DNA of 60,387 nucleotides, taken from positions 1 through 60,387 of the forward strand of contig JAVJSW010000043.1 in the NCBI GenBank assembly GCA_040219255.1, written 5' to 3'. The stretch comes from Sumerlaeia bacterium (GTDB taxonomy: Bacteria; Sumerlaeota; Sumerlaeia; SLMS01; JAHLLQ01). Of this stretch, positions 1 through 60,387 are shown piece after piece. The notes below the pieces were generated by a model. That model was not told the origin of the DNA and did no database searches. It saw nothing but the letters and a program-made list of their open reading frames with translations. Made by a program: the position numbers and the translations under genes. Numbering within the stretch: position 1 is the first letter of the stretch; each line of letters opens with the position of its first letter.

Positions 1-1
1 C

Positions 2-757
2 ACTTGGTGGGCCAATGGAGTACGCTACACCAGCGGAAATGACATCGTGCTTGCAAATCTTCCCGATGGGACGCCGTTCTTTTTCCAAGCCTCCTCCGAC
101 ATTTCCGACTGCATCGCCGCTTGGTCCTGGATCGGCGCGCCCCCAGTGGAGTTTTATGTCCCCTTCGATGGGACGGAGGTGGAGGTTGAGTTATTTCAGC
201 TCGATGTTACAGACGATGACAATGATAGAATACAGCTTTCTTTTAGTGTTTATGTGGCATCGAACCTAAGCAGCCCGACTGAGATCGTGTGGGCCAACGT
301 TGGATTACTTAATAGCCTGAGCAGCACGTTGAGAGTGGATTTCCTTGAAGGTAATAGACTCTTTGGGGAGGAATCCTATGTGGGACATTCAAGAGTGACT
401 CCTGGTATGCTTGCCAGATTCGGGGGTGAAAATTGCGAAGCACATCCGTCTGTTGAGTTTTGTTCAGAGATGCCGGCACCCGTAGGTCCAATTAGGGCGA
501 CTTTTTCCGTAGATGGGTACACCTCCGATTCTGTTGTATTGGACGTGAAAAATCTTAAAGGCTATGCATTTAGGTATCTCTTGGAGCCACTTCCAGAAGC
601 TTCGGTACCCACAACTCCGCCGCAGTTTGGCACTGGGACAATCTTCCCCGAAGAAAGGGACTATCCCACCTCTCCTTCCTGCACTCGCGTGGGAATTCTA
701 CAAGCAGACATCAACCGGCGTGTGAACGCCTGGGTCATGAATGGAAAGGAAAAGTAA
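2..757 (+). CDS. hypothetical protein, 5'-truncated by the window edge, low GC
   Basis: Frame is open from position 2 to TAA at 755-757; AT-richer than the rest of the window; no recognisable motif. Confidence 0.6.
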   Translation, partial: TWWANGVRYTSGNDIVLANLPDGTPFFFQASSDISDCIAAWSWIGAPPVEFYVPFDGTEVEVELFQLDVTDDDNDRIQLSFSVYVASNLSSPTEIVWANVGLLNSLSSTLRVDFLEGNRLFGEESYVGHSRVTPGMLARFGGENCEAHPSVEFCSEMPAPVGPIRATFSVDGYTSDSVVLDVKNLKGYAFRYLLEPLPEASVPTTPPQFGTGTIFPEERDYPTSPSCTRVGILQADINRRVNAWVMNGKEK

Positions 758-758
758 T

Positions 759-1322
759 ATGAAGTATATTGGCTTGTTGCCAAGTATTGTACTTATAGCC
801 AACATTGCGCTGGCAGAGTCATTCGACTCCAGCATTGCTGAAATCGAACGTGCGAGTGTGGGAAACACAGCTGCCTTAGAATTTTTTGATGCACAAGACG
901 ATCTTTTGCATTTTGAGGAGTTAGGTATACAACCGGCATACATTGGCTCTAATACGTCGTTTTATGCACCACTCAATACGATCCACGTACATCAGAATAA
1001 TCTTGGCAAGCAAGAATTGGATTCTGGCGTGGGAATTGAAGAGTATATTAATAATGACCAACTGACCCCGGATAATGTTAGGCAGTACAAACAACAAAAC
1101 TACCTGTGGCTGAAAGCGGCGTGGGCGATTGGGATGTCGTTTCTAGACAGCGGCGTCGGCAAGACTCGCAACGCCGACGAGTTCGACCCCGAAAAGCCCA
1201 TCTACACCATCGGCGCTCTCAACCGCGCCGTCCTCACCAGCGGGGGCTCGCCCCAGGACAACCTGAGGGCCACCGGCAGCTACAATCTGACGATGACGGC
1301 GTTCGCGGATTTGAACCGCTAA
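759..1322 (+). CDS. hypothetical secreted protein
   Basis: ATG at 759, one base after the upstream stop, with GGAAAGGA upstream; N-terminus MKYIGLLPSIVLIANIALA resembles a signal peptide. Confidence 0.65.
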   Translation: MKYIGLLPSIVLIANIALAESFDSSIAEIERASVGNTAALEFFDAQDDLLHFEELGIQPAYIGSNTSFYAPLNTIHVHQNNLGKQELDSGVGIEEYINNDQLTPDNVRQYKQQNYLWLKAAWAIGMSFLDSGVGKTRNADEFDPEKPIYTIGALNRAVLTSGGSPQDNLRATGSYNLTMTAFADLNR

Positions 1323-1367
1323 AAAAGCAAAAGCCACCCCGGCGCTTCCCTGCGCTCCGGGATGGCT
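1321..1367 (-). terminator. intrinsic terminator downstream of ahcY
   Basis: Imperfect hairpin AGCCACCCCGGCGC...GCGCTCCGGGATGGCT followed on the minus strand by TTTGCTTTTTT. Confidence 0.55.
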
Positions 1368-1398
1368 CCTCACTTCAGGAGGCGAATCCGCCCCCCCC

Positions 1399-2832
1399 TT
1401 AGTACCGGTAAGCCTCCGGCTTGAACGGCCCCTCGACCGGCACGCCGATGTAATCGGACTGCTTCGGCGAGAGCTTCGTCAGCTTGGCGCCGAGCTGGGC
1501 GAGGTGGAGTTCGGCCACCTTTTCGTCCAACCGCTTCGGCAGGACGTACACCTTGCCGCGCTCGTATTCGCCGGTGTTGCGCTTGGTCCACAGTTCGATC
1601 TGAGCCAGAGTCTGGTTGGCGAAGCTGTTCGACATCACGAAGCTCGGGTGGCCCGTGGCGCAGCCCAGGTTCACCAGCCGGCCCTTGGCCAGCAGGATCA
1701 TCTTCTTGCCGTTGGGCCACACAATGTGATCGACCTGCGGCTTGATCTCGTCCCACTCCAGGTCCTCCAGGCCGGAAACCTGGATTTCGCTGTCAAAGTG
1801 GCCGATGTTGCAGACGATCGCCTCGTGCTTCATGTCGTCCATGTGGGCGCGGGTGATGACGTCCACATTGCCGGTTGTGGTGACAAAGATGTCGCCGTAC
1901 TTGGCGGCGTCTTCCATGGTCACGACCTCGAAGCCCTCCATGCAGGCCTGGAGCGCGCAGATCGGGTCGATTTCCGTGACGTACACGCGGGCGCCGTGGC
2001 CGCGCAGGGTCTGGGCGCAGCCCTTGCCCACATCGCCATAGCCGCAGACGACGGTTTTCTTGCCGGCGATCATCACGTCGGTGGCGCGCTTCAGCGCATC
2101 GACCAGCGACTCGCGGCAGCCGTACAGGTTGTCGAACTTCGACTTCGTCACCGAGTCGTTCACGTTGATGGCGGGGAACGCGAGCGTGCCCTTCTTCATC
2201 ATTTCATAGAGGCGATGGACGCCGGTGGTGGTTTCTTCGCTGACGCCCTGGCACTTGGCGGCCATTTCGCGCCAGATGCGGGGGTTCTCGTCCAGCGTTT
2301 CGTTCAACAGCGCGTCCACGATGCGGACTTCCGGGTGGCTCTCGTCGATGGCGGGCTTCTGGCCCGTCTTCTCGTACTGCTCCTCGCGCTGGGCGCCGCG
2401 GTGGATCAACATGGTCGCGTCGCCGCCATCGTCCACGATGATGTCCGGGCCGCCCTCACCATGGATCAGAGCCATCTTCGTGCACCACCAGTACTCGGTC
2501 AGGGTCTCGCCCTTCCAGGCATAGACCGGCACGCCGGCCTTGGCGATGGCCGCGGCGGCATGGTCCTGGGTCGAGTAGATGTTGCACGACGCCCAGCGCA
2601 CGTCGGCGCCGAGATCGACGAGCGTTTCGATCAGCACGGCGGTCTGGATGGTCATGTGCAGCGAGCCGCTGACCTTGGCGCCAGCCAGAGGCTTGGACGC
2701 CGCGTACTCGCGCCGGATCGCCATCAAGCCCGGCATTTCGTGCTCGGCGATTTCAATTTCCTTCCGGCCGAAGCCGGCGAGGCTGATGTCGGCGACTTTG
2801 TAAGGAAGGGTTTCGATTTGGGTGGTGCTCAT
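1399..2832 (-). CDS. ahcY: adenosylhomocysteinase
   Basis: Motifs [58 protein letters not shown], terminal YRY; start MSTTQ with GAGGAG RBS. Confidence 0.97.
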
Positions 2833-3362
2833 GAGGGTATCTCCTCTGGATGTATGTTCAGATTTTTCAATGGTTGATTGTGCAACCAACTTGCATACTC
2901 AGGATTCTTCGGCCGCATGTCCTCATACAACCAGACCATGCGGTCGAGAAACCACATCTTGCCGAGATACGTCACTGCGACCCCGAGGACCGTTGGCCAG
3001 AAGTCCAGCCAGATCAGGCCATAAACCATCGCGATTGTCCCCAGCGTCGCGATCGTCAGGAGCCAGTTGATCGCGACCTGATGATGGCGCGGGACGGGGA
3101 TGGACTTGCGATTCAGCCACACGCGCTCGCCAAAGGTCGCTTTCGACCCCCAGTTGTCCGTGCTCTTGGGCGGAGGGAAGAGGCGCGGATTGATCCACAG
3201 CCAAAAAGCGACACCACCAACCGGCACGAGGGCATACCAGCCGAGCCAAACGCGGCTCCAGACGGCGAGCGCGAGGAACGGCAAGGTCGCGGCCCGCGTC
3301 CAGACGCTCCAGGGCGACGCATGGCGTTTCCAGGTGGCGTCGGCCATCACTTGATTTCTCAT
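2829..3362 (-). CDS. DUF6653-like membrane protein
   Basis: [13 protein letters not shown]...[10 protein letters not shown]...[11 protein letters not shown]...[12 protein letters not shown] pattern; ATGA overlaps with both neighbours. Confidence 0.75.
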
Positions 3363-4366
3363 CGCGCGACCCCCTTGCCCGCCACCACGGCGAACCCATC
3401 CGGCACCTGGACCCGGCGCCCGTCGGGCGTTTCGGCGGGGCGGCCGGGGAGGACGGCCCAGGCTTCGAGGGCGAGGCCGGCGGCTTTCAGCCACCCCTCC
3501 ACCTCGGTCCGGGTAAAGCCCAGCCAACGGTGGGCCATCACTTCGCGGAGCCAGGTTTCGTTGTGCCGTGCGAAATCGGCGATGAACAGCCGCCCCCCGG
3601 GGCGCAGCGCCCGCGCCGCCGACGCGATCACGCGCGCCGGATCCTCGACGTAATGCATGACCATCGAGATCGTGAGGAAATCGACCTCGCCCGCGGCGAG
3701 CGGCGGATCGTGGGCGTCGCCGAGGCGGAACTCGACGTTTTCCAGGCCCATGGCGTCCACCTTCTCGCGCGCGACGGAGAGCATGGCGTCGCTGTTGTCG
3801 ATGGCGATGAAACGCTCCGGGCGGTCGCCGAACAGTTCCAGCACATAGCCGGTGCCGCTGCCGATGTCGGCCAGGACAAGACCCTGGGGAACGAACGCGC
3901 GCAGGATTTCCCGCGCGATGGTATCGCCGAACATGGCGTTGCGCAGGCCATCCCACTGACCGGCCATGCCCTCGAAAAATCCGCCGTCGCGGCCGCAGCG
4001 CTCGGCCAGAACGCGCTCCAACCGGGCGCGGTCGGCGGCGTACTCATCATCCGCGCCGCCGTGGCCGTTGGCCCAGGACGCGCTCGCCGCGTCCCACAAC
4101 GCCCCCGCCGGCAACGGCATCAGGTCGCGATCCAAGCGATAGTGGCGCCAGGGACCCTGGCGGCGCTCCTGAACCAGGCCCTCCTCGCGCAGCACTTTCA
4201 GATGATTGGAGATGCGGGGCTGCGAAAGCTGCGCCACCTCGGCCAATTCCATCACCGACAACTCCGCCTCGGCCAGCAGCCGCAAAATGCGCAGGCGCGT
4301 CGGATCGCCCAGCGTTTTCAGCAGGCGGGACAGATCGGCAAGCGGTGCGGAGGAAGCGGCGGCCAT
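3359..4366 (-). CDS. sahR: ArsR-family HTH fused to a SAM-dependent methyltransferase domain (SahR-type regulator)
   Basis: LKTLGDPTRLRIL...SQPRISNHLKVLRE HTH plus ADIGSGTG methyltransferase motif; first gene of an ahcY operon. Confidence 0.85.
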   Translation of the reverse strand: MAAASSAPLADLSRLLKTLGDPTRLRILRLLAEAELSVMELAEVAQLSQPRISNHLKVLREEGLVQERRQGPWRHYRLDRDLMPLPAGALWDAASASWANGHGGADDEYAADRARLERVLAERCGRDGGFFEGMAGQWDGLRNAMFGDTIAREILRAFVPQGLVLADIGSGTGYVLELFGDRPERFIAIDNSDAMLSVAREKVDAMGLENVEFRLGDAHDPPLAAGEVDFLTISMVMHYVEDPARVIASAARALRPGGRLFIADFARHNETWLREVMAHRWLGFTRTEVEGWLKAAGLALEAWAVLPGRPAETPDGRRVQVPDGFAVVAGKGVAR

Positions 4367-4427
4367 GGGCCCTCGGGGCGGTGGAGTGAGCGGAGGGACG
4401 GTGCCCTCTCGCAGGAGACAATTCCGA

Positions 4428-4455
4428 ATATCATGATATGCTGATGCGATGACAA
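4428..4455 (-). promoter_or_regulatory. putative SahR operator overlapping a sigma-70 promoter
   Basis: ATATCA-N8-TGATGC (4428-4447) resembles the ATATCA-N8-TGATAT SahR palindrome; minus strand reads TTGTCA-17 nt-GATATT. Confidence 0.6.
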
Positions 4456-4492
4456 GGGGAATTTGAATCCGGAGGCGGAGGGGGAGGGGCAA

Positions 4493-4717
4493 TTCACCGC
4501 GAAGACGCGAAGGCAGGAAGACTTGGTGCTTGAGAGAAGGCTGAACTTGCGGGCATCAGAATCTGGTTGGAAGGCTGATAAGTAGGGAACCGAGAATTGG
4601 TTGCGGCAGCATGTGAGACGGCGGTGAACTGATCCGTGCAATTCTGCGACATCTGTGGCCAATTTCCCTCTCTTCCTCGCCGACCGCATCTTCGTGCCTC
4701 CGGGGCTCCGTGGTGAA
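4493..4717. repeat. inverted-repeat-bounded REP/MITE-like element 1
   Basis: 4493-4521 TTCACCGCGAAGACGCGAAGGCAGGAAGA versus the reverse complement of 4689-4717, 23/29 identical. Confidence 0.7.
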
Positions 4718-4953
4718 GACCCCAGAACCTGTGGAAAACTCCTTGAGGATTCGGTTTGACCGGACGCGATTGGGCTGCGAGGCTACCTGGACGTGGTGAG
4801 GAACGGAAAAATTCCCGCGGTCAGAGATTCTGCCTTGACGGGACCCCCCTCCTTAACCTTTATACCACGCTTCCCGTCGCCCCCGTGGCGCGTCGCTGTA
4901 TTGCGCGCGCTTGGCACAGGGAGCGACTTTGAATGAATAAAGCGGAGTGATTC

Positions 4954-5331
4954 ATGCCTACGCTCAACCAGCTCGTGCGCAAAGGCCGCGTAGCTCAGAA
5001 GAAGAAAAACAAAGTTCCCGCCCTGCAAGGCTGCCCGCAGCGCCGCGGCGTCTGCACGCGTGTTTCCACGGCGACGCCGAAGAAGCCGAACTCGGCCCTT
5101 CGCAAAATCGCCCGTGTGCGTCTCACGAATGGCTATGAGGTCACCGCCTACATTCCGGGCGAAGGGCACAACCTTCAGGAGCACAGCATCGTGCTGATCC
5201 GTGGTGGCCGTGTGAAGGATCTGCCTGGCGTGCGCTATCACATCGTGCGCGGCGCCAAGCGCGGCGATACCCAGGGTGTCGCCAATCGCAAGCAGAGCCG
5301 TTCCAAGTACGGCGCCAAGAAGCCCAAGTAA
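4954..5331 (+). CDS. rpsL: 30S ribosomal protein S12
   Basis: [44 protein letters not shown]. Confidence 0.98.
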
Positions 5332-5384
5332 TCACCTTTCGAACCCCCTGACTCGAACAATCTTCCCATAGAGGTTACCGAGAC

Positions 5385-5906
5385 GTGCCAAGACGCAGAA
5401 AAAAAGACCAACGGTCGCGCAGCCAGCGCAAGATGGCGCGCCGCCGCGTACCCCCAGGCCGGGGAGTATTTCCCGACGTTCGCTTTAACAGCCTGCTGGT
5501 TTCCAAGTTCATCAATTGCCTGATGTGGGACGGCAAAAAGTCCGTCGCCGAAGGCGTGTTCTACAATGCGATGGATGCCATCGGCGAACGCATTACGGAC
5601 AAGGAAGCCATCGAAGTCTTCCAGGAAGCCATCGAGAACGTCAAGCCGGCGGTCGAGGTCAAGAGCCGCCGCGTCGGTGGCGCGAACTATCAGGTTCCCA
5701 TCGAAGTCAAGCCCGAGCGCCGTCAGGCGCTCGCCATCCGCTGGATCATCGAAGCGGCCCGCGGCCGCAACGAAAAGACCATGATGCAGCGCCTCACCAA
5801 TGAAATTATCGATGCCTCCAACAAGTCCGGCAGCGCCATCACCAAGATGACCAACGTCCGCAAGATGGCCGAAGCCAACAAGGCTTTCGCCCACTACCGC
5901 TTCTAA
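5385..5906 (+). CDS. rpsG: 30S ribosomal protein S7 (alternative start at 5433)
   Basis: GKKS, EVKSRRVGGANYQVP, MAEANKAFAHYRF; GAGGT RBS before GTG 5385. Confidence 0.96.
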   Translation: MPRRRKKDQRSRSQRKMARRRVPPGRGVFPDVRFNSLLVSKFINCLMWDGKKSVAEGVFYNAMDAIGERITDKEAIEVFQEAIENVKPAVEVKSRRVGGANYQVPIEVKPERRQALAIRWIIEAARGRNEKTMMQRLTNEIIDASNKSGSAITKMTNVRKMAEANKAFAHYRF

Positions 5907-5956
5907 ATCGGAAGCCGGTCCGTCTCCTCAACGAGGCGGTCCCCCAGACATCGAAT

Positions 5957-5995
5957 CGCCCGCCTGGATCGCTGGTCCAGGCGGGCGTTTTTCTT
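5957..5995 (+). terminator. intrinsic terminator after rpsG
   Basis: 12-bp stem CGCCCGCCTGGA/TCCAGGCGGGCG followed by TTTTTCTT. Confidence 0.85.
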
Positions 5996-6019
5996 GTCCA
6001 GCCAGACCTTGGCTTTGGC

Positions 6020-9000
6020 TCAGAAATCCAGATCGATGTCGTCGAAGCTCTCGAGTTGCGCCTCGGCGCCTTCCACGACGCTTTCCAGGTCCAGTTCGGA
6101 ATCGAGGCGGCCGGTGGACGAAGGTTCGCGCGGGGGCCGGGCTCTGCGCCCGTGATCGCTCGACCGCGATCCGGCCGAGGACGGTTCGTCGAAATCGTCG
6201 CCCAGCGGCCCCAGCCCCAACTCCGAATCCTCCTCCTCGCCGTCGTCGAAATCGAAATCGCTGATGCCGCTGGTGTCCGAGCCATCGGTGGCGGTTTCGC
6301 TGTCCACGCCCCGCCCCGGTCCTGATGCCGAGGCGCCCACGCGGTTGGGATGCTCGCCGGGAAAGGGATTGAGCGTAATTGGCTTGTCGGGCGCTTTGTA
6401 GGGTTCGGGCGATTGAAATTCCAGGTAGCCCTCGTCCTTCGCGCTCGACGTCTGTTGACGGCGGGGCTGGGGAGTGGCCGGGCTGGCGAAGAGGGGAGGC
6501 GCGTCCGCCGCCGGCGGCGGCACGAAGGGCGAACGGCGCTTGGCTGTGGGGGCGGATTCGGCGTCATACTCGCTGACCGATGTGACGCCGCTCTCGCTGT
6601 CGAGATTGTCGAACTCGCTCAGCCCGACGATTTGGCGGAGCTGCGTCCGTGAGGCCTTGGGCGGCGTCTTCGGTGGCGGGTCGAGCATCTCGGAAGGTTG
6701 CCCGAAATCGGACGGGGGCGCCGCGTCGGAGAACGTGTGATCGGGCGAGTGGACGGGCACTTCGATGGCGTAATCCCGATTGGGATTGAGCCGCTCCGGA
6801 TTGCCACCGTTCGCCACGAAAACCTCCGCCACCGCGGCGCGCAGTTCCAGCGACGACTGAAAGCGGTCGTTCGGCGATTTCTCGAGGCACTTCATCACGA
6901 CGCCATCCACGACGGCGGGCACTTGGGGGCAGATTTCCCGCGGCGGCGTCGGCAAAACGTTGACCTGCTGATAAGCGATGTCGCCGCTGATGAAAGGCGG
7001 CGAACCGATCAGCATCTCGTAGATGATGATTCCCACGGCGTAGATGTCGCTGCGGGCGTCGATGCGGCCGCCGTGAACTTGCTCCGGGCTCATGTAGCGC
7101 GGCGTGCCGATCAACGCGCCGGTCGGTGTGAAGGTCGCTTCCTCGATGTGGACGATGCCAAAGTCCGTCACCTTCACCACGTTGCCGCCGGCGATCATGA
7201 TGTTGTCGGGTTTGATGTCGCGGTGGATGATGCCCTTGCGGTGCGTCGCGTCCAGCGCCGAGCACAGCTGCACCGCCCAGTCCAGAACGCTCAGCACGTA
7301 CTCCATCGTCAGCTCCATCGTCTCCTGAAAACGGTCCTCGACGATGTCGCGCAAACTCGGCCCATCCACGAATTCCATGGCGATGTAGGACTGACCGTAA
7401 ACGTTCGAGATGTTGTAGTCCAGGATGTTGACGATGTTGACGTGGTGGAGCGTGGCGGCGATGCGGGCTTCGCGGAAGAAGCGGTCGATGGCCTTGTCGC
7501 TACTCGACAGGCTTTCGCGCAGAATTTTCATCGCCACCACATCGCCGCTCTTCAGGTCCAGGACCTTGTGGACGACGCCCATGCCGCCGCTGCCGATCTT
7601 GCCCACGTACTTGTATCGCCCAATGGAGTGATCGCCGATCAGCTCACGCATCTTGGGATCGATGGCGAATTCGGCGTTGGCGGCCGAAACGCCTTCTTCG
7701 TACAGCTTGATCTTGGCGGCGATGTCGCGGAATTCATTGTCGAAGTCGCGGATCAGGGCCGCCGAATCGAGCGCGTTCTTCCACTGCTCCTTGTTCTGAA
7801 AGCTCACCATCAGATCGTAAAGCTGCTCCAGATCCTCCGCCGTCAACACCGGCAGGGCCTGATACTTCTGCAGCGCCGCTTTCAGATCGCCGGCTTTGAA
7901 GAGCGCCTGGGCCATGCTGCGGTTCGCCTTCATCCCGAATTCCGGCTGACTGGCGACTTTGCGGTACTCCTTCATGGCGGCTTCCACGTTGCCCCGTTCG
8001 AGTTGCAACTCGCCTAGTTTCAGCCGCACAGCGTGCTCATTGGGCTCTTTCAGAAGAATCTGCTCGCACGCCTGCATCAGCCGCTGGCGGATGTCTTCCA
8101 GGCCCGGGTCGAGGAACAGCGCCATCTCCGCGAAATGCAGCGCCCGCCTCCAATCGCGCTTCTCCGCGAAGAAATTCGCCAGAAACGCCAACTGCCGCTC
8201 CGACAAATTGGGCACCCGGTCGATCAGGTGATTCAGCGGTTCGATGATCGACAGATAGTCGTCGTAGCCCAGTTCGAGCACCCGCAGGTAAGCCTCGAAC
8301 GCCGACTGCCAGCGCTTGTTCTTCCAATGCAGCTCGGCCATGGAAAGCTCGGTCTGCACCTCCAGTTCATAGGCGACCCGCCGCTGGGCTTCCTCCTCGT
8401 TCTGAACCGTTTCTTCCAGCGGGTCGGCCAACTGCTGGTTCGGCGAGAGTTCCTGCTCGTTGATGAATTGAAGCAGATAGACGGCCGTATCGAGTTCGCC
8501 ACGCTTCTCAAGCAGCACCGTGATTTCGTTCAGGAGGGCTTTGGCCTCCTGGTCCATGGCGATTTTCGAGAGGTAGTCGAAGGCCTGGCGATAGTCTTCC
8601 ATGTCGATCAGAAGCCGGGCGAGACGCTTGACCAAGGCCGGCTCGGAAGCCACCACGTCCGGCCCCACCTGGCGCGCCCAGGTGAGCGCTTCCTGATAGG
8701 CGCCGCGAAGAATCGCGACGGTGCAGATTTCCCGGATCAGAATGGGAAAGCGGTCCGAGTCGTGGGCCTTGCGCTCGACCTGGCGCGTCAGGAAGTCGTA
8801 GTACGACTCCAGCATCCCCGGCTCCGGCTCGCCCTGCTCCACAAGCCGCCGATACAACAGCCAGGCGTCGTCGGTATGGCCCAGCCGCTGATAAATGTCG
8901 GCGAAGAACACGCAAACGTTTGGCGGCAAATCGAAGAGCCGGGCCACCGCTTCGAACTGCTGCACGAGCGGCTTGAGATCGCAGATGCCCAGCGCGAGCG

Positions 9001-9418
9001 CCGAGCGGTAGTGCTGCAAAGCGGCCCGGTATTCCCCGCGGATGAGTTGCAAATCCCCCAGCGCCCGCAGAATATCCGGCGATTCGGGAAACTCCTGGGA
9101 CAGGCGGTCGAGTTGATCGATGCAGCGGCCCAGAAGGCTGGGGTCCAGGTCGCTGATGTTGGGACAATCCGACATCAGTTCGCGCCCCTGATTGATCATC
9201 AGGCCGACGGCGACGGCTCGCTGGAGCCTGGGATCGCTCGGAAAGTATTCGCTCGCCTTCTCGTAAAGCGTCAGCGCGCGGGGATGGAAGTGGCCCCCTT
9301 GCAGATATGCGTAGGCCAACTGAAGCACGAGCTTCTCGTTATCTGGCCGGCTCCGGACAGACGCCTCCAAACTCTCGATCGTTCGGCGCAGGATTTCCTT
9401 TTGGGGAATCGCGGCCAT
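6020..9418 (-). CDS. TPR-repeat Hanks-type Ser/Thr protein kinase with acidic disordered tail
   Basis: IGSGGMGVV, VAMK, HRDIKPDN, DFG, GTPRYMSPE, DIYAVG; helical TPR-like N-terminal ~590 aa; start MAAIPQ with GAGGAG RBS. Confidence 0.9.
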   Translation of the reverse strand: MAAIPQKEILRRTIESLEASVRSRPDNEKLVLQLAYAYLQGGHFHPRALTLYEKASEYFPSDPRLQRAVAVGLMINQGRELMSDCPNISDLDPSLLGRCIDQLDRLSQEFPESPDILRALGDLQLIRGEYRAALQHYRSALALGICDLKPLVQQFEAVARLFDLPPNVCVFFADIYQRLGHTDDAWLLYRRLVEQGEPEPGMLESYYDFLTRQVERKAHDSDRFPILIREICTVAILRGAYQEALTWARQVGPDVVASEPALVKRLARLLIDMEDYRQAFDYLSKIAMDQEAKALLNEITVLLEKRGELDTAVYLLQFINEQELSPNQQLADPLEETVQNEEEAQRRVAYELEVQTELSMAELHWKNKRWQSAFEAYLRVLELGYDDYLSIIEPLNHLIDRVPNLSERQLAFLANFFAEKRDWRRALHFAEMALFLDPGLEDIRQRLMQACEQILLKEPNEHAVRLKLGELQLERGNVEAAMKEYRKVASQPEFGMKANRSMAQALFKAGDLKAALQKYQALPVLTAEDLEQLYDLMVSFQNKEQWKNALDSAALIRDFDNEFRDIAAKIKLYEEGVSAANAEFAIDPKMRELIGDHSIGRYKYVGKIGSGGMGVVHKVLDLKSGDVVAMKILRESLSSSDKAIDRFFREARIAATLHHVNIVNILDYNISNVYGQSYIAMEFVDGPSLRDIVEDRFQETMELTMEYVLSVLDWAVQLCSALDATHRKGIIHRDIKPDNIMIAGGNVVKVTDFGIVHIEEATFTPTGALIGTPRYMSPEQVHGGRIDARSDIYAVGIIIYEMLIGSPPFISGDIAYQQVNVLPTPPREICPQVPAVVDGVVMKCLEKSPNDRFQSSLELRAAVAEVFVANGGNPERLNPNRDYAIEVPVHSPDHTFSDAAPPSDFGQPSEMLDPPPKTPPKASRTQLRQIVGLSEFDNLDSESGVTSVSEYDAESAPTAKRRSPFVPPPAADAPPLFASPATPQPRRQQTSSAKDEGYLEFQSPEPYKAPDKPITLNPFPGEHPNRVGASASGPGRGVDSETATDGSDTSGISDFDFDDGEEEDSELGLGPLGDDFDEPSSAGSRSSDHGRRARPPREPSSTGRLDSELDLESVVEGAEAQLESFDDIDLDF

Positions 9419-9589
9419 AGCTCCTCTTCGGGGGACCTTTCTCGGGGTCCGGGCGTCTCTCGCCCCATTCACCCGAAGCCCCGCCGTCGTTGCAAGTGAG
9501 AAGGGAGGCGGGGACAATGACTCTTGACGAAAGAGCCGCTCCAATGCCCCGATTCCCGTCCTTATTCCCCGCTGACTCAAGGGTTCCCC

Positions 9590-11431
9590 ATGGCAACGCT
9601 GCTGCTCGTCTTCGGTTCCGCCGCGCTCTATCTGCTGGCCTATCACACCTACGGACGATGGTTGGCGCGAAAAATTTTCGCCCTCGACGCCCTGCGCCCC
9701 ACGCCCGCCATTGCCTGTCAGGACGGCAAGGATTTCATCCCCAGCGACAAGGCCGTCGTCTTCGGCCATCACTTCACCTCCATCGCGGGCACAGGCCCTA
9801 TCGTCGGCCCCGCGATCGCGGTCATCTGGGGCTGGGTTCCGGCGCTGATCTGGGTCCTGGTGGGCAGCATCGCAATGGGCGCGGTCCACGATTTCGGCGC
9901 CCTGGTCATGAGTCTCCGCGCCCAGGGCCGCACCATCGGCGACACCAGCGGCGACCTCCTCAACCACCGCGTCCGTCTGCTGTTTCAGATTATTATCCTG
10001 TTCGCACTCTGGATTATTATCGCCATCTTCGGCCTCGTGGTGGCCATCATCTTCGCCTACTATCCCGAGTCCGTTTTCCCCGTCTGGATTCAGCTCCCCA
10101 TCGCCATCGGCCTCGGCTACTACATGACGAGCCGCCGCGCCTCGGCCAAGGGCGTCCTGCTCGCCGGTCTCGGCTGCGCCCTGGCGCTCTACGGGGCGAT
10201 CTGGCTTTCCAGCACCATCCCCGCTCTGCAATTCGCCGTCGTCACCACCGACGCCCAGGCCGCCGCCGTCGGCGAAGGCGTCTCCGTTCTCCAACTGCCC
10301 TTCCTCTCGGCGGTCGGATTCTGGACTATCGTACTTCTGGTGTATGCTTATGTGGCCAGCATCCTGCCAGTGAATAGGCTTCTCCAGCCCCGCGACTACA
10401 TCAACGCGTACCAGCTCATCCTGGCCATGGGCCTCGTCGCGCTGGGCGTGGTGCTGGCGCGGCCGGAGATCGTGGCCCCCGCCCTCGACCTCAATACCGA
10501 TAAGGCCGGGGTGCCGCCTTGGGCGCCGTTCCTGTTCATCACGATCGCCTGCGGGGCTTGTTCCGGGTTCCACTGCCTGGTCAGCAGCGGCTGCTCGAGC
10601 AAACAGCTCCGCAACGAACGCGATGCCCAGTTCGTCGGCTACGGCTCCATGCTGGTCGAGGGCTTCCTGGCGGTGCTGGTGATCGTGGCCTGCGTCGCGG
10701 GCATCGGGCTGGGGCGCAATGGCCTCGAAGGCGCCGACGCCTGGAACGCCAGCTACGCCTCCTTCACCAGTGGCCTCGGCATCCTTGGCGCTTTTGTCGA
10801 GGGCGCCGCCAACATGATGGACCGCATCCCCGGCATGACCCACACCTTCGGCGTCGGCATCATCGGGGTTTTCGTGGCGGCTTTCGCGGCGACGACGCTG
10901 GACACGGCGACGCGCTTGCAGCGCTACGTCATCAGCGAAGTTGGCAAGACCGTCAAACTCCCGGCCCTTCAGAACCGCTATCTGGCGACCGGGCTGGCGG
11001 TGGGCACAGCGCTGGGGCTGGCGTTCTTCGATGCGTTCACCAACGAAGCGGGCATCGCCGAGGGCTTCCGGTCTGGAGGAAAAGGCGCCTTCCTCACCCT
11101 CTGGCCCCTCTTCGGCGCCACCAACCAGCTCCTCGCCGGATTGGCGCTGCTGGTGCTCAGCGTGTGGCTCCTGCGGCGGGGCAAACCAATCTGGATCGCG
11201 GCGATTCCCATGACGTTCATGCTGGGCATGACGGGATGGGCGCTGGTGTACCAGCTCATCGGCTTCGCCGGGGGCGAGGGCCGGAACCTGTTCCTGTTCA
11301 CGGTGGGTCTGGTGATTGTGGCCCTGGAGGTCTGGATGCTGGCGGAGGCCATCGCCTTCGCGGTTCGTTACCACAAGAAGCGCCGGGCCGGCGAAGTGCG
11401 GCTGGACCACGACGAACCCATGGCGGCCTGA
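9590..11431 (+). CDS. cstA: carbon starvation protein A family transporter
   Basis: GHHFTSIAGTGPIVGP, LLQPRDY, TIACGACSGFH, GYGSMLVE, LWPLFGATNQLL; many transmembrane segments. Confidence 0.93.
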   Translation: MATLLLVFGSAALYLLAYHTYGRWLARKIFALDALRPTPAIACQDGKDFIPSDKAVVFGHHFTSIAGTGPIVGPAIAVIWGWVPALIWVLVGSIAMGAVHDFGALVMSLRAQGRTIGDTSGDLLNHRVRLLFQIIILFALWIIIAIFGLVVAIIFAYYPESVFPVWIQLPIAIGLGYYMTSRRASAKGVLLAGLGCALALYGAIWLSSTIPALQFAVVTTDAQAAAVGEGVSVLQLPFLSAVGFWTIVLLVYAYVASILPVNRLLQPRDYINAYQLILAMGLVALGVVLARPEIVAPALDLNTDKAGVPPWAPFLFITIACGACSGFHCLVSSGCSSKQLRNERDAQFVGYGSMLVEGFLAVLVIVACVAGIGLGRNGLEGADAWNASYASFTSGLGILGAFVEGAANMMDRIPGMTHTFGVGIIGVFVAAFAATTLDTATRLQRYVISEVGKTVKLPALQNRYLATGLAVGTALGLAFFDAFTNEAGIAEGFRSGGKGAFLTLWPLFGATNQLLAGLALLVLSVWLLRRGKPIWIAAIPMTFMLGMTGWALVYQLIGFAGGEGRNLFLFTVGLVIVALEVWMLAEAIAFAVRYHKKRRAGEVRLDHDEPMAA

Positions 11432-11443
11432 AGGACTCGGCCG

Positions 11444-12595
11444 CTAGAGCAGGTCCTCCATATCCATGTGGGCCGACGAAAAGATGAAGTGCGTCGCCAG
11501 AGCCAGTGCCGCGCGGGGGCCGTGGTCCGCATCGTAGGGCCGGATAGTCAATTCCGTGCCATCGAGGATGGACGTCGGACAGACTTTCTCCAGTTCGGCG
11601 CGGAGCTTGTAAGCCTTGAGTTCCTCGAAATTCGGACAGGACACGATGAGACCCTGCGGATTCCAGGTCGTCAGCAGCGCGTGCGAGACCTCGACAATGT
11701 GTTGAATCCGCGATTCCGGATCGGCCGACTCGCGCGCCGAGGTTTTCTTCTTCGAACCCCGACGCGAGACGAAGGGCAGCGAGTCGATCTGGCCGGCATA
11801 GCCCTGGGCGCCGTACTCGATGCGGCCGCGGTTCACCAGGACCGCCCGGACCGGGTCCTCCATGTCGAGATAAGCGTAGCATTTGAAGCGATCCGCCTCA
11901 TCGTACCAGTAGGCCGCGATGGCGGCGGCGAGCGCCCGGTGGGCCATGATGGCGGGCACACCGAGTTCGTCCTCGATCATGTCGCGGACCTTGCGCGGCG
12001 CCGTCCGATGCGCTGGCGGATAGGGCCCATAGCGGGTCGTGTCCTCTGTCGTCACCATCGGCAATGGCCACGAAATGGCGGCTCCACAAAGGGGCACCGC
12101 CTTCTTCCTGTCTTTTTTCAAAGCTTCCTGGCCAAGACCGATCGCCTCCGCCGCCAGTTCCAGCAAGCGCCCGGGCAAAGCTTCCGTGTCTTCCAGGTCC
12201 GGCAGCGGACCGCTGAGGCTGACAATCTCTTCGCCCTGCAAGTTCGCCAATGTAACGGCCGCTTCGCCGCAGCGGACTTCCACGCCGAGCATGGTGGCCG
12301 CGTCCGGGATCAAGTGACACGGCACGGGCCGATGGCCGATGGGAATCTTGCGCTCCTCGCCCTCCGCCAGCAGTCCCGCCTTGATCAGTTCATCCACCGC
12401 GGAAGTGGTGGTCTGGATATTGAAGCCCAGAACTTTGGACAGTTCGGAGCGTGACAAGGCGCCCCGGTTGCGCAGAGCCTTGAGGATGCGAAGCCGGCGC
12501 ACCCGCTTTTTCTCCAACAACCGGCTGCTCGGAGAATTCGTCTTCTCCAGGACCAGCAAGTCGGCCCGTGTTGGAATCTCAATTTTTCGACCCAC
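11444..12595 (-). CDS. ROK-family transcriptional regulator (divergent)
   Basis: N-terminal wHTH (LSRSELSKVLG...TTTSAVDEL...GHRP) plus ROK-like domain (LANLQGE, GAQGYAGQI). Confidence 0.8.
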   Translation of the reverse strand: MGRKIEIPTRADLLVLEKTNSPSSRLLEKKRVRRLRILKALRNRGALSRSELSKVLGFNIQTTTSAVDELIKAGLLAEGEERKIPIGHRPVPCHLIPDAATMLGVEVRCGEAAVTLANLQGEEIVSLSGPLPDLEDTEALPGRLLELAAEAIGLGQEALKKDRKKAVPLCGAAISWPLPMVTTEDTTRYGPYPPAHRTAPRKVRDMIEDELGVPAIMAHRALAAAIAAYWYDEADRFKCYAYLDMEDPVRAVLVNRGRIEYGAQGYAGQIDSLPFVSRRGSKKKTSARESADPESRIQHIVEVSHALLTTWNPQGLIVSCPNFEELKAYKLRAELEKVCPTSILDGTELTIRPYDADHGPRAALALATHFIFSSAHMDMEDLL

Positions 12596-13111
12596 GAATT
12601 GGCTCCTTCAATATCGGTGACGGAGTATAGTTCACTAAACCATCGGGGAATCGGCGGGCGGCAAGCCTTTAGTCGGTCCGCGCAAGCTTTCGGTCCGCAC
12701 AAAGGTCACTTCACCCCCCGATGATCCGGCCAAAAGAGTTTCCGACGGCAAACCCAACTCTGTCACGGCTAATCTCTAAACCTTCGCGAAATTGTCGAAC
12801 TTATCTTGAGGTTTGTAAAACAAACTGAATCAGCCCACTAATCGTAGACTCGAATCCCGCCACGGAGCCCGATTTCCGGATAGCCCGAGTCCACTTTCCG
12901 GCGGCCATCCCGCCGCCAGCCTCGCCCCCCTCCGCCCCGTGGCTCCATCGTCCAACCCGCTTGCGGTCCGCATACGCTGCGATATCCTCGTCTTCGCGCG
13001 GAATGACGCACCCTTTGCCTTTGACTAGCCAAACTTTTGTTTGGCAACATTACGTCCTTTGGTGCGACTCAAGTTGCGCCCCACTGTCTCGAAAGGATTC
13101 CGTCGCTCCCG

Positions 13112-13561
13112 ATGCTTTGTCTCCGTGCCCTCACCCCCGCCCTGTTCGGCGAACTCCGCCGCCGGGAAGACTTCACCCTCGCCCAGTCCGGCGAATTGCT
13201 GCTCCCCCCGCGCGTTGTGTCCGGCGGCTCGGACCGCCGCAGGCGCCGCCTCGGCGACGATCGCATTTTTGTGGGGGCGCAAAGCATCCGCACGGCAACG
13301 CTCGCTCGCGTTGTGGACGAGCCCGCCGCCTCCGTGGAGGAGGAATTCCTGGCCTCCCCCTATGTGGCGACCTGGCGAAACGACGTAGGCGAAGGCGAGG
13401 ACCCCTGGCTCGCCCTGGCGGACCTGCATCGTCTCGCGGCGAACCTGGAGCCGCTTCGCGGCGAGCCGGTGGCCCGAATCTTCAACCGCCCGGAAACGTT
13501 CGAAATCTATCCGTTTCATTGGGAGCAAGCCCGGACGCCGACCGAGTCGGCCGACGCATAG
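13112..13561 (+). CDS. hypothetical protein
   Basis: ORF with host-like codon use; start uncertain; no recognised motif. Confidence 0.5.
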   Translation: MLCLRALTPALFGELRRREDFTLAQSGELLLPPRVVSGGSDRRRRRLGDDRIFVGAQSIRTATLARVVDEPAASVEEEFLASPYVATWRNDVGEGEDPWLALADLHRLAANLEPLRGEPVARIFNRPETFEIYPFHWEQARTPTESADA

Positions 13562-13573
13562 GCAACCGGTATC

Positions 13574-13957
13574 TCAAGCCGCCTGAGCCGCCCGGCTCTT
13601 GCGCGCGTCGATGAAGGATTTGATCCCCACCGCGATGTAGGCGATCGAGAACAGACCGACGATCAACTGGGCCCAGATCGCCCCCCGGCTGAATCCCTCG
13701 GACAAAATGACCGGGATCGCCCGGCCAAGAGTTCCCAGGAGCGCCAGCAGCGCCAGCACGAGCGCCACATGCATCAAGTGCTTGCGAGCCCCTTCCGCCT
13801 TGAGCGCGATCATGCCAAGCAGCGACACCGGCAAACCGATGAAAGCGGGAATCAGAGCCGTAACGCTGGCCATGCCCGTCCCAAAGTAAAAGCCCGCCCC
13901 AACCACAATCAGGGCCGCACCATAAAGGATTGTAAGGACCGGGAAATTGGAAACCAT
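13574..13957 (-). CDS. small membrane protein with 4 TM helices (TMEM14-like)
   Basis: Hydrophobic helices; SVTALIPAFIG and RKHLMH motifs. Confidence 0.7.
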   Translation of the reverse strand: MVSNFPVLTILYGAALIVVGAGFYFGTGMASVTALIPAFIGLPVSLLGMIALKAEGARKHLMHVALVLALLALLGTLGRAIPVILSEGFSRGAIWAQLIVGLFSIAYIAVGIKSFIDARKSRAAQAA

Positions 13958-14093
13958 CGAAGTCGTTCTCCATCGAGTCAAGTTGCGGGGCCCCATCTGC
14001 AACCCGCGTGCCCGATGGAAGTGAAGGTTGCGTCCGCACCGGGGAGAAACTATTTTCCTGCAACTTCCATCTCTCGCTTCAGGAGCAATCCCC

Positions 14094-15068
14094 ATGCAGT
14101 ATACCACCCTCGGCCCCCGCGGCCCCCGCGTCTCCACCATCGGCTTCGGAGCCTGGGCCATCGGTGGCATGAACTGGGGCCCGACGGACGACGCCGTGTC
14201 AAAACGCGCCCTGCACGAAGCCCTCGACGCGGGAGTGACTCTCCTGGACACGGCCGACGTTTATGGCTTCGGCCACTCGGAAGACTTGATCGCAGGTGTC
14301 CTGAAGGAACGCGGGTCGGCCGCCAACGAGGGCGTCGTTGTGGCGACCAAGGCCGGCAACGATTTCTACAACACCGAACCGAAAGACGACGAGGGCTATG
14401 GCCCCATCGTCAGCAACGCCGACCGCGATTACATCGTCTTCGCGGCGGAAAAGAGCCTCAAGCGCCTTGGCGTCGAGTGCCTCGACATCCTCCAACTTCA
14501 CAGCCAGCCGCTCGATCTGCTGCGCCAGGGTGGCGCATTCGAGGCCCTCGCGACCCTGAAGGAGCAGGGGAAAATCCGCCACGCGGGCTGGAGCATCAGT
14601 TCCTTCAAAGAGACCGAATCGGTCGCCCTCCTCGAACAGCACAAGGACCTGATCGACGTGATCCAGGTGCGCTACAATCTGCTCGAACGCCAGGCCGAGG
14701 ACCTGCTCTTTCCGAAAGCCCAGGAATGGGGCATCGGCGTCATCGTGCGGATTCCGATCCTGTTCGGTTTCCTCGCCGGCAAGTTCGACCAGAACAGCCG
14801 ATTCGGCGAAGACGACCACCGGCGCATGAACCTCTCGCCTGAGAAGTTGGAGCACTATCTGGCCCAGATGGAAAAGCTCCAGCCGCTCTACGACGCCTAT
14901 CCCGATCAGTCCAAGGTCCAGGTCAGCCTGCGCTTCACCACCACCCACCCGGCCTGCCACGTCGCCATCCCCGGTGGCAAGACGCCCGAGCAGGTGCGCG
15001 AGAACTGCGCGGCGAGCGACCTCGGCCCGATCCCGGCGGACCTGATCCCGGCCATCGAATCGGATTAA
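14094..15068 (+). CDS. aldo/keto reductase
   Basis: IGFGAWAIGG, DTADVYG, ATK, SLKRLG..DILQLH; AGGAG RBS. Confidence 0.92.
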   Translation: MQYTTLGPRGPRVSTIGFGAWAIGGMNWGPTDDAVSKRALHEALDAGVTLLDTADVYGFGHSEDLIAGVLKERGSAANEGVVVATKAGNDFYNTEPKDDEGYGPIVSNADRDYIVFAAEKSLKRLGVECLDILQLHSQPLDLLRQGGAFEALATLKEQGKIRHAGWSISSFKETESVALLEQHKDLIDVIQVRYNLLERQAEDLLFPKAQEWGIGVIVRIPILFGFLAGKFDQNSRFGEDDHRRMNLSPEKLEHYLAQMEKLQPLYDAYPDQSKVQVSLRFTTTHPACHVAIPGGKTPEQVRENCAASDLGPIPADLIPAIESD

Positions 15069-16837
15069 TACGTGGCCCAGCCCGCCCACGGCGGCAGCCC
15101 AAGGTCCACTTCCACCGGCCAGGGCGCCTGCGCCTCGGCCTCGCCAAAGAGCACGTCCACAGCGTGGCGCTGGGTCGAGTAGTGGCTTGAAAAACCACAG
15201 AAGAAATTCTCCAGCCCGGGCACATTGAGATCGTGGTACGGACTGCCGAAGCTCAGGTAAATCAGCGGCGTATCGATCGCCACGAGATCGCGCAGGAGCG
15301 CGTCCTGACCCGATGAGTTGTTCGGTCTCCAAGTGCGGCTGGTCACGACGACCCGGTCGGCGATGGCGGCGCGGGCAACGAGAGCCGCGCGCTCGGAATC
15401 GGAAAGGTTCGTGAACACGGTTCGAACATCGGCGGTCGGCAGCGTGGTCAAGAATGGATCGGTGAACTCAAAAGACCCATAACGATAGAATATCGAGTCG
15501 TTGGTCGAAAACGCCAGCACCAGCACATCCATGTCCGTGCTCAGGGGCAGCACGCCGGGTTGGACGCGAGCCTTCGAGAGGGCCTTCTCGCCGATCGCCT
15601 CGGCCCCGGCCCAGTGCTCCGCAGCCCCCAGGATATCGAGGTTTTCCACCGGAACCGTCGTGGCTTCCGGCAGGCCCACTTTGCTTTTGAGTCGCAGGAT
15701 GCGCCGCACCGATTGATTGATCCGTTCCTCGCTCAACTGGCCACCCAGCACGCCGTTCTTGATCCCGTTGAAGGCATCGGCCGTGCTCGGCGCCATCAGG
15801 ATCACGTCCATCCCGGCCTGCACCGCGATGCGGGCGCCGTCGGAGGTACTGATCGCGTTTTGCAAACCCGCCATGTTAAAGGCGTCGGAAATCACCACGC
15901 CCTCGAATCCCAGGTCCTCGCGCAACCATCCCGTCAGCGCCGCCTCCGACAGTGTCGCCGGCCAAGGCTGCGTCCCCGGATCGAGGCACGGATACCACAC
16001 GTGCGCCGACATCACCAGATCGCCCAAACCCTGACCGATCAGCGTTTCATACGGTTTGACGTGCGTATTGAAAACCGTGTCGCAATCCAGCGTCACCACC
16101 GGCAGCGCCAAGTGCGAGTCCAAATCCGTGTGGCCGTGGCCGGGGTAATGCTTGAACGTTGTCAGCATCCCGGCGGACGCCGCGCCTTCGACATAGGCCG
16201 CCGCCATCCGCGCCACCAAGCCCGGGTCGTCGCTCGACGACCGGATCGAGATGACCGGGTTCTTGGGTTCCGTGTTCACATCGAGCACCGGCCCAAAGCC
16301 GATCTGAATCCCGAGCGCCCGGCACTCGCGGGCGGTGACGACACCTTGCTCGCGGGCGAGCAAGGTGTCGCGCGCGGCGGCCTGAGCCATGTTCATCGGA
16401 AAGATCGTGCCCTCGGTAATCCGCGCGCCCGCCCCGGCCTCGCAATCCACCGCGAACCAGAGCGGAAAATCCGCCTGCTGCTGCAACGTATTGGTCGCGT
16501 TCAGCGCCGTCGCCGCGTCCACCCGCAGGAAAATAAACCCTCCGACGTGGTAGTTCGCCATCAGGCTCGGCGCCGACGCGGGGCTCCACTGGGGCATGAT
16601 CATCTGGCCGATTTTCTGGTCCAGCGTCATCGCCGCCAGCGCCGCCTCGACCCACGCCTCATCGGGATCGCGCAGAGCCGGAGGTGTCCAAAGCGCACCC
16701 TTCTCCCCCTCCACCGCACCGGCCAGCGCCGGAGCCTTCAGGTCGCCCTGCCGCTCATCGATCATCTCCGAAGACCCCCAAACCGTCCCCGCCAGAAGGA
16801 GCGCCGCGAGCGAACTGACCAAAACCGGAAATCTCAT
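15065..16837 (-). CDS. secreted GH3 beta-N-acetylglucosaminidase (NagZ-like)
   Basis: Signal peptide; MTLDQKIGQM, KHYPGHG.T.LDSH, ISDAFNM. Confidence 0.9.
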   Translation of the reverse strand: MRFPVLVSSLAALLLAGTVWGSSEMIDERQGDLKAPALAGAVEGEKGALWTPPALRDPDEAWVEAALAAMTLDQKIGQMIMPQWSPASAPSLMANYHVGGFIFLRVDAATALNATNTLQQQADFPLWFAVDCEAGAGARITEGTIFPMNMAQAAARDTLLAREQGVVTARECRALGIQIGFGPVLDVNTEPKNPVISIRSSSDDPGLVARMAAAYVEGAASAGMLTTFKHYPGHGHTDLDSHLALPVVTLDCDTVFNTHVKPYETLIGQGLGDLVMSAHVWYPCLDPGTQPWPATLSEAALTGWLREDLGFEGVVISDAFNMAGLQNAISTSDGARIAVQAGMDVILMAPSTADAFNGIKNGVLGGQLSEERINQSVRRILRLKSKVGLPEATTVPVENLDILGAAEHWAGAEAIGEKALSKARVQPGVLPLSTDMDVLVLAFSTNDSIFYRYGSFEFTDPFLTTLPTADVRTVFTNLSDSERAALVARAAIADRVVVTSRTWRPNNSSGQDALLRDLVAIDTPLIYLSFGSPYHDLNVPGLENFFCGFSSHYSTQRHAVDVLFGEAEAQAPWPVEVDLGLPPWAGWATY

Positions 16838-16935
16838 ACGCACCTGCTGGGAGTAGAATTCCGACGAGGGTGAAGTAATGGGGCGGGGTGTGCAAGCGGG
16901 ATGTTGCAATGGGTTGCGTGACGAAGACCTCTTTG

Positions 16936-17094
16936 AAAACCACAGAGGACACCGAGAACAGAGGTTGCACAGAGGAGTCTGGGAATAAAGAATGGTGCTT
17001 CGATTGCACTATCGCGAATGCGACTGTCATGAAAAAAGAGATAAATCCAAATCCACCAACGCTCTCTGCGTCCTCTGTGTCTCTGTGGTGATTT
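16936..17094. repeat. inverted-repeat-bounded REP/MITE-like element 2
   Basis: Left arm AAAACCACAGAGGACACCGAGAACAGAG, right arm CTCTCTGCGTCCTCTGTGTCTCTGTGGTGATTT, AT-rich interior. Confidence 0.7.
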
Positions 17095-17121
17095 AATCGA
17101 TCATCAGCAACTTGGTGTAAT

Positions 17122-18162
17122 TCAATCGCGCTCCACAGAACAGTTTTCCCCCGCCTCCAACCCCTCCCGCGCCTCCGCCAGCGCCTCCAAGTACTCCTCA
17201 AGATCCGTCACGTTCAGCAGTCGCTGCTTCAGCGCCTTCGCGTCCTTAAAGCCCCGCAGGTACTGCACCGCGTGCTTGCGGAATTCGATCAGGCCGTGGT
17301 CGCCTTTGCGCTCGACCATCATGCGGGCGTGGCGGGCCACCACATCGAGGCGGTCGGCGGCGGTCGGTTCCGGCGGGGCCGGTTCACCGCGCAGGGCCGC
17401 GCAGATCTCGGCGAAGAGCCACGGGTTGCCCATCGCCGCCCGGCCCACCATCACCCCATCGACCCCCGTGTCGCGGATCATGCGCAGGGCGTCGTCCGCA
17501 GACTTCACATCGCCATTGCCGATCACCGGCAGGCGGACGCGGTTCTTGACTTCCGACAGGATCGACCAATCAGCCTTGCCGGTGAACATCTGTTCGCGTG
17601 TGCGCGCGTGGATGCAAACCGCGTCCAGCCCCTCGTCCTCGGCCATGTGGGCCACGGCAAAGGCTTCCTCGCCATACTTCTCCCACCCGGCGCGGAACTT
17701 CACGGTGAAGGGCACCGTCAGGGCGGCGCGCATCTTCCGGAAAATCTGACGCACCAGGTCCGGTTCGCGCATCAATGCGGAACCGCCCCGGCTGCTCACC
17801 ACTTTCTTGGCGGGACAACCCATGTTCAGGTCCACGATGGTGGCGCCGGCGTCCTGGATGCGGCGGGCGCTTTCCGCCAGGGCGTCCGGATCGGCGCCGA
17901 AGACCTGAGCGATGACCGGCGTTTCCGCCGGGTCCATGTCCAGTAGCCGCCAGCACTTGTCGTCCGACCCGCGAGTCATGGCTTCGCAGCTGACCATCTG
18001 GGTGGTCACGACGGGACAGCCCAGCTCGCGGCTGATCGTGCGCCAGGGGCGGTCGCTGATGCCGCACATCGGGGCGGGCAGCACCGGGGGGTGAAAGGTG
18101 TACTCGCGGATGCGAAGGGGCGGAACGATAAGGGTTTCTGTCGTGGGAGCGACGGCGCTCAT
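17122..18162 (-). CDS. dusB: tRNA-dihydrouridine synthase
   Basis: APMCG, DLNMGCP, TVKFR.GW, IHART, IGNGDV, GVMVGR...GNPW. Confidence 0.9.
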   Translation of the reverse strand: MSAVAPTTETLIVPPLRIREYTFHPPVLPAPMCGISDRPWRTISRELGCPVVTTQMVSCEAMTRGSDDKCWRLLDMDPAETPVIAQVFGADPDALAESARRIQDAGATIVDLNMGCPAKKVVSSRGGSALMREPDLVRQIFRKMRAALTVPFTVKFRAGWEKYGEEAFAVAHMAEDEGLDAVCIHARTREQMFTGKADWSILSEVKNRVRLPVIGNGDVKSADDALRMIRDTGVDGVMVGRAAMGNPWLFAEICAALRGEPAPPEPTAADRLDVVARHARMMVERKGDHGLIEFRKHAVQYLRGFKDAKALKQRLLNVTDLEEYLEALAEAREGLEAGENCSVERD

Positions 18163-18427
18163 GACGGGATACCTGCTCGGGAATCGAAAGAAATCGTTCA
18201 CGAGAGGCAAGTTTTCGTTTTCCTCCCTCTCGCAAGCCGATAGATTGTTTCAGGAAGAGTTGCAATGCAAGCCTCCTTTCCCCGCATCGGGGTCTTGTGT
18301 TGACACCTTCGCGGTTCGATCCCCACGGTCGCCGCAGCGAGATCGTTAGGCTGCCTAAGAACCCTGCTGGCGCCCGATCCCACACCCTCCCGCCCGGCAC
18401 GCCGGGCTCTCAGGAAAGGCACCCGCG

Positions 18428-19558
18428 ATGCCGCGTCCGCTTTGCGTGATCTTCTCCGCCGCCTTGCTCTTGCTCGCCGCCCTGCCCGCCCGGGCACTGC
18501 TGGTCACACCGCTCGATGGCGGCAACCTCTCCGTCGAGATGGCGATCGCCGCCCCCACGCTGGAGCAAGCCAAGGACGAGGCCAAACTGACCGCCGTTCT
18601 GGCGTCCGTCGGCCGCGTCTACTTGTCCGAGTACCTCACCCTGGCGGATCCGCTCCTGACCAAGTACATCGAAAATTCGGCTGAGCAGTACGTCTACTCC
18701 CTCGAAATTCTCGAGGAAGACTACTCGCCAACCGAGGCCAAGATCAAAGCCCGCGTTTTTGTCGATTACCAGGGACTGATCCGCGACCTGGACGAGAAAA
18801 AGTTCCTCTACCGCCCCGAACTCAAGCCCCGCTTCGCTCCCTTTATGGCCGAGGTCTTGGACGGCGAGACCACGGAAGACGGCGACGCCCGTAACGCGCT
18901 GACGCTGGCCCTCAACGCGCTTGGCATGCGCGCCGTGGACGGTACCCTGCCAAACCCGCCTCCCAGTGCTGATGTGGCCAGCGATCCTTTCCTCCTCGAT
19001 CCCGCCATCGTCAGCGCCCAGCGCGCCGGCGTCGAAGTCATCATCTCCGGGTCGGCCAACACGGAACTCACTGATCAGCGCAAGCTCTACTACGACGACT
19101 ACTACTTCTACGAGACCACCATGAGCGCCAGCCTCGTGCGCGTGGACACCGGCGAGATCCTCTTCTCCGCCAAGGCCAGCGCCCAGGCCAGCGACCGCAA
19201 CGCGGAAAGCGCCCAGCGCCTCTCCATCGAACGCGCCGCCGAACGCGTCGCCGCCAGTCTCGTCGCCCAGTTCCAGGAGTTCTGGCCCCTCGTCGTCCAA
19301 CGCCAATCGGACTACAACGTGCTTCTCACAGGCATCGACGACGAAACGCTCGGCATCGTCATGGGCAACCTCGAACGCCTCGGCCGCAATGCTCAGGTTT
19401 TCATCCGCAAGAAATACGATCGCAGCGCCGTGCTGGCCATCGTCTTCGATGGACCCAAGGAAGAACTGCTCGAAACCCTGCGCTCGACGCCCTTCCCCAC
19501 CCTCTCCGTAATCAACCCCGAGGCGGAGAAATACTTTGAAGTTCAAGTTTCCACCTGA
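18428..19558 (+). CDS. secreted hypothetical protein (possible FlgT/CsgG-like alpha/beta domains)
   Basis: Signal peptide ending PARA; SLVRVDTGEILFS segment; strong coding bias; AGGAAAGG RBS. Confidence 0.7.
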   Translation: MPRPLCVIFSAALLLLAALPARALLVTPLDGGNLSVEMAIAAPTLEQAKDEAKLTAVLASVGRVYLSEYLTLADPLLTKYIENSAEQYVYSLEILEEDYSPTEAKIKARVFVDYQGLIRDLDEKKFLYRPELKPRFAPFMAEVLDGETTEDGDARNALTLALNALGMRAVDGTLPNPPPSADVASDPFLLDPAIVSAQRAGVEVIISGSANTELTDQRKLYYDDYYFYETTMSASLVRVDTGEILFSAKASAQASDRNAESAQRLSIERAAERVAASLVAQFQEFWPLVVQRQSDYNVLLTGIDDETLGIVMGNLERLGRNAQVFIRKKYDRSAVLAIVFDGPKEELLETLRSTPFPTLSVINPEAEKYFEVQVST

Positions 19559-19603
19559 TTTCCTTCGTTAGACTAACAAACTGGTGCCGATTTGGCTTAC
19601 AGG

Positions 19604-19630
19604 GACCCCGGACTCCTTCGGGGTCTTTTC
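19604..19630 (+). terminator. intrinsic terminator
   Basis: GACCCCGGA/TTCGGGGTC hairpin followed by TTTT. Confidence 0.6.
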
Positions 19631-19661
19631 AGTTTTACCCGTTTTCGAGGATAGACGTATT

Positions 19662-21545
19662 ATGCCCGCACCTCGTCTCTCATTGAGGTTGCTTGTCTTA
19701 GGCTTCGCAGCTTCCCTGGCCGCGACCCCACTCTCAGCCCAGGAGCGGGTTTCTTCCACCGTGTCCACCGGACCCGGTGTCGCAAATCCGACACGCACCG
19801 TGTCGCCCACTCCCGCGCCAATGAGCCAAGCCGCACCGGTTGCGCCCGCTTCTGTCGACACAGAGGTCGACGACCCGATCCTGCCGGAAAGCGAACCGGC
19901 CAAATTGCCTAGAGTTCCAAACCCCGAGCGCCTCTTCGACGATGGCACCCTGGAGGGCCTCGAGGGTCCGGCCCGCTTCATCTCCGTCCAGGAGATCCTC
20001 CTGATGACCCTGGAGCAAAACCTCGACATCCGCGTCGAAGAAGAATCCCGGGACGCCCAGGCGGGCGCCGCCTTCAGCGAGCAAGGCATCTACGACCCCA
20101 CGGTGACGGCCCGATCGACGCGCTCACGCACCGACGAGCAGACCCGCAATCTTGGCGCGGCGGGAGGCGCCGGCGCCGGCACCTTCGATTTCAACAGTTC
20201 CTCCATCTACCAGGACGACACGGTGACCGAACTGATCCTGGGGCAGCGCACCCCCCTCGGCACCCGCGTCGAAATCTTCGCCCGCGATCATCGCCAGGAC
20301 ATCATGGACGGCCGCGCGGACACCACCCTCTCGCCCAGCTACCGCCAGGAAGCGGGTCTGCGCGTCACCCAGCCCCTGCTCAAGAACTTCGGGCCGCTGG
20401 TCAACAACGCGCCGATCCGCATCGCCAACCGGCGCCTCGACCAATCGAACTGGTCCTTTCGGGGCGAAGTGCAGGAACGGCTCAGCGATGTGATGCAGTC
20501 CTACTACGAATTGATTTTCGCCTACCTGGACCTGGAAGTCCAGAAAACGGCCCTCGAATCGGCGCGCGAACTCGAACGAAACAATCGCGCCCGCGTCGAA
20601 GTCGGCACCGAACCCCGCCTCTCCCTCTACCAGGCGGAAGCCCAGGTCGCCGAACGCGAAGCCCAGGTCATCCGCGCGGAAGCGGAAATCCTTCGCGCCC
20701 AGGACCAACTGCGCCGGCTGACCAACTGGGACGCCGAATCGAGTATCCGCACCTGGGACGGGCCCCTGGTGCCGACAGACCGGCTTTTCTACAACAAGGA
20801 CTTGCAGCTCCAGGAACCGCGCCTCATCGACGTGGCCTTCACCGCGCGGCCCGATATGCAGATCGCCCGCCTGGAAACGGAAATCGCCGAAATCGACCGC
20901 GATGTGGCCAAGCGCCAACGCCTCCCCGAGCTCAACGCCTTCGGCGAATACAGCTACTCGGGCGTCGGTGCCACCCGCTGGGGCGGCGCCAATGAGGAAC
21001 TCGACGGGCGCGACTATGCCAACTACTCCTTCGGTGCCGAGTTCATCTATCCCCTTTTCAATCGCCAGGCCCGGGGCCGGTTCCAGCAGACCGAGGCCCT
21101 GCTGCGGCGCGCCGAACTGAGCCAGGAGCAGCTCGAAGTCCTCATCACTGCCGAAGTCCGCCAAGCGGTTCGCATCGTCCGCACCGCCCTGGCCCGCATT
21201 CAGAGCAACCAGCGCCAGGTCATCGCTGACCGCGAGCGTGTCCGTTCCCAGCGCCTGCGCCTGCAGGAAGGGGAAGGAACGCAGTTCGAACTGCTGGAAG
21301 CGGAAGACGATCTGGCATCCTCGCGGGCCGCTCTGGCCCGGGCCCTGGTCGATTATCAGCAGGGTGTGGTAGAGGTGGCTCGTTCGACCGGCACACTGCT
21401 CTCGCAGCTCAACATCGCGGTGGACGACCAGGAAGAACCGCAGTGGTACGAATTGAACTACTCACCAGAGCAAGGCCCCGCGGTGCGCCCCGGAGAGGGC
21501 GGCTTACAGCCGGAAATCCGGCCCAGCGCGATCTTCAGCAACTAA
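19662..21545 (+). CDS. TolC-family outer membrane protein
   Basis: Signal peptide; TQPLLKNFG, RLPELN, YPLFNRQARG and two OEP-type helical repeats. Confidence 0.88.
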   Translation: MPAPRLSLRLLVLGFAASLAATPLSAQERVSSTVSTGPGVANPTRTVSPTPAPMSQAAPVAPASVDTEVDDPILPESEPAKLPRVPNPERLFDDGTLEGLEGPARFISVQEILLMTLEQNLDIRVEEESRDAQAGAAFSEQGIYDPTVTARSTRSRTDEQTRNLGAAGGAGAGTFDFNSSSIYQDDTVTELILGQRTPLGTRVEIFARDHRQDIMDGRADTTLSPSYRQEAGLRVTQPLLKNFGPLVNNAPIRIANRRLDQSNWSFRGEVQERLSDVMQSYYELIFAYLDLEVQKTALESARELERNNRARVEVGTEPRLSLYQAEAQVAEREAQVIRAEAEILRAQDQLRRLTNWDAESSIRTWDGPLVPTDRLFYNKDLQLQEPRLIDVAFTARPDMQIARLETEIAEIDRDVAKRQRLPELNAFGEYSYSGVGATRWGGANEELDGRDYANYSFGAEFIYPLFNRQARGRFQQTEALLRRAELSQEQLEVLITAEVRQAVRIVRTALARIQSNQRQVIADRERVRSQRLRLQEGEGTQFELLEAEDDLASSRAALARALVDYQQGVVEVARSTGTLLSQLNIAVDDQEEPQWYELNYSPEQGPAVRPGEGGLQPEIRPSAIFSN

Positions 21546-23953
21546 GCGCGCAACCTCGGCGTCACACGGCCCCGCTTGGCGCCGCTCTTCGGGCTTCTGT
21601 CCTTGGGCGGCGCCGTTTTCTTGTCCCGTACCAGCATCCGGTCCAGCACATCCATCAGCCCGTCCACGGGTACGAAGTCCAGCTTCGCGCGCACTTCCTC
21701 GCTGATCTCCTCCACATCGTCAATGTTGTCCCTTGGGATCAGCACCGTCATGATCTTGTTCCGATAGGCCGCTAGGGCCTTTTCCTTCAGCCCGCCGATC
21801 TTCAGCACCTTGCCCCGCAGCGTCGTCTCGCCTGTCATCGCGCAGTCCTGGCGCACCGGATAGCCCGATAGCGCGGATGCCATGCTCGTGGCCAGGGTGA
21901 TGCCGGCGCTCGGCCCGTCCTTGGGGATGGCGCCCTCCGGCAAGTGAATGTGGATGTCGAGCTTCTCGTAGAAATCCGGATCGATATCCAGCCGGTTGGC
22001 ATGCGACCGGATGTAGGACAGCGCCGTCTGGGCCGACTCGCGCATCACGTCGCCCAACTGACCCGTCAGGATCAGTTTACCTTTGCCCTTCATCAGCGTC
22101 GTTTCGACCGTCAGCAGTTCGCCACCCACTTCCGTCCAGGCCAGACCGACGGCGCTGCCCACTTCCGGCGCCCGCTCCAGTTCCTTGTCGCGGAACTTCA
22201 TGGGGCCGAGCAGATCGCGCAGCGTGCCGGGCCGCACGGACATCGGCTTGGATTTCGGATCCTGCACCACCTGGACGGCGACTTTACGGCAGACGGCGGC
22301 CAAGGTCCGATCGAGGTTCCGCACGCCGGCCTCGCGCGTGTAGCCCGTGATCAGCGACGCCATCGCCGCCTTGCTGATCTTCACCTGGGAAGCCGTCAGC
22401 CCGTGGGCGCGGCGCTGCTTGGGCATCAAGTGCCGCGTCGCGATATGCAGCTTTTCGTCCTCCGTGTACCCCGGCAGGCGGATGATCTCCATGCGGTCGA
22501 GCAGAGGCGGCGGAATCGACGCCATCGAGTTCGCCGTCATCAGGAACATCACCTGGCTCAGGTCGTACTCCACTTCGAGGTAATGATCCGCGAAGGTGCG
22601 ATTCTGTTCCGGATCGAGGACTTCGAGCATGGCCGACGCCGGATCGCCCCGCAGGTCGGAGGACATTTTGTCGATTTCATCCAGCAGGATCACCGGGTTC
22701 ACCGTGCCGGCGCGGCGCATGGCCTGGATAATCTTACCCGGCAGGGCACCCACATAAGTGCGCCGGTGGCCCCGGACTTCCGCTTCGTCGCGCACGCCAC
22801 CGAGGGAAAATCGCACGAAACGCCGGCCCACGCAGCGCGCGATGCTGGCGCCCAGGCTCGTCTTGCCCACGCCGGGTGGACCCACAAAGCACAGGATCGG
22901 CCCCCGAGCCTGACCCGCCAGCTTCACCACCGCCAGATATTCGAGGATTCGTTCTTTGATGCTCTCGAGTCCGTAGTGGTCTGTGTCGAGAATGCGCCGG
23001 GCATTCTTCAGATCGATCTGGTCATCGCTCGACTCGACCCAAGGCAGTTCGGTCAGCCACTCCAGGTAGGTGCGCGTGATGGCCGCTTCCGGGGCCAGCG
23101 GCGCCATGCGGGCCAGCCGGCTCAGCTCGCGGTCCGCCTTCTCCCGAGCTTCCTCCGTCATGCCACAGCCTTCGATGGCGCGCGCCAGTTCCTCCAGCTC
23201 CGGGTCTTCCTCGCCGGAAAGCCCAAGCTCCTGCTCGATCGCCTTCAGTTGCTCGTTCAAATAGAACTCGCGCTGCTCCTTGCCGATCTGATTCTTCACC
23301 TGCCCCTGGATTTTCGTCTCCAACTCCAGCAGTTGGTTCTCCGCGCTCAGGAACTGATTCAGGAGGATGAACTTTTCCTCCATCGAGGTCGACTCCAGGA
23401 TCTGCTGCTTTTCCTCCACCTTCAGCGTGGTGTGATGAGCCACGGCGTTGACGAACTCTTCGGGGTCCCGCGTGCCCGTAATGCTGTGCATCAGGTCCGT
23501 GGGCACCCGCCCGGAGTACGCGCAATACGTCTCGAACTGGTTGAGCACGGCGCGATGATGGGCCTGGATAGCGCCGGACTCTCGGCCGCTGACGGGATTG
23601 CGCACGACGAGCGCGTGGAGTCCCGACTCCTCTTCCACCGCCGGCGGATAATTGATGGCTCGAGCCGCGTAGCAGCCTTCCACCAGGACCTTGGCGGTGC
23701 CGTCGGCTTCCGGCAGGATCTGCAGGACTTCCGCCACGGTGCCGACTTCGAACAGGTCCGGGGGGCTCGGTTCTTCGACCTCGGAAGCCCGCTGACAAAC
23801 GAGAAAGACGCGCCGGTCGCGCGTGAGAGCCTCCTCGATCGCACCGAGAGAGACCGAGCGCATGACGAACAGCGGAATGATGGCCCCCGGAAAAGCGACC
23901 ATCTTCTTCAGAGGAACCACCGGCAGAAAATCCGATTCGAAAGCTTGCGTCAT
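21542..23953 (-). CDS. lon: ATP-dependent Lon protease
   Basis: [38 protein letters not shown]. Confidence 0.97.
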
Positions 23954-24085
23954 TTCTTTCCTCAGTCTGGGTGCGATACCACAATCCAGGCCGTTTCCCC
24001 GGATCGACGGTGAGACTCAAAACTCCCGTTCGCCCTCTACATTGTCCAGGAGATTGTTGAGTTTATGCCTGGACGGGAAAGCAAG

Positions 24086-24113
24086 GCTCCCGCCGTCGAA
24101 TGACGGCGGGAGC
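24086..24113 (-). terminator. hairpin downstream of the S8 gene, probable terminator
   Basis: Perfect 12-bp stem GCTCCCGCCGTC/GACGGCGGGAGC; weak U-tail on the minus strand. Confidence 0.55.
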
Positions 24114-24151
24114 GGGACTCGGTCGGGGGTTGAGCGCGGCGCGCGCGGGCC

Positions 24152-27100
24152 TTACTCGATTTCGGATTCGTCCGGATAGCCCAGGATGCCGATCAGGTCG
24201 AACTCGGCGAACTGCAAGTGGAGGAACGCCGCGTCGGGGCGCGACTCGCTCGGCGTGCCCAGCGAGTACACATCCCAGGCCGCCGTGACGCCCACCTGCT
24301 CGCCTTCGGTCTGAGCCGTCGGCACCCGCATGTAGATCGTGTAAGCCTTATCTTCCTCGATGGAGGACGACAGGTTCGCCTCGCCGATCGGCACGATCCC
24401 GTAAGAAACCGTGTGCGTATTGTCCGCCGTCGAAAGGCGGAAACGCATCGTCGGGTTGTCGAGCGGGTCGCGCTCCTGAGACGTGATGACGGTGCGGAAG
24501 CGCACAAAGCGCGGTTCGTCCGCCGAGGCCGCCGGAACCGTCAGGGTTCCAGGCTTGGTGTTCCAGAAGCCGAAGCTGTTGCCCGGCAGAGTGGTCCGGG
24601 TGCTCAGGCTGAAGGAGGTCACATCGAACAGCGGCAGATCGAAGTTGCCGGGCGAACCGCCCGATTCCCACGCATCGGTGCCGCTGCCATCGTCGAAGGT
24701 GAAGTCCGGCAGATCCGCGACGACCGAGATCGTTTCCTGCGGGATGCGGAAGATGTCGACGCGCTCGAGGTTATAGCCCCCGGTCGCTTCGCCGTCGCCG
24801 AAGTTCAACAGGTCGAAGGCCAGTGTGTAGATCTGATCCTCACGCTTGAGATCGTAGATACCGATCTGCGGTTCGATCAGGAAATCCACAATGCCGTCGG
24901 CCCCATCGAGCGCGTTGCCTTCGCTCGTGCTGACGATTTCGCCCGTTCCGAATTCCTGGAAGTCGCGCGAGTTCATGCGCAGACGCATGCGCGGCGCATC
25001 CTCCAGGCTCGTCCCCTCGTAACTCACATAGCCGCGGTAGAGGTAGACCGGCCCCTGGCGGAGATCCACGTCGCCGGGCAGCGGCGACGGGTTCTCTTCC
25101 TGATCGAAGGCAAACAACTGCAAGGCCGAGTCGGGGGACTTATAGAAGCCGAACACGTTCTGATTAGCGCCCGGCGAAGTCAGCCGCAGCGACGACACCA
25201 GCGTCTGGTGGTTCGGCGGGATGAGGCCCTGCACCGCTGAGAACTCCCAGCCGTCGCCCTCTGAATCGAACAGGTAACGCGTCTGGCGCGATACCCGGTC
25301 CTCCAGCGGCGGCGGAGGCGTCGTCGGGTTCGGCGGAGTCGTCGGAACCGGCGTCGGTGTCGGTGTCGGGATGACCACCGGGAAGGTGGTCCGGCCAACA
25401 GGGATGTCGTTAAGGATTCCGATTTCGCCGACCGTACCGCCGCTGGCGGCCGAAGCGGCTTCCGTCACGGAGGTCGCGAAGCCGGTGAAAATCACCGAAT
25501 CGGAATCGGGACCCCAGGCGGGATAGATACCGCCCGCGTACTGATCCGGCCCGCTGGTGCGGGTCGCCAGAGCCCCCTCATAGGCCAGCACCGGTCCGCG
25601 ATTGTCGCGGGTCAGCGTCAGCTTCTGACCGACCGGTGGAGTCCGGCTCAGGTACGAGGTAACCGCGTTTTCGATCACGTAAATCTGATATTCCGAGAAA
25701 ACCCCCAGCGTCGGCGATGTCGGCAAGGCCGAGGGATCGGTGACGTCCGCCCGGTTCGACGCGAAGACCAGCCGTTCGCCATCGGAGGAGAAGCGCGGAT
25801 GGATTTCATTGGTCAAGGTCGAGTCGCTCAGAAGGTTCACCACCGGGACCACGGTCTGGCCCGGTTGGCTGCCGATCCGCGGAACCGCGTAGAGATTGAT
25901 GTCGCCCAATGTATCGACGGCGGAGAACACGACGACCGAATCGGTCGAGTCCACCGTCATCTCGCGAATCGCCGTCAGCGGCGAGGAGCCGACAAGCGTT
26001 CGGTTCGCGCCCTCCACATCGACCACGAACTCGCGATTGGAACCGTCGTACTCGACCGAGTAGATCGAGGTTCCGTCGGTGTAGAGGACGGAGTCGCTGG
26101 CGGTGGCCAGGGTGGCGGCGAAATGCGCGCTCTCTCCGGAGAGCGGGACCCGGGCGACCAACTGCTCGCCGTAGCCGTCGTTCGTCACCAGGTAGATCTG
26201 GCCTTCCGTCGGACTCGGCCGCACCGCGTACATGAGCAGGTTGTTGTCCGTGGTGGCTTCAAAGCTCACCACTTCCGGATCATTGACCTGGAAGATCTGA
26301 GCCGGGCGGCGGCGTTCGATGCGAATGAAGTCCTCGGACTCGGCCGATTGGCCGTAGCCGTCGTTGTAGGCGGTTTTCACTCGAGTCAAGTCGTTGTCGA
26401 CGAAGAACGCTTCCTTGCCGTTGGCCGCGAGGGCGGGCTGGCGGCCGAACTGATCGACCAGTTTGACCGCCGGCGGATTGATAAAGTTTTCGTTCGTCTC
26501 TTCGCTGGCCGCGTAAATGCGGATGCCGGAAATCTGGAAACCCTGATAATCGCGGCGCACTTCCAAAACCTGGTCGAAGGGGAACTCGCCGGTGTAGTCG
26601 TACTCGGGCAAGTACGAGGGACCGGTTTGCAGAGCTACCGCCACGCCCACCGAATCGCCCGTCGCCTCGCCCAAATAGAACCGGTAAGTGCGGAACTCGA
26701 ACTCTCCGGGCTCGAGGATCGGATCGTAAACCACTTCCTCTCCCCAGGTCGCCACGGGGATTTCGTCTTCGTCTTCCTCGGTGGAGACAGCGAACGCGGG
26801 TGAGTCTTTCGGCTCGTTGCGCGAGTCGCCGACGATCAAGCCGACGCGCCGGCCGCTCAAGCCAAGCGAGTCGATACTGCTCGCCGCGTTTCCATCTTCG
26901 TTGAAACGCCTCTCTTCCTCTGTCTCGCCGTTCAGAACGGTTTCCGTCGTGAATCGTTCCGCCAGGATTTCGATATAGTCGAACTCGTAGAACAGGCCTG
27001 TCGTGCCATCGGCTTCGGTCACCGAGTCGGTGACGTTGAAGAAGCCGAGCTCGTGCTTGATATCGATTTCCATAATCATCGGCGTGCGAGAGCGGCGCAG

Positions 27101-29806
27101 CTCTTCCGGCAGATCGAACGGCGTGGCGCTGCTCAACACATAGCGATAATTGGGGAAAAAGCGGCCGCGGGGGTTGTAGTTTCGTTCGCTCGCCGCAGTA
27201 TCCGTGGTCGGCGGATTGGACATGATGATGATGCCATCCGAAACGGCTCCGCCAAACTCGAAGTTCAAGAACGGGTCCTGCGCGCCCAGCGAACTGACTT
27301 CCGTCAAGTCGGGAAAGAGAGTCGTCGTGTCCACATAGCGCGGCACTTCGTCGGGCCTCAGGAAGGGAAATTCGTCATCGTTTCGGGCCGCCGGATCGCC
27401 AAAGTCCACCGAAGCCCGAACCCATGGGCCGGTGTCGGCGCCACAGTTCGATGACTCGGGGAATTCCGGATCTTCCGCACCCGGGGGTGCGCATTCCAGT
27501 GAAATGGCTTCATAATCGGCGGCGAAGTCGCTCACGTAGAGGCTTACGAGCTGGATGATTCGCAGGGGCGACGGGGCGAACTGGTTCGTGATAGCGTTGT
27601 AAGGGTTGGGCCGGCCATAGCCGTACTCGTGATGGAAGCCGTCGGGCGAGTAATTCCGAACCTGGCCGAGACCCTCGCGCCAGCCGTTGGGGTTGCCGAG
27701 AATGATCGTACCCTCAGGCGGGAAGGCTCCCTTGCGGGCCCCCTCCTCCTCCTCCGGTTCCGGCGGCAGTTTCGGCTCTGGCGCGAGCCCGCCGGTGTTG
27801 TCGATGTAAATGTAGGGATTCGGCGGCCGGTCGGCGGACTTGACCAGCACCTTGAACAAATCGGCTGATGAAATCGACGGGTTCGCCGACAAATAAAGCG
27901 CCGCCACACCGGTGATGATCGGGCAGGAAGCGCTCGTGCCGCTGAAGGGAATGTCCTGCGGCGGATCGTTGAAAGCCGAATCGCCGAAGGCGTCCGTGTA
28001 ATTGCCTTGGGGATCGATCAGGTCGAAGGGGTTCGGCTGGCTGTACCCCGGTCCGCCCTCGATGTCCGTGGTCACGATGCCCGACAGATCCCGGTCCTGG
28101 AAATAGAAGGGATCGGTCGGGGGCTGCGTGACGTTACGCAGTGAGTCGTTGAACGGGTTCAGGAACAGGCCGGGAGGCGAGTTGAAATCGTAGCTCGGTC
28201 CGACGAAGTCCAGTTTGCCTGAGAAACTCGCGTAGCTCACCCGCTCGCCCTGATCCGTCACGGCTCCCACGCTGTACGTGGCTTCGTAAAGGGCCGGGTA
28301 AGCCATGGGGCCGTAATCGTTGGCCGAAGATACAAAGTTCGACATCCCGAGATTGAACCGGCCCGAGGTGCGTGAAAACTCGAAGGCCAACTCAAAGCTT
28401 AGCAGCGGCGAGGGCCCCCCGTAGGAATGGTTGCCCACGTCGGCCTGAGCGTTCGTGGCTGTGGTGACGGCTGAAATAAAGTCATCGAAACTGGCCGAGA
28501 GCCCATCGCTGAAAACGCGGTAAGTCAGGATTTTCGCGCCGGGAGCGACACCGGTGACGCCGACGCCGTTGTTCTCGACCGCGGCGATCAGACCCGCCAC
28601 GGCCGTACCGTGGCCATCGACGCCGCCGGGGATGGTGCCGGAGTCCGGCAGACCATCGTTTTCCGCGAAGTCGAAGCCCAGACGCGGATCGATCATCGAG
28701 TCGCTGCGCGGATCGTCGATGTTTCCGCCGACCCAATAGTGGTCGTTCTCTTCCACCGGAATCAGATTGTCCGGGTTCGGCTCGTTGGGATTGAAGTACA
28801 ATCGGACGTTGTAATCCTCGTGATCGAGGTCCGTGCCGTCGTCGAGAACCGCGACGATGACGGGAAGTTGGGCGCCGAAATTGGCGAACAGCGTCGTCGC
28901 GTCCGTGGTGGGGCAATCGTCCGGATTGGGTGAGGGGCAGGGGTCATCCGGATCGCTGACGCGGATGTTCGGGTTCCAGGCGCGGGGTGCGTCCACGTCT
29001 TCGTCCATCACGCCGCGGCGGCGCTGCGTGTTTTCCTTCGTGTTCATCAGGTGCCACTGAAGCGGGAACAACGGATCGTCGCCAGCCCGCAATGCCGTCG
29101 AAGACTGAAGTTTCAGCGGCGCCGCCAGGACCGGATCGACCCACTTGACCAAGTCCCCGTCGCTCTTCATCAGGTCCCGCGAGAGGGCCAGAATCTGCTC
29201 CGAATCGCGATCCGAAGCATAAACGCTGAACGCGTTGGTGAATAGCTTGCTCTTCACCTTCAGGCCATGGGCGGCGAAGAAGGCGTTCCGCTGGTCCATT
29301 CCCACGCCGTCCTGGAAAATCACGATCAGGCGCCGAGGCACCGTGACGAGATGCTGGAGCGTGTTGCCACCATTCGTGTAAAAAGCCGTGTCAACCGACC
29401 GAACGTCCTGTAGACCGGCGGTCTTCGAGGCGACGAGGGCTTTGGCCTCGGAGGGGGAGACGCGGGCGACCACTTGCCGTTCGAAGGGGTTGATCCGGAC
29501 AGCGTCGAGTCCCGCTTCCTTCATCTTGCCCGAAGCGAGTTTCTTGAACTCGGAGAAGCCGATGCCGGAATCGAATTGCAGGACCGCCAGATCGGTCGCG
29601 GCTCGAAGCGGCACCTTCTCGGTCTTGTACAAGTAGTAGTGTTCGGGCTCGGGAAGGAGAGAGCGATAGGAGGCGGCGGAGGCTGGCGGCGGGCTCAGCG
29701 CGCCGGCGCCCAAAACCCCGGCGGCAAGCACCGCCGCGGCGGAAGCGGCCCATGCCAAAGAATTCGATTTGCGGGAGTTAGCGGGTTTCCCTGTGTTGAA
29801 CACCAT
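24152..29806 (-). CDS. large secreted S8 (subtilisin-like) peptidase with TolB/PD40-like propeller, PT linker and duplicated C-terminal domain
   Basis: Catalytic triad VAVLDDG, HGTAVAGLIAA, FSGTSASCP; HPRFSSDGERLVFASNR; PTPTPTP linker; signal peptide. Confidence 0.9.
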   Translation of the reverse strand: MVFNTGKPANSRKSNSLAWAASAAAVLAAGVLGAGALSPPPASAASYRSLLPEPEHYYLYKTEKVPLRAATDLAVLQFDSGIGFSEFKKLASGKMKEAGLDAVRINPFERQVVARVSPSEAKALVASKTAGLQDVRSVDTAFYTNGGNTLQHLVTVPRRLIVIFQDGVGMDQRNAFFAAHGLKVKSKLFTNAFSVYASDRDSEQILALSRDLMKSDGDLVKWVDPVLAAPLKLQSSTALRAGDDPLFPLQWHLMNTKENTQRRRGVMDEDVDAPRAWNPNIRVSDPDDPCPSPNPDDCPTTDATTLFANFGAQLPVIVAVLDDGTDLDHEDYNVRLYFNPNEPNPDNLIPVEENDHYWVGGNIDDPRSDSMIDPRLGFDFAENDGLPDSGTIPGGVDGHGTAVAGLIAAVENNGVGVTGVAPGAKILTYRVFSDGLSASFDDFISAVTTATNAQADVGNHSYGGPSPLLSFELAFEFSRTSGRFNLGMSNFVSSANDYGPMAYPALYEATYSVGAVTDQGERVSYASFSGKLDFVGPSYDFNSPPGLFLNPFNDSLRNVTQPPTDPFYFQDRDLSGIVTTDIEGGPGYSQPNPFDLIDPQGNYTDAFGDSAFNDPPQDIPFSGTSASCPIITGVAALYLSANPSISSADLFKVLVKSADRPPNPYIYIDNTGGLAPEPKLPPEPEEEEGARKGAFPPEGTIILGNPNGWREGLGQVRNYSPDGFHHEYGYGRPNPYNAITNQFAPSPLRIIQLVSLYVSDFAADYEAISLECAPPGAEDPEFPESSNCGADTGPWVRASVDFGDPAARNDDEFPFLRPDEVPRYVDTTTLFPDLTEVSSLGAQDPFLNFEFGGAVSDGIIIMSNPPTTDTAASERNYNPRGRFFPNYRYVLSSATPFDLPEELRRSRTPMIMEIDIKHELGFFNVTDSVTEADGTTGLFYEFDYIEILAERFTTETVLNGETEEERRFNEDGNAASSIDSLGLSGRRVGLIVGDSRNEPKDSPAFAVSTEEDEDEIPVATWGEEVVYDPILEPGEFEFRTYRFYLGEATGDSVGVAVALQTGPSYLPEYDYTGEFPFDQVLEVRRDYQGFQISGIRIYAASEETNENFINPPAVKLVDQFGRQPALAANGKEAFFVDNDLTRVKTAYNDGYGQSAESEDFIRIERRRPAQIFQVNDPEVVSFEATTDNNLLMYAVRPSPTEGQIYLVTNDGYGEQLVARVPLSGESAHFAATLATASDSVLYTDGTSIYSVEYDGSNREFVVDVEGANRTLVGSSPLTAIREMTVDSTDSVVVFSAVDTLGDINLYAVPRIGSQPGQTVVPVVNLLSDSTLTNEIHPRFSSDGERLVFASNRADVTDPSALPTSPTLGVFSEYQIYVIENAVTSYLSRTPPVGQKLTLTRDNRGPVLAYEGALATRTSGPDQYAGGIYPAWGPDSDSVIFTGFATSVTEAASAASGGTVGEIGILNDIPVGRTTFPVVIPTPTPTPVPTTPPNPTTPPPPLEDRVSRQTRYLFDSEGDGWEFSAVQGLIPPNHQTLVSSLRLTSPGANQNVFGFYKSPDSALQLFAFDQEENPSPLPGDVDLRQGPVYLYRGYVSYEGTSLEDAPRMRLRMNSRDFQEFGTGEIVSTSEGNALDGADGIVDFLIEPQIGIYDLKREDQIYTLAFDLLNFGDGEATGGYNLERVDIFRIPQETISVVADLPDFTFDDGSGTDAWESGGSPGNFDLPLFDVTSFSLSTRTTLPGNSFGFWNTKPGTLTVPAASADEPRFVRFRTVITSQERDPLDNPTMRFRLSTADNTHTVSYGIVPIGEANLSSSIEEDKAYTIYMRVPTAQTEGEQVGVTAAWDVYSLGTPSESRPDAAFLHLQFAEFDLIGILGYPDESEIE

Positions 29807-30170
29807 GCGAGATCCTCGGTTCCGTTCGATGCGGTCGTTTTTCAGACATCCATCATGCAAATGACGTCTTTGCCCAGATTTCCCGGGCAGCGTCAATCCC
29901 TACGCATTGCCGATGCACGGCGTAGTTTTGAGAAGGGTGGGACGCCAGGGGCAAGGGATCAAGTGCATTTGGAGAAAAACCCACGCGCACTTTTCAACCC
30001 TTAGTTTAACACAACAAATAAAGACCGAGCCCCCGCCCCGCCCTCTATGACCCCCAACCGCTCCGCGCCCACTCCCCCTTCCCGTCGACTTTCCCTTGCT
30101 CAATGCGGCTTCGGATGGCTCAACAAGACGATTCGCGTCGTGATCCCGCACACCCCGCACAGGAGCCGCC

Positions 30171-31118
30171 ATGCCCCTCGAAGATTTTCTCGACATCCGC
30201 CCCCACGTCCAGGACGCGCTGGCCTCCGGCAAACCACTGGTCGCCCTGGAGTCGACCATCATCACCCACGGGCTGCCCCGGCCGGTGAACCTGGAAACCG
30301 CCCGCGGCTGCGAAGACACGGTGCGCTCGCACGGCGCCGTGCCCGCCACCATCGGCATCCACGACGGCAAACTGGTCGTCGGCCTCGAGTCTCAGGAAAT
30401 CGCCGAACTGGCCAACGCCGACGATGTCGCCAAGACCAATCTGAGCAACCTCGCCATGGTCATCGCCGGAGGTGGCTATGGCGCCACCAGCGTCAGCACC
30501 ACGCTCCTCGCGGCACGACTGGCGGGCATTCGCGTCGTCGCCACGGGGGGCATCGGCGGCGTCCATCGCGGCTTCGGCGAAGTTTTCGACATCTCCAGCG
30601 ACCTCACCTCCCTCGCCCATGCAGGAGGTGTGCTCGTCTCCGCCGGCGCCAAGGTCATCCTCGATGTGGCCGCGACCCGCGAACACCTCGAAACCCTCGG
30701 CATCCCCGTCGTTGGCTGGCGGACCGACTGGTTCCCCCTCTTCTACAGCGTCGGCCGCGACATCGCTGTCGACTACCGCGTCGAAGACGCGAGCGCCGTC
30801 GCCCGAGGCCTCCACACCCATGAGGCCCTCGGCCTCGAGACCACCATGCTGGTGGTCGCCGACCCGCCGGAAGAAGACGCCCTCGATCCCGAATTGCTCG
30901 GCGAAGCCATCGAACACGCGCAAGCGGAAGCGCATGAGGACGGCATCACAGGCCGCGACGTAACCCCCTATCTACTGGCCCGGATCAAGGACCTGACCCA
31001 GGGCGAGAGCCTTCGAGCCAACCTTTCCCTGATCCACAACAACTGCGCCATCGCGGCCCAAATCGCCTGCGCCCTGGCCAAGTCGGGAACCAAGGCCGCC
31101 GAGCCGGCGGCCGTCTAG
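30171..31118 (+). CDS. psuG: pseudouridine-5'-phosphate glycosidase
   Basis: VALESTIITHGLP, ATGGIGGVHRG, DISSDL, AGAK, VTPYLL. Confidence 0.93.
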   Translation: MPLEDFLDIRPHVQDALASGKPLVALESTIITHGLPRPVNLETARGCEDTVRSHGAVPATIGIHDGKLVVGLESQEIAELANADDVAKTNLSNLAMVIAGGGYGATSVSTTLLAARLAGIRVVATGGIGGVHRGFGEVFDISSDLTSLAHAGGVLVSAGAKVILDVAATREHLETLGIPVVGWRTDWFPLFYSVGRDIAVDYRVEDASAVARGLHTHEALGLETTMLVVADPPEEDALDPELLGEAIEHAQAEAHEDGITGRDVTPYLLARIKDLTQGESLRANLSLIHNNCAIAAQIACALAKSGTKAAEPAAV

Positions 31119-31157
31119 GACTTGCGCCCCGGTGCCCGGCTCCGCCACCTGAGCCCT

Positions 31158-32396
31158 ATGATGCCACCTCCTCCCGCGCCGCGCCGCGTCCTGATCCTTA
31201 ACCACAACCTCCGCTATCATGGCACCTACTTCCGCGCCCTCGAAGTCGGCCGCCGCCTGGCCCGGCGCGGTCACGTCGTCACGTTGGTCACCACTGGACC
31301 GGGCTACTATCGGGCCCGGAAAGAACAGCTCGGGAACCTGACGATCTGGGAATCGCCGAGCGGCTTCTCCCCCGCTCTCACCAGCCCCGACGACGGCTGG
31401 TCGCCGTTGGGGCTGCTCTGGAGGCTCGGCCTCGCAGTGTTCCAACGCTGGGACGTCGTTTACGCCTTCTCCCACAAACCGGTCGATGCCTGGCCCGCGC
31501 GTTGGGCGCGCCGCCTCCGGGGCTCGGCCTGGATCGCCGACTGGTGCGATCTCTATGGCGGCCCGGGCATCCACGCCATGCGCCGCGCCGGACGCGAGAA
31601 AGTCCACGCCCTGCAAGACCGGGTCGAAGCCTGGGACGGGCGCCTGGAAGAAGCCACCGCACGCGACTGCGATTTTCTCACAGTGATTAGCGCCGACCTC
31701 CTGAGCCGCGCCGAGGAACTCGGCCGCGGCGAGGAGGCCCTCCACCTTCTGCGCAACGGAGCCAACCTGGACGGCATTTCCCCCCAGGACCGGCGCGACT
31801 GCCGCGCCCGACTTGGGCTGGCGCACATTACCGCTCCGCTGCTCGGCTACATCGCGAACTATCATCCCGATCAGGACCTCCTGCTGGACGCGGTGGGGCG
31901 CGCGGCCCGCGAAAACCGGGAAGCCCAATTCATCGTTGCCGGCAATCCCCTCTACGATCAGGACAAAGCCCTGGACAAGCACGGCCTGACGGATCGAACC
32001 CTGATCCTTGGGCGGATCTCCGACGAGGTCCTGCCCTGGTTCTTCGGCGCCTGCGACGTCCTCCTTCTGCCGCTCAGCGACACCCCCTTCAATCGCAGCC
32101 GCTTTCCCTATAAAGCCACCGACTACCTGGCGGCGGGCCGGCCTCAGGTGGCCTGCGCCGTCGGCGACGTGCCGGCCGTTCTCGGCGGCGCGCCGGAGGT
32201 GGCAGCGCTTTGCGAGCCCACCGCCGAGGCGTTCGCCGCCGCCGCGCTGGCACTCCTCGACGACCCGCCGCGGCGTCAGAGCACGGGCGAAAACGCCCGC
32301 CGCCGCGCCGAGGACCGCTTCGCCTGGAACGCCTTGGTGCAATCCCTGCTCACCGCGTATAACGGGACGCGGACCCGCGACCGGCATCGGCTCTAG
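31158..32396 (+). CDS. GT4-family glycosyltransferase
   Basis: LARRGHVVTL; CDVLLLP...RFPYKATDYLAAGRP...VGD. Confidence 0.85.
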   Translation: MMPPPPAPRRVLILNHNLRYHGTYFRALEVGRRLARRGHVVTLVTTGPGYYRARKEQLGNLTIWESPSGFSPALTSPDDGWSPLGLLWRLGLAVFQRWDVVYAFSHKPVDAWPARWARRLRGSAWIADWCDLYGGPGIHAMRRAGREKVHALQDRVEAWDGRLEEATARDCDFLTVISADLLSRAEELGRGEEALHLLRNGANLDGISPQDRRDCRARLGLAHITAPLLGYIANYHPDQDLLLDAVGRAARENREAQFIVAGNPLYDQDKALDKHGLTDRTLILGRISDEVLPWFFGACDVLLLPLSDTPFNRSRFPYKATDYLAAGRPQVACAVGDVPAVLGGAPEVAALCEPTAEAFAAAALALLDDPPRRQSTGENARRRAEDRFAWNALVQSLLTAYNGTRTRDRHRL

Positions 32397-32459
32397 GCCG
32401 GCGCTCCAGGCGTCAACTCCGCGTCTCCTATCCATACGCGACGAACGGAGCCCTCCTCT

Positions 32460-33359
32460 ATGACAGCCGTAAAGGAACTCGAAAAACAAGAGACTTACGC
32501 TTCCTATCAGGAGCAGTTCACCGAGCAGCATCAGTCCGGCCAGCCGGGCATCCAGCAGGAAATGCATCCCAAGCCGATGACCGACGATCCGGATTACCGA
32601 GGCGCCGAGAAATTGGCGGGTCAGGTGGCCCTGATCACCGGAGGCGACAGCGGCATCGGCCAGGCCGTGGCCATCGCCTTCGCCAAAGAAGGTGCCAGGG
32701 TGGCGGTCAACTTTCTGGACGTGGAAACCGAGGACGCCCTCGCCACAAAGGCCAAAGTGGAAGAATACGGCGGCGAGATCGCCCTGATCCCCGGCGACAT
32801 CCAGGAGCGCGAAACCTGCGACCGCATCGTCCGCGAAACCCTCGAACGCTTCGGCCAACTCGACATCCTGGTCAACAACGCGGCCTATCAGATGGCGCAG
32901 GAAAGCCTGACCGACATCAGCGACGAACAACTCGAACGCACCTTCAACACGAACGTCCTCGGCGCCATCCGGGTCACTCGCGCCGCTCTTTTTCACATGA
33001 AGGACGGTTCGCGTATCATCAACACGACCTCGGTGACGGCCTACCGGGGCAGCAGCCATCTGCTGGATTACTCCTCCACCAAGGGCGCACTCGTGACCTT
33101 TACCCGAAGCCTCGCGGCGGCCCTGGTCGACAAGAAAATCCGCGTCAACGCCGTGGCGCCAGGGCCGGTCTGGACGCCGTTCATTCCGCCCGCCTTTCCC
33201 GCCGAGGCGATGCCGAAATTTGGTGGGCAGGTCCCCATGCAACGCGCCGCCCAGCCATGCGAGCTGGCGCCCGCCTACGTCTTCCTGGCCTCCACCGACT
33301 CGACCCACGTCGCGGGCCAAACCATCCACGTCAACGGCGGCACGCCCGTCGGCGGATAA
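32460..33359 (+). CDS. SDR oxidoreductase (YghA/general stress protein 39-like)
   Basis: ITGGDSGIG, LVNNAA, YSSTK, NAVAPGPVWTP. Confidence 0.92.
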   Translation: MTAVKELEKQETYASYQEQFTEQHQSGQPGIQQEMHPKPMTDDPDYRGAEKLAGQVALITGGDSGIGQAVAIAFAKEGARVAVNFLDVETEDALATKAKVEEYGGEIALIPGDIQERETCDRIVRETLERFGQLDILVNNAAYQMAQESLTDISDEQLERTFNTNVLGAIRVTRAALFHMKDGSRIINTTSVTAYRGSSHLLDYSSTKGALVTFTRSLAAALVDKKIRVNAVAPGPVWTPFIPPAFPAEAMPKFGGQVPMQRAAQPCELAPAYVFLASTDSTHVAGQTIHVNGGTPVGG

Positions 33360-33393
33360 GCCCCGCGAAACCCACCTGGAAAGGAATCTTCCC

Positions 33394-33672
33394 ATGCCTC
33401 AGCAACAAAGCCAGAAAACCACCGATCACACCACCATCCGCAAATGGGCGGAAAGCCGCAAGGGCCAGCCCGCCGCCGTGCGCCGGACCGGCCGCGACGA
33501 GGACCCGGGCCTGCTGCGCATTCGCTTCTCCGATGAGCGAAGCGACGACCTGGAAGCCGTCACCTGGGACGAATGGTTCGACAAGTTCGAGGAGAGCAAG
33601 CTGGCCTTCGTCTATCAGGACGAAACGACGGAGGGCGGAGCGAGCCGGTTCAATAAACTGGTGAGCCGCTAA
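33394..33672 (+). CDS. conserved small hypothetical protein typical of stress clusters
   Basis: TTDHTTIRKWAE.R.G.PA...GLLRI.F...WDEWFDKFEE..LAFVYQ...SRFNKLVSR; GGAAAGGA RBS. Confidence 0.8.
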   Translation: MPQQQSQKTTDHTTIRKWAESRKGQPAAVRRTGRDEDPGLLRIRFSDERSDDLEAVTWDEWFDKFEESKLAFVYQDETTEGGASRFNKLVSR

Positions 33673-33675
33673 AAT

Positions 33676-33691
33676 TGGCACCGGGTTTGCT
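33676..33691 (+). promoter_or_regulatory. sigma-54 (-24/-12) promoter
   Basis: TGGCAC-CGGGT-TTGCT is an exact match to TGGCAC-N5-TTGCW. Confidence 0.75.
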
Positions 33692-33701
33692 CAGTCTATT
33701 C

Positions 33702-33770
33702 TCAGGCAAAGACCGGCGCGTTTCTCGACCTCCTGTGTGTACGCTTCACGAGAAACGCGCCTTTTCCTTT
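33702..33770 (+). ncRNA. candidate sigma-54-dependent small RNA with anti-SD loop
   Basis: Predicted +1 near 33702; perfect 13-bp stem 33715-33727/33749-33761; 21-nt loop beginning ACCTCCT; TTTTCCTTT tail. Confidence 0.55.
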
Positions 33771-33919
33771 AAATCCGCCCCCGCGATCTGAACCGTCCTT
33801 GCTCCGGCACCGCTCCTAGGAGACACTCCGGCCAAACGCTCAGAGGCTCTGGGCCCGCCCGGTATCTTCTTGCCCGGTACCTTCATTCTCTCCCTACATT
33901 CAGACAAGGAACGCCGCAT

Positions 33920-34918
33920 ATGTCCGAAACCGCATCCTTCGCAGAGGACCGCTACGACAAGATGCGCTATCGCCGCTGTGGCCGCAGCGGCCTCGTCCTG
34001 CCGGAAGTTTCCCTCGGTCTCTGGCAAAGCCTCGGCGAAAAGGGCAATGAAGCCCTTTGCAAAGAAGCCTGCTTCTATGCCTTCGACCAGGGCGTCAACC
34101 ACTTCGACTTGGCAAACAACTACGGACCGCCCTTCGGTTACGCCGAGGAATCGTTCGGCCGGGTTCTGAAAGAAATGCCCCGCGACGAACTCATCATCTC
34201 TACCAAGGCCGGCTATCGCATGTGGCCCGGGCCGTTCGGCGAGGGTGGCAGCAAAAAGTACCTGGTGGCCAGTCTGGATCAGTCCCTCAAGCGCATGGGC
34301 CTCGATTACGTGGACATTTTTTACCACCATTGCCCCGACGACCGGGTCATGATGGAGGAATCGCTGGAAACGCTGGACCTGATCGTGAAGCAGGGCAAAG
34401 CCCTGTACGTCGGCGTCAGCAGCTATCGCGGTCATCAATTCGCCGAGGCCGCCGAACTGGTCCGCGCCCGGGGCTGGGCGCCACTGACCATCCACCAGCC
34501 GATGTACAACATGGTGGACCGATGGGTGGAATCGGAGTTGATGCCCCAGACCGAGCGCACCGGCACCGGAATCATCGCCTTCTGCCCGCTGGGCCAGGGG
34601 CTCCTGACGGACAAGTACCTGCGCGGCGTGCCGGAGGATTCGCGCGTGGCGCGCACCCCGCACTTGCAGGAGCGGCTGGAAAAATGGCGCGTCGAGGGCT
34701 GGCTGGCCAAAGTGGCGCGGCTGAACGACTTCGCGCAGGAACGCGACATGACGATGGCCCAGTTGGCCATCGCCTGGCTGCTGCGCGATCCGCGCCTGAC
34801 GAGCGTCCTGATCGGCGCCTCGCGCATGGACCAACTTAAAGAGAATCTGGCCGCCGTGCGCAAGCCGCCCCTGACCAAGGAGCACTGCGAAGCCATCGGC
34901 GCGATTCTGACGGAGTGA
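33920..34918 (+). CDS. aldo/keto reductase (YghZ/L-glyceraldehyde-3-phosphate reductase-like)
   Basis: YRRCGRSGL.LP..SLGLW, HFDLANNYGPP, ISTKAGY.MWPGP, SLKRMGLDYVDIFY. Confidence 0.92.
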   Translation: MSETASFAEDRYDKMRYRRCGRSGLVLPEVSLGLWQSLGEKGNEALCKEACFYAFDQGVNHFDLANNYGPPFGYAEESFGRVLKEMPRDELIISTKAGYRMWPGPFGEGGSKKYLVASLDQSLKRMGLDYVDIFYHHCPDDRVMMEESLETLDLIVKQGKALYVGVSSYRGHQFAEAAELVRARGWAPLTIHQPMYNMVDRWVESELMPQTERTGTGIIAFCPLGQGLLTDKYLRGVPEDSRVARTPHLQERLEKWRVEGWLAKVARLNDFAQERDMTMAQLAIAWLLRDPRLTSVLIGASRMDQLKENLAAVRKPPLTKEHCEAIGAILTE

Positions 34919-35175
34919 AAATGGGCGGGCAAAAATACCCGCTTTTGTAAGAAATCACACCCCTGCGTTGCATAGGAATCGGTGGGCGGAACGTTCGGAG
35001 GCGAAGAGCCGGGACGCCTAATCCAAACCGATTATTGGCATGCCAAACTTTTCTCTGGACACACCAACGGACTTTATTAAGAGTCCCGCCATTCCCGGGG
35101 GGTCAGCCGCCCCAAAGTTTGAGAAAGTTTTCACAAACCTCCCGGACAATCATCGACGGAGTTCTCTCCTTAATA

Positions 35176-36705
35176 ATGCTCTCTTTTCTTTCTCATCCCC
35201 GGCGCCATGTCTTCCTGACCGCCGCTGGAATCCTTGCCGTCACTCCCCTGTGCGCGCAGGTGACCTTCGATTTCGACTCGGCCGCCGACCTCGATTCCGC
35301 CATCGTCAGCGGCGACACCAACTATTTCCAAATTTCCACCGCCCAGGACCACGATGGCTCCTCGTCCTCGCTCCAGTTCTTCGACCCGGCCGTGAAGCCC
35401 GCCATCAACCTGCTGACCTCCACGGAAGAGCCGGGCTATCCCCAGGACCCCTTCGAGTCCTTTACCTATGAAGTTCCGATCGCGCTGACCTCGGGCACGA
35501 TCACCGTGGACTTCTACGATCCCTACGGTTCGCCCCCTCCGGGTCCGACGACGTTCGAATGGCTCGGCAGCATCATCCTGGAAGACGCCGACAACCCGGC
35601 CGATTTCATCGCCATCGAACTGACCCGGCTGAACTACGGCGGCGGTCTCTACTACGCCAGCGAAGGCGTCGACACGAACAGCGACTCGGTCTTCGATGCC
35701 GACACCGGCACGATCCGCACCGTCGGCTGGCATACGGCTGAATTCCTCATCTCTGCCACGGAATCGCTCGTCCGCGTGGACGGCGGCGCCATCGCCGACG
35801 AAACGGTCGGCCCCGGCGGCTCGGCGAACCTGCGCCTGCGCTTCATGGCCGACACGCCCACCGGCGGTGGCATGGGGAATTACCTGACGACTCCGGACCC
35901 GATTTCGATTCCGGCCATTCCGGGCGACACCTTCTACGACAACATCGTCTTCACGGCGACGGCGCCCTCCGCCGCGACGGCGACCTTTGGCTTCGAAGAC
36001 GGCGAGACCGACACGCCTGACGAGTTCATGGGGCCGACGGGCTTCGACAATCCGAACATGGCGGGCTTCTTCAACGATTTCGCCACCACCACGACCCAGT
36101 TCACGGAAGGCGCCCAGTCCGGCACCTTCTTCAACGGCGTCGAGACCTTCAAGAGCATTGCCTTCGACCTGACCGGTGCCAGCGCAGGCACCGCCACCGT
36201 CTGGTTCTACGACAGCCTTGGCCCAAATGCGGACAGCGACAAGCTCGGCGGCTCGATCATCATCGAGAACGGCAGCGATCCCTCCGACTTCCTGGCCGTC
36301 GAAATCTGGAACTTCCCCTACCCGAGCCTCGACCCCGCCCCGCCGAACAACTACTACCTCACCCGCTCGACCGCTGGCGGCGTTGGACCTACCGACTTCC
36401 AGAGCGGCGTCCTGCCGAACCGCACCGTCGGATGGCACCGCGTCGATTTCGCGCTCACCAACGCGAGCACCACGGTCACCGTCGATGGCATAGGCAGTGC
36501 TACCGTTACCGGCCCGGGACTTTCCACCAACCCGAAGATCCGCCTGATGGCGGATTCGGCTTCCTCCGGCGGCTTTGCGAATTATGTAACCATCGACGAG
36601 CTGGACATCCTTTACATGGCGACCCGCGAGCCCTACGTCTTCTTCGACGACGTGACGCTGCCGCTGTCCGCCGCCTCCGTGACCCACTGGGAACTCTACC
36701 AGTAA
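35176..36705 (+). CDS. secreted acidic beta-rich protein with two tandem repeated domains and C-terminal SVTHWELYQ tail
   Basis: Signal peptide ending PLCA-Q; internal repeat (RTVGWH twice; LRFMAD/IRLMAD; GSIILE/GSIIIE). Confidence 0.85.
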   Translation: MLSFLSHPRRHVFLTAAGILAVTPLCAQVTFDFDSAADLDSAIVSGDTNYFQISTAQDHDGSSSSLQFFDPAVKPAINLLTSTEEPGYPQDPFESFTYEVPIALTSGTITVDFYDPYGSPPPGPTTFEWLGSIILEDADNPADFIAIELTRLNYGGGLYYASEGVDTNSDSVFDADTGTIRTVGWHTAEFLISATESLVRVDGGAIADETVGPGGSANLRLRFMADTPTGGGMGNYLTTPDPISIPAIPGDTFYDNIVFTATAPSAATATFGFEDGETDTPDEFMGPTGFDNPNMAGFFNDFATTTTQFTEGAQSGTFFNGVETFKSIAFDLTGASAGTATVWFYDSLGPNADSDKLGGSIIIENGSDPSDFLAVEIWNFPYPSLDPAPPNNYYLTRSTAGGVGPTDFQSGVLPNRTVGWHRVDFALTNASTTVTVDGIGSATVTGPGLSTNPKIRLMADSASSGGFANYVTIDELDILYMATREPYVFFDDVTLPLSAASVTHWELYQ

Positions 36706-36744
36706 GACATCCCCCGACCGATTTCGCGAGCGAGTGAAGCAGAC

Positions 36745-37338
36745 ATGAAGACTCCGAGTTTCCGGCGCGGCTTTACGCTGATCGAACTTCTGATCGTGGT
36801 GGCGATCATCGCCATCCTGGCGGCTATCGCCGTTCCGAATTTCCTGGAGGCGCAAACGCGCTCGAAAATCTCTCGCGCCCAGGCCGATATGCGCACCATC
36901 GCCACCGGCCTGGAAGCCTATCGCGTGGATACGAACAAGTACCCAAAAGAGGAGAACCTCTTCGGGCCCTTCACTCCCCGGCTGGCCGCCATCACATCCC
37001 CCATCGCCTACCTGACCAGCGTTCCCAACGATCCCTTCTTCCAGCGCGCGGCGGCCGCCGCCGGCAGCGGCATCGGCCAGTCGGACCCCGCTTTCTACTA
37101 CGCGTCGGGGAATCTGGGGCCGGGCGGCGCGTCGGTGTTCGACACGCCAGAGGCCACCCTGTCGCTTTACTCGCTGGCGAGCCGCGGACCGGATCTGGCC
37201 ATCTTCATGCCCTACTGCGTCGTGCATCCGGTGGCCAAGAGCCGGGATTGGGACGTAGTGTATCAATACGACCCAACCAACGGCACGATAAGCGACGGCG
37301 AAATCTTTCGCTTCAGCCCCGGCACCATCGGCGGCTAA
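36745..37338 (+). CDS. prepilin / GspG-like pseudopilin
   Basis: RG-FTLIELLIVVAIIAILAAIAVPNF type IV N-methylation motif; C-terminal YDPTNGTISDGEI. Confidence 0.93.
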   Translation: MKTPSFRRGFTLIELLIVVAIIAILAAIAVPNFLEAQTRSKISRAQADMRTIATGLEAYRVDTNKYPKEENLFGPFTPRLAAITSPIAYLTSVPNDPFFQRAAAAAGSGIGQSDPAFYYASGNLGPGGASVFDTPEATLSLYSLASRGPDLAIFMPYCVVHPVAKSRDWDVVYQYDPTNGTISDGEIFRFSPGTIGG

Positions 37339-37363
37339 GACGATTTCCCCGACAATTCCAATG

Positions 37364-37399
37364 AACCGGCAAACCCTTTGCGGGAATGCCGGTTTTCTT
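37364..37399 (+). terminator. intrinsic terminator after the pilin gene
   Basis: AACCGGCA...TGCCGGTT stem followed by TTCTT. Confidence 0.6.
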
Positions 37400-37447
37400 A
37401 TTTGAACCGACTCCTTCTTTCACACTATCGGACAGAGACACTCTCCC

Positions 37448-40384
37448 ATGCTTCTTCAACTCAGCGCTCTCGCCTGCATGACTTGCCTCTCAGGCCATCT
37501 GGCCTGGCAGGATACGGACCCCTCCCCCGCCGCCGAAGCGCCCGCGAACTACACGGAAGAAGACTTCCTGAGCCGCACCCGCCGCCTGACCTTCGAAGGC
37601 AAGCGCGCCGGCGAAGGCTATTTCGACCCCAGCGGCACCCTGATGTCTTTTCAGAGCGAGCGCGATCCGGAGAACCCGTTCTATCAGATTTTCGTCCTCG
37701 ATCTCTCCACCGGCGATGTGGAGCAAGTCTCGCCCGGCAAAGGCAAGACCACCTGCTCCTTCATCAACCCCGCCGACACCAACCAGGTCATGTACGCCAG
37801 CACGCACCACGACCCGGAGACCGATCGCCTGATGCGCGAAGAGCTGGATTTCCGCGCCTCGGGCCAGGAACGCCGCTACTCCTGGGATTACGATCCGCAG
37901 TTCGAACTCTACGTCACCGAACGCGACACGGGAGAAACCACCCGCCTGAGCCATGCGCTCGGCTACGACGCCGAAGGCAGCTACTCACCCGACGGCAAAC
38001 TGCTGGTCTTCACCAGCAACCGCCACGCCTTTAGCGAGGAACTGACGGCGGAAGAGCAGGCCAAACTGGAAATCGACCCCAGCTACTTCCTCGACCTCTA
38101 CATCATGAACGCCGACGGATCGAACGTCCGGCGCCTGACCGATGTTCCGGGGTACGACGGCGGACCGTTTTTCTCGCCCGACGGCGAGCGCGTCGTCTGG
38201 CGCCGCTTCACTGAAGACGGTCTCCTGGCCGACATCTACACCATCAAGATCGACGGCACGGAGGAGCGCCGCATCACCGATTTCAACGCCATGAGCTGGG
38301 CCCCCTATTTCCATCCCTCTGGCGATTATATCCTCTTTGCATCGAACAAGCTCGGCTTCTCGAACTTCGAGGTCTTCGCCGTCGATGCCCTCGGCGAAAA
38401 GGAACCCGTCCGCATCACCTACACCGATGGCTTCGACGGCCTGCCCGTTCCCATGCCCAAGGGCGACCAGATGGTTTGGACGTCGAGCCGCCACGCCGAC
38501 GGCACCGGCGGCCAACTCTACATGGCGCAACTCAGCAACGAAGCGATCCTCGCCGCTCTCGAAGCGGCTCCTCCGCGCAACAGTGCCTCCGCCGACTCGA
38601 CCCAGGCGAAAGCCCCCGTCGAAGTCCCCGAAGCGGACTTCAAGCGCACCGTCCGCGACCACGTCGAGTTCCTTGCCAGCGAAGGCCTCGAAGGCCGTCT
38701 CACCGGTTCGGAAGGCGAACGCCTCGCGTCCGAATACCTCGCCGCGCACCTCAAGCTTCTCGGCGCCCAGCCCCTGCCCGACGAGGACGATCTGCTCGTT
38801 CCCTTTGAATTCACCGCCGGCATGGAGGATGGCGGCACGGAAATCTCCATCGCCACCGGCAGCGACACCGAGACCTTCACCGGCGATCCGGCGACGCTGA
38901 CGCCGCTGTCCTTCAGCGACAGCGGCACCGTCAGTGGCGAAGTCGTCTTCGCGGGCTATGGCATCAAGGTGCCGGACAGTTCGGAGTTTCCCTACGACAG
39001 CTACCATGGCCTCGACGTGAAGGACAAAATCGTGGTGGCGCTGCGATATTTCCCGGAGGAAACGGAAGGGGAATTCCGCCAGACGCTGTCGCAGTTCTCG
39101 CCGTTGCGCTTCAAAGCCAAGCACGCCCGCGAATTGGGCGCGAAGGCGCTGGTGATCGTGACCGGCCCGAACTCGCCTAACGCCGGTGAGACCGTGCCGA
39201 TGCGCTTCGATACCTCGCTCTCGGGCTCCGGCCTCGTGGCGGTCAGCCTCGGCGGCGAGGCGGCGGACGCGCTCTTCGCGGCGGCGGGGCTTGAGCTGGA
39301 GAAGCTCCAGGCCGGCCTCGACAGCGGCAACCCGCACGTCAGCGGTCAGGCCCTCGAAGGTTTGGAAATGACCATTTCGACCACGATCGAGCGGGAACGC
39401 AAAATCGCCCAGAACGTCGTCGGCGTTCTGCCCGCCACGACCGGCGACAAAGCCAGCGAGTACATCGCCCTCGGCGCCCACTACGACCACCTCGGCCACG
39501 GGGCTGGCGGCAACTCGCTGGCGCGCAAGGGCGAGGACGGTCAGATTCACTATGGCGCCGACGACAACGCGAGCGGCGTGGCGGCGGTGCTGGAGATCGC
39601 CGAGACCATCTCGCAGCTCCGCATCGCCCGCCCGCGCCCCGTCATGGTGGCCTTCTGGAGCGGCGAGGAAATGGGCCTGCTGGGCTCCGCCGCCTTCGCC
39701 AAGGACAACCCGGTCCCCATGGAAGACATCGCCGCCTACGTGAACTTCGACATGGTCGGCCGCATGAAGGACAACCGCCTCATGCTCCAGGGCATCGGCA
39801 GCAGCCCCGGCTGGGCCCGCTTGATCGAGAAAACCAACGTCCCCGTCGGCTTCGACGTGAAGACCTCGGACGATCCGTTCCTGCCGACGGATACCGCCTC
39901 CTTCTATCCCGAAGGCATCCCCGTCATCCACTTCTTCACCGGCGCCCACGAGGACTACCATCGGCCCACCGACACGCCCGACAAGGTCAACACCGAAGAC
40001 CTGGAGCGCATCGTGCGCTTTGGCGCCGGCCTGACGCGGCAACTGATCCACGCCGATGAGCGCTTGGAGTATGCCCAGGTCGAACGCACCGCCGACCAAA
40101 ACGCCCCCGCCCGGGGCGTCCGCGCCTTCACCGGCACCATCCCGGACTACACCCAGGAAGCGAAGGGCCTCGCCCTCTCCGGCGTCATCGACGGTGGCCC
40201 GGCGGACAAAGCCGGCTTGCGCGGCGGCGACGTGATCGTCGAATTCGCCGGCCAGGAGATCACCAACATCTACGACTACATGTACGCCCTCGACAGCATC
40301 AAGATCGGCGAGGAAACCTCGGTCACCGTGATGCGCGATGGCGAGCGAGTCGAGATGACCCTGATCCCGGAGGCGCGGGATTAG
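37448..40384 (+). CDS. M28 aminopeptidase with PD40 propeller, PA and PDZ domains
   Basis: YSPDGK.LVFTSNR repeats; GAHYDH, GADDNASG, SGEEMG, NFDMVG, HEDYH; GPADKAGLRGGDVI. Confidence 0.92.
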   Translation: MLLQLSALACMTCLSGHLAWQDTDPSPAAEAPANYTEEDFLSRTRRLTFEGKRAGEGYFDPSGTLMSFQSERDPENPFYQIFVLDLSTGDVEQVSPGKGKTTCSFINPADTNQVMYASTHHDPETDRLMREELDFRASGQERRYSWDYDPQFELYVTERDTGETTRLSHALGYDAEGSYSPDGKLLVFTSNRHAFSEELTAEEQAKLEIDPSYFLDLYIMNADGSNVRRLTDVPGYDGGPFFSPDGERVVWRRFTEDGLLADIYTIKIDGTEERRITDFNAMSWAPYFHPSGDYILFASNKLGFSNFEVFAVDALGEKEPVRITYTDGFDGLPVPMPKGDQMVWTSSRHADGTGGQLYMAQLSNEAILAALEAAPPRNSASADSTQAKAPVEVPEADFKRTVRDHVEFLASEGLEGRLTGSEGERLASEYLAAHLKLLGAQPLPDEDDLLVPFEFTAGMEDGGTEISIATGSDTETFTGDPATLTPLSFSDSGTVSGEVVFAGYGIKVPDSSEFPYDSYHGLDVKDKIVVALRYFPEETEGEFRQTLSQFSPLRFKAKHARELGAKALVIVTGPNSPNAGETVPMRFDTSLSGSGLVAVSLGGEAADALFAAAGLELEKLQAGLDSGNPHVSGQALEGLEMTISTTIERERKIAQNVVGVLPATTGDKASEYIALGAHYDHLGHGAGGNSLARKGEDGQIHYGADDNASGVAAVLEIAETISQLRIARPRPVMVAFWSGEEMGLLGSAAFAKDNPVPMEDIAAYVNFDMVGRMKDNRLMLQGIGSSPGWARLIEKTNVPVGFDVKTSDDPFLPTDTASFYPEGIPVIHFFTGAHEDYHRPTDTPDKVNTEDLERIVRFGAGLTRQLIHADERLEYAQVERTADQNAPARGVRAFTGTIPDYTQEAKGLALSGVIDGGPADKAGLRGGDVIVEFAGQEITNIYDYMYALDSIKIGEETSVTVMRDGERVEMTLIPEARD

Positions 40385-40403
40385 GGGGTGGTTGGCCGGA
40401 CAA

Positions 40404-40575
40404 TTTTAGCCACGGATCAACACGGATAGATAAAGACAAGAAATTTCAATACATTCAAATCAAAACCAATAGTGTCTTGAAGTTATTTGATTTTTCATTC
40501 TATTTCACACAACCTCCCCATCCCCCGCCATCCACCCCATCATCTGCGCCCATCTGTGTTCATCTGTGGCTAAAA
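40404..40575. repeat. inverted-repeat-bounded REP/MITE-like element 3
   Basis: TTTTAGCCACGGATCAACACGGAT ... ATCTGTGTTCATCTGTGGCTAAAA, very AT-rich interior. Confidence 0.8.
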
Positions 40576-40657
40576 ACCCATCCCACCCACCACGCCGCCT
40601 CCAACTCGCAATTGACCAAAGGCCCCCGCCCGGCGCAAGCTCCCCGGGTTCGATCCC

Positions 40658-41701
40658 GTGCGAGGCGCCCTCTTGATTCGCAGGCTTCTTCCCCTCCTTA
40701 CCCTCCCCATCCTGCTGCTCACCCTGAGCTGTGGCGGTGGTTCCTCCGAATCCGCCACCACCAATCCGTATCAGGCCGAGATGCTGCGCCTGGGTGAGAT
40801 CAATCGCGAGCAGGGCGAGCGCATCGCGACGCTCGAAGGACAGGTCAAGTCCCTGACCGACGCCCTGGCCGACGCGGGCATTGGCGAGTTCACCTCGACC
40901 GGCGTGGTGTCGGAAGCCTTTGGCGCCAAGCTTCGCCGCTCCGTGGGCTTCATCGTCATCGGCGTCGAAGTCCGCGTCCGCGACCGCCAAGGCATCGAAA
41001 ACCACAAAGACATCCCCCTGTCGGAAGGCTCGGCCTTCGTCATCAGCGAGGAGGGGCACCTGCTGACCAACGCCCACGTGATCGAAACGCTGGAGCAGCT
41101 TCACAACCAGCATCAGGCCATGTCGCAGGCCGTGGCCACCGCCGTCCAGGCCCGGGCTCTGGTGACGCCGGGGATTCTGCTCTACCTCGACGGCGTGTCC
41201 TATCCGGTGCAGGTCATGGCGACGGACAAGAATCTGGACCTGGCGCTGCTGCGGATCCGGCCGCGCGCCAACCAGAGCGCCGACTGGCACGTGCTTCCGC
41301 TGGCGAAACCGGAGCGTTCGGCCACCCACAGCACCCGCCGCGGCGAAACGATCTACGCCGCCGGTTTTCCCGGCGAATCGCGCAAAGCCGCCAGCGAGGC
41401 CCAGCTCGTCGATGCCGCCATGCGCCAGGTGCAGCGCGACGTCAGCGATCAGTACCGGCCCGAGGACTACGTCTTCAGCCTGACCAAAGGCATCGTCTCG
41501 CGCGCCTTCACCGACGCGGCGCAGACCCGGTTCTTGCAGCACGACGCCGTCATCGCCCCCGGCAGCAGTGGCGGCCCCCTCATCAACGCCGACGGCGAAG
41601 TCGTCGGTATCAACACCCGCACCTCGCCCACCGCCGAGGGATTCTCCATCGCCGTGGACGCCTCGCATTTGATGGAGTTCCTGCGGCGCAACGGGGTGTG
41701 A
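40658..41701 (+). CDS. trypsin-like (S1C) serine protease lipoprotein
   Basis: Lipobox LTLSC; LLTNAHV, DLALL, PGSSGGPLIN..GEVVGIN. Confidence 0.88.
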   Translation: MRGALLIRRLLPLLTLPILLLTLSCGGGSSESATTNPYQAEMLRLGEINREQGERIATLEGQVKSLTDALADAGIGEFTSTGVVSEAFGAKLRRSVGFIVIGVEVRVRDRQGIENHKDIPLSEGSAFVISEEGHLLTNAHVIETLEQLHNQHQAMSQAVATAVQARALVTPGILLYLDGVSYPVQVMATDKNLDLALLRIRPRANQSADWHVLPLAKPERSATHSTRRGETIYAAGFPGESRKAASEAQLVDAAMRQVQRDVSDQYRPEDYVFSLTKGIVSRAFTDAAQTRFLQHDAVIAPGSSGGPLINADGEVVGINTRTSPTAEGFSIAVDASHLMEFLRRNGV

Positions 41702-41713
41702 TTCTCATCTTTA

Positions 41714-41887
41714 TTTAGCCACAGATGAACACAGATGGACACAGATAGGGTGATTGACGGGGGACGGGGCGGCGATTGAGTGACATGATTTCTTAATAAT
41801 TCTTTGTAATTCAGAGTCTTGTGTTTTTCTCGCCCGACCCGCTTCGCCCGAATTATCTGTGCCTATCCGCGTTCATCTGTGGCTAAA
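41714..41887. repeat. inverted-repeat-bounded REP/MITE-like element 4
   Basis: TTTAGCCACAGATGAACACAGATGGACACAGAT ... ATCTGTGCCTATCCGCGTTCATCTGTGGCTAAA. Confidence 0.8.
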
Positions 41888-41958
41888 ACCTCCTCCGAAT
41901 TGCCCGGAACGCCTTTGGCTCCTGAAGCCCTCTGCCACCCCCTGAAAGTCCGATCCCG

Positions 41959-42675
41959 ATGCGGCACAGCTTTTCCGACTCACCCCACGTTCTCCTGACC
42001 GGCGCCACCGGCGGCATTGGCCAGGCCACCGCCGAGGCGTTCTTGCGAGCCGGGGCGAGGTTGTCGCTGGTGGCGCGTTCCGGCGACGCGTTGGATGCGC
42101 TGGCGCAACGGCTGGGGCGGAACCTTTCCGTGGCGGCCGCCGATGTGACGGACCGGAGCCAGTTGGCGGTGGCGCTGACGGAACTGCGCAAGGTCAACGG
42201 CCCCGTGGACATTCTGGTGAACAACGCGGGCGTGGGCAATTACGACCACTTCCATGAGATGGAGCCGCCGCTGATCGAGCAACTGCTTCGCGTGAACCTG
42301 GAAGGGGCGATCAACCTGAGCCACCTGGTCCTGCCGGAAATGCAAGAGCGCGCCCAGGGCACGATGATCCACGTGGCGTCCAACCTGGGGCATCGTCCGC
42401 TGCCGTTCACGCCGGTTTACTCGGCGGCGAAGGCGGGGCTGATCCGCTTCTCGGAAGCCATCGCCAAGGACTACGGCAAGGCCGGCATCCGAAGCATGGT
42501 GGTCTCGCCAGCCAAGGTCGATACACGCTTCGGCGGCCGGAGCGTCCAGGGCCCGCAGGACACATCGATGTTGCAGCCCGAGGACGTGGCCGATGCGATT
42601 TTGTACTGCGCCGCGACACCACCCAACGTGGTGGTGCTCGAGATGGTCGTGGTGCCGAGGGAAGGCGCCTTCTGA
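41959..42675 (+). CDS. SDR oxidoreductase
   Basis: TGATGGIG, LVNNAG, YSAAK. Confidence 0.9.
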   Translation: MRHSFSDSPHVLLTGATGGIGQATAEAFLRAGARLSLVARSGDALDALAQRLGRNLSVAAADVTDRSQLAVALTELRKVNGPVDILVNNAGVGNYDHFHEMEPPLIEQLLRVNLEGAINLSHLVLPEMQERAQGTMIHVASNLGHRPLPFTPVYSAAKAGLIRFSEAIAKDYGKAGIRSMVVSPAKVDTRFGGRSVQGPQDTSMLQPEDVADAILYCAATPPNVVVLEMVVVPREGAF

Positions 42676-43943
42676 TGAGACGGTTGCTCCGGGCGGGGCG
42701 ATGGATGAGGCGCCACGAGGGCCTGATGTGGCTCCTGGGCTTTGGGGCGCTGCTGGTGTTTTTCGCCGGCGGGCTGGGATTCGCCAGCCGCTCGTACCTG
42801 CATGACGGGCCGCTGGGCGAGGCGATGCTGGTCTGGCATCGGCTCGCCGAGAATCTCGGCTTTCCTTTCACCGTATTCTTCTGGAAATTGCCGCTGCCGC
42901 TCTGGGGCGCGGCGAAGATTCTCGGGCCGGTGATGGCGTGGCTGACTTTCGCGGGGATGCTGAGGGTGACTCCGTTGGCGGTGCGGCGGATCAGGCTGCG
43001 GCTGGCCCGGCGCCGGGCGGACGCCGCCGGCCAGCAATGCACCGCCGCTCCCGAGCCGATGCTGTCGCGGCGCGCGTTCTTGACCTCTGCTGTGACGCTG
43101 AACGCCGGAGCGGCGCTGGCGGTCGCCTATCCCACCTTCGTCGAGCCGGGGCAGCTTCGCGTGCGGCGCTACGAGGTGGACATCGCGGGCCTTCCCGCGG
43201 AATTCGACGGCCTGCGCGTCGGCCACATTTCCGACACGCACCTGGGCCCCTACATCCGGGCGCCGCACATCGAAGCGGCGGTGCGGATGCTGGCGGCGGA
43301 GAAGCCGGACCTGACGCTCCTGACCGGCGATTACATTCATCGCACCCCGGAAACGGCCGAGGATTCGATCGCCCTGTTGGCGCCGCTGGCCAAGGCCGGA
43401 TTTGGCGCGGCGGCGGTGCTGGGCAACCACGATTACGAATTCCAGAGCACCGACAAGGCCATCACCCGGGCTTTCGAGCGTCACGGCGCGACTGTTCTGA
43501 CAAACCGCCATATCTACCTGACTCCACAGGGTTTGCGCGCCAAACCGGCGCCGGGCCAGCCGGTGCTGTGCGTGGCGGGCGTGGACGATTTGTGGCGCGG
43601 GAATCCGGATATCGACGCCGCCCTGCGGGGCGTCCCGGCGGAGGTCCCGCGGCTGTTGCTCTCGCACAACCCCGACGTGGCCGAACTCTTCGTTCTGAAC
43701 GGCCGAGTGCCGCCCCGGGTGGACCTGATGCTGAGCGGCCACACGCACGGTGGCCAGGTAATCATTCCGGGCCTGGGCGCGCCGGGCACGGCGAGCCGCT
43801 ATGGCCAGAAATACGTCTCCGGTCTGGTGCAGGGCCCGCGCTGGCCCGTGATCATCACCCACGGCGTGGGAATGGCGGTGATGCCGCTGCGGTTTTGCTG
43901 TCCGCCTGAGGTGGGCCTGGTCGTTCTCCGGCGAAAGCCTTGA
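42675..43943 (+). CDS. membrane-associated metallophosphoesterase (YkuE-like)
   Basis: ISDTH, LTGDY, LGNHD, SHNPD, SGHTHGGQ. Confidence 0.9.
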   Translation: MRRLLRAGRWMRRHEGLMWLLGFGALLVFFAGGLGFASRSYLHDGPLGEAMLVWHRLAENLGFPFTVFFWKLPLPLWGAAKILGPVMAWLTFAGMLRVTPLAVRRIRLRLARRRADAAGQQCTAAPEPMLSRRAFLTSAVTLNAGAALAVAYPTFVEPGQLRVRRYEVDIAGLPAEFDGLRVGHISDTHLGPYIRAPHIEAAVRMLAAEKPDLTLLTGDYIHRTPETAEDSIALLAPLAKAGFGAAAVLGNHDYEFQSTDKAITRAFERHGATVLTNRHIYLTPQGLRAKPAPGQPVLCVAGVDDLWRGNPDIDAALRGVPAEVPRLLLSHNPDVAELFVLNGRVPPRVDLMLSGHTHGGQVIIPGLGAPGTASRYGQKYVSGLVQGPRWPVIITHGVGMAVMPLRFCCPPEVGLVVLRRKP

Positions 43944-43991
43944 CAAGACGCGGCGTAAAACTTGCACACTCGAACCCGGCGACGGAGGAGG

Positions 43992-45185
43992 ATGCATCCC
44001 GTGATTGTGGAAAGCCCGGTGACGACCGGCATGGAAAGCTGTGGACCGGCCCCGGGATCGCGCGTCCTGGTGGCGATGAGCGGCGGCGTGGATTCGTCGC
44101 TGACGGCGCAACTGCTGGTGCAGCAGGGGTTCGACATCATCGGCGTGAACATGCGCACCCATCGGCTCAGCAAAGAAGAGCTGGCCATGGGGGCCAAGAT
44201 CAAGACCTGCTGCTCGCCCACCGACGCCAAAGACGCCCGGGCCTGTGCCATGCGCTCGGAGTTTCCCTTCTACGTCATCGACGTGGAACAGGATTTCGAG
44301 CGCGATGTCATCGACCCCTTCATCCGCGCCTATATGAGCGGCCGCACGCCGAACCCCTGCGTGCTCTGCAACAACCACGTGAAGCTGGGGCTGCTGCTGG
44401 AGAAGGCGGCGTTGTGGAATTGCGATTCCGTGGCCACGGGCCATTACGCGCGCAAGGTGATCCACCCGGAGACGGGGCGGTTCACGCTGAAGCGCGCGAA
44501 GGACCTGGGCAAGGACCAGTGCTATTACCTCTACGGGCTGACGCAGGCGCAGCTCGAGAAGATCGTTTTTCCCCTCGGCGACCTGACGAAGGCGGAAGTG
44601 CGTGAGCAGGCCCGGGGAGCCGCGCTGCCCACCGCCGACAAGCCCGAAAGCCAAGAGATTTGCTTTATCCCGGACAACGATTACCGCAAGTTCCTGCGCA
44701 AGCGCTTTGAAAAGTCCGGCACCGAAATGCCGCGCGGCAAGTTCCTGACCGTGGACGGCGAGGAAATGGGCGAACACGAAGGCATCGCCTTCTACACCGT
44801 GGGCCAGCGCAAAGGCCTTGGCCTCTCGGGAGGCACAGGCGAACCCCTCTACGTGGTCAGCATCGATCCCGTCGGGCATAACATCATTCTGGGGCCGAGG
44901 CGCCATGTGCTGTTCGATGGCCTGAGCGCCGACGGTTTGAATTGGATGGGGTTGGAGAGCCTTGACGGCCCGATCCGCGCCCGCGTGCAGATCCGCCACC
45001 GCCACGCGCCCGCCTGGGCCATGATCGAGCCAGCCGGGGCGGACCGGGTGGATGTGTGGTTCGACGAAGCGCAGCAGGCCGTTTCCCCCGGCCAAGCCAC
45101 GGTGTTCTACGACGCCGGGGACCGGGTGCTGGGCGGCGGCTGGATCATCGAGGGCACGCACCGCCCCGGCGCGGCCGAGGCCTGA
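43992..45185 (+). CDS. mnmA: tRNA 2-thiouridylase
   Basis: AMSGGVDSS, TPNPCVLCN, ATGHYA, ESQEICF, YTVGQRKGLG, PGQ; GGAGGAGG RBS. Confidence 0.95.
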   Translation: MHPVIVESPVTTGMESCGPAPGSRVLVAMSGGVDSSLTAQLLVQQGFDIIGVNMRTHRLSKEELAMGAKIKTCCSPTDAKDARACAMRSEFPFYVIDVEQDFERDVIDPFIRAYMSGRTPNPCVLCNNHVKLGLLLEKAALWNCDSVATGHYARKVIHPETGRFTLKRAKDLGKDQCYYLYGLTQAQLEKIVFPLGDLTKAEVREQARGAALPTADKPESQEICFIPDNDYRKFLRKRFEKSGTEMPRGKFLTVDGEEMGEHEGIAFYTVGQRKGLGLSGGTGEPLYVVSIDPVGHNIILGPRRHVLFDGLSADGLNWMGLESLDGPIRARVQIRHRHAPAWAMIEPAGADRVDVWFDEAQQAVSPGQATVFYDAGDRVLGGGWIIEGTHRPGAAEA

Positions 45186-45193
45186 CCCCCGCC

Positions 45194-45415
45194 ATGTCCA
45201 CGCCCTCCCTGGCCTTCGCGATTTTGACCGGGATTTTCCTGAGCATTTCGTTGCTGGCGCTGTTCCTCGCCAACCACCAAGAGGCCGCCGTGCAGGGTCA
45301 GCCCCCGCCGTGGGTGGGATTGGCGTTGTTGGGGTTACTGCTCGGAATGGCATGTTTCGCCGCCTTCTGGATCAGCTACCTGGCCACCGGCGGGGGCTCT
45401 CCCCTGCCGGCCTAA
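45194..45415 (+). CDS. small 2-TM membrane protein
   Basis: 73-aa ORF with two hydrophobic helices directly after mnmA. Confidence 0.55.
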   Translation: MSTPSLAFAILTGIFLSISLLALFLANHQEAAVQGQPPPWVGLALLGLLLGMACFAAFWISYLATGGGSPLPA

Positions 45416-45517
45416 GGCGCTGTCCGGTGTGATGGTGGCGAATGTAGAGCAGATGGGCCGGGCTGGCGCGTGACAAACTGCGGTTAAACCCGTGGGTTTT
45501 AACGGTGTGGGGGCGGC

Positions 45518-46837
45518 TTAGCCGCACATGGCTGCGAGGGCGTCGGCGTGGCCGTCTTTCCCAATGCCTTGCAGGTTGTACTTTTCCTGAAGAATGGCCA
45601 GCACGTTGGGAGAAACGAAGGCCGGGAGGGCTGGGCCGAGGCGGATGCCCTTCATGCCTAAGTGCAGGAGGGTCAGCAGGACGGCGACGGCTTTTTGCTC
45701 GAACCAGGAAACCAGCAGGGTCAGCGGCAGATCGTTGATCCCGCAATCGAAGGCTTTGGCCAGGCCGAGGGCGACCTGGATGGCGCCGTAGCTGTCGTTG
45801 CATTGGCCGAGGTCCAGAAGGCGGGGGATCTCGATGCCGTTGAGGCGGATGGTCCCGAAGTCCTGATCGCGAATGCGATACTTGCCACAGCCCATGGTCA
45901 TGATGAGGGAGTCCTGGGGCGCGGCGCTGGCGAAATCGCGGAAGTAATTCCGCCCCGGTTCGGCCCCGTCGCAGCCGCCGATCAGGTAGAAATGCTTGAT
46001 CTGGCCTTCCCTGACCGCCTGTACGATGTGATCGGCGAGACCGAGAATGACGGAATGGTGGAACCCGATGGTGGAGGTCTTGCGCGGTGTCGCGGGCAGC
46101 GAACCGATCTGGCGGGCTTTCTCGATGACGGCGGAAAAATCGCTGGTTTTCAGGCGCACCGCCCCCGGCACCGCCGTCTCCCGGACGGTGAAGAGGCGAT
46201 CCAGATAGGTGTTGGACGGCCAGGGGATGAGCACGCAGTTGGTGGTGGCGAGCACCGGTCCGCCGAAGGCCTCGAATTCGTCGCGCTGCTTTTGCCAGGC
46301 GCCTCCGTAATGACCGCGCAGGTGCGGATGGGCGCGCAGATTCTCGTACATGTGGCCCGGCAACATCTCGCCGTGCGTGTAGACGTCGATGCCCATGCCC
46401 GCGGTTTGCTCGAGCAGGTCTTTGAGATCGACCATGTCGTGGCCGGTGACAAGGATGCGCGGGCCTTCGTGGAGGCCCTCGGTCACCTCCACCGGGCGCG
46501 GCGCTCCCATCACTTCCACGTGCCCGTCGTTGAGAAGTTGCATGGTGCGCAGATTCATCTCGCCGCACTTGAGGACCAGTTCAAGCAACGATGGGATGTC
46601 GAAGTTGACGTTGGTGACGGTGGCGAAGAGCGCCTCCTCGATGAAGGCCTCCACATCCGGGTCCGTCTTTCCCAGGCGCCGCGCATGGGCCTTGTAGGAC
46701 GCCATGCCTTTGAGCCCATAGAGCAGGATTTTCTGCAGGCTTTCCATGTCGGGGTCTTTTCCGCAAACACCGATGGTGGTGCAGGCGGTTCCGCGAAAGG
46801 TCTGTTCACATTGGTCGCAGTGCATCGCTTGTCGCAT
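45518..46837 (-). CDS. hcp: hybrid-cluster protein (hydroxylamine/NO reductase), short class III-like
   Basis: CDQCEQ..C...GVCGK, TGHD, YTHGEMLP, TTNC, GGCDG, GCGKY, GQCND, SWFEQKA. Confidence 0.95.
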   Translation of the reverse strand: MRQAMHCDQCEQTFRGTACTTIGVCGKDPDMESLQKILLYGLKGMASYKAHARRLGKTDPDVEAFIEEALFATVTNVNFDIPSLLELVLKCGEMNLRTMQLLNDGHVEVMGAPRPVEVTEGLHEGPRILVTGHDMVDLKDLLEQTAGMGIDVYTHGEMLPGHMYENLRAHPHLRGHYGGAWQKQRDEFEAFGGPVLATTNCVLIPWPSNTYLDRLFTVRETAVPGAVRLKTSDFSAVIEKARQIGSLPATPRKTSTIGFHHSVILGLADHIVQAVREGQIKHFYLIGGCDGAEPGRNYFRDFASAAPQDSLIMTMGCGKYRIRDQDFGTIRLNGIEIPRLLDLGQCNDSYGAIQVALGLAKAFDCGINDLPLTLLVSWFEQKAVAVLLTLLHLGMKGIRLGPALPAFVSPNVLAILQEKYNLQGIGKDGHADALAAMCG

Positions 46838-46962
46838 GAAGTGGGGTGCTCCTGAAAGGGTCGAGTCTTGCCGCCGGGAGGGGTGCGCGCGTTGGGAAGG
46901 ATTGGAGACAAGAGATTATTAGATGTCAATGTCCATTTATCCAGTTAAAACGAGCCCCGAAC

Positions 46963-46987
46963 GTGGCGCAGGCCTTCATGCCTGTGT
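46963..46987 (+). repeat. single GTGG-type REP-like palindrome
   Basis: GTGG followed by a CGCAGGC/GCCTGTG hairpin at the end of the flippase gene. Confidence 0.4.
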
Positions 46988-48484
46988 TTAGGCCGACTGG
47001 CTGTCGCTATCCGCAGGGCCGGGCTCGGTGGGCTCGGGGTGATCGGCGGGGGCGGGTTTGGGTTTGCGCTGGATGAGGGCCTGGAGTTCCCGCACCGTTT
47101 CCTTGTCGAAGAGCCACACCAGCCCCGCGAAGACCGCCACGCCCGCGGCGCCGGAAACCAGGAAGCGGGGCAGGACGAGCCATCGCTCGGCGGCGGCGTT
47201 GACGCCGATCATGGCGAGATAGCTGGCGGCGGCGCTGAGGAAGAGGACGGCGATGTCCCGGCAGGCCTCGCCCACGCCGGTGCCGAGGTGCCGCAGCACC
47301 CAGCGCCACTCCATCAGGGCGATCACGGCGTAGGCGCCGGTGGTGGCCCAACAAAGGGGTTCGAGGCCGTAGGCCCCGGCGAGAACGATGGCGGGGGTGA
47401 ACAGCAGCAAATACAACAGGTTATAGCGCAGCCAGACGGTGGGCTGGCCGGTGGCGAGCATGAGCGTGATGGCGGGGAGCATGACGCCGGTAAAGGCGAC
47501 GCTGGGGGCGAGGGCGACGAGGAGCGGGGGGACCTCGGCCCACTGCGGGCCGAGCATGACGCGGATCAGATCGGGCGCGGTGGCCATCAGCCCCGCGGTG
47601 CCCAGGAACGCGAGGAGGCAGACGGCGCGTTCACCGCGTAGGAAGACTTCGCGCAGGCGGGCGGGGTCCTTCTGGTTGTTGGAAAAGATCGGGTAGAGGA
47701 GCCGGTCGAAGGACGTCAGCGTGTTGTGGAGAAACAGATCGCGGACCTGGGTCCCCCGGCCGATCAGTCCAAGAGCCGTGGCGCCACCGAAAAACGCCAC
47801 CACAGCGTTGAGGATGTTGGCTTTGACTTTGTCGGTATAGGACGCGGCGGTGATTTTCCAGCCCATGACGAGGTAGCGCCTTACCATGGCCCCGCGTACG
47901 CGGGTGGGGGCGCGGAGGGGCTGGGCGCGCCAGAGGAAGGCGTTGGCGGCGAGCTGGGCCGCGAGGGCCTGGAAGGCGAGGGCGAAGACGCCAAAGCCGC
48001 TGAAGGCGAGGACGAGTCCGGTGGCGGCCTGGGCACCGGCCATGATGAGCATCTGGCGGGCTTCGAGGGCGAACGCCATGCGGCGCGAGAGGCAGGCGAG
48101 CTGGAATTGATAGACCGCCACCAGCATGGTGTTGGCGGCGTAAATCACGCCAACCCAAAGGAGGGCCGGTTGGTTGTAGTGGTTTGCGAGCCAGGCGCCA
48201 GAGGCGAGCGTGAGCAGCGCCGTGCCCCCCCGCAAGATGAGACTGAGGACGAAGCCGGTATCGAGGAGCTGGCGTTCGTCGGCGTCGCGGAACTGAACGA
48301 TGCAGCGGCCCACGCCGAAATCGCCGAGGCTGCCGAAGAAGCCCGGCAGGGTCAGCACCAGGGCGACGAAGCCGTAGTCCTCGGGCGTGAGGAGGCGCGC
48401 CATGGCGAGGGTGGCCATGATGCGGACGGCCTGCGAGACGTAGTGGCTGCCGAGGAGCTGGAGCTTGTCGGAGATGCGGAACAC
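46988..48484 (-). CDS. Wzx/PST-family oligosaccharide flippase (start uncertain)
   Basis: LAMARLLTPEDYG, DFG, LGPQW motifs; about 12-14 TM segments. Confidence 0.85.
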   Translation of the reverse strand: MFRISDKLQLLGSHYVSQAVRIMATLAMARLLTPEDYGFVALVLTLPGFFGSLGDFGVGRCIVQFRDADERQLLDTGFVLSLILRGGTALLTLASGAWLANHYNQPALLWVGVIYAANTMLVAVYQFQLACLSRRMAFALEARQMLIMAGAQAATGLVLAFSGFGVFALAFQALAAQLAANAFLWRAQPLRAPTRVRGAMVRRYLVMGWKITAASYTDKVKANILNAVVAFFGGATALGLIGRGTQVRDLFLHNTLTSFDRLLYPIFSNNQKDPARLREVFLRGERAVCLLAFLGTAGLMATAPDLIRVMLGPQWAEVPPLLVALAPSVAFTGVMLPAITLMLATGQPTVWLRYNLLYLLLFTPAIVLAGAYGLEPLCWATTGAYAVIALMEWRWVLRHLGTGVGEACRDIAVLFLSAAASYLAMIGVNAAAERWLVLPRFLVSGAAGVAVFAGLVWLFDKETVRELQALIQRKPKPAPADHPEPTEPGPADSDSQSA

Positions 48485-48808
48485 GGGGGGCGCGGGGCGG
48501 GTCCTCGGCGGGGAATGGGGGCGGATAGCGCGGGGGGGCGGTGACCGGCAAGGGTCAATAAAGGGCTCGATGACAAAATTTGGAACGCAATGACTGAAAA
48601 TAGTTGCCAACTACTACTTTCGTGTATCTCAGCGGTTGTAGCACAACCTGAGTTGTACCCGTTCCAGTTTGCGGAGGCGGCATGAAAAAGAGCTAACCAA
48701 TTGAGAAGCGTTGGTTTAGAAGACAGGCAAGGCGAAATCGGGGGCGTGGCATATTTCCTTCTTATTAGTACTCGTCAACAATCCTACGCTAAAAGGCGAA
48801 ACTTCCCA

Positions 48809-50050
48809 ATGCAGTCCCCCACCTCTGCTCTTTTCCGCCGCGCACTTGGCTTCTCCGCCATGGTCTCGACCTTCGTCATTGCCGCGAGCAGCTCGTTCGC
48901 GATCAGCCTTTCCCAGCTTCAGAACAACATCCAGTACGTCGTGAACTCGTCGAACTCGAACGTCCAGTGGTCGATCAAGATCGAGGACAACAGCGGCGGC
49001 GGGGATTTCTACGCGCTGAACGCCACCACGATGCGCCGGCCGGCGTCGAACACCAAAATCTTCACCACCGCCGCCGCGTTCCGTAAATACGGAGCCAGCC
49101 ATGTCTGGAACGGCTACGCGCTGGGCTCAAGCTCCACCGCTTCCCCGGTGCACAAAATCCTGTCCAACAGCGACAACGGCTTCGCCGACTCGCTTTGGTC
49201 GCACGTGGGCGGCGAATCGGCCGTCATCAGCCAACTGGCGGGGATCACCAGCACCTCCGGCATGCAGGCCAACGACGGCTCGGGCCTCGATTACGGCAAC
49301 CGCTTCAACTGCGAGCAGACCATCGACGTCACGCGCTACATGGCGAACACCTACACCTACGGCCAATGGGCGAGCCACCTGGCCATCTCCTGCACCGCGG
49401 GCACGCTGGGCAGCCGCCTGTGCGGCACCGGCAAGACGGGCCGCGTCCACGCCAAGACCGGCACCCTGACCAACGGCCAGACACTGTCGCTCTCCGGCTA
49501 CGTCGATAACCTTTACGACAGCAAGCGCTACTACTTCTCGATCTACTGCAACAGCGTTCCGTCCTCCGCCCAGTCCGACACCCGCAACCGCATCGACACC
49601 ATCGTCGGTTACATGTGCCAGAGCGGCCTTCCGAGCGTCGGCGCGGAAGTGATCGTGGACAACAACACCTCGGCCTTCATCGCGTCGAGCAACTGGTGGT
49701 CTTCCACCTCGACCTCTGGTTACTACGGCCCGAACTACCAGGTCCGCAGCACCGGCTCGATTTCCGACGCGGCTTACTGGCGCGGCACGATCCCGAGCGA
49801 CGGCAGCTACGAAGTCTTCGTGCGCTACACCGCTGGCAGCAACCGCGCCACCTCCGCCCCCTACATCGTTTACCACACCGGTGGCAGCACGACGGTGAAC
49901 GTCAACCAGACGACCGGTGGCGGAACTTGGAAGAGCCTGGGCACCTACAGCCTGTATCAGGGCTCCACCGCCAACCGCGTGGCCCTCTCCTGCTGGACAG
50001 GTTCGGGCACCTACGTGATCGCCGATGCGGTGCGTTTCGTGAAACAGTAA
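48809..50050 (+). CDS. compact secreted S13 D-Ala-D-Ala carboxy/endopeptidase with golvesin-like C-terminal domain, copy 1
   Basis: PASNTK (SxxK), SDN, DGSGL, AKTGTL; VIVDNN...NRAT.APY...VIADAVRF. Confidence 0.88.
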   Translation: MQSPTSALFRRALGFSAMVSTFVIAASSSFAISLSQLQNNIQYVVNSSNSNVQWSIKIEDNSGGGDFYALNATTMRRPASNTKIFTTAAAFRKYGASHVWNGYALGSSSTASPVHKILSNSDNGFADSLWSHVGGESAVISQLAGITSTSGMQANDGSGLDYGNRFNCEQTIDVTRYMANTYTYGQWASHLAISCTAGTLGSRLCGTGKTGRVHAKTGTLTNGQTLSLSGYVDNLYDSKRYYFSIYCNSVPSSAQSDTRNRIDTIVGYMCQSGLPSVGAEVIVDNNTSAFIASSNWWSSTSTSGYYGPNYQVRSTGSISDAAYWRGTIPSDGSYEVFVRYTAGSNRATSAPYIVYHTGGSTTVNVNQTTGGGTWKSLGTYSLYQGSTANRVALSCWTGSGTYVIADAVRFVKQ

Positions 50051-50160
50051 AGCTTCGACCGCATACCCCCTCATAATCCTCGGACATTATTTGGCGGGGT
50101 TCTTTTCGGACCCCGCCTAGAAAGCTGTCAAAAAACCACCCCACTACAAAAGGTTTCATC

Positions 50161-51405
50161 ATGAATCTTCCCACCACATCTCGCTTCCGGCGCCATCTCG
50201 GCCTCACCGCCATCCTGTCCGCCTTCATGCTGCTCTGCGGCAACACCTTCGCGATCAGCTTGTCGCAACTGCAAAACGACATCGACTACGTGATTAACAA
50301 CTCGAACTCGAACGTGCAATGGTCCGTCAAGGTCGAGAACAACGATGGAAACGGCGATTTTTACAGCAAGAATCCCACGACCATGCGGCGCCCGGCGTCG
50401 AACACCAAGCTTTTCACCGTCGCCGCCGCGTTCAACAAGTACGGCTCGAGCCATGTCTGGAACGGCTACGCGCTCGGGTCCAGCTCTTCCTACTCGCCGG
50501 TGCATTACATCCTTGCCAACAGCAACAACAGCTACGCCGATTCCCTCTGGTCGCACGTCGGGGGCGAGAGCGCCTGCCTCAATGAAATCGCCCAGATCAC
50601 CAGCACCAGTGGCATGCAGATCAACGACGGTTCCGGCCTGAACTATGGCAACCGTTTCAACTGCGAGCAGACGATCGACGTCGTGCGCCACATGCAGAAC
50701 ACCTACGGTTGGTCCGCTTACTCCAGCCACCTTGCCCGCGCCTGCGTCCAGGGCACTCTCGCCAGCCGCCTCTGCGGTGGCGATACCTACGGCCGCGTGT
50801 ACGCCAAGACCGGCACCCTGACGAACGGCCAGACGCTGTCACTCTCGGGCTTCCTGGATAACAAGTATGACGGCAAGCGCTACTACTTCTCGATCTACTG
50901 CAACAGCGTCCCGTCCTACGCCCAGAGTGACACCCGCAGCCGCATGGACACCATCGTCGGCTACCTCGGCCAGTCGGGCATGCCCAGCGTCGGCGGCGTC
51001 GAAGTGATCGTGGACAACGACACCAGCGCCTTCATCCAGTCCGGCAACTGGTGGGCCAGCAGCTCGACGTCGGGCTACTACGGCAGCAACTACCGCGTTC
51101 GCGCCACCGGTTCCGTCTCCGACGCCGCTTACTGGCGTGGCACCATCCCGAGCGACGGCAACTACGAAGTCTTCGTGCGCTACACCTCGGGCAGCAACCG
51201 CGCCACCTCCGCCCCCTACATCGTTTATCACACCGGTGGCAGCACCACCAAGTACGTGAACCAGCAGTCCGGAGGCGGCTCATGGCAGAGCCTTGGCGTC
51301 TTCAACCTCTACCAGGGCTCCACAGCCAACCGCGTGGCGCTATCCTGCTGGACAGGCTCGGGCACCTATGTCATCGCTGACGCTGTCAAGTTCGTGAAGC
51401 AGTAA
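50161..51405 (+). CDS. compact secreted S13 peptidase with golvesin-like domain, copy 2
   Basis: PASNTK, SNN, DGSGL, AKTGTL; close paralog of copy 1. Confidence 0.88.
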   Translation: MNLPTTSRFRRHLGLTAILSAFMLLCGNTFAISLSQLQNDIDYVINNSNSNVQWSVKVENNDGNGDFYSKNPTTMRRPASNTKLFTVAAAFNKYGSSHVWNGYALGSSSSYSPVHYILANSNNSYADSLWSHVGGESACLNEIAQITSTSGMQINDGSGLNYGNRFNCEQTIDVVRHMQNTYGWSAYSSHLARACVQGTLASRLCGGDTYGRVYAKTGTLTNGQTLSLSGFLDNKYDGKRYYFSIYCNSVPSYAQSDTRSRMDTIVGYLGQSGMPSVGGVEVIVDNDTSAFIQSGNWWASSSTSGYYGSNYRVRATGSVSDAAYWRGTIPSDGNYEVFVRYTSGSNRATSAPYIVYHTGGSTTKYVNQQSGGGSWQSLGVFNLYQGSTANRVALSCWTGSGTYVIADAVKFVKQ

Positions 51406-51454
51406 GCTCGCGGCTTGACCGCCTCTCCTCACGGCGAGGTTGGAATCAGGAAAT

Positions 51455-51492
51455 CGGCGGGGCTCCTTGTGGGTCCCGCCGGTTTTCTTTTT
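51455..51492 (+). terminator. intrinsic terminator
   Basis: GGCGGGGCTC/GGGTCCCGCC hairpin followed by GGTTTTCTTTTT. Confidence 0.65.
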
Positions 51493-51806
51493 TAGGGGCC
51501 TGCTTCCGAGGCAAGGGCCTCGCGCAGGCGGTCGCTGGAGACGGTGCCGAGGACCCGCCGGACGCGCCCGCCGCCGCGAAAGACGAGCACGGCGGGCGTG
51601 CCGTGGGCGTCGTGGCTGGCGGCCCATTCGCGGTAACGGCCGATTTCGAGCTGGATGACTTCCAGGTCCTCGATCTCGCGGGTCAAGGCCTCGGCCTGCT
51701 CCGCCACGGTTTGCGCGCCGGGATGAAAGGCATCCGTCAGCACCACGGCGACGGTGCCGGTGGCCTGGGCGAGGACTTGGGTGAGGGCGGTTTCTTCGGG
51801 GGTCAT
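51492..51806 (-). CDS. thioredoxin-fold protein lacking CxxC
   Basis: TPAVLVFRGG.RV.R..G pattern of the thioredoxin C-terminal half; no Cys; ATGA overlap with the upstream gene. Confidence 0.6.
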   Translation of the reverse strand: MTPEETALTQVLAQATGTVAVVLTDAFHPGAQTVAEQAEALTREIEDLEVIQLEIGRYREWAASHDAHGTPAVLVFRGGGRVRRVLGTVSSDRLREALASEAGP

Positions 51807-53329
51807 GTTGGCTCCTCCAAATCCTCGCGCGAAATCCCCAGCTTCTTCATCGCGCGGTAGAGCGTCGCCTTATGCACGCCGAGCATTTCCGCTGCGGCGG
51901 TGGCGTTTCCGGCGGCGGAGGCGAAGGCTTCGCGGATGGTGTCTTCGGTCAGTTCGGGTTTTTGCTGGCGGAGCTGGCGCATCGCGGGGCGATCGATGGG
52001 CGCGGCGCCAGGGTCGTGATGGGGCAGAGCGGCCACTGGCCGGCCCCAGTGGGCGTCGCCATAGCGGGCGCCGGGGGCCGGCGGCGCGATGCCTTCCTGG
52101 CCGGCGAAGAACACGCGCGAGGGGGGCTGGTGTGTGGGCGGCGGCGAGGCGTCGAGGCCGCCGAGAACCCGCCGCTCCTCGATCCAGCGCGCCACGGCCT
52201 GGCCCCCGACGGCGTCGCCGAGGGTTTCGACAACGAGGCGCTCGACGCAGTTGCGCAGTTCGCGCACGTTTCCCGGCCAGGGGTAGGTTTCCATCAGGCG
52301 CAGCGCGTCCGGCGTGAAGGCTCGCACCGGCCGGCGGTACTTCCCGGCGTACTGTTTTAAGAACCCATCGGCCAGCAGTGGCAGATCGCCCCGTCGTTCC
52401 CGCAACGCCGGCAAGTGGATGCGCAGGACGCTGAGCCGATGATAGAGGTCGGCGCGAAATCGGCGCGCGGCGACGCCGCTTTCGAGCGCCACGTTCGTCG
52501 CCGCCACAATCCGCACATCGACGCGGATTTCCGATTCGGAACCGACGCGCTCGACGATGCCTTCTTCCAGGGCGCGCAGTAGCTTGGCCTGCGCCATCAG
52601 GGGCATATCGCCGACTTCGTCGAGGAACAGCGTCCCGCCGTCGGCGCGCTCGAAGCGGCCCTTGTGCTGGCGATGGGCGCCGGTGAAGGAGCCGCGTTCG
52701 TGGCCGAAGAATTCGCTTTCAAACAATTCATCGCTCAGCGCCGAACAATTCACCGGAACGAACGGCCCATCGGCCCGTTCGCTGCGCTCGTGGACGGCTT
52801 TGGCGACGAGTTCCTTGCCCGTGCCGGTCTCGCCTGTGATCAGCACGGGCGCCTCGGTCGGGGCATAGAGTGAGATTTTTTGATACACCTCGAGCATGGC
52901 GTGGCTCTGGCCGACCAGCCCGTGGTACGCGCCGATGCCCACCGCGCGGCGGCGATGGCGCTTGGCTTCGGTGACATCGTGGGCGGTCAGCTCGACGGCG
53001 GCGGGGCCCTGCGGCGCGCCCTCCAGCATGACGGAGAGGGGCTGCTGGCCGTCCTCGCCGTGGCGGGCGAATTCCAGGAGGTAGTTGGAGAGGCGCTCGC
53101 GTTCCTCGGCCAAATCCCGCGCCACCGCCGCCAGAGGCCACAGCGGATGACCGCGCCGCAGCGGCAGGGGCAGTTTCGGGCGCAGGTCCAGGACGCCGTC
53201 GAGCAGCCACGGCGGCGCTTCCTCGAGGCGCCACACGCCCTCCTCGCCGCGCGCCAGCCGCACACGATTCGCGCGCGGCGACAGGATCAGCGCGTCGTTT
53301 GCTGGCGAAGCGGGGAAGTCGAGTGGCAC
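51803..53329 (-). CDS. sigma-54-dependent transcriptional activator (bEBP) with Fis HTH
   Basis: GETGTGKE, ESEFFGHERGSFTGA, GGTLFLDEVG, FRADLYHRL, WPGNVREL, AAEMLGVHKATLY. Confidence 0.93.
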   Translation of the reverse strand: MPLDFPASPANDALILSPRANRVRLARGEEGVWRLEEAPPWLLDGVLDLRPKLPLPLRRGHPLWPLAAVARDLAEERERLSNYLLEFARHGEDGQQPLSVMLEGAPQGPAAVELTAHDVTEAKRHRRRAVGIGAYHGLVGQSHAMLEVYQKISLYAPTEAPVLITGETGTGKELVAKAVHERSERADGPFVPVNCSALSDELFESEFFGHERGSFTGAHRQHKGRFERADGGTLFLDEVGDMPLMAQAKLLRALEEGIVERVGSESEIRVDVRIVAATNVALESGVAARRFRADLYHRLSVLRIHLPALRERRGDLPLLADGFLKQYAGKYRRPVRAFTPDALRLMETYPWPGNVRELRNCVERLVVETLGDAVGGQAVARWIEERRVLGGLDASPPPTHQPPSRVFFAGQEGIAPPAPGARYGDAHWGRPVAALPHHDPGAAPIDRPAMRQLRQQKPELTEDTIREAFASAAGNATAAAEMLGVHKATLYRAMKKLGISREDLEEPT

Positions 53330-53438
53330 GGGCGGAGAGACCTCGGCAGAGTGTTCAGACCGCCCTAGTTACGCCGCCTTTGTGCCAAAGGGCGAGGGGT
53401 TTCGTGTATTGGCGCGGAGAGACGAATCTCGACCGCGG

Positions 53439-56400
53439 CTACTTCAGCACCAGCACCAATTGGTTCGGCTGGCCGGGAGAAATGCGGGTCCATTCGGAGA
53501 CGGCGTATTCCTCTCCGCCGCGTTCGAGGACCGCCCGGTAATCGCCTTCCGGCAGTTGGAAGAAGCGCACGGAACGGCGATCCATGGGGTAGTTGGTGAC
53601 GACGGCGCGGGAGCCGGAGCCGTCCTGGCGATCGATGGTCAGGTTGCCCTGCGCCGCCTCGTCGGTTTCCACGGCAACGATGATATCCGCTTCGCCGGCG
53701 AAGAGGAAGAAGTCCTGCGGGACAGGTTCTTCGCTGGGGCTGATGGAGATAGGGTCACTGACGCGGGTGCGCAGCACGCCATTGGAGATGTAAGGCGTCA
53801 GAACGCCGGGGAAGACTTCCGCGGTGAAGCCGCCGGGTTTCGAGAGGTCGGCCTGAAGGAACGTTTCGTTGCCGGTCGGTTCCGCCAGCATGATGTCGCT
53901 GACACGCTCCATCGGTGCGCCGTTCATGAAGACCTGACCGGTGAGGGTGACGCGGCCCGAGAAGTCGAAGCTCACCTCGGCGCTTTGGCCAGCGGTCAGC
54001 GTCACATCCTTCTGCGCCGAGTCTCCGGTATCGCTGTCGGTGACGGCGATTTTCCAGAAACCGGCGGAGGGAAGTCTGCTCTCGTAGCGGCCACCGGTGG
54101 CCTGGAGAGGTTCGCCCACGGGGGCGCCGCCGTCTTTGAGGAAGAAGATTGTGGCCTCGGCCATGGGTTCGCCACCGAGACCCGTCAGGGTGCCGTAAAC
54201 GGTGGGGGCGGGTTCCAGGACGATCTGAACGGGCGCGGCGCCAGCCTCGCTGAGTACCGCTTCCGTCACTTCCGAGGACATGTCATCGGTCTGTGCCTGA
54301 AGCCGATACGTGCCGGGGGTGATGGGGCCGATGGCGAATCGTCCCATGGCGTCGGTCGCGACCTCGACCTTGCGGGCCCAGGGCGGGCCAGCGTTGGTCT
54401 CCATGCCCAGCGGCGGGTTTTCCAGCGTGACCCGGGCTCCCGGGACGGGGGCGTTGGTGCCGCTCTGGACCACGACGCCCTCGAGAGAGAGGGGTTCCTG
54501 GAGCGGAACGACGATTTCCGAGACGTCGCTGTCGGTGGCGTAGGCGAAGTCGAGGGAGCCTTTGCGGGGAGGCATGCCCTGGGCGCCTTCGAGTTCCGAG
54601 ACCTCGGCGCGGTAGTTGCCCGGCGACATGTCGTCCATCTCGAAGACACCGGCAGGGTCGGTGACGATGGTTTGAGCGACGATGTCCTGGCCCGGGCCAT
54701 TGAAGCGCATGACTTCCCGGCTGAGGCGAATGCGATAATCGGAGCGCAGGGTGCCGTCGGGCTCGCTGACGAGGAAGGTGACGGCGCCCTTGGGGCGCAG
54801 GCGGAAGAGAATCTCGCCGTCGTAGATGCTGACGTTGTGCTTGGTCTGTTCTTCGTAGCCCTCGGCCGAGGCGGTCAGGGTGGCGAGGGGCGTGTCGACC
54901 GGAACGCCATAGATCGTGAAGTAACCGTCCGGATCGGTCTGGCCGGAAAGATAGCTGTCGTTGGTGAAGAGCGTGGCGTTGGCGATGGGCTCGTCCTCCT
55001 CGGTCAAAACGCGGCCCGAGATGTAATCGCCTTCGCTCAACTGGAAGTCCACGTCTTCGCGGACCTCGCCCGGCTTGAGAGTCAGGCGGACGGGCTTGGG
55101 CTCCATGAGTTGAGAGCTGGAGGAAATGCCGACACGGGCCTCGCCAGTCACGGGAGACACGCGTTCGATGACGTATTCACCTTCGGCGTCGGTGTAGCCC
55201 TGCTCTTCGAACTTGCGGGCGGCGTAGGGGGAATTGTCGCGGTCGGTATGCTCGAACATGACCTGCAAATCGGGATAGGGATCGCCATCGGGCCCGGTGA
55301 CGGTGCCCTTGATCTGGGCGTAGGCGTCGAGAACGAGTTCGATTTCCTCCCCTTCGCGTGGCGTCACCGTCTTGGCGAGAATACCCTTCTCGGACGAGGT
55401 TGCCAGATGGATCGGGGCCCCGATGTAGGCGGTGAAAGCGAAGCGTCCGGCCTCGTCGGTCATGGCGTCGCCATAGATCGGGCCGGTGTAGAAGACGGGA
55501 TTGTCGGGCACGACGGTCTGGCCGTCGGGTTCATAGACGATGCCCTTGATTTCGTTGCCTCGGCGCAACTCGCCGCGGACCTCGACGGTCTTGCCGGGGC
55601 GGATGCCGCTGACGATCAGGCTGTCCTGGGTCAAGGGGGCGTCGATTTTCTTGCGGCCTTCGTCGGCCGGCAGCCAGGGCGTTGGCAGATCGAGGGGGAT
55701 GCGGAGGGACGATCCGGGCTCTCCCACGTCTTCTACGTAGAGGTTCACTTCGAACCGGCCGTCTTCGTCGCTGCGCACCTGGAAGGCTTCCGACTGATAG
55801 GTCATGTCGCCAAGCATTGTCATCAGGCGCACGCCTTTGACACCTTCGCCGGTTTCGATGTCGACGAACTGGCCGCGGATGGTGGCCGGTTCGGGCAGTT
55901 TCAGGTTCACGACCTTGTCGGCGCCGCGGGTGAGGGCCACTTCCTCGCGCACGACCGCATCGAAGCCGAGCGTCATCTCCGATTGGGTGCTGGCTTTGAC
56001 TTCGTAGTTGCCGCTGGGCAGGTCGGGAAACCGATAGGCACCTGTGGAATCGGTCAGGGATTCCAGGTTTCGCACGAGGCGCACGGCGGTGTTCGGACCG
56101 GGCCGGGGCGAGAGTTCGACGCGAACGTTTTCGGCGGCGCGGCCGTCGTGCTGGGTGACACGGCCGCGCAGGCTGGCCTCGCGGCCGATGAGGACGATTT
56201 CGACACCGGCGGAGCCGGCGGGGACGGGTTCGGATTCGCCGGGGGCGAAGCCGCTGGCTGTGGCTGGGAGAGTATGCTCTTTGTCGTCGCCCAACTCCAT
56301 ACCCATCAGGGTGAAATTGCCCTGGCCGTCCGTCCGGGTCCAGGACGACGGATGGGGACCGGCTTCCACGATCTGATCGCCAGGACGTTTCGTGATGATC

Positions 56401-57098
56401 AGGTCGCCGACCTGGGCGCCGCCAATCGGTTCGCCTTCCTGATCGACGACCTTGCCGGAAATGGGGGCGCCCTTATTGATGCGGATCGTGGCCCGCAGCT
56501 TGTCGTCGAGGCCTTCTCCCTCGGGGAAAAGGGCGATGACCGACGTGTAGCCATCCGCCACGACACGCCAGCCAACGACCTGGTTCTCGTAAACGTCGAC
56601 CGGATCGAATTGAAAGCGGCCTTCCGGATCGCTCTGGGTTTGCTGGAGAAGCGTCGGATAGGCGTCGCCGAGTTGGAAGACGCCCTTTTGGAGCATGTAG
56701 CTCTCGATGGTCGCGCCAGCCACGGGCTGGAGCGAGTCGGAGTCCAGAATGCGGCCGTGGAACGGCTCCTGAGTGAATTCTTCTTCAGAGGTCTGGGGCA
56801 GCCCCGGCTCGGGAGGCAGGGGTTCGGTGCGCTCCGCATCGGCGGCGCCCGAGTCTCCCCCACCGCGCACGGAACTGGACGAGGAGGAGCCACGCTTTTC
56901 GACGCGGGCACGGGACGTTTCCGTTTCGCTGGCGGACTCGGTGGCGGTTGCGTCTTCTTTGCCGCGCAGCATCCAAAACCCGCCAATCACCACGACAGCG
57001 GCAATGATGAGGATGGGAATGAGAGGCTTGGACTTCTGATTCGGAGCGGGCACGGGATCGAGCCTTTCAGGGAGAACGAGTTGAGTGAGTGTTGGCAC
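53439..57098 (-). CDS. membrane-anchored carboxypeptidase-regulatory-like (beta-sandwich) repeat protein
   Basis: N-terminal TM helix; repeated ISG.V.D..G.P...A.V and TD..G.F/Y motifs. Confidence 0.85.
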   Translation of the reverse strand: MPTLTQLVLPERLDPVPAPNQKSKPLIPILIIAAVVVIGGFWMLRGKEDATATESASETETSRARVEKRGSSSSSSVRGGGDSGAADAERTEPLPPEPGLPQTSEEEFTQEPFHGRILDSDSLQPVAGATIESYMLQKGVFQLGDAYPTLLQQTQSDPEGRFQFDPVDVYENQVVGWRVVADGYTSVIALFPEGEGLDDKLRATIRINKGAPISGKVVDQEGEPIGGAQVGDLIITKRPGDQIVEAGPHPSSWTRTDGQGNFTLMGMELGDDKEHTLPATASGFAPGESEPVPAGSAGVEIVLIGREASLRGRVTQHDGRAAENVRVELSPRPGPNTAVRLVRNLESLTDSTGAYRFPDLPSGNYEVKASTQSEMTLGFDAVVREEVALTRGADKVVNLKLPEPATIRGQFVDIETGEGVKGVRLMTMLGDMTYQSEAFQVRSDEDGRFEVNLYVEDVGEPGSSLRIPLDLPTPWLPADEGRKKIDAPLTQDSLIVSGIRPGKTVEVRGELRRGNEIKGIVYEPDGQTVVPDNPVFYTGPIYGDAMTDEAGRFAFTAYIGAPIHLATSSEKGILAKTVTPREGEEIELVLDAYAQIKGTVTGPDGDPYPDLQVMFEHTDRDNSPYAARKFEEQGYTDAEGEYVIERVSPVTGEARVGISSSSQLMEPKPVRLTLKPGEVREDVDFQLSEGDYISGRVLTEEDEPIANATLFTNDSYLSGQTDPDGYFTIYGVPVDTPLATLTASAEGYEEQTKHNVSIYDGEILFRLRPKGAVTFLVSEPDGTLRSDYRIRLSREVMRFNGPGQDIVAQTIVTDPAGVFEMDDMSPGNYRAEVSELEGAQGMPPRKGSLDFAYATDSDVSEIVVPLQEPLSLEGVVVQSGTNAPVPGARVTLENPPLGMETNAGPPWARKVEVATDAMGRFAIGPITPGTYRLQAQTDDMSSEVTEAVLSEAGAAPVQIVLEPAPTVYGTLTGLGGEPMAEATIFFLKDGGAPVGEPLQATGGRYESRLPSAGFWKIAVTDSDTGDSAQKDVTLTAGQSAEVSFDFSGRVTLTGQVFMNGAPMERVSDIMLAEPTGNETFLQADLSKPGGFTAEVFPGVLTPYISNGVLRTRVSDPISISPSEEPVPQDFFLFAGEADIIVAVETDEAAQGNLTIDRQDGSGSRAVVTNYPMDRRSVRFFQLPEGDYRAVLERGGEEYAVSEWTRISPGQPNQLVLVLK

Positions 57099-57172
57099 AG
57101 GCGGCCAAGGCGGTACAAATCAAAAAGGAACGCTTCCGGAAGGAAGTTCCGCGGAGGGCGCTCGAAGGCATG

Positions 57173-57203
57173 AAAAATGGGGTCTCCCGGCTTGGAAGAC
57201 CCC
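57173..57203 (-). terminator. intrinsic terminator of amylase 1
   Basis: GGGGTCT/AGACCCC hairpin followed by ATTTTT on the minus strand. Confidence 0.6.
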
Positions 57204-57274
57204 CTGGTGACTCACGCGGAGAGAGTCAAGTTGGAGAGCGGGGAGAGATCAGGCTCTCTCGGACCATCCGGGAT

Positions 57275-58681
57275 TTAGTAGCCGTCGGGAGCGTAGACAG
57301 CGTAGCCGCGGGGGGGAGCCCAAACCTGAACCCAGCCGTTGCTCTGGCACCATTGGTTGCCGGGCTGATAGTTCTGGCCGCTGTTCGTCGAGTACCAAGC
57401 GTAGGCCTTCAGGCTCTTGTTGCGAAGTTGGCCGTTGGAGGTGTTCACCCAGGCGCCGCGCCAGTTGTAGCTGTCGTCGTTGATGACCGCGATGTAACCG
57501 GGATTGCCGCCCCAACCACTCGAGTCGCCGAAGATCAGCAGGTTGCCATCGTCCGTCTTCATGTTCTGGACATCCGGGCCACCCTGGCCAAGCTTCTCAC
57601 GAACCCAGGTCAGTTGCTTGATGCCGTTGCCCCACTGGCCGCCCATGTCGTCCAGGTTGTAGTCGAAGAAGTCCTTCCAGTACGTGCAGGGATAGCCCTG
57701 GTAGGTGTAGAGGTAAGCGTAGGCGAGGTGCTTGTGGTTGGTGATTTCGTGGGTGTCGTGGTTCTCGGCGAAGCCGACCGCGCGCCACTTGTTCTTGGCG
57801 GAGAAGGACTTGCTCTGATTGACCAGGTCGGGCAGGTAGCCGCCGCCGCCGGTGTTGTTGCAGATGCCGGCCAGAGTGTAGTAAGCCGCGAAGTCGAAGG
57901 CGGAGGAGTCAGCCGAGCCGGCCCACCAGTCCAGATAGTTCACATTCGCATCCCAAAGTTCGCCGACGCCGTACATCCAGCCGGTGTACTGGCGGAAATC
58001 CTTGGCCATCCAGGGGCCGAAGCCCTTGACGAAGTCGAAGCGCCAGCCGCCGTTGAAGCCCGCGTTGCTGTTGCCCTTCATCCAGTTGCCCCAGGCGGTC
58101 AGGTCGTTCCAGACGTAGGGGTTGCGATGGCAAACGTCCGGGTAGCCGCCGAAAGCGCCTTCATCCGAGCCCCAGTAAGAAGAGGGGTGGAATTCGTTGT
58201 AGTGCCAAAGGGCCATGCCGGACTGCTGGTACTGGAAGTTCGTCCAGGTGTTGTAGCCGACGTTGGGGTTGTACTCGGACGAGCCGCCAGAGCGGTGGTT
58301 GATGATGATGTCGGCCATCGTCGTGACGCCCTTGTTGCGGTACGAAGCGGTCGCGGCGGTCAGTTCGGCCTTGGTGCCGAAGCGGGTGGCGGTCCAACCG
58401 TGCTGGTTGTAGTTGCCGACGTCGTAGTAGTCAGCCGGGTCGTAACCCATCGAGAAGCCGCCGCCCTGGCCCTTGCTGGAGGGCGGGAACCAGATACGGT
58501 CGGCGCCGTAGCCGCCGTTCTGATAGCGGATGGCATTCGAGTTCTGGCTCATGATGTTGTACCAGCCACCGGGGGTATCCCAGAAGAAGCCCTGGAACAT
58601 CGAGCCAGCGTCGGAAACAGCGGCGGGCGCCGTGAAGGCGGCGGCGGCGAGAGAGAGGGCGAGGAGACGTGTATTCTTCAT
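57275..58681 (-). CDS. secreted GH13 alpha-amylase (GH13_7-like)
   Basis: Signal peptide; SMGYDP.DYYDVG, TRFG, ADIIINHR, GWRFDFVKGF, VGELWD, FAENHDT. Confidence 0.92.
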   Translation of the reverse strand: MKNTRLLALSLAAAAFTAPAAVSDAGSMFQGFFWDTPGGWYNIMSQNSNAIRYQNGGYGADRIWFPPSSKGQGGGFSMGYDPADYYDVGNYNQHGWTATRFGTKAELTAATASYRNKGVTTMADIIINHRSGGSSEYNPNVGYNTWTNFQYQQSGMALWHYNEFHPSSYWGSDEGAFGGYPDVCHRNPYVWNDLTAWGNWMKGNSNAGFNGGWRFDFVKGFGPWMAKDFRQYTGWMYGVGELWDANVNYLDWWAGSADSSAFDFAAYYTLAGICNNTGGGGYLPDLVNQSKSFSAKNKWRAVGFAENHDTHEITNHKHLAYAYLYTYQGYPCTYWKDFFDYNLDDMGGQWGNGIKQLTWVREKLGQGGPDVQNMKTDDGNLLIFGDSSGWGGNPGYIAVINDDSYNWRGAWVNTSNGQLRNKSLKAYAWYSTNSGQNYQPGNQWCQSNGWVQVWAPPRGYAVYAPDGY

Positions 58682-59521
58682 TTGAGTTCTCTTTCTTCTT
58701 CGCGAGGCCGTAGGGTGGAAGCCATCTGGCGAAGCGATGGAATTTGGTGACCGGAGCGTTTCTCGTCTTGTTTGCGTTACAGAAGAGGTTTGCAACCGGC
58801 TGATGTAAAGGGTTTATGAAATGCCGCGCTTCCTGACAAGCACTTTATCCGAGTTTTTTTTCCGCAGGCTCGAATTCGCCCGCTAAAGCCGTTTGGCGAC
58901 GAGGCTGAAAGAAAGGCCTTTATAGAACATAAGTGATGTTATTTCAGCATTTTGCATCGATGCGACAAATCTTTCTACGTCCCTGAAATTATGACACAAC
59001 TTGCTTGGACTTTTCCTCCAAGATGCTCTTTTCCGACCGTGGATTTACCCGTGGCAAAAGTTGATTTCCTTGTCGATCACTGATAATACGCCACTTACTC
59101 ATTCGCAGCAATCGTCGCCAAAAACACCGCAACTGCGGCATGCGTTGCAAAAGTCTTTTGCAACTGCTCCAACTGCTGTCGGCAGTTGCAAGTCCCTCAA
59201 AATGCAGAACTTGGCCGGATGCGCTATCACACTCACCGGTTGTAATGAGGATAGAGTTTCTCCTCGATCTTGTCAAAGCGCTTGAATTTCCACGAAAGCC
59301 GAGGGCAAGGGCGGCGACCTGGAGACCGAAAAGGACCTCGGGAAGGCCGGGGCGATGGCTGGACGATCATGCCCCGGTAGCGATCCGTGTCGCGATTGGG
59401 GGTCCAGGGTGTCGGTTCGCGGCCGGGCCGGGAAGAGTGGCGCGGTTCGGATCGGATGCCGAGAGGGGCGGCGGGGGCTCGGCTGCTTCCGGTTCTCGCT
59501 CGGCTCGGTTGGGAAATGGGC

Positions 59522-59557
59522 AAAAAAAGGGCCCCGCGCTGGTGAGAGCGCGGGGCC
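59522..59557 (-). terminator. intrinsic terminator of amylase 2
   Basis: GGCCCCGCGCT/AGCGCGGGGCC stem followed by a T7 run on the minus strand. Confidence 0.85.
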
Positions 59558-59610
59558 GGAGGTGTGACGAGTGTGCTTTCCCTATTAAGGGGAGAGCCTG
59601 GGGGCCGGGT

Positions 59611-60387
59611 TTAGTATCCGGTGGGGGCGTACACGGCGTAACCGCGGGGGGGAGCCCAGACTTCGACGTCGCCGCTGCCGTTGCAGTACTTGTTGGCGGG
59701 CTGATAGTTCTGGCCGCTCTTGGTCGAGTACCAGGCGTAGCACTTGAGCGTCTTGTTCTTCAGGTTGCCATTGGAGGTGCGGACCCAGGAGCCGCGCCAG
59801 TTGTTGGCGTTGTCGTTGATGACCTCGATGTAGCCGGGGTTGGAGCTGCCACCGTCTTTGTCGGCGTAGATGAGGCAATCGCCGTCGTTGGTCTTCAGGT
59901 ATTCGACGTTCGGGCCGCCGCCGGCTAGTTTCTCGCGGACCCAGGTGAGTTGCTTGATGCCGTTGCCCCACTGGCCGCCCATGTCGTCCAGGTTGTAGTC
60001 GAAGTAGTCCTTCCAGTAGAGGCAAGGGTAGCCCTTGAAGGTCATGGCATAGGCGTAGCCGATGTGCTTGTGGTTGGTGATTTCGTGGGTGTCGTGGTTC
60101 TCGAGGAAGGTCACGGCGCGGTTGCCGTTGCGGGCCGCGAAGGACTTGTTGTTGTTCACCAGGTCAGGCAGGTAGCCGCCGCCGCCGGTGTTGTCGCAGA
60201 TGCCGTTGAGCGTATAGTAGGAAGCGAAGTCGAAGGCCGAGCAATCCGCCGCGCCGGTCCACCAGTTGAGCGTGCCGGTGTTCGAATCCCAGTACTCGCC
60301 GATGCCGTAGGACCAGTTGGTGTACTGGCGGAAGTCCTTGGCGACCCAGGGGCCGAAGCCTTTGACGTAATCGTAGCGCCAGCCGCC
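59611..60387 (-). CDS. second GH13 alpha-amylase paralog, 5' end outside the window
   Basis: GWRYDYVKGF, IGEYWD, FLENHDT; close paralog of 57275-58681. Confidence 0.9.
   Translation of the reverse strand, partial: GGWRYDYVKGFGPWVAKDFRQYTNWSYGIGEYWDSNTGTLNWWTGAADCSAFDFASYYTLNGICDNTGGGGYLPDLVNNNKSFAARNGNRAVTFLENHDTHEITNHKHIGYAYAMTFKGYPCLYWKDYFDYNLDDMGGQWGNGIKQLTWVREKLAGGGPNVEYLKTNDGDCLIYADKDGGSSNPGYIEVINDNANNWRGSWVRTSNGNLKNKTLKCYAWYSTKSGQNYQPANKYCNGSGDVEVWAPPRGYAVYAPTGY

Follow-up and report, generated by a model that had tools for sequence, protein, structure and literature searches.

Just past the last of four co-directional genes in this Sumerlaeia bacterium lies a short stretch of DNA (33676-33770) that raises the question of whether it is the promoter and body of a free-standing small RNA, or simply the place at which the transcript of the upstream genes ends. 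The preliminary description of this locus had proposed the former: an RNA of about 70 nt, driven by sigma-54 and displaying an anti-Shine-Dalgarno motif in the loop of its hairpin. We examined this proposal in the window, by which we mean the whole 60,387-nt stretch of DNA analysed (contig C43 of the source genome, which comprises 83 contigs and 5.35 Mb at 63.6% GC and is 92% complete), as well as in the rest of that genome and in its relatives.

Anatomy of the element and its gene neighbourhood

When the sequence of 33300-34100 was read, every letter of the sigma-54 -24/-12 motif TGGCAC-CGGGT-TTGCT was found, with a spacing of ten bases from its GG to its GC as in the consensus TGGCAC-N5-TTGCW, and setting the C of the -12 GC (33690) as position -12 places the +1 near 33702, as proposed. 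The perfect 13-bp stem, the 21-nt loop with ACCTCCT as its first letters, and the tail directly 3' of the stem were likewise read where the preliminary description had placed them (Table 1). Its statement that the ~70 nt contain no ORF holds for the RNA proper but not for the element as a whole, which is spanned by a mechanical 38-codon ORF with a TTG start (33675-33791). The start of this ORF lies 5' of the predicted +1, and it lacks a ribosome site.

Table 1. Positions of the element's parts, of neighbouring genes and of a recurrent class of sigma-54-like sites (coordinates are those of the window unless another contig is named).
Feature	Position	Strand	Remarks
Indigoidine-synthase-A-like (IndA-like) gene	30171-31118	+	Pfam/NCBIfam
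GT4 glycosyltransferase gene	31122-32396	+	Pfam/NCBIfam
SDR oxidoreductase gene, 299 aa, PRK06701 type	32460-33359	+	Pfam/NCBIfam
92-codon ORF, final gene of the four-gene unit	33394-33672	+	no Pfam/NCBIfam family
Sigma-70-like match TTGGCA-16-TATTCT	33675-33702	+	9 of 12; consensus scan; overlaps the sigma-54 motif
Exact sigma-54 -24/-12 consensus TGGCAC-N5-TTGCT	33676-33691	+	matches all 12 specified positions; one of 4 exact in the genome
Hairpin 5' arm GGCGCGTTTCTCG	33715-33727	+	
Open 21-nt loop ACCTCCTGTGTGTACGCTTCA	33728-33748	+	ACCTCCT equals the 16S 3'-tail core
Hairpin 3' arm CGAGAAACGCGCC	33749-33761	+	
T-rich tail TTTTCCTTT	33762-33770	+	7 of 9 T, first four consecutive
Aldo/keto reductase gene, L-glyceraldehyde-3-phosphate-reductase-like	33920-34918	+	PF00248 2.2e-62; PRK09912 1e-110, below the model's cut-off
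Two-mismatch sigma-54-like sites at 43 nt from start codons	C11:78200, C37:220902, C39:107406, C60:108103, C60:123225, C60:237484, C60:295595		

With a predicted RNA fold of -26.6 kcal/mol, 33695-33775 was more stable than all 200 of its shuffled versions (z -3.88). The stem consists of 13 perfect pairs with 69% GC. Folded in isolation, the loop reaches just -0.6 kcal/mol, so that its 21 nt are really open. The sigma-70-like match that overlaps the sigma-54 motif is one of 3 such sites that the consensus scan returned in 8 kb, against 0.8 expected.

The gaps among the four upstream genes measure 3, 63 and 34 nt and no other strong hairpin was found between these genes, from which we infer that the IndA-like, glycosyltransferase, SDR and 92-aa genes form one unit. 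The sigma-54 motif begins 4 nt past the TAA (33670-33672) of the 92-codon ORF, and the hairpin (33715-33761) begins after 23 more bases. On the far side, the start of the reductase gene (33920) lies 229 nt past the motif and 150 nt past the tail. Further downstream, a 556-aa ORF at 35035-36705 has a coding-like GC3 of 0.81 and no Pfam/NCBIfam match, and it is followed at 36745-37338 by a gene for a protein with a prepilin-type N-terminal methylation signature, which weakly matches "Verru_Chthon cassette" models. On the minus strand the window also holds two genes for very large proteins of secreted type, a 1,914-aa S8 subtilase with a PD40 repeat (24152-29896) and a 1,219-aa protein of carboxypeptidase-regulatory-like repeats (53439-57098), the latter adjoining the sigma-54 activator gene at 51803-53329.

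Comparison of the hairpin with the terminators of the genome

We compared the hairpin with other terminator-like hairpins of the genome using a scan for perfect stems of at least 10 bp with 5 or more T among the 8 bases that follow. The scan returned 110 hairpins, 68 of them within 100 nt 3' of a gene on the same strand and 19 inside genes; that 68 of the 110 stand just past same-strand genes indicates that intrinsic termination is in use in this genome. With its start 42 nt past the stop codon, the hairpin under study lies at a typical distance for the terminators of the genome, and its 13-bp, 69% GC stem and its tail (33715-33770) fit the set. The features that it shares with intrinsic terminators are therefore the stable GC-rich stem, the U-tract directly 3' of it, and the proximity to the stop codon of the last gene in a co-directional unit. 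What differs is the loop: the short terminator loop of 3-8 nt is absent, the loop here being 21 nt long and unstructured, and a consensus scan for loops of 3-8 nt did not list this hairpin.

Nominal loops of at least 15 nt are present in 27 of the 110 hairpins. Of these, 23 fold further (-2.3 to -13.7 kcal/mol), and four, the loop at 33728-33748 among them, are truly open large loops. CCTCC is present in the loops of 3 of the 110 hairpins. An open loop carrying an anti-Shine-Dalgarno motif is thus unusual, but not unique, in this genome.

As to what the hairpin does, a role in terminating the upstream operon accounts for it in full, and we infer that termination takes place at 33715-33770. Polymerase arriving from the IndA-like/glycosyltransferase/SDR/92-aa unit would pause on the U-tract, the GC-rich stem of 13 bp would form, and release of the transcript would follow some 95-100 nt past the stop codon. 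The sigma-54 motif in the 42-nt spacer would then be cryptic or a product of chance, and the large loop's anti-Shine-Dalgarno letters would be without an established role. That 33715-33770 is a plain rho-independent terminator of the four-gene unit, and nothing more, is on balance probably correct and is the reading that we favour.

The sigma-54 motif, the open loop and the case for a small RNA

The alternative that survives best is the one originally proposed, in which sigma-54 polymerase, requiring an activator, would start an RNA of ~67 nt near 33702. This RNA would share the operon's terminator and would consist of 13 free bases, the 13-bp stem and the 21-nt loop before its tail, and its ACCUCCU loop would block ribosome-binding sites. 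We regard this as possible but rather unlikely, and the evidence on it is divided. The sigma factor on which it depends is encoded in the genome (one Sigma54_DBD match, 211.9 bits), so the proposal does not fail for want of rpoN, and of 24 matches to Sigma54_activat 19 have E values of 1.6e-50 or better. With rpoN and ~19 strong activators, the sigma-54 machinery is present and rich. In addition, the motif is exact, stands in non-coding DNA, and is followed at short distance by a strong terminator. By arithmetic, the probability that an exact motif ends by chance 10-200 nt 5' of any of the 279 terminator-like hairpins with a stem of at least 8 bp is ~0.02 per genome, and among the motif hits with up to 2 mismatches the site at 33676-33691 is the sole one that is exact, stands outside coding sequence and has a strong hairpin within 200 nt. 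The rarity of such adjacency in one genome favours a real link. We would like to note that the weight of this argument depends on how common minimal one-hairpin small RNAs are, and that in a survey of ~250,000 windows some tens of motif-terminator pairs would be expected by chance.

Against the small RNA stands the number of exact motifs, which is that expected by chance. The window contains one exact motif, and with up to one mismatch it contains 2 against 1.38 expected, a count that 39 of 100 shuffles reach. Genome-wide there are 4 exact motifs in 5.35 Mb against ~4.4 predicted by arithmetic from base composition. In its favour, 3 of these lie in DNA called intergenic (17% of the genome by a home-made gene call), against 0.69 expected under a first-order model. 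One of the three, on contig C37, was rejected as an intergenic site because it lies inside a long open frame that the gene caller missed; removing it leaves 2 against 0.69, a mild excess. The frame in question (C37:67466-68823, minus strand) has ~430 codons, spans a 1.36-kb gap in the gene call, and probably represents a genuine gene whose codon usage is atypical. The sole other exact motif in true intergenic DNA, at C54:25717-25732 on the minus strand (locus L046), begins shortly past the stop codon of a small DUF5989 gene (78 aa). The next gene, 157 nt further on, encodes a fasciclin-domain protein, which is uninformative as to function.

The position of the motif also speaks against a working promoter. 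Sites with two mismatches lie 20-100 nt before same-strand start codons in 50 cases, against 19 in the control orientation, and the working sigma-54 promoters of this genome likely sit in that range. All three exact sites called intergenic are beyond it, their distances to the following gene being 157, 229 and 304 nt. The base that follows TGGCAC is G in 52% of the likely-promoter set, against 27% of the sites in coding sequence; at 33676-33691 it is C. As a separate observation, seven two-mismatch sites lie exactly 43 nt 5' of called start codons (Table 1), which may point to a group of related promoters or to a cassette present in several copies. A search of 33380-33720 for an inverted repeat of at least 10 nt that might serve as an activator site found none. 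Nor was any link found between the element and the activator gene at 51803-53329, to which the preliminary description had drawn attention; the nearest activator gene is 18 kb away. On the motif alone, the odds that it is a working promoter are no more than even.

Among the listed sequencing runs, those found to contain the stretch are three DNA runs from one study and no RNA run. A variant of the site was encountered when the contigs of these three runs were compared over 32460-34920. The contig from one run (X1) is 361 nt long at a depth of 3.4, covers 33556-33916, and carries 5 differences (1.4% divergence), including 33661 G>A, 33690 C>T, 33781 C>G and 33818 A>T. The second of these turns the -12 element from TTGCT into TTGTT and destroys its GC, leaving the hairpin and tail unchanged. 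The base affected, the C of the -12 GC, is among the near-invariant bases of sigma-54 promoters. If the change is real, it is a natural allele without the motif and hence weak evidence against constraint, the depth being low enough for an error to be possible. The unchanged hairpin is uninformative because the divergence is just 1.4%. The differences in this low-depth contig also indicate a closely related strain within the same study.

The loop itself offers the small RNA some support. Its 7-mer ACCUCCU is the core of the genome's own 16S 3' tail GGATCACCTCCTTTCT, and use of Shine-Dalgarno sequences is clear in this genome, the corresponding words being overrepresented 4- to 8-fold between -18 and -7 relative to called starts. 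The chance of finding CCTCC in a 21-nt loop is ~3% by arithmetic from composition. Using RNAduplex, we paired 3,815 start regions with the loop, entered as a string offset by one base (33729-33749), and as controls used 10 shuffled loops in which the first seven letters of this string, CCTCCTG, were kept. The loop performed no better than the shuffled loops and no target stood out among the 3,815 start regions: its minimum duplex energy was -27.4 kcal/mol against shuffled minima of -26.2 to -31.2, and it gave 1,132 duplexes at or below -14 against 888-1,765 for the shuffled loops. A further point against the small RNA is that a search of the genome, which is 92% complete, did not find Hfq.

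Small RNAs that have their own promoter in the 3' end of a gene and share its terminator include MicL and DapZ of enterobacteria. The present locus resembles these in having a promoter-like motif just past a stop codon and a terminator that, as that of the mRNA, would end both transcripts. It differs in that the candidate motif is of sigma-54 type and that the predicted RNA would be the terminator hairpin only, a minimal and unusual architecture that counts against the small RNA. Reported small RNAs that depend on sigma-54 and an activator include Qrr (Qrr1) of Vibrio, Pxr of Myxococcus and NcS25 of Burkholderia. The likeness to these lies in a -24/-12 motif before a short, terminator-ended candidate RNA in a genome with rpoN and many activators, and the difference in that no Rfam match, activator site, adjacent activator gene or conservation was found here.

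The display of an anti-Shine-Dalgarno motif in hairpin loops also has precedents. CcsR and NfeR1 display such a motif and are real regulators (PMC8034643, PMC10746234), and the CcsR/cuckoo/NfeR1 family (alpha-r14) of Alphaproteobacteria carries an invariant, conserved CCUCCUCCC in two or three loops, lies beside DUF1127 genes, and is served by RpoH- or sigma-70-type promoters (PMC8034643, PMC10746234). The element at 33676-33770 is similar to these in that an anti-Shine-Dalgarno loop lies 3' of a small gene of unknown function and ends at a terminator. In contrast, it has one hairpin with ACCUCCU rather than CCUCCUCCC, its 92-aa neighbour has no Pfam match, and no relatives were found. None of the features that define the family is present in the element.

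Searches for relatives of the element gave little that would favour a small RNA. A cmscan of 33000-34500 against Rfam 15 with E up to 10 returned 3 matches, all far below the gathering score and none overlapping 33676-33770, and no covariance model of the Rfam small RNA families, including Qrr, GlmY and alpha-r14, matched the element. The paralogs envisaged in the preliminary description were not found in the genome either, the short blastn matches being coincidences in coding sequence. When the 701 nt of 33300-34000 were compared with 60 relatives, just two short matches were retrieved, both coding. The pattern of promoter plus loop start occurs in 0 of the 72 other genomes of the class and in 0 of 74 of the phylum (the phylum set comprises 75 species genomes, among which the source is the sole member of its genus). 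A covariance model built from the single sequence entered twice and searched in the 72 other class genomes gave a best E outside its own genome of 0.076 per genome, and its four weak matches are unrelated sequences.

The genes next to the element are themselves narrowly distributed. Among the 24 other genomes of the order, no ortholog was found of the 92-aa gene or, at E 1e-60, of the SDR gene, which makes this gene pair accessory here. Translated searches located homologs of the 92-aa protein at 3 loci on genome contigs (46-55% identity) and at 10 loci on metagenome contigs (45-57%), and these are too distant for comparison of intergenic DNA. The homologs occur in an Arthrobacter, a Bryobacteraceae MAG, an Actinomycetota MAG and soil-type metagenome contigs; the gene is thus a patchily distributed small gene that belongs to no Pfam/NCBIfam family. 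Downstream of 12 of these distant loci (two of which are identical in sequence; a thirteenth, L019, was excluded as a partial match), neither a sigma-54-like motif nor a CCTCC loop was found, and in 5 of the 12 a strong hairpin lies directly 3' of the homolog. None of the four other neighbouring genes was found beside the distant homologs.

The absence of a conserved relative, paralog or family in these searches lowers the standing of any small RNA at this locus, and in its fullest form the idea becomes more doubtful still. That form would be an orphan, lineage-specific, sigma-54-dependent riboregulator of 67 nt, with a loop that mimics the anti-Shine-Dalgarno tail of 16S rRNA a promoter in the 3' UTR of the SDR/92-aa gene pair, and a 3' end at the terminator that it would share with this pair; we consider it improbable.

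Further readings and what the locus may mean

Two other readings are, in our judgement, very unlikely, and each has some evidence in its favour. By analogy with CcsR, processing might release a stable RNA from the 3' end of the operon transcript, comprising the hairpin and its flanks, which would act as a regulator through its anti-Shine-Dalgarno loop and would need no promoter of its own. CcsR RNAs arise by cleavage of the mRNA of a small stress gene in its 3' UTR, and the layout of a small gene followed by an anti-Shine-Dalgarno hairpin and terminator is like that found here (PMC8034643); the openness of the loop and its identity with the 16S tail core would also suit such a role. Against this, the locus has a single hairpin rather than repeated modules and ACCUCCU rather than CCUCCUCCC, the searches described above yielded no Rfam match, conservation or target signal, and the ~3% chance of CCTCC in a loop of this size applies equally.

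The motif could otherwise be a sigma-54 promoter for the reductase gene, with a 218-nt leader in which the hairpin would be a leaky or regulated stop. The reductase gene is indeed the next gene on the same strand, and the scan returned no sigma-70-like site for the interval 33770-33920. The distance of 229 nt to its start is nevertheless outside the 20-100 nt at which the likely promoters of this genome sit, and the 9 orthologs of the reductase that were found (49-58% identity) lie in other, unrelated gene contexts, with no motif of up to 2 mismatches upstream in any of 7 regions (the other 2 were left out, as the reductase gene stands at the edge of its contig). Moreover, the hairpin persists in the predicted fold of 33702-33940 (239 nt), which is not unusually stable (z -0.84), and as a transcript from 33702 would have just 13 nt before the stem, no competing antiterminator can form. 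An ordinary leader fold with no antiterminator speaks against a regulated leader.

A plain terminator of the four-gene unit therefore remains the reading that we favour for this locus. Both ingredients of the proposed small RNA, transcription driven by sigma-54 and anti-Shine-Dalgarno motifs displayed in loops, are already known from other systems, and an exact promoter consensus beside a terminator does not amount to a small RNA gene unless conservation or transcript ends support it. Should the small RNA nevertheless prove to be real, it would be a minimal one, starting inside a 3' UTR and using the loop of a terminator as its seed, and it would provide an example from a small, mostly uncultured phylum without described small RNAs.
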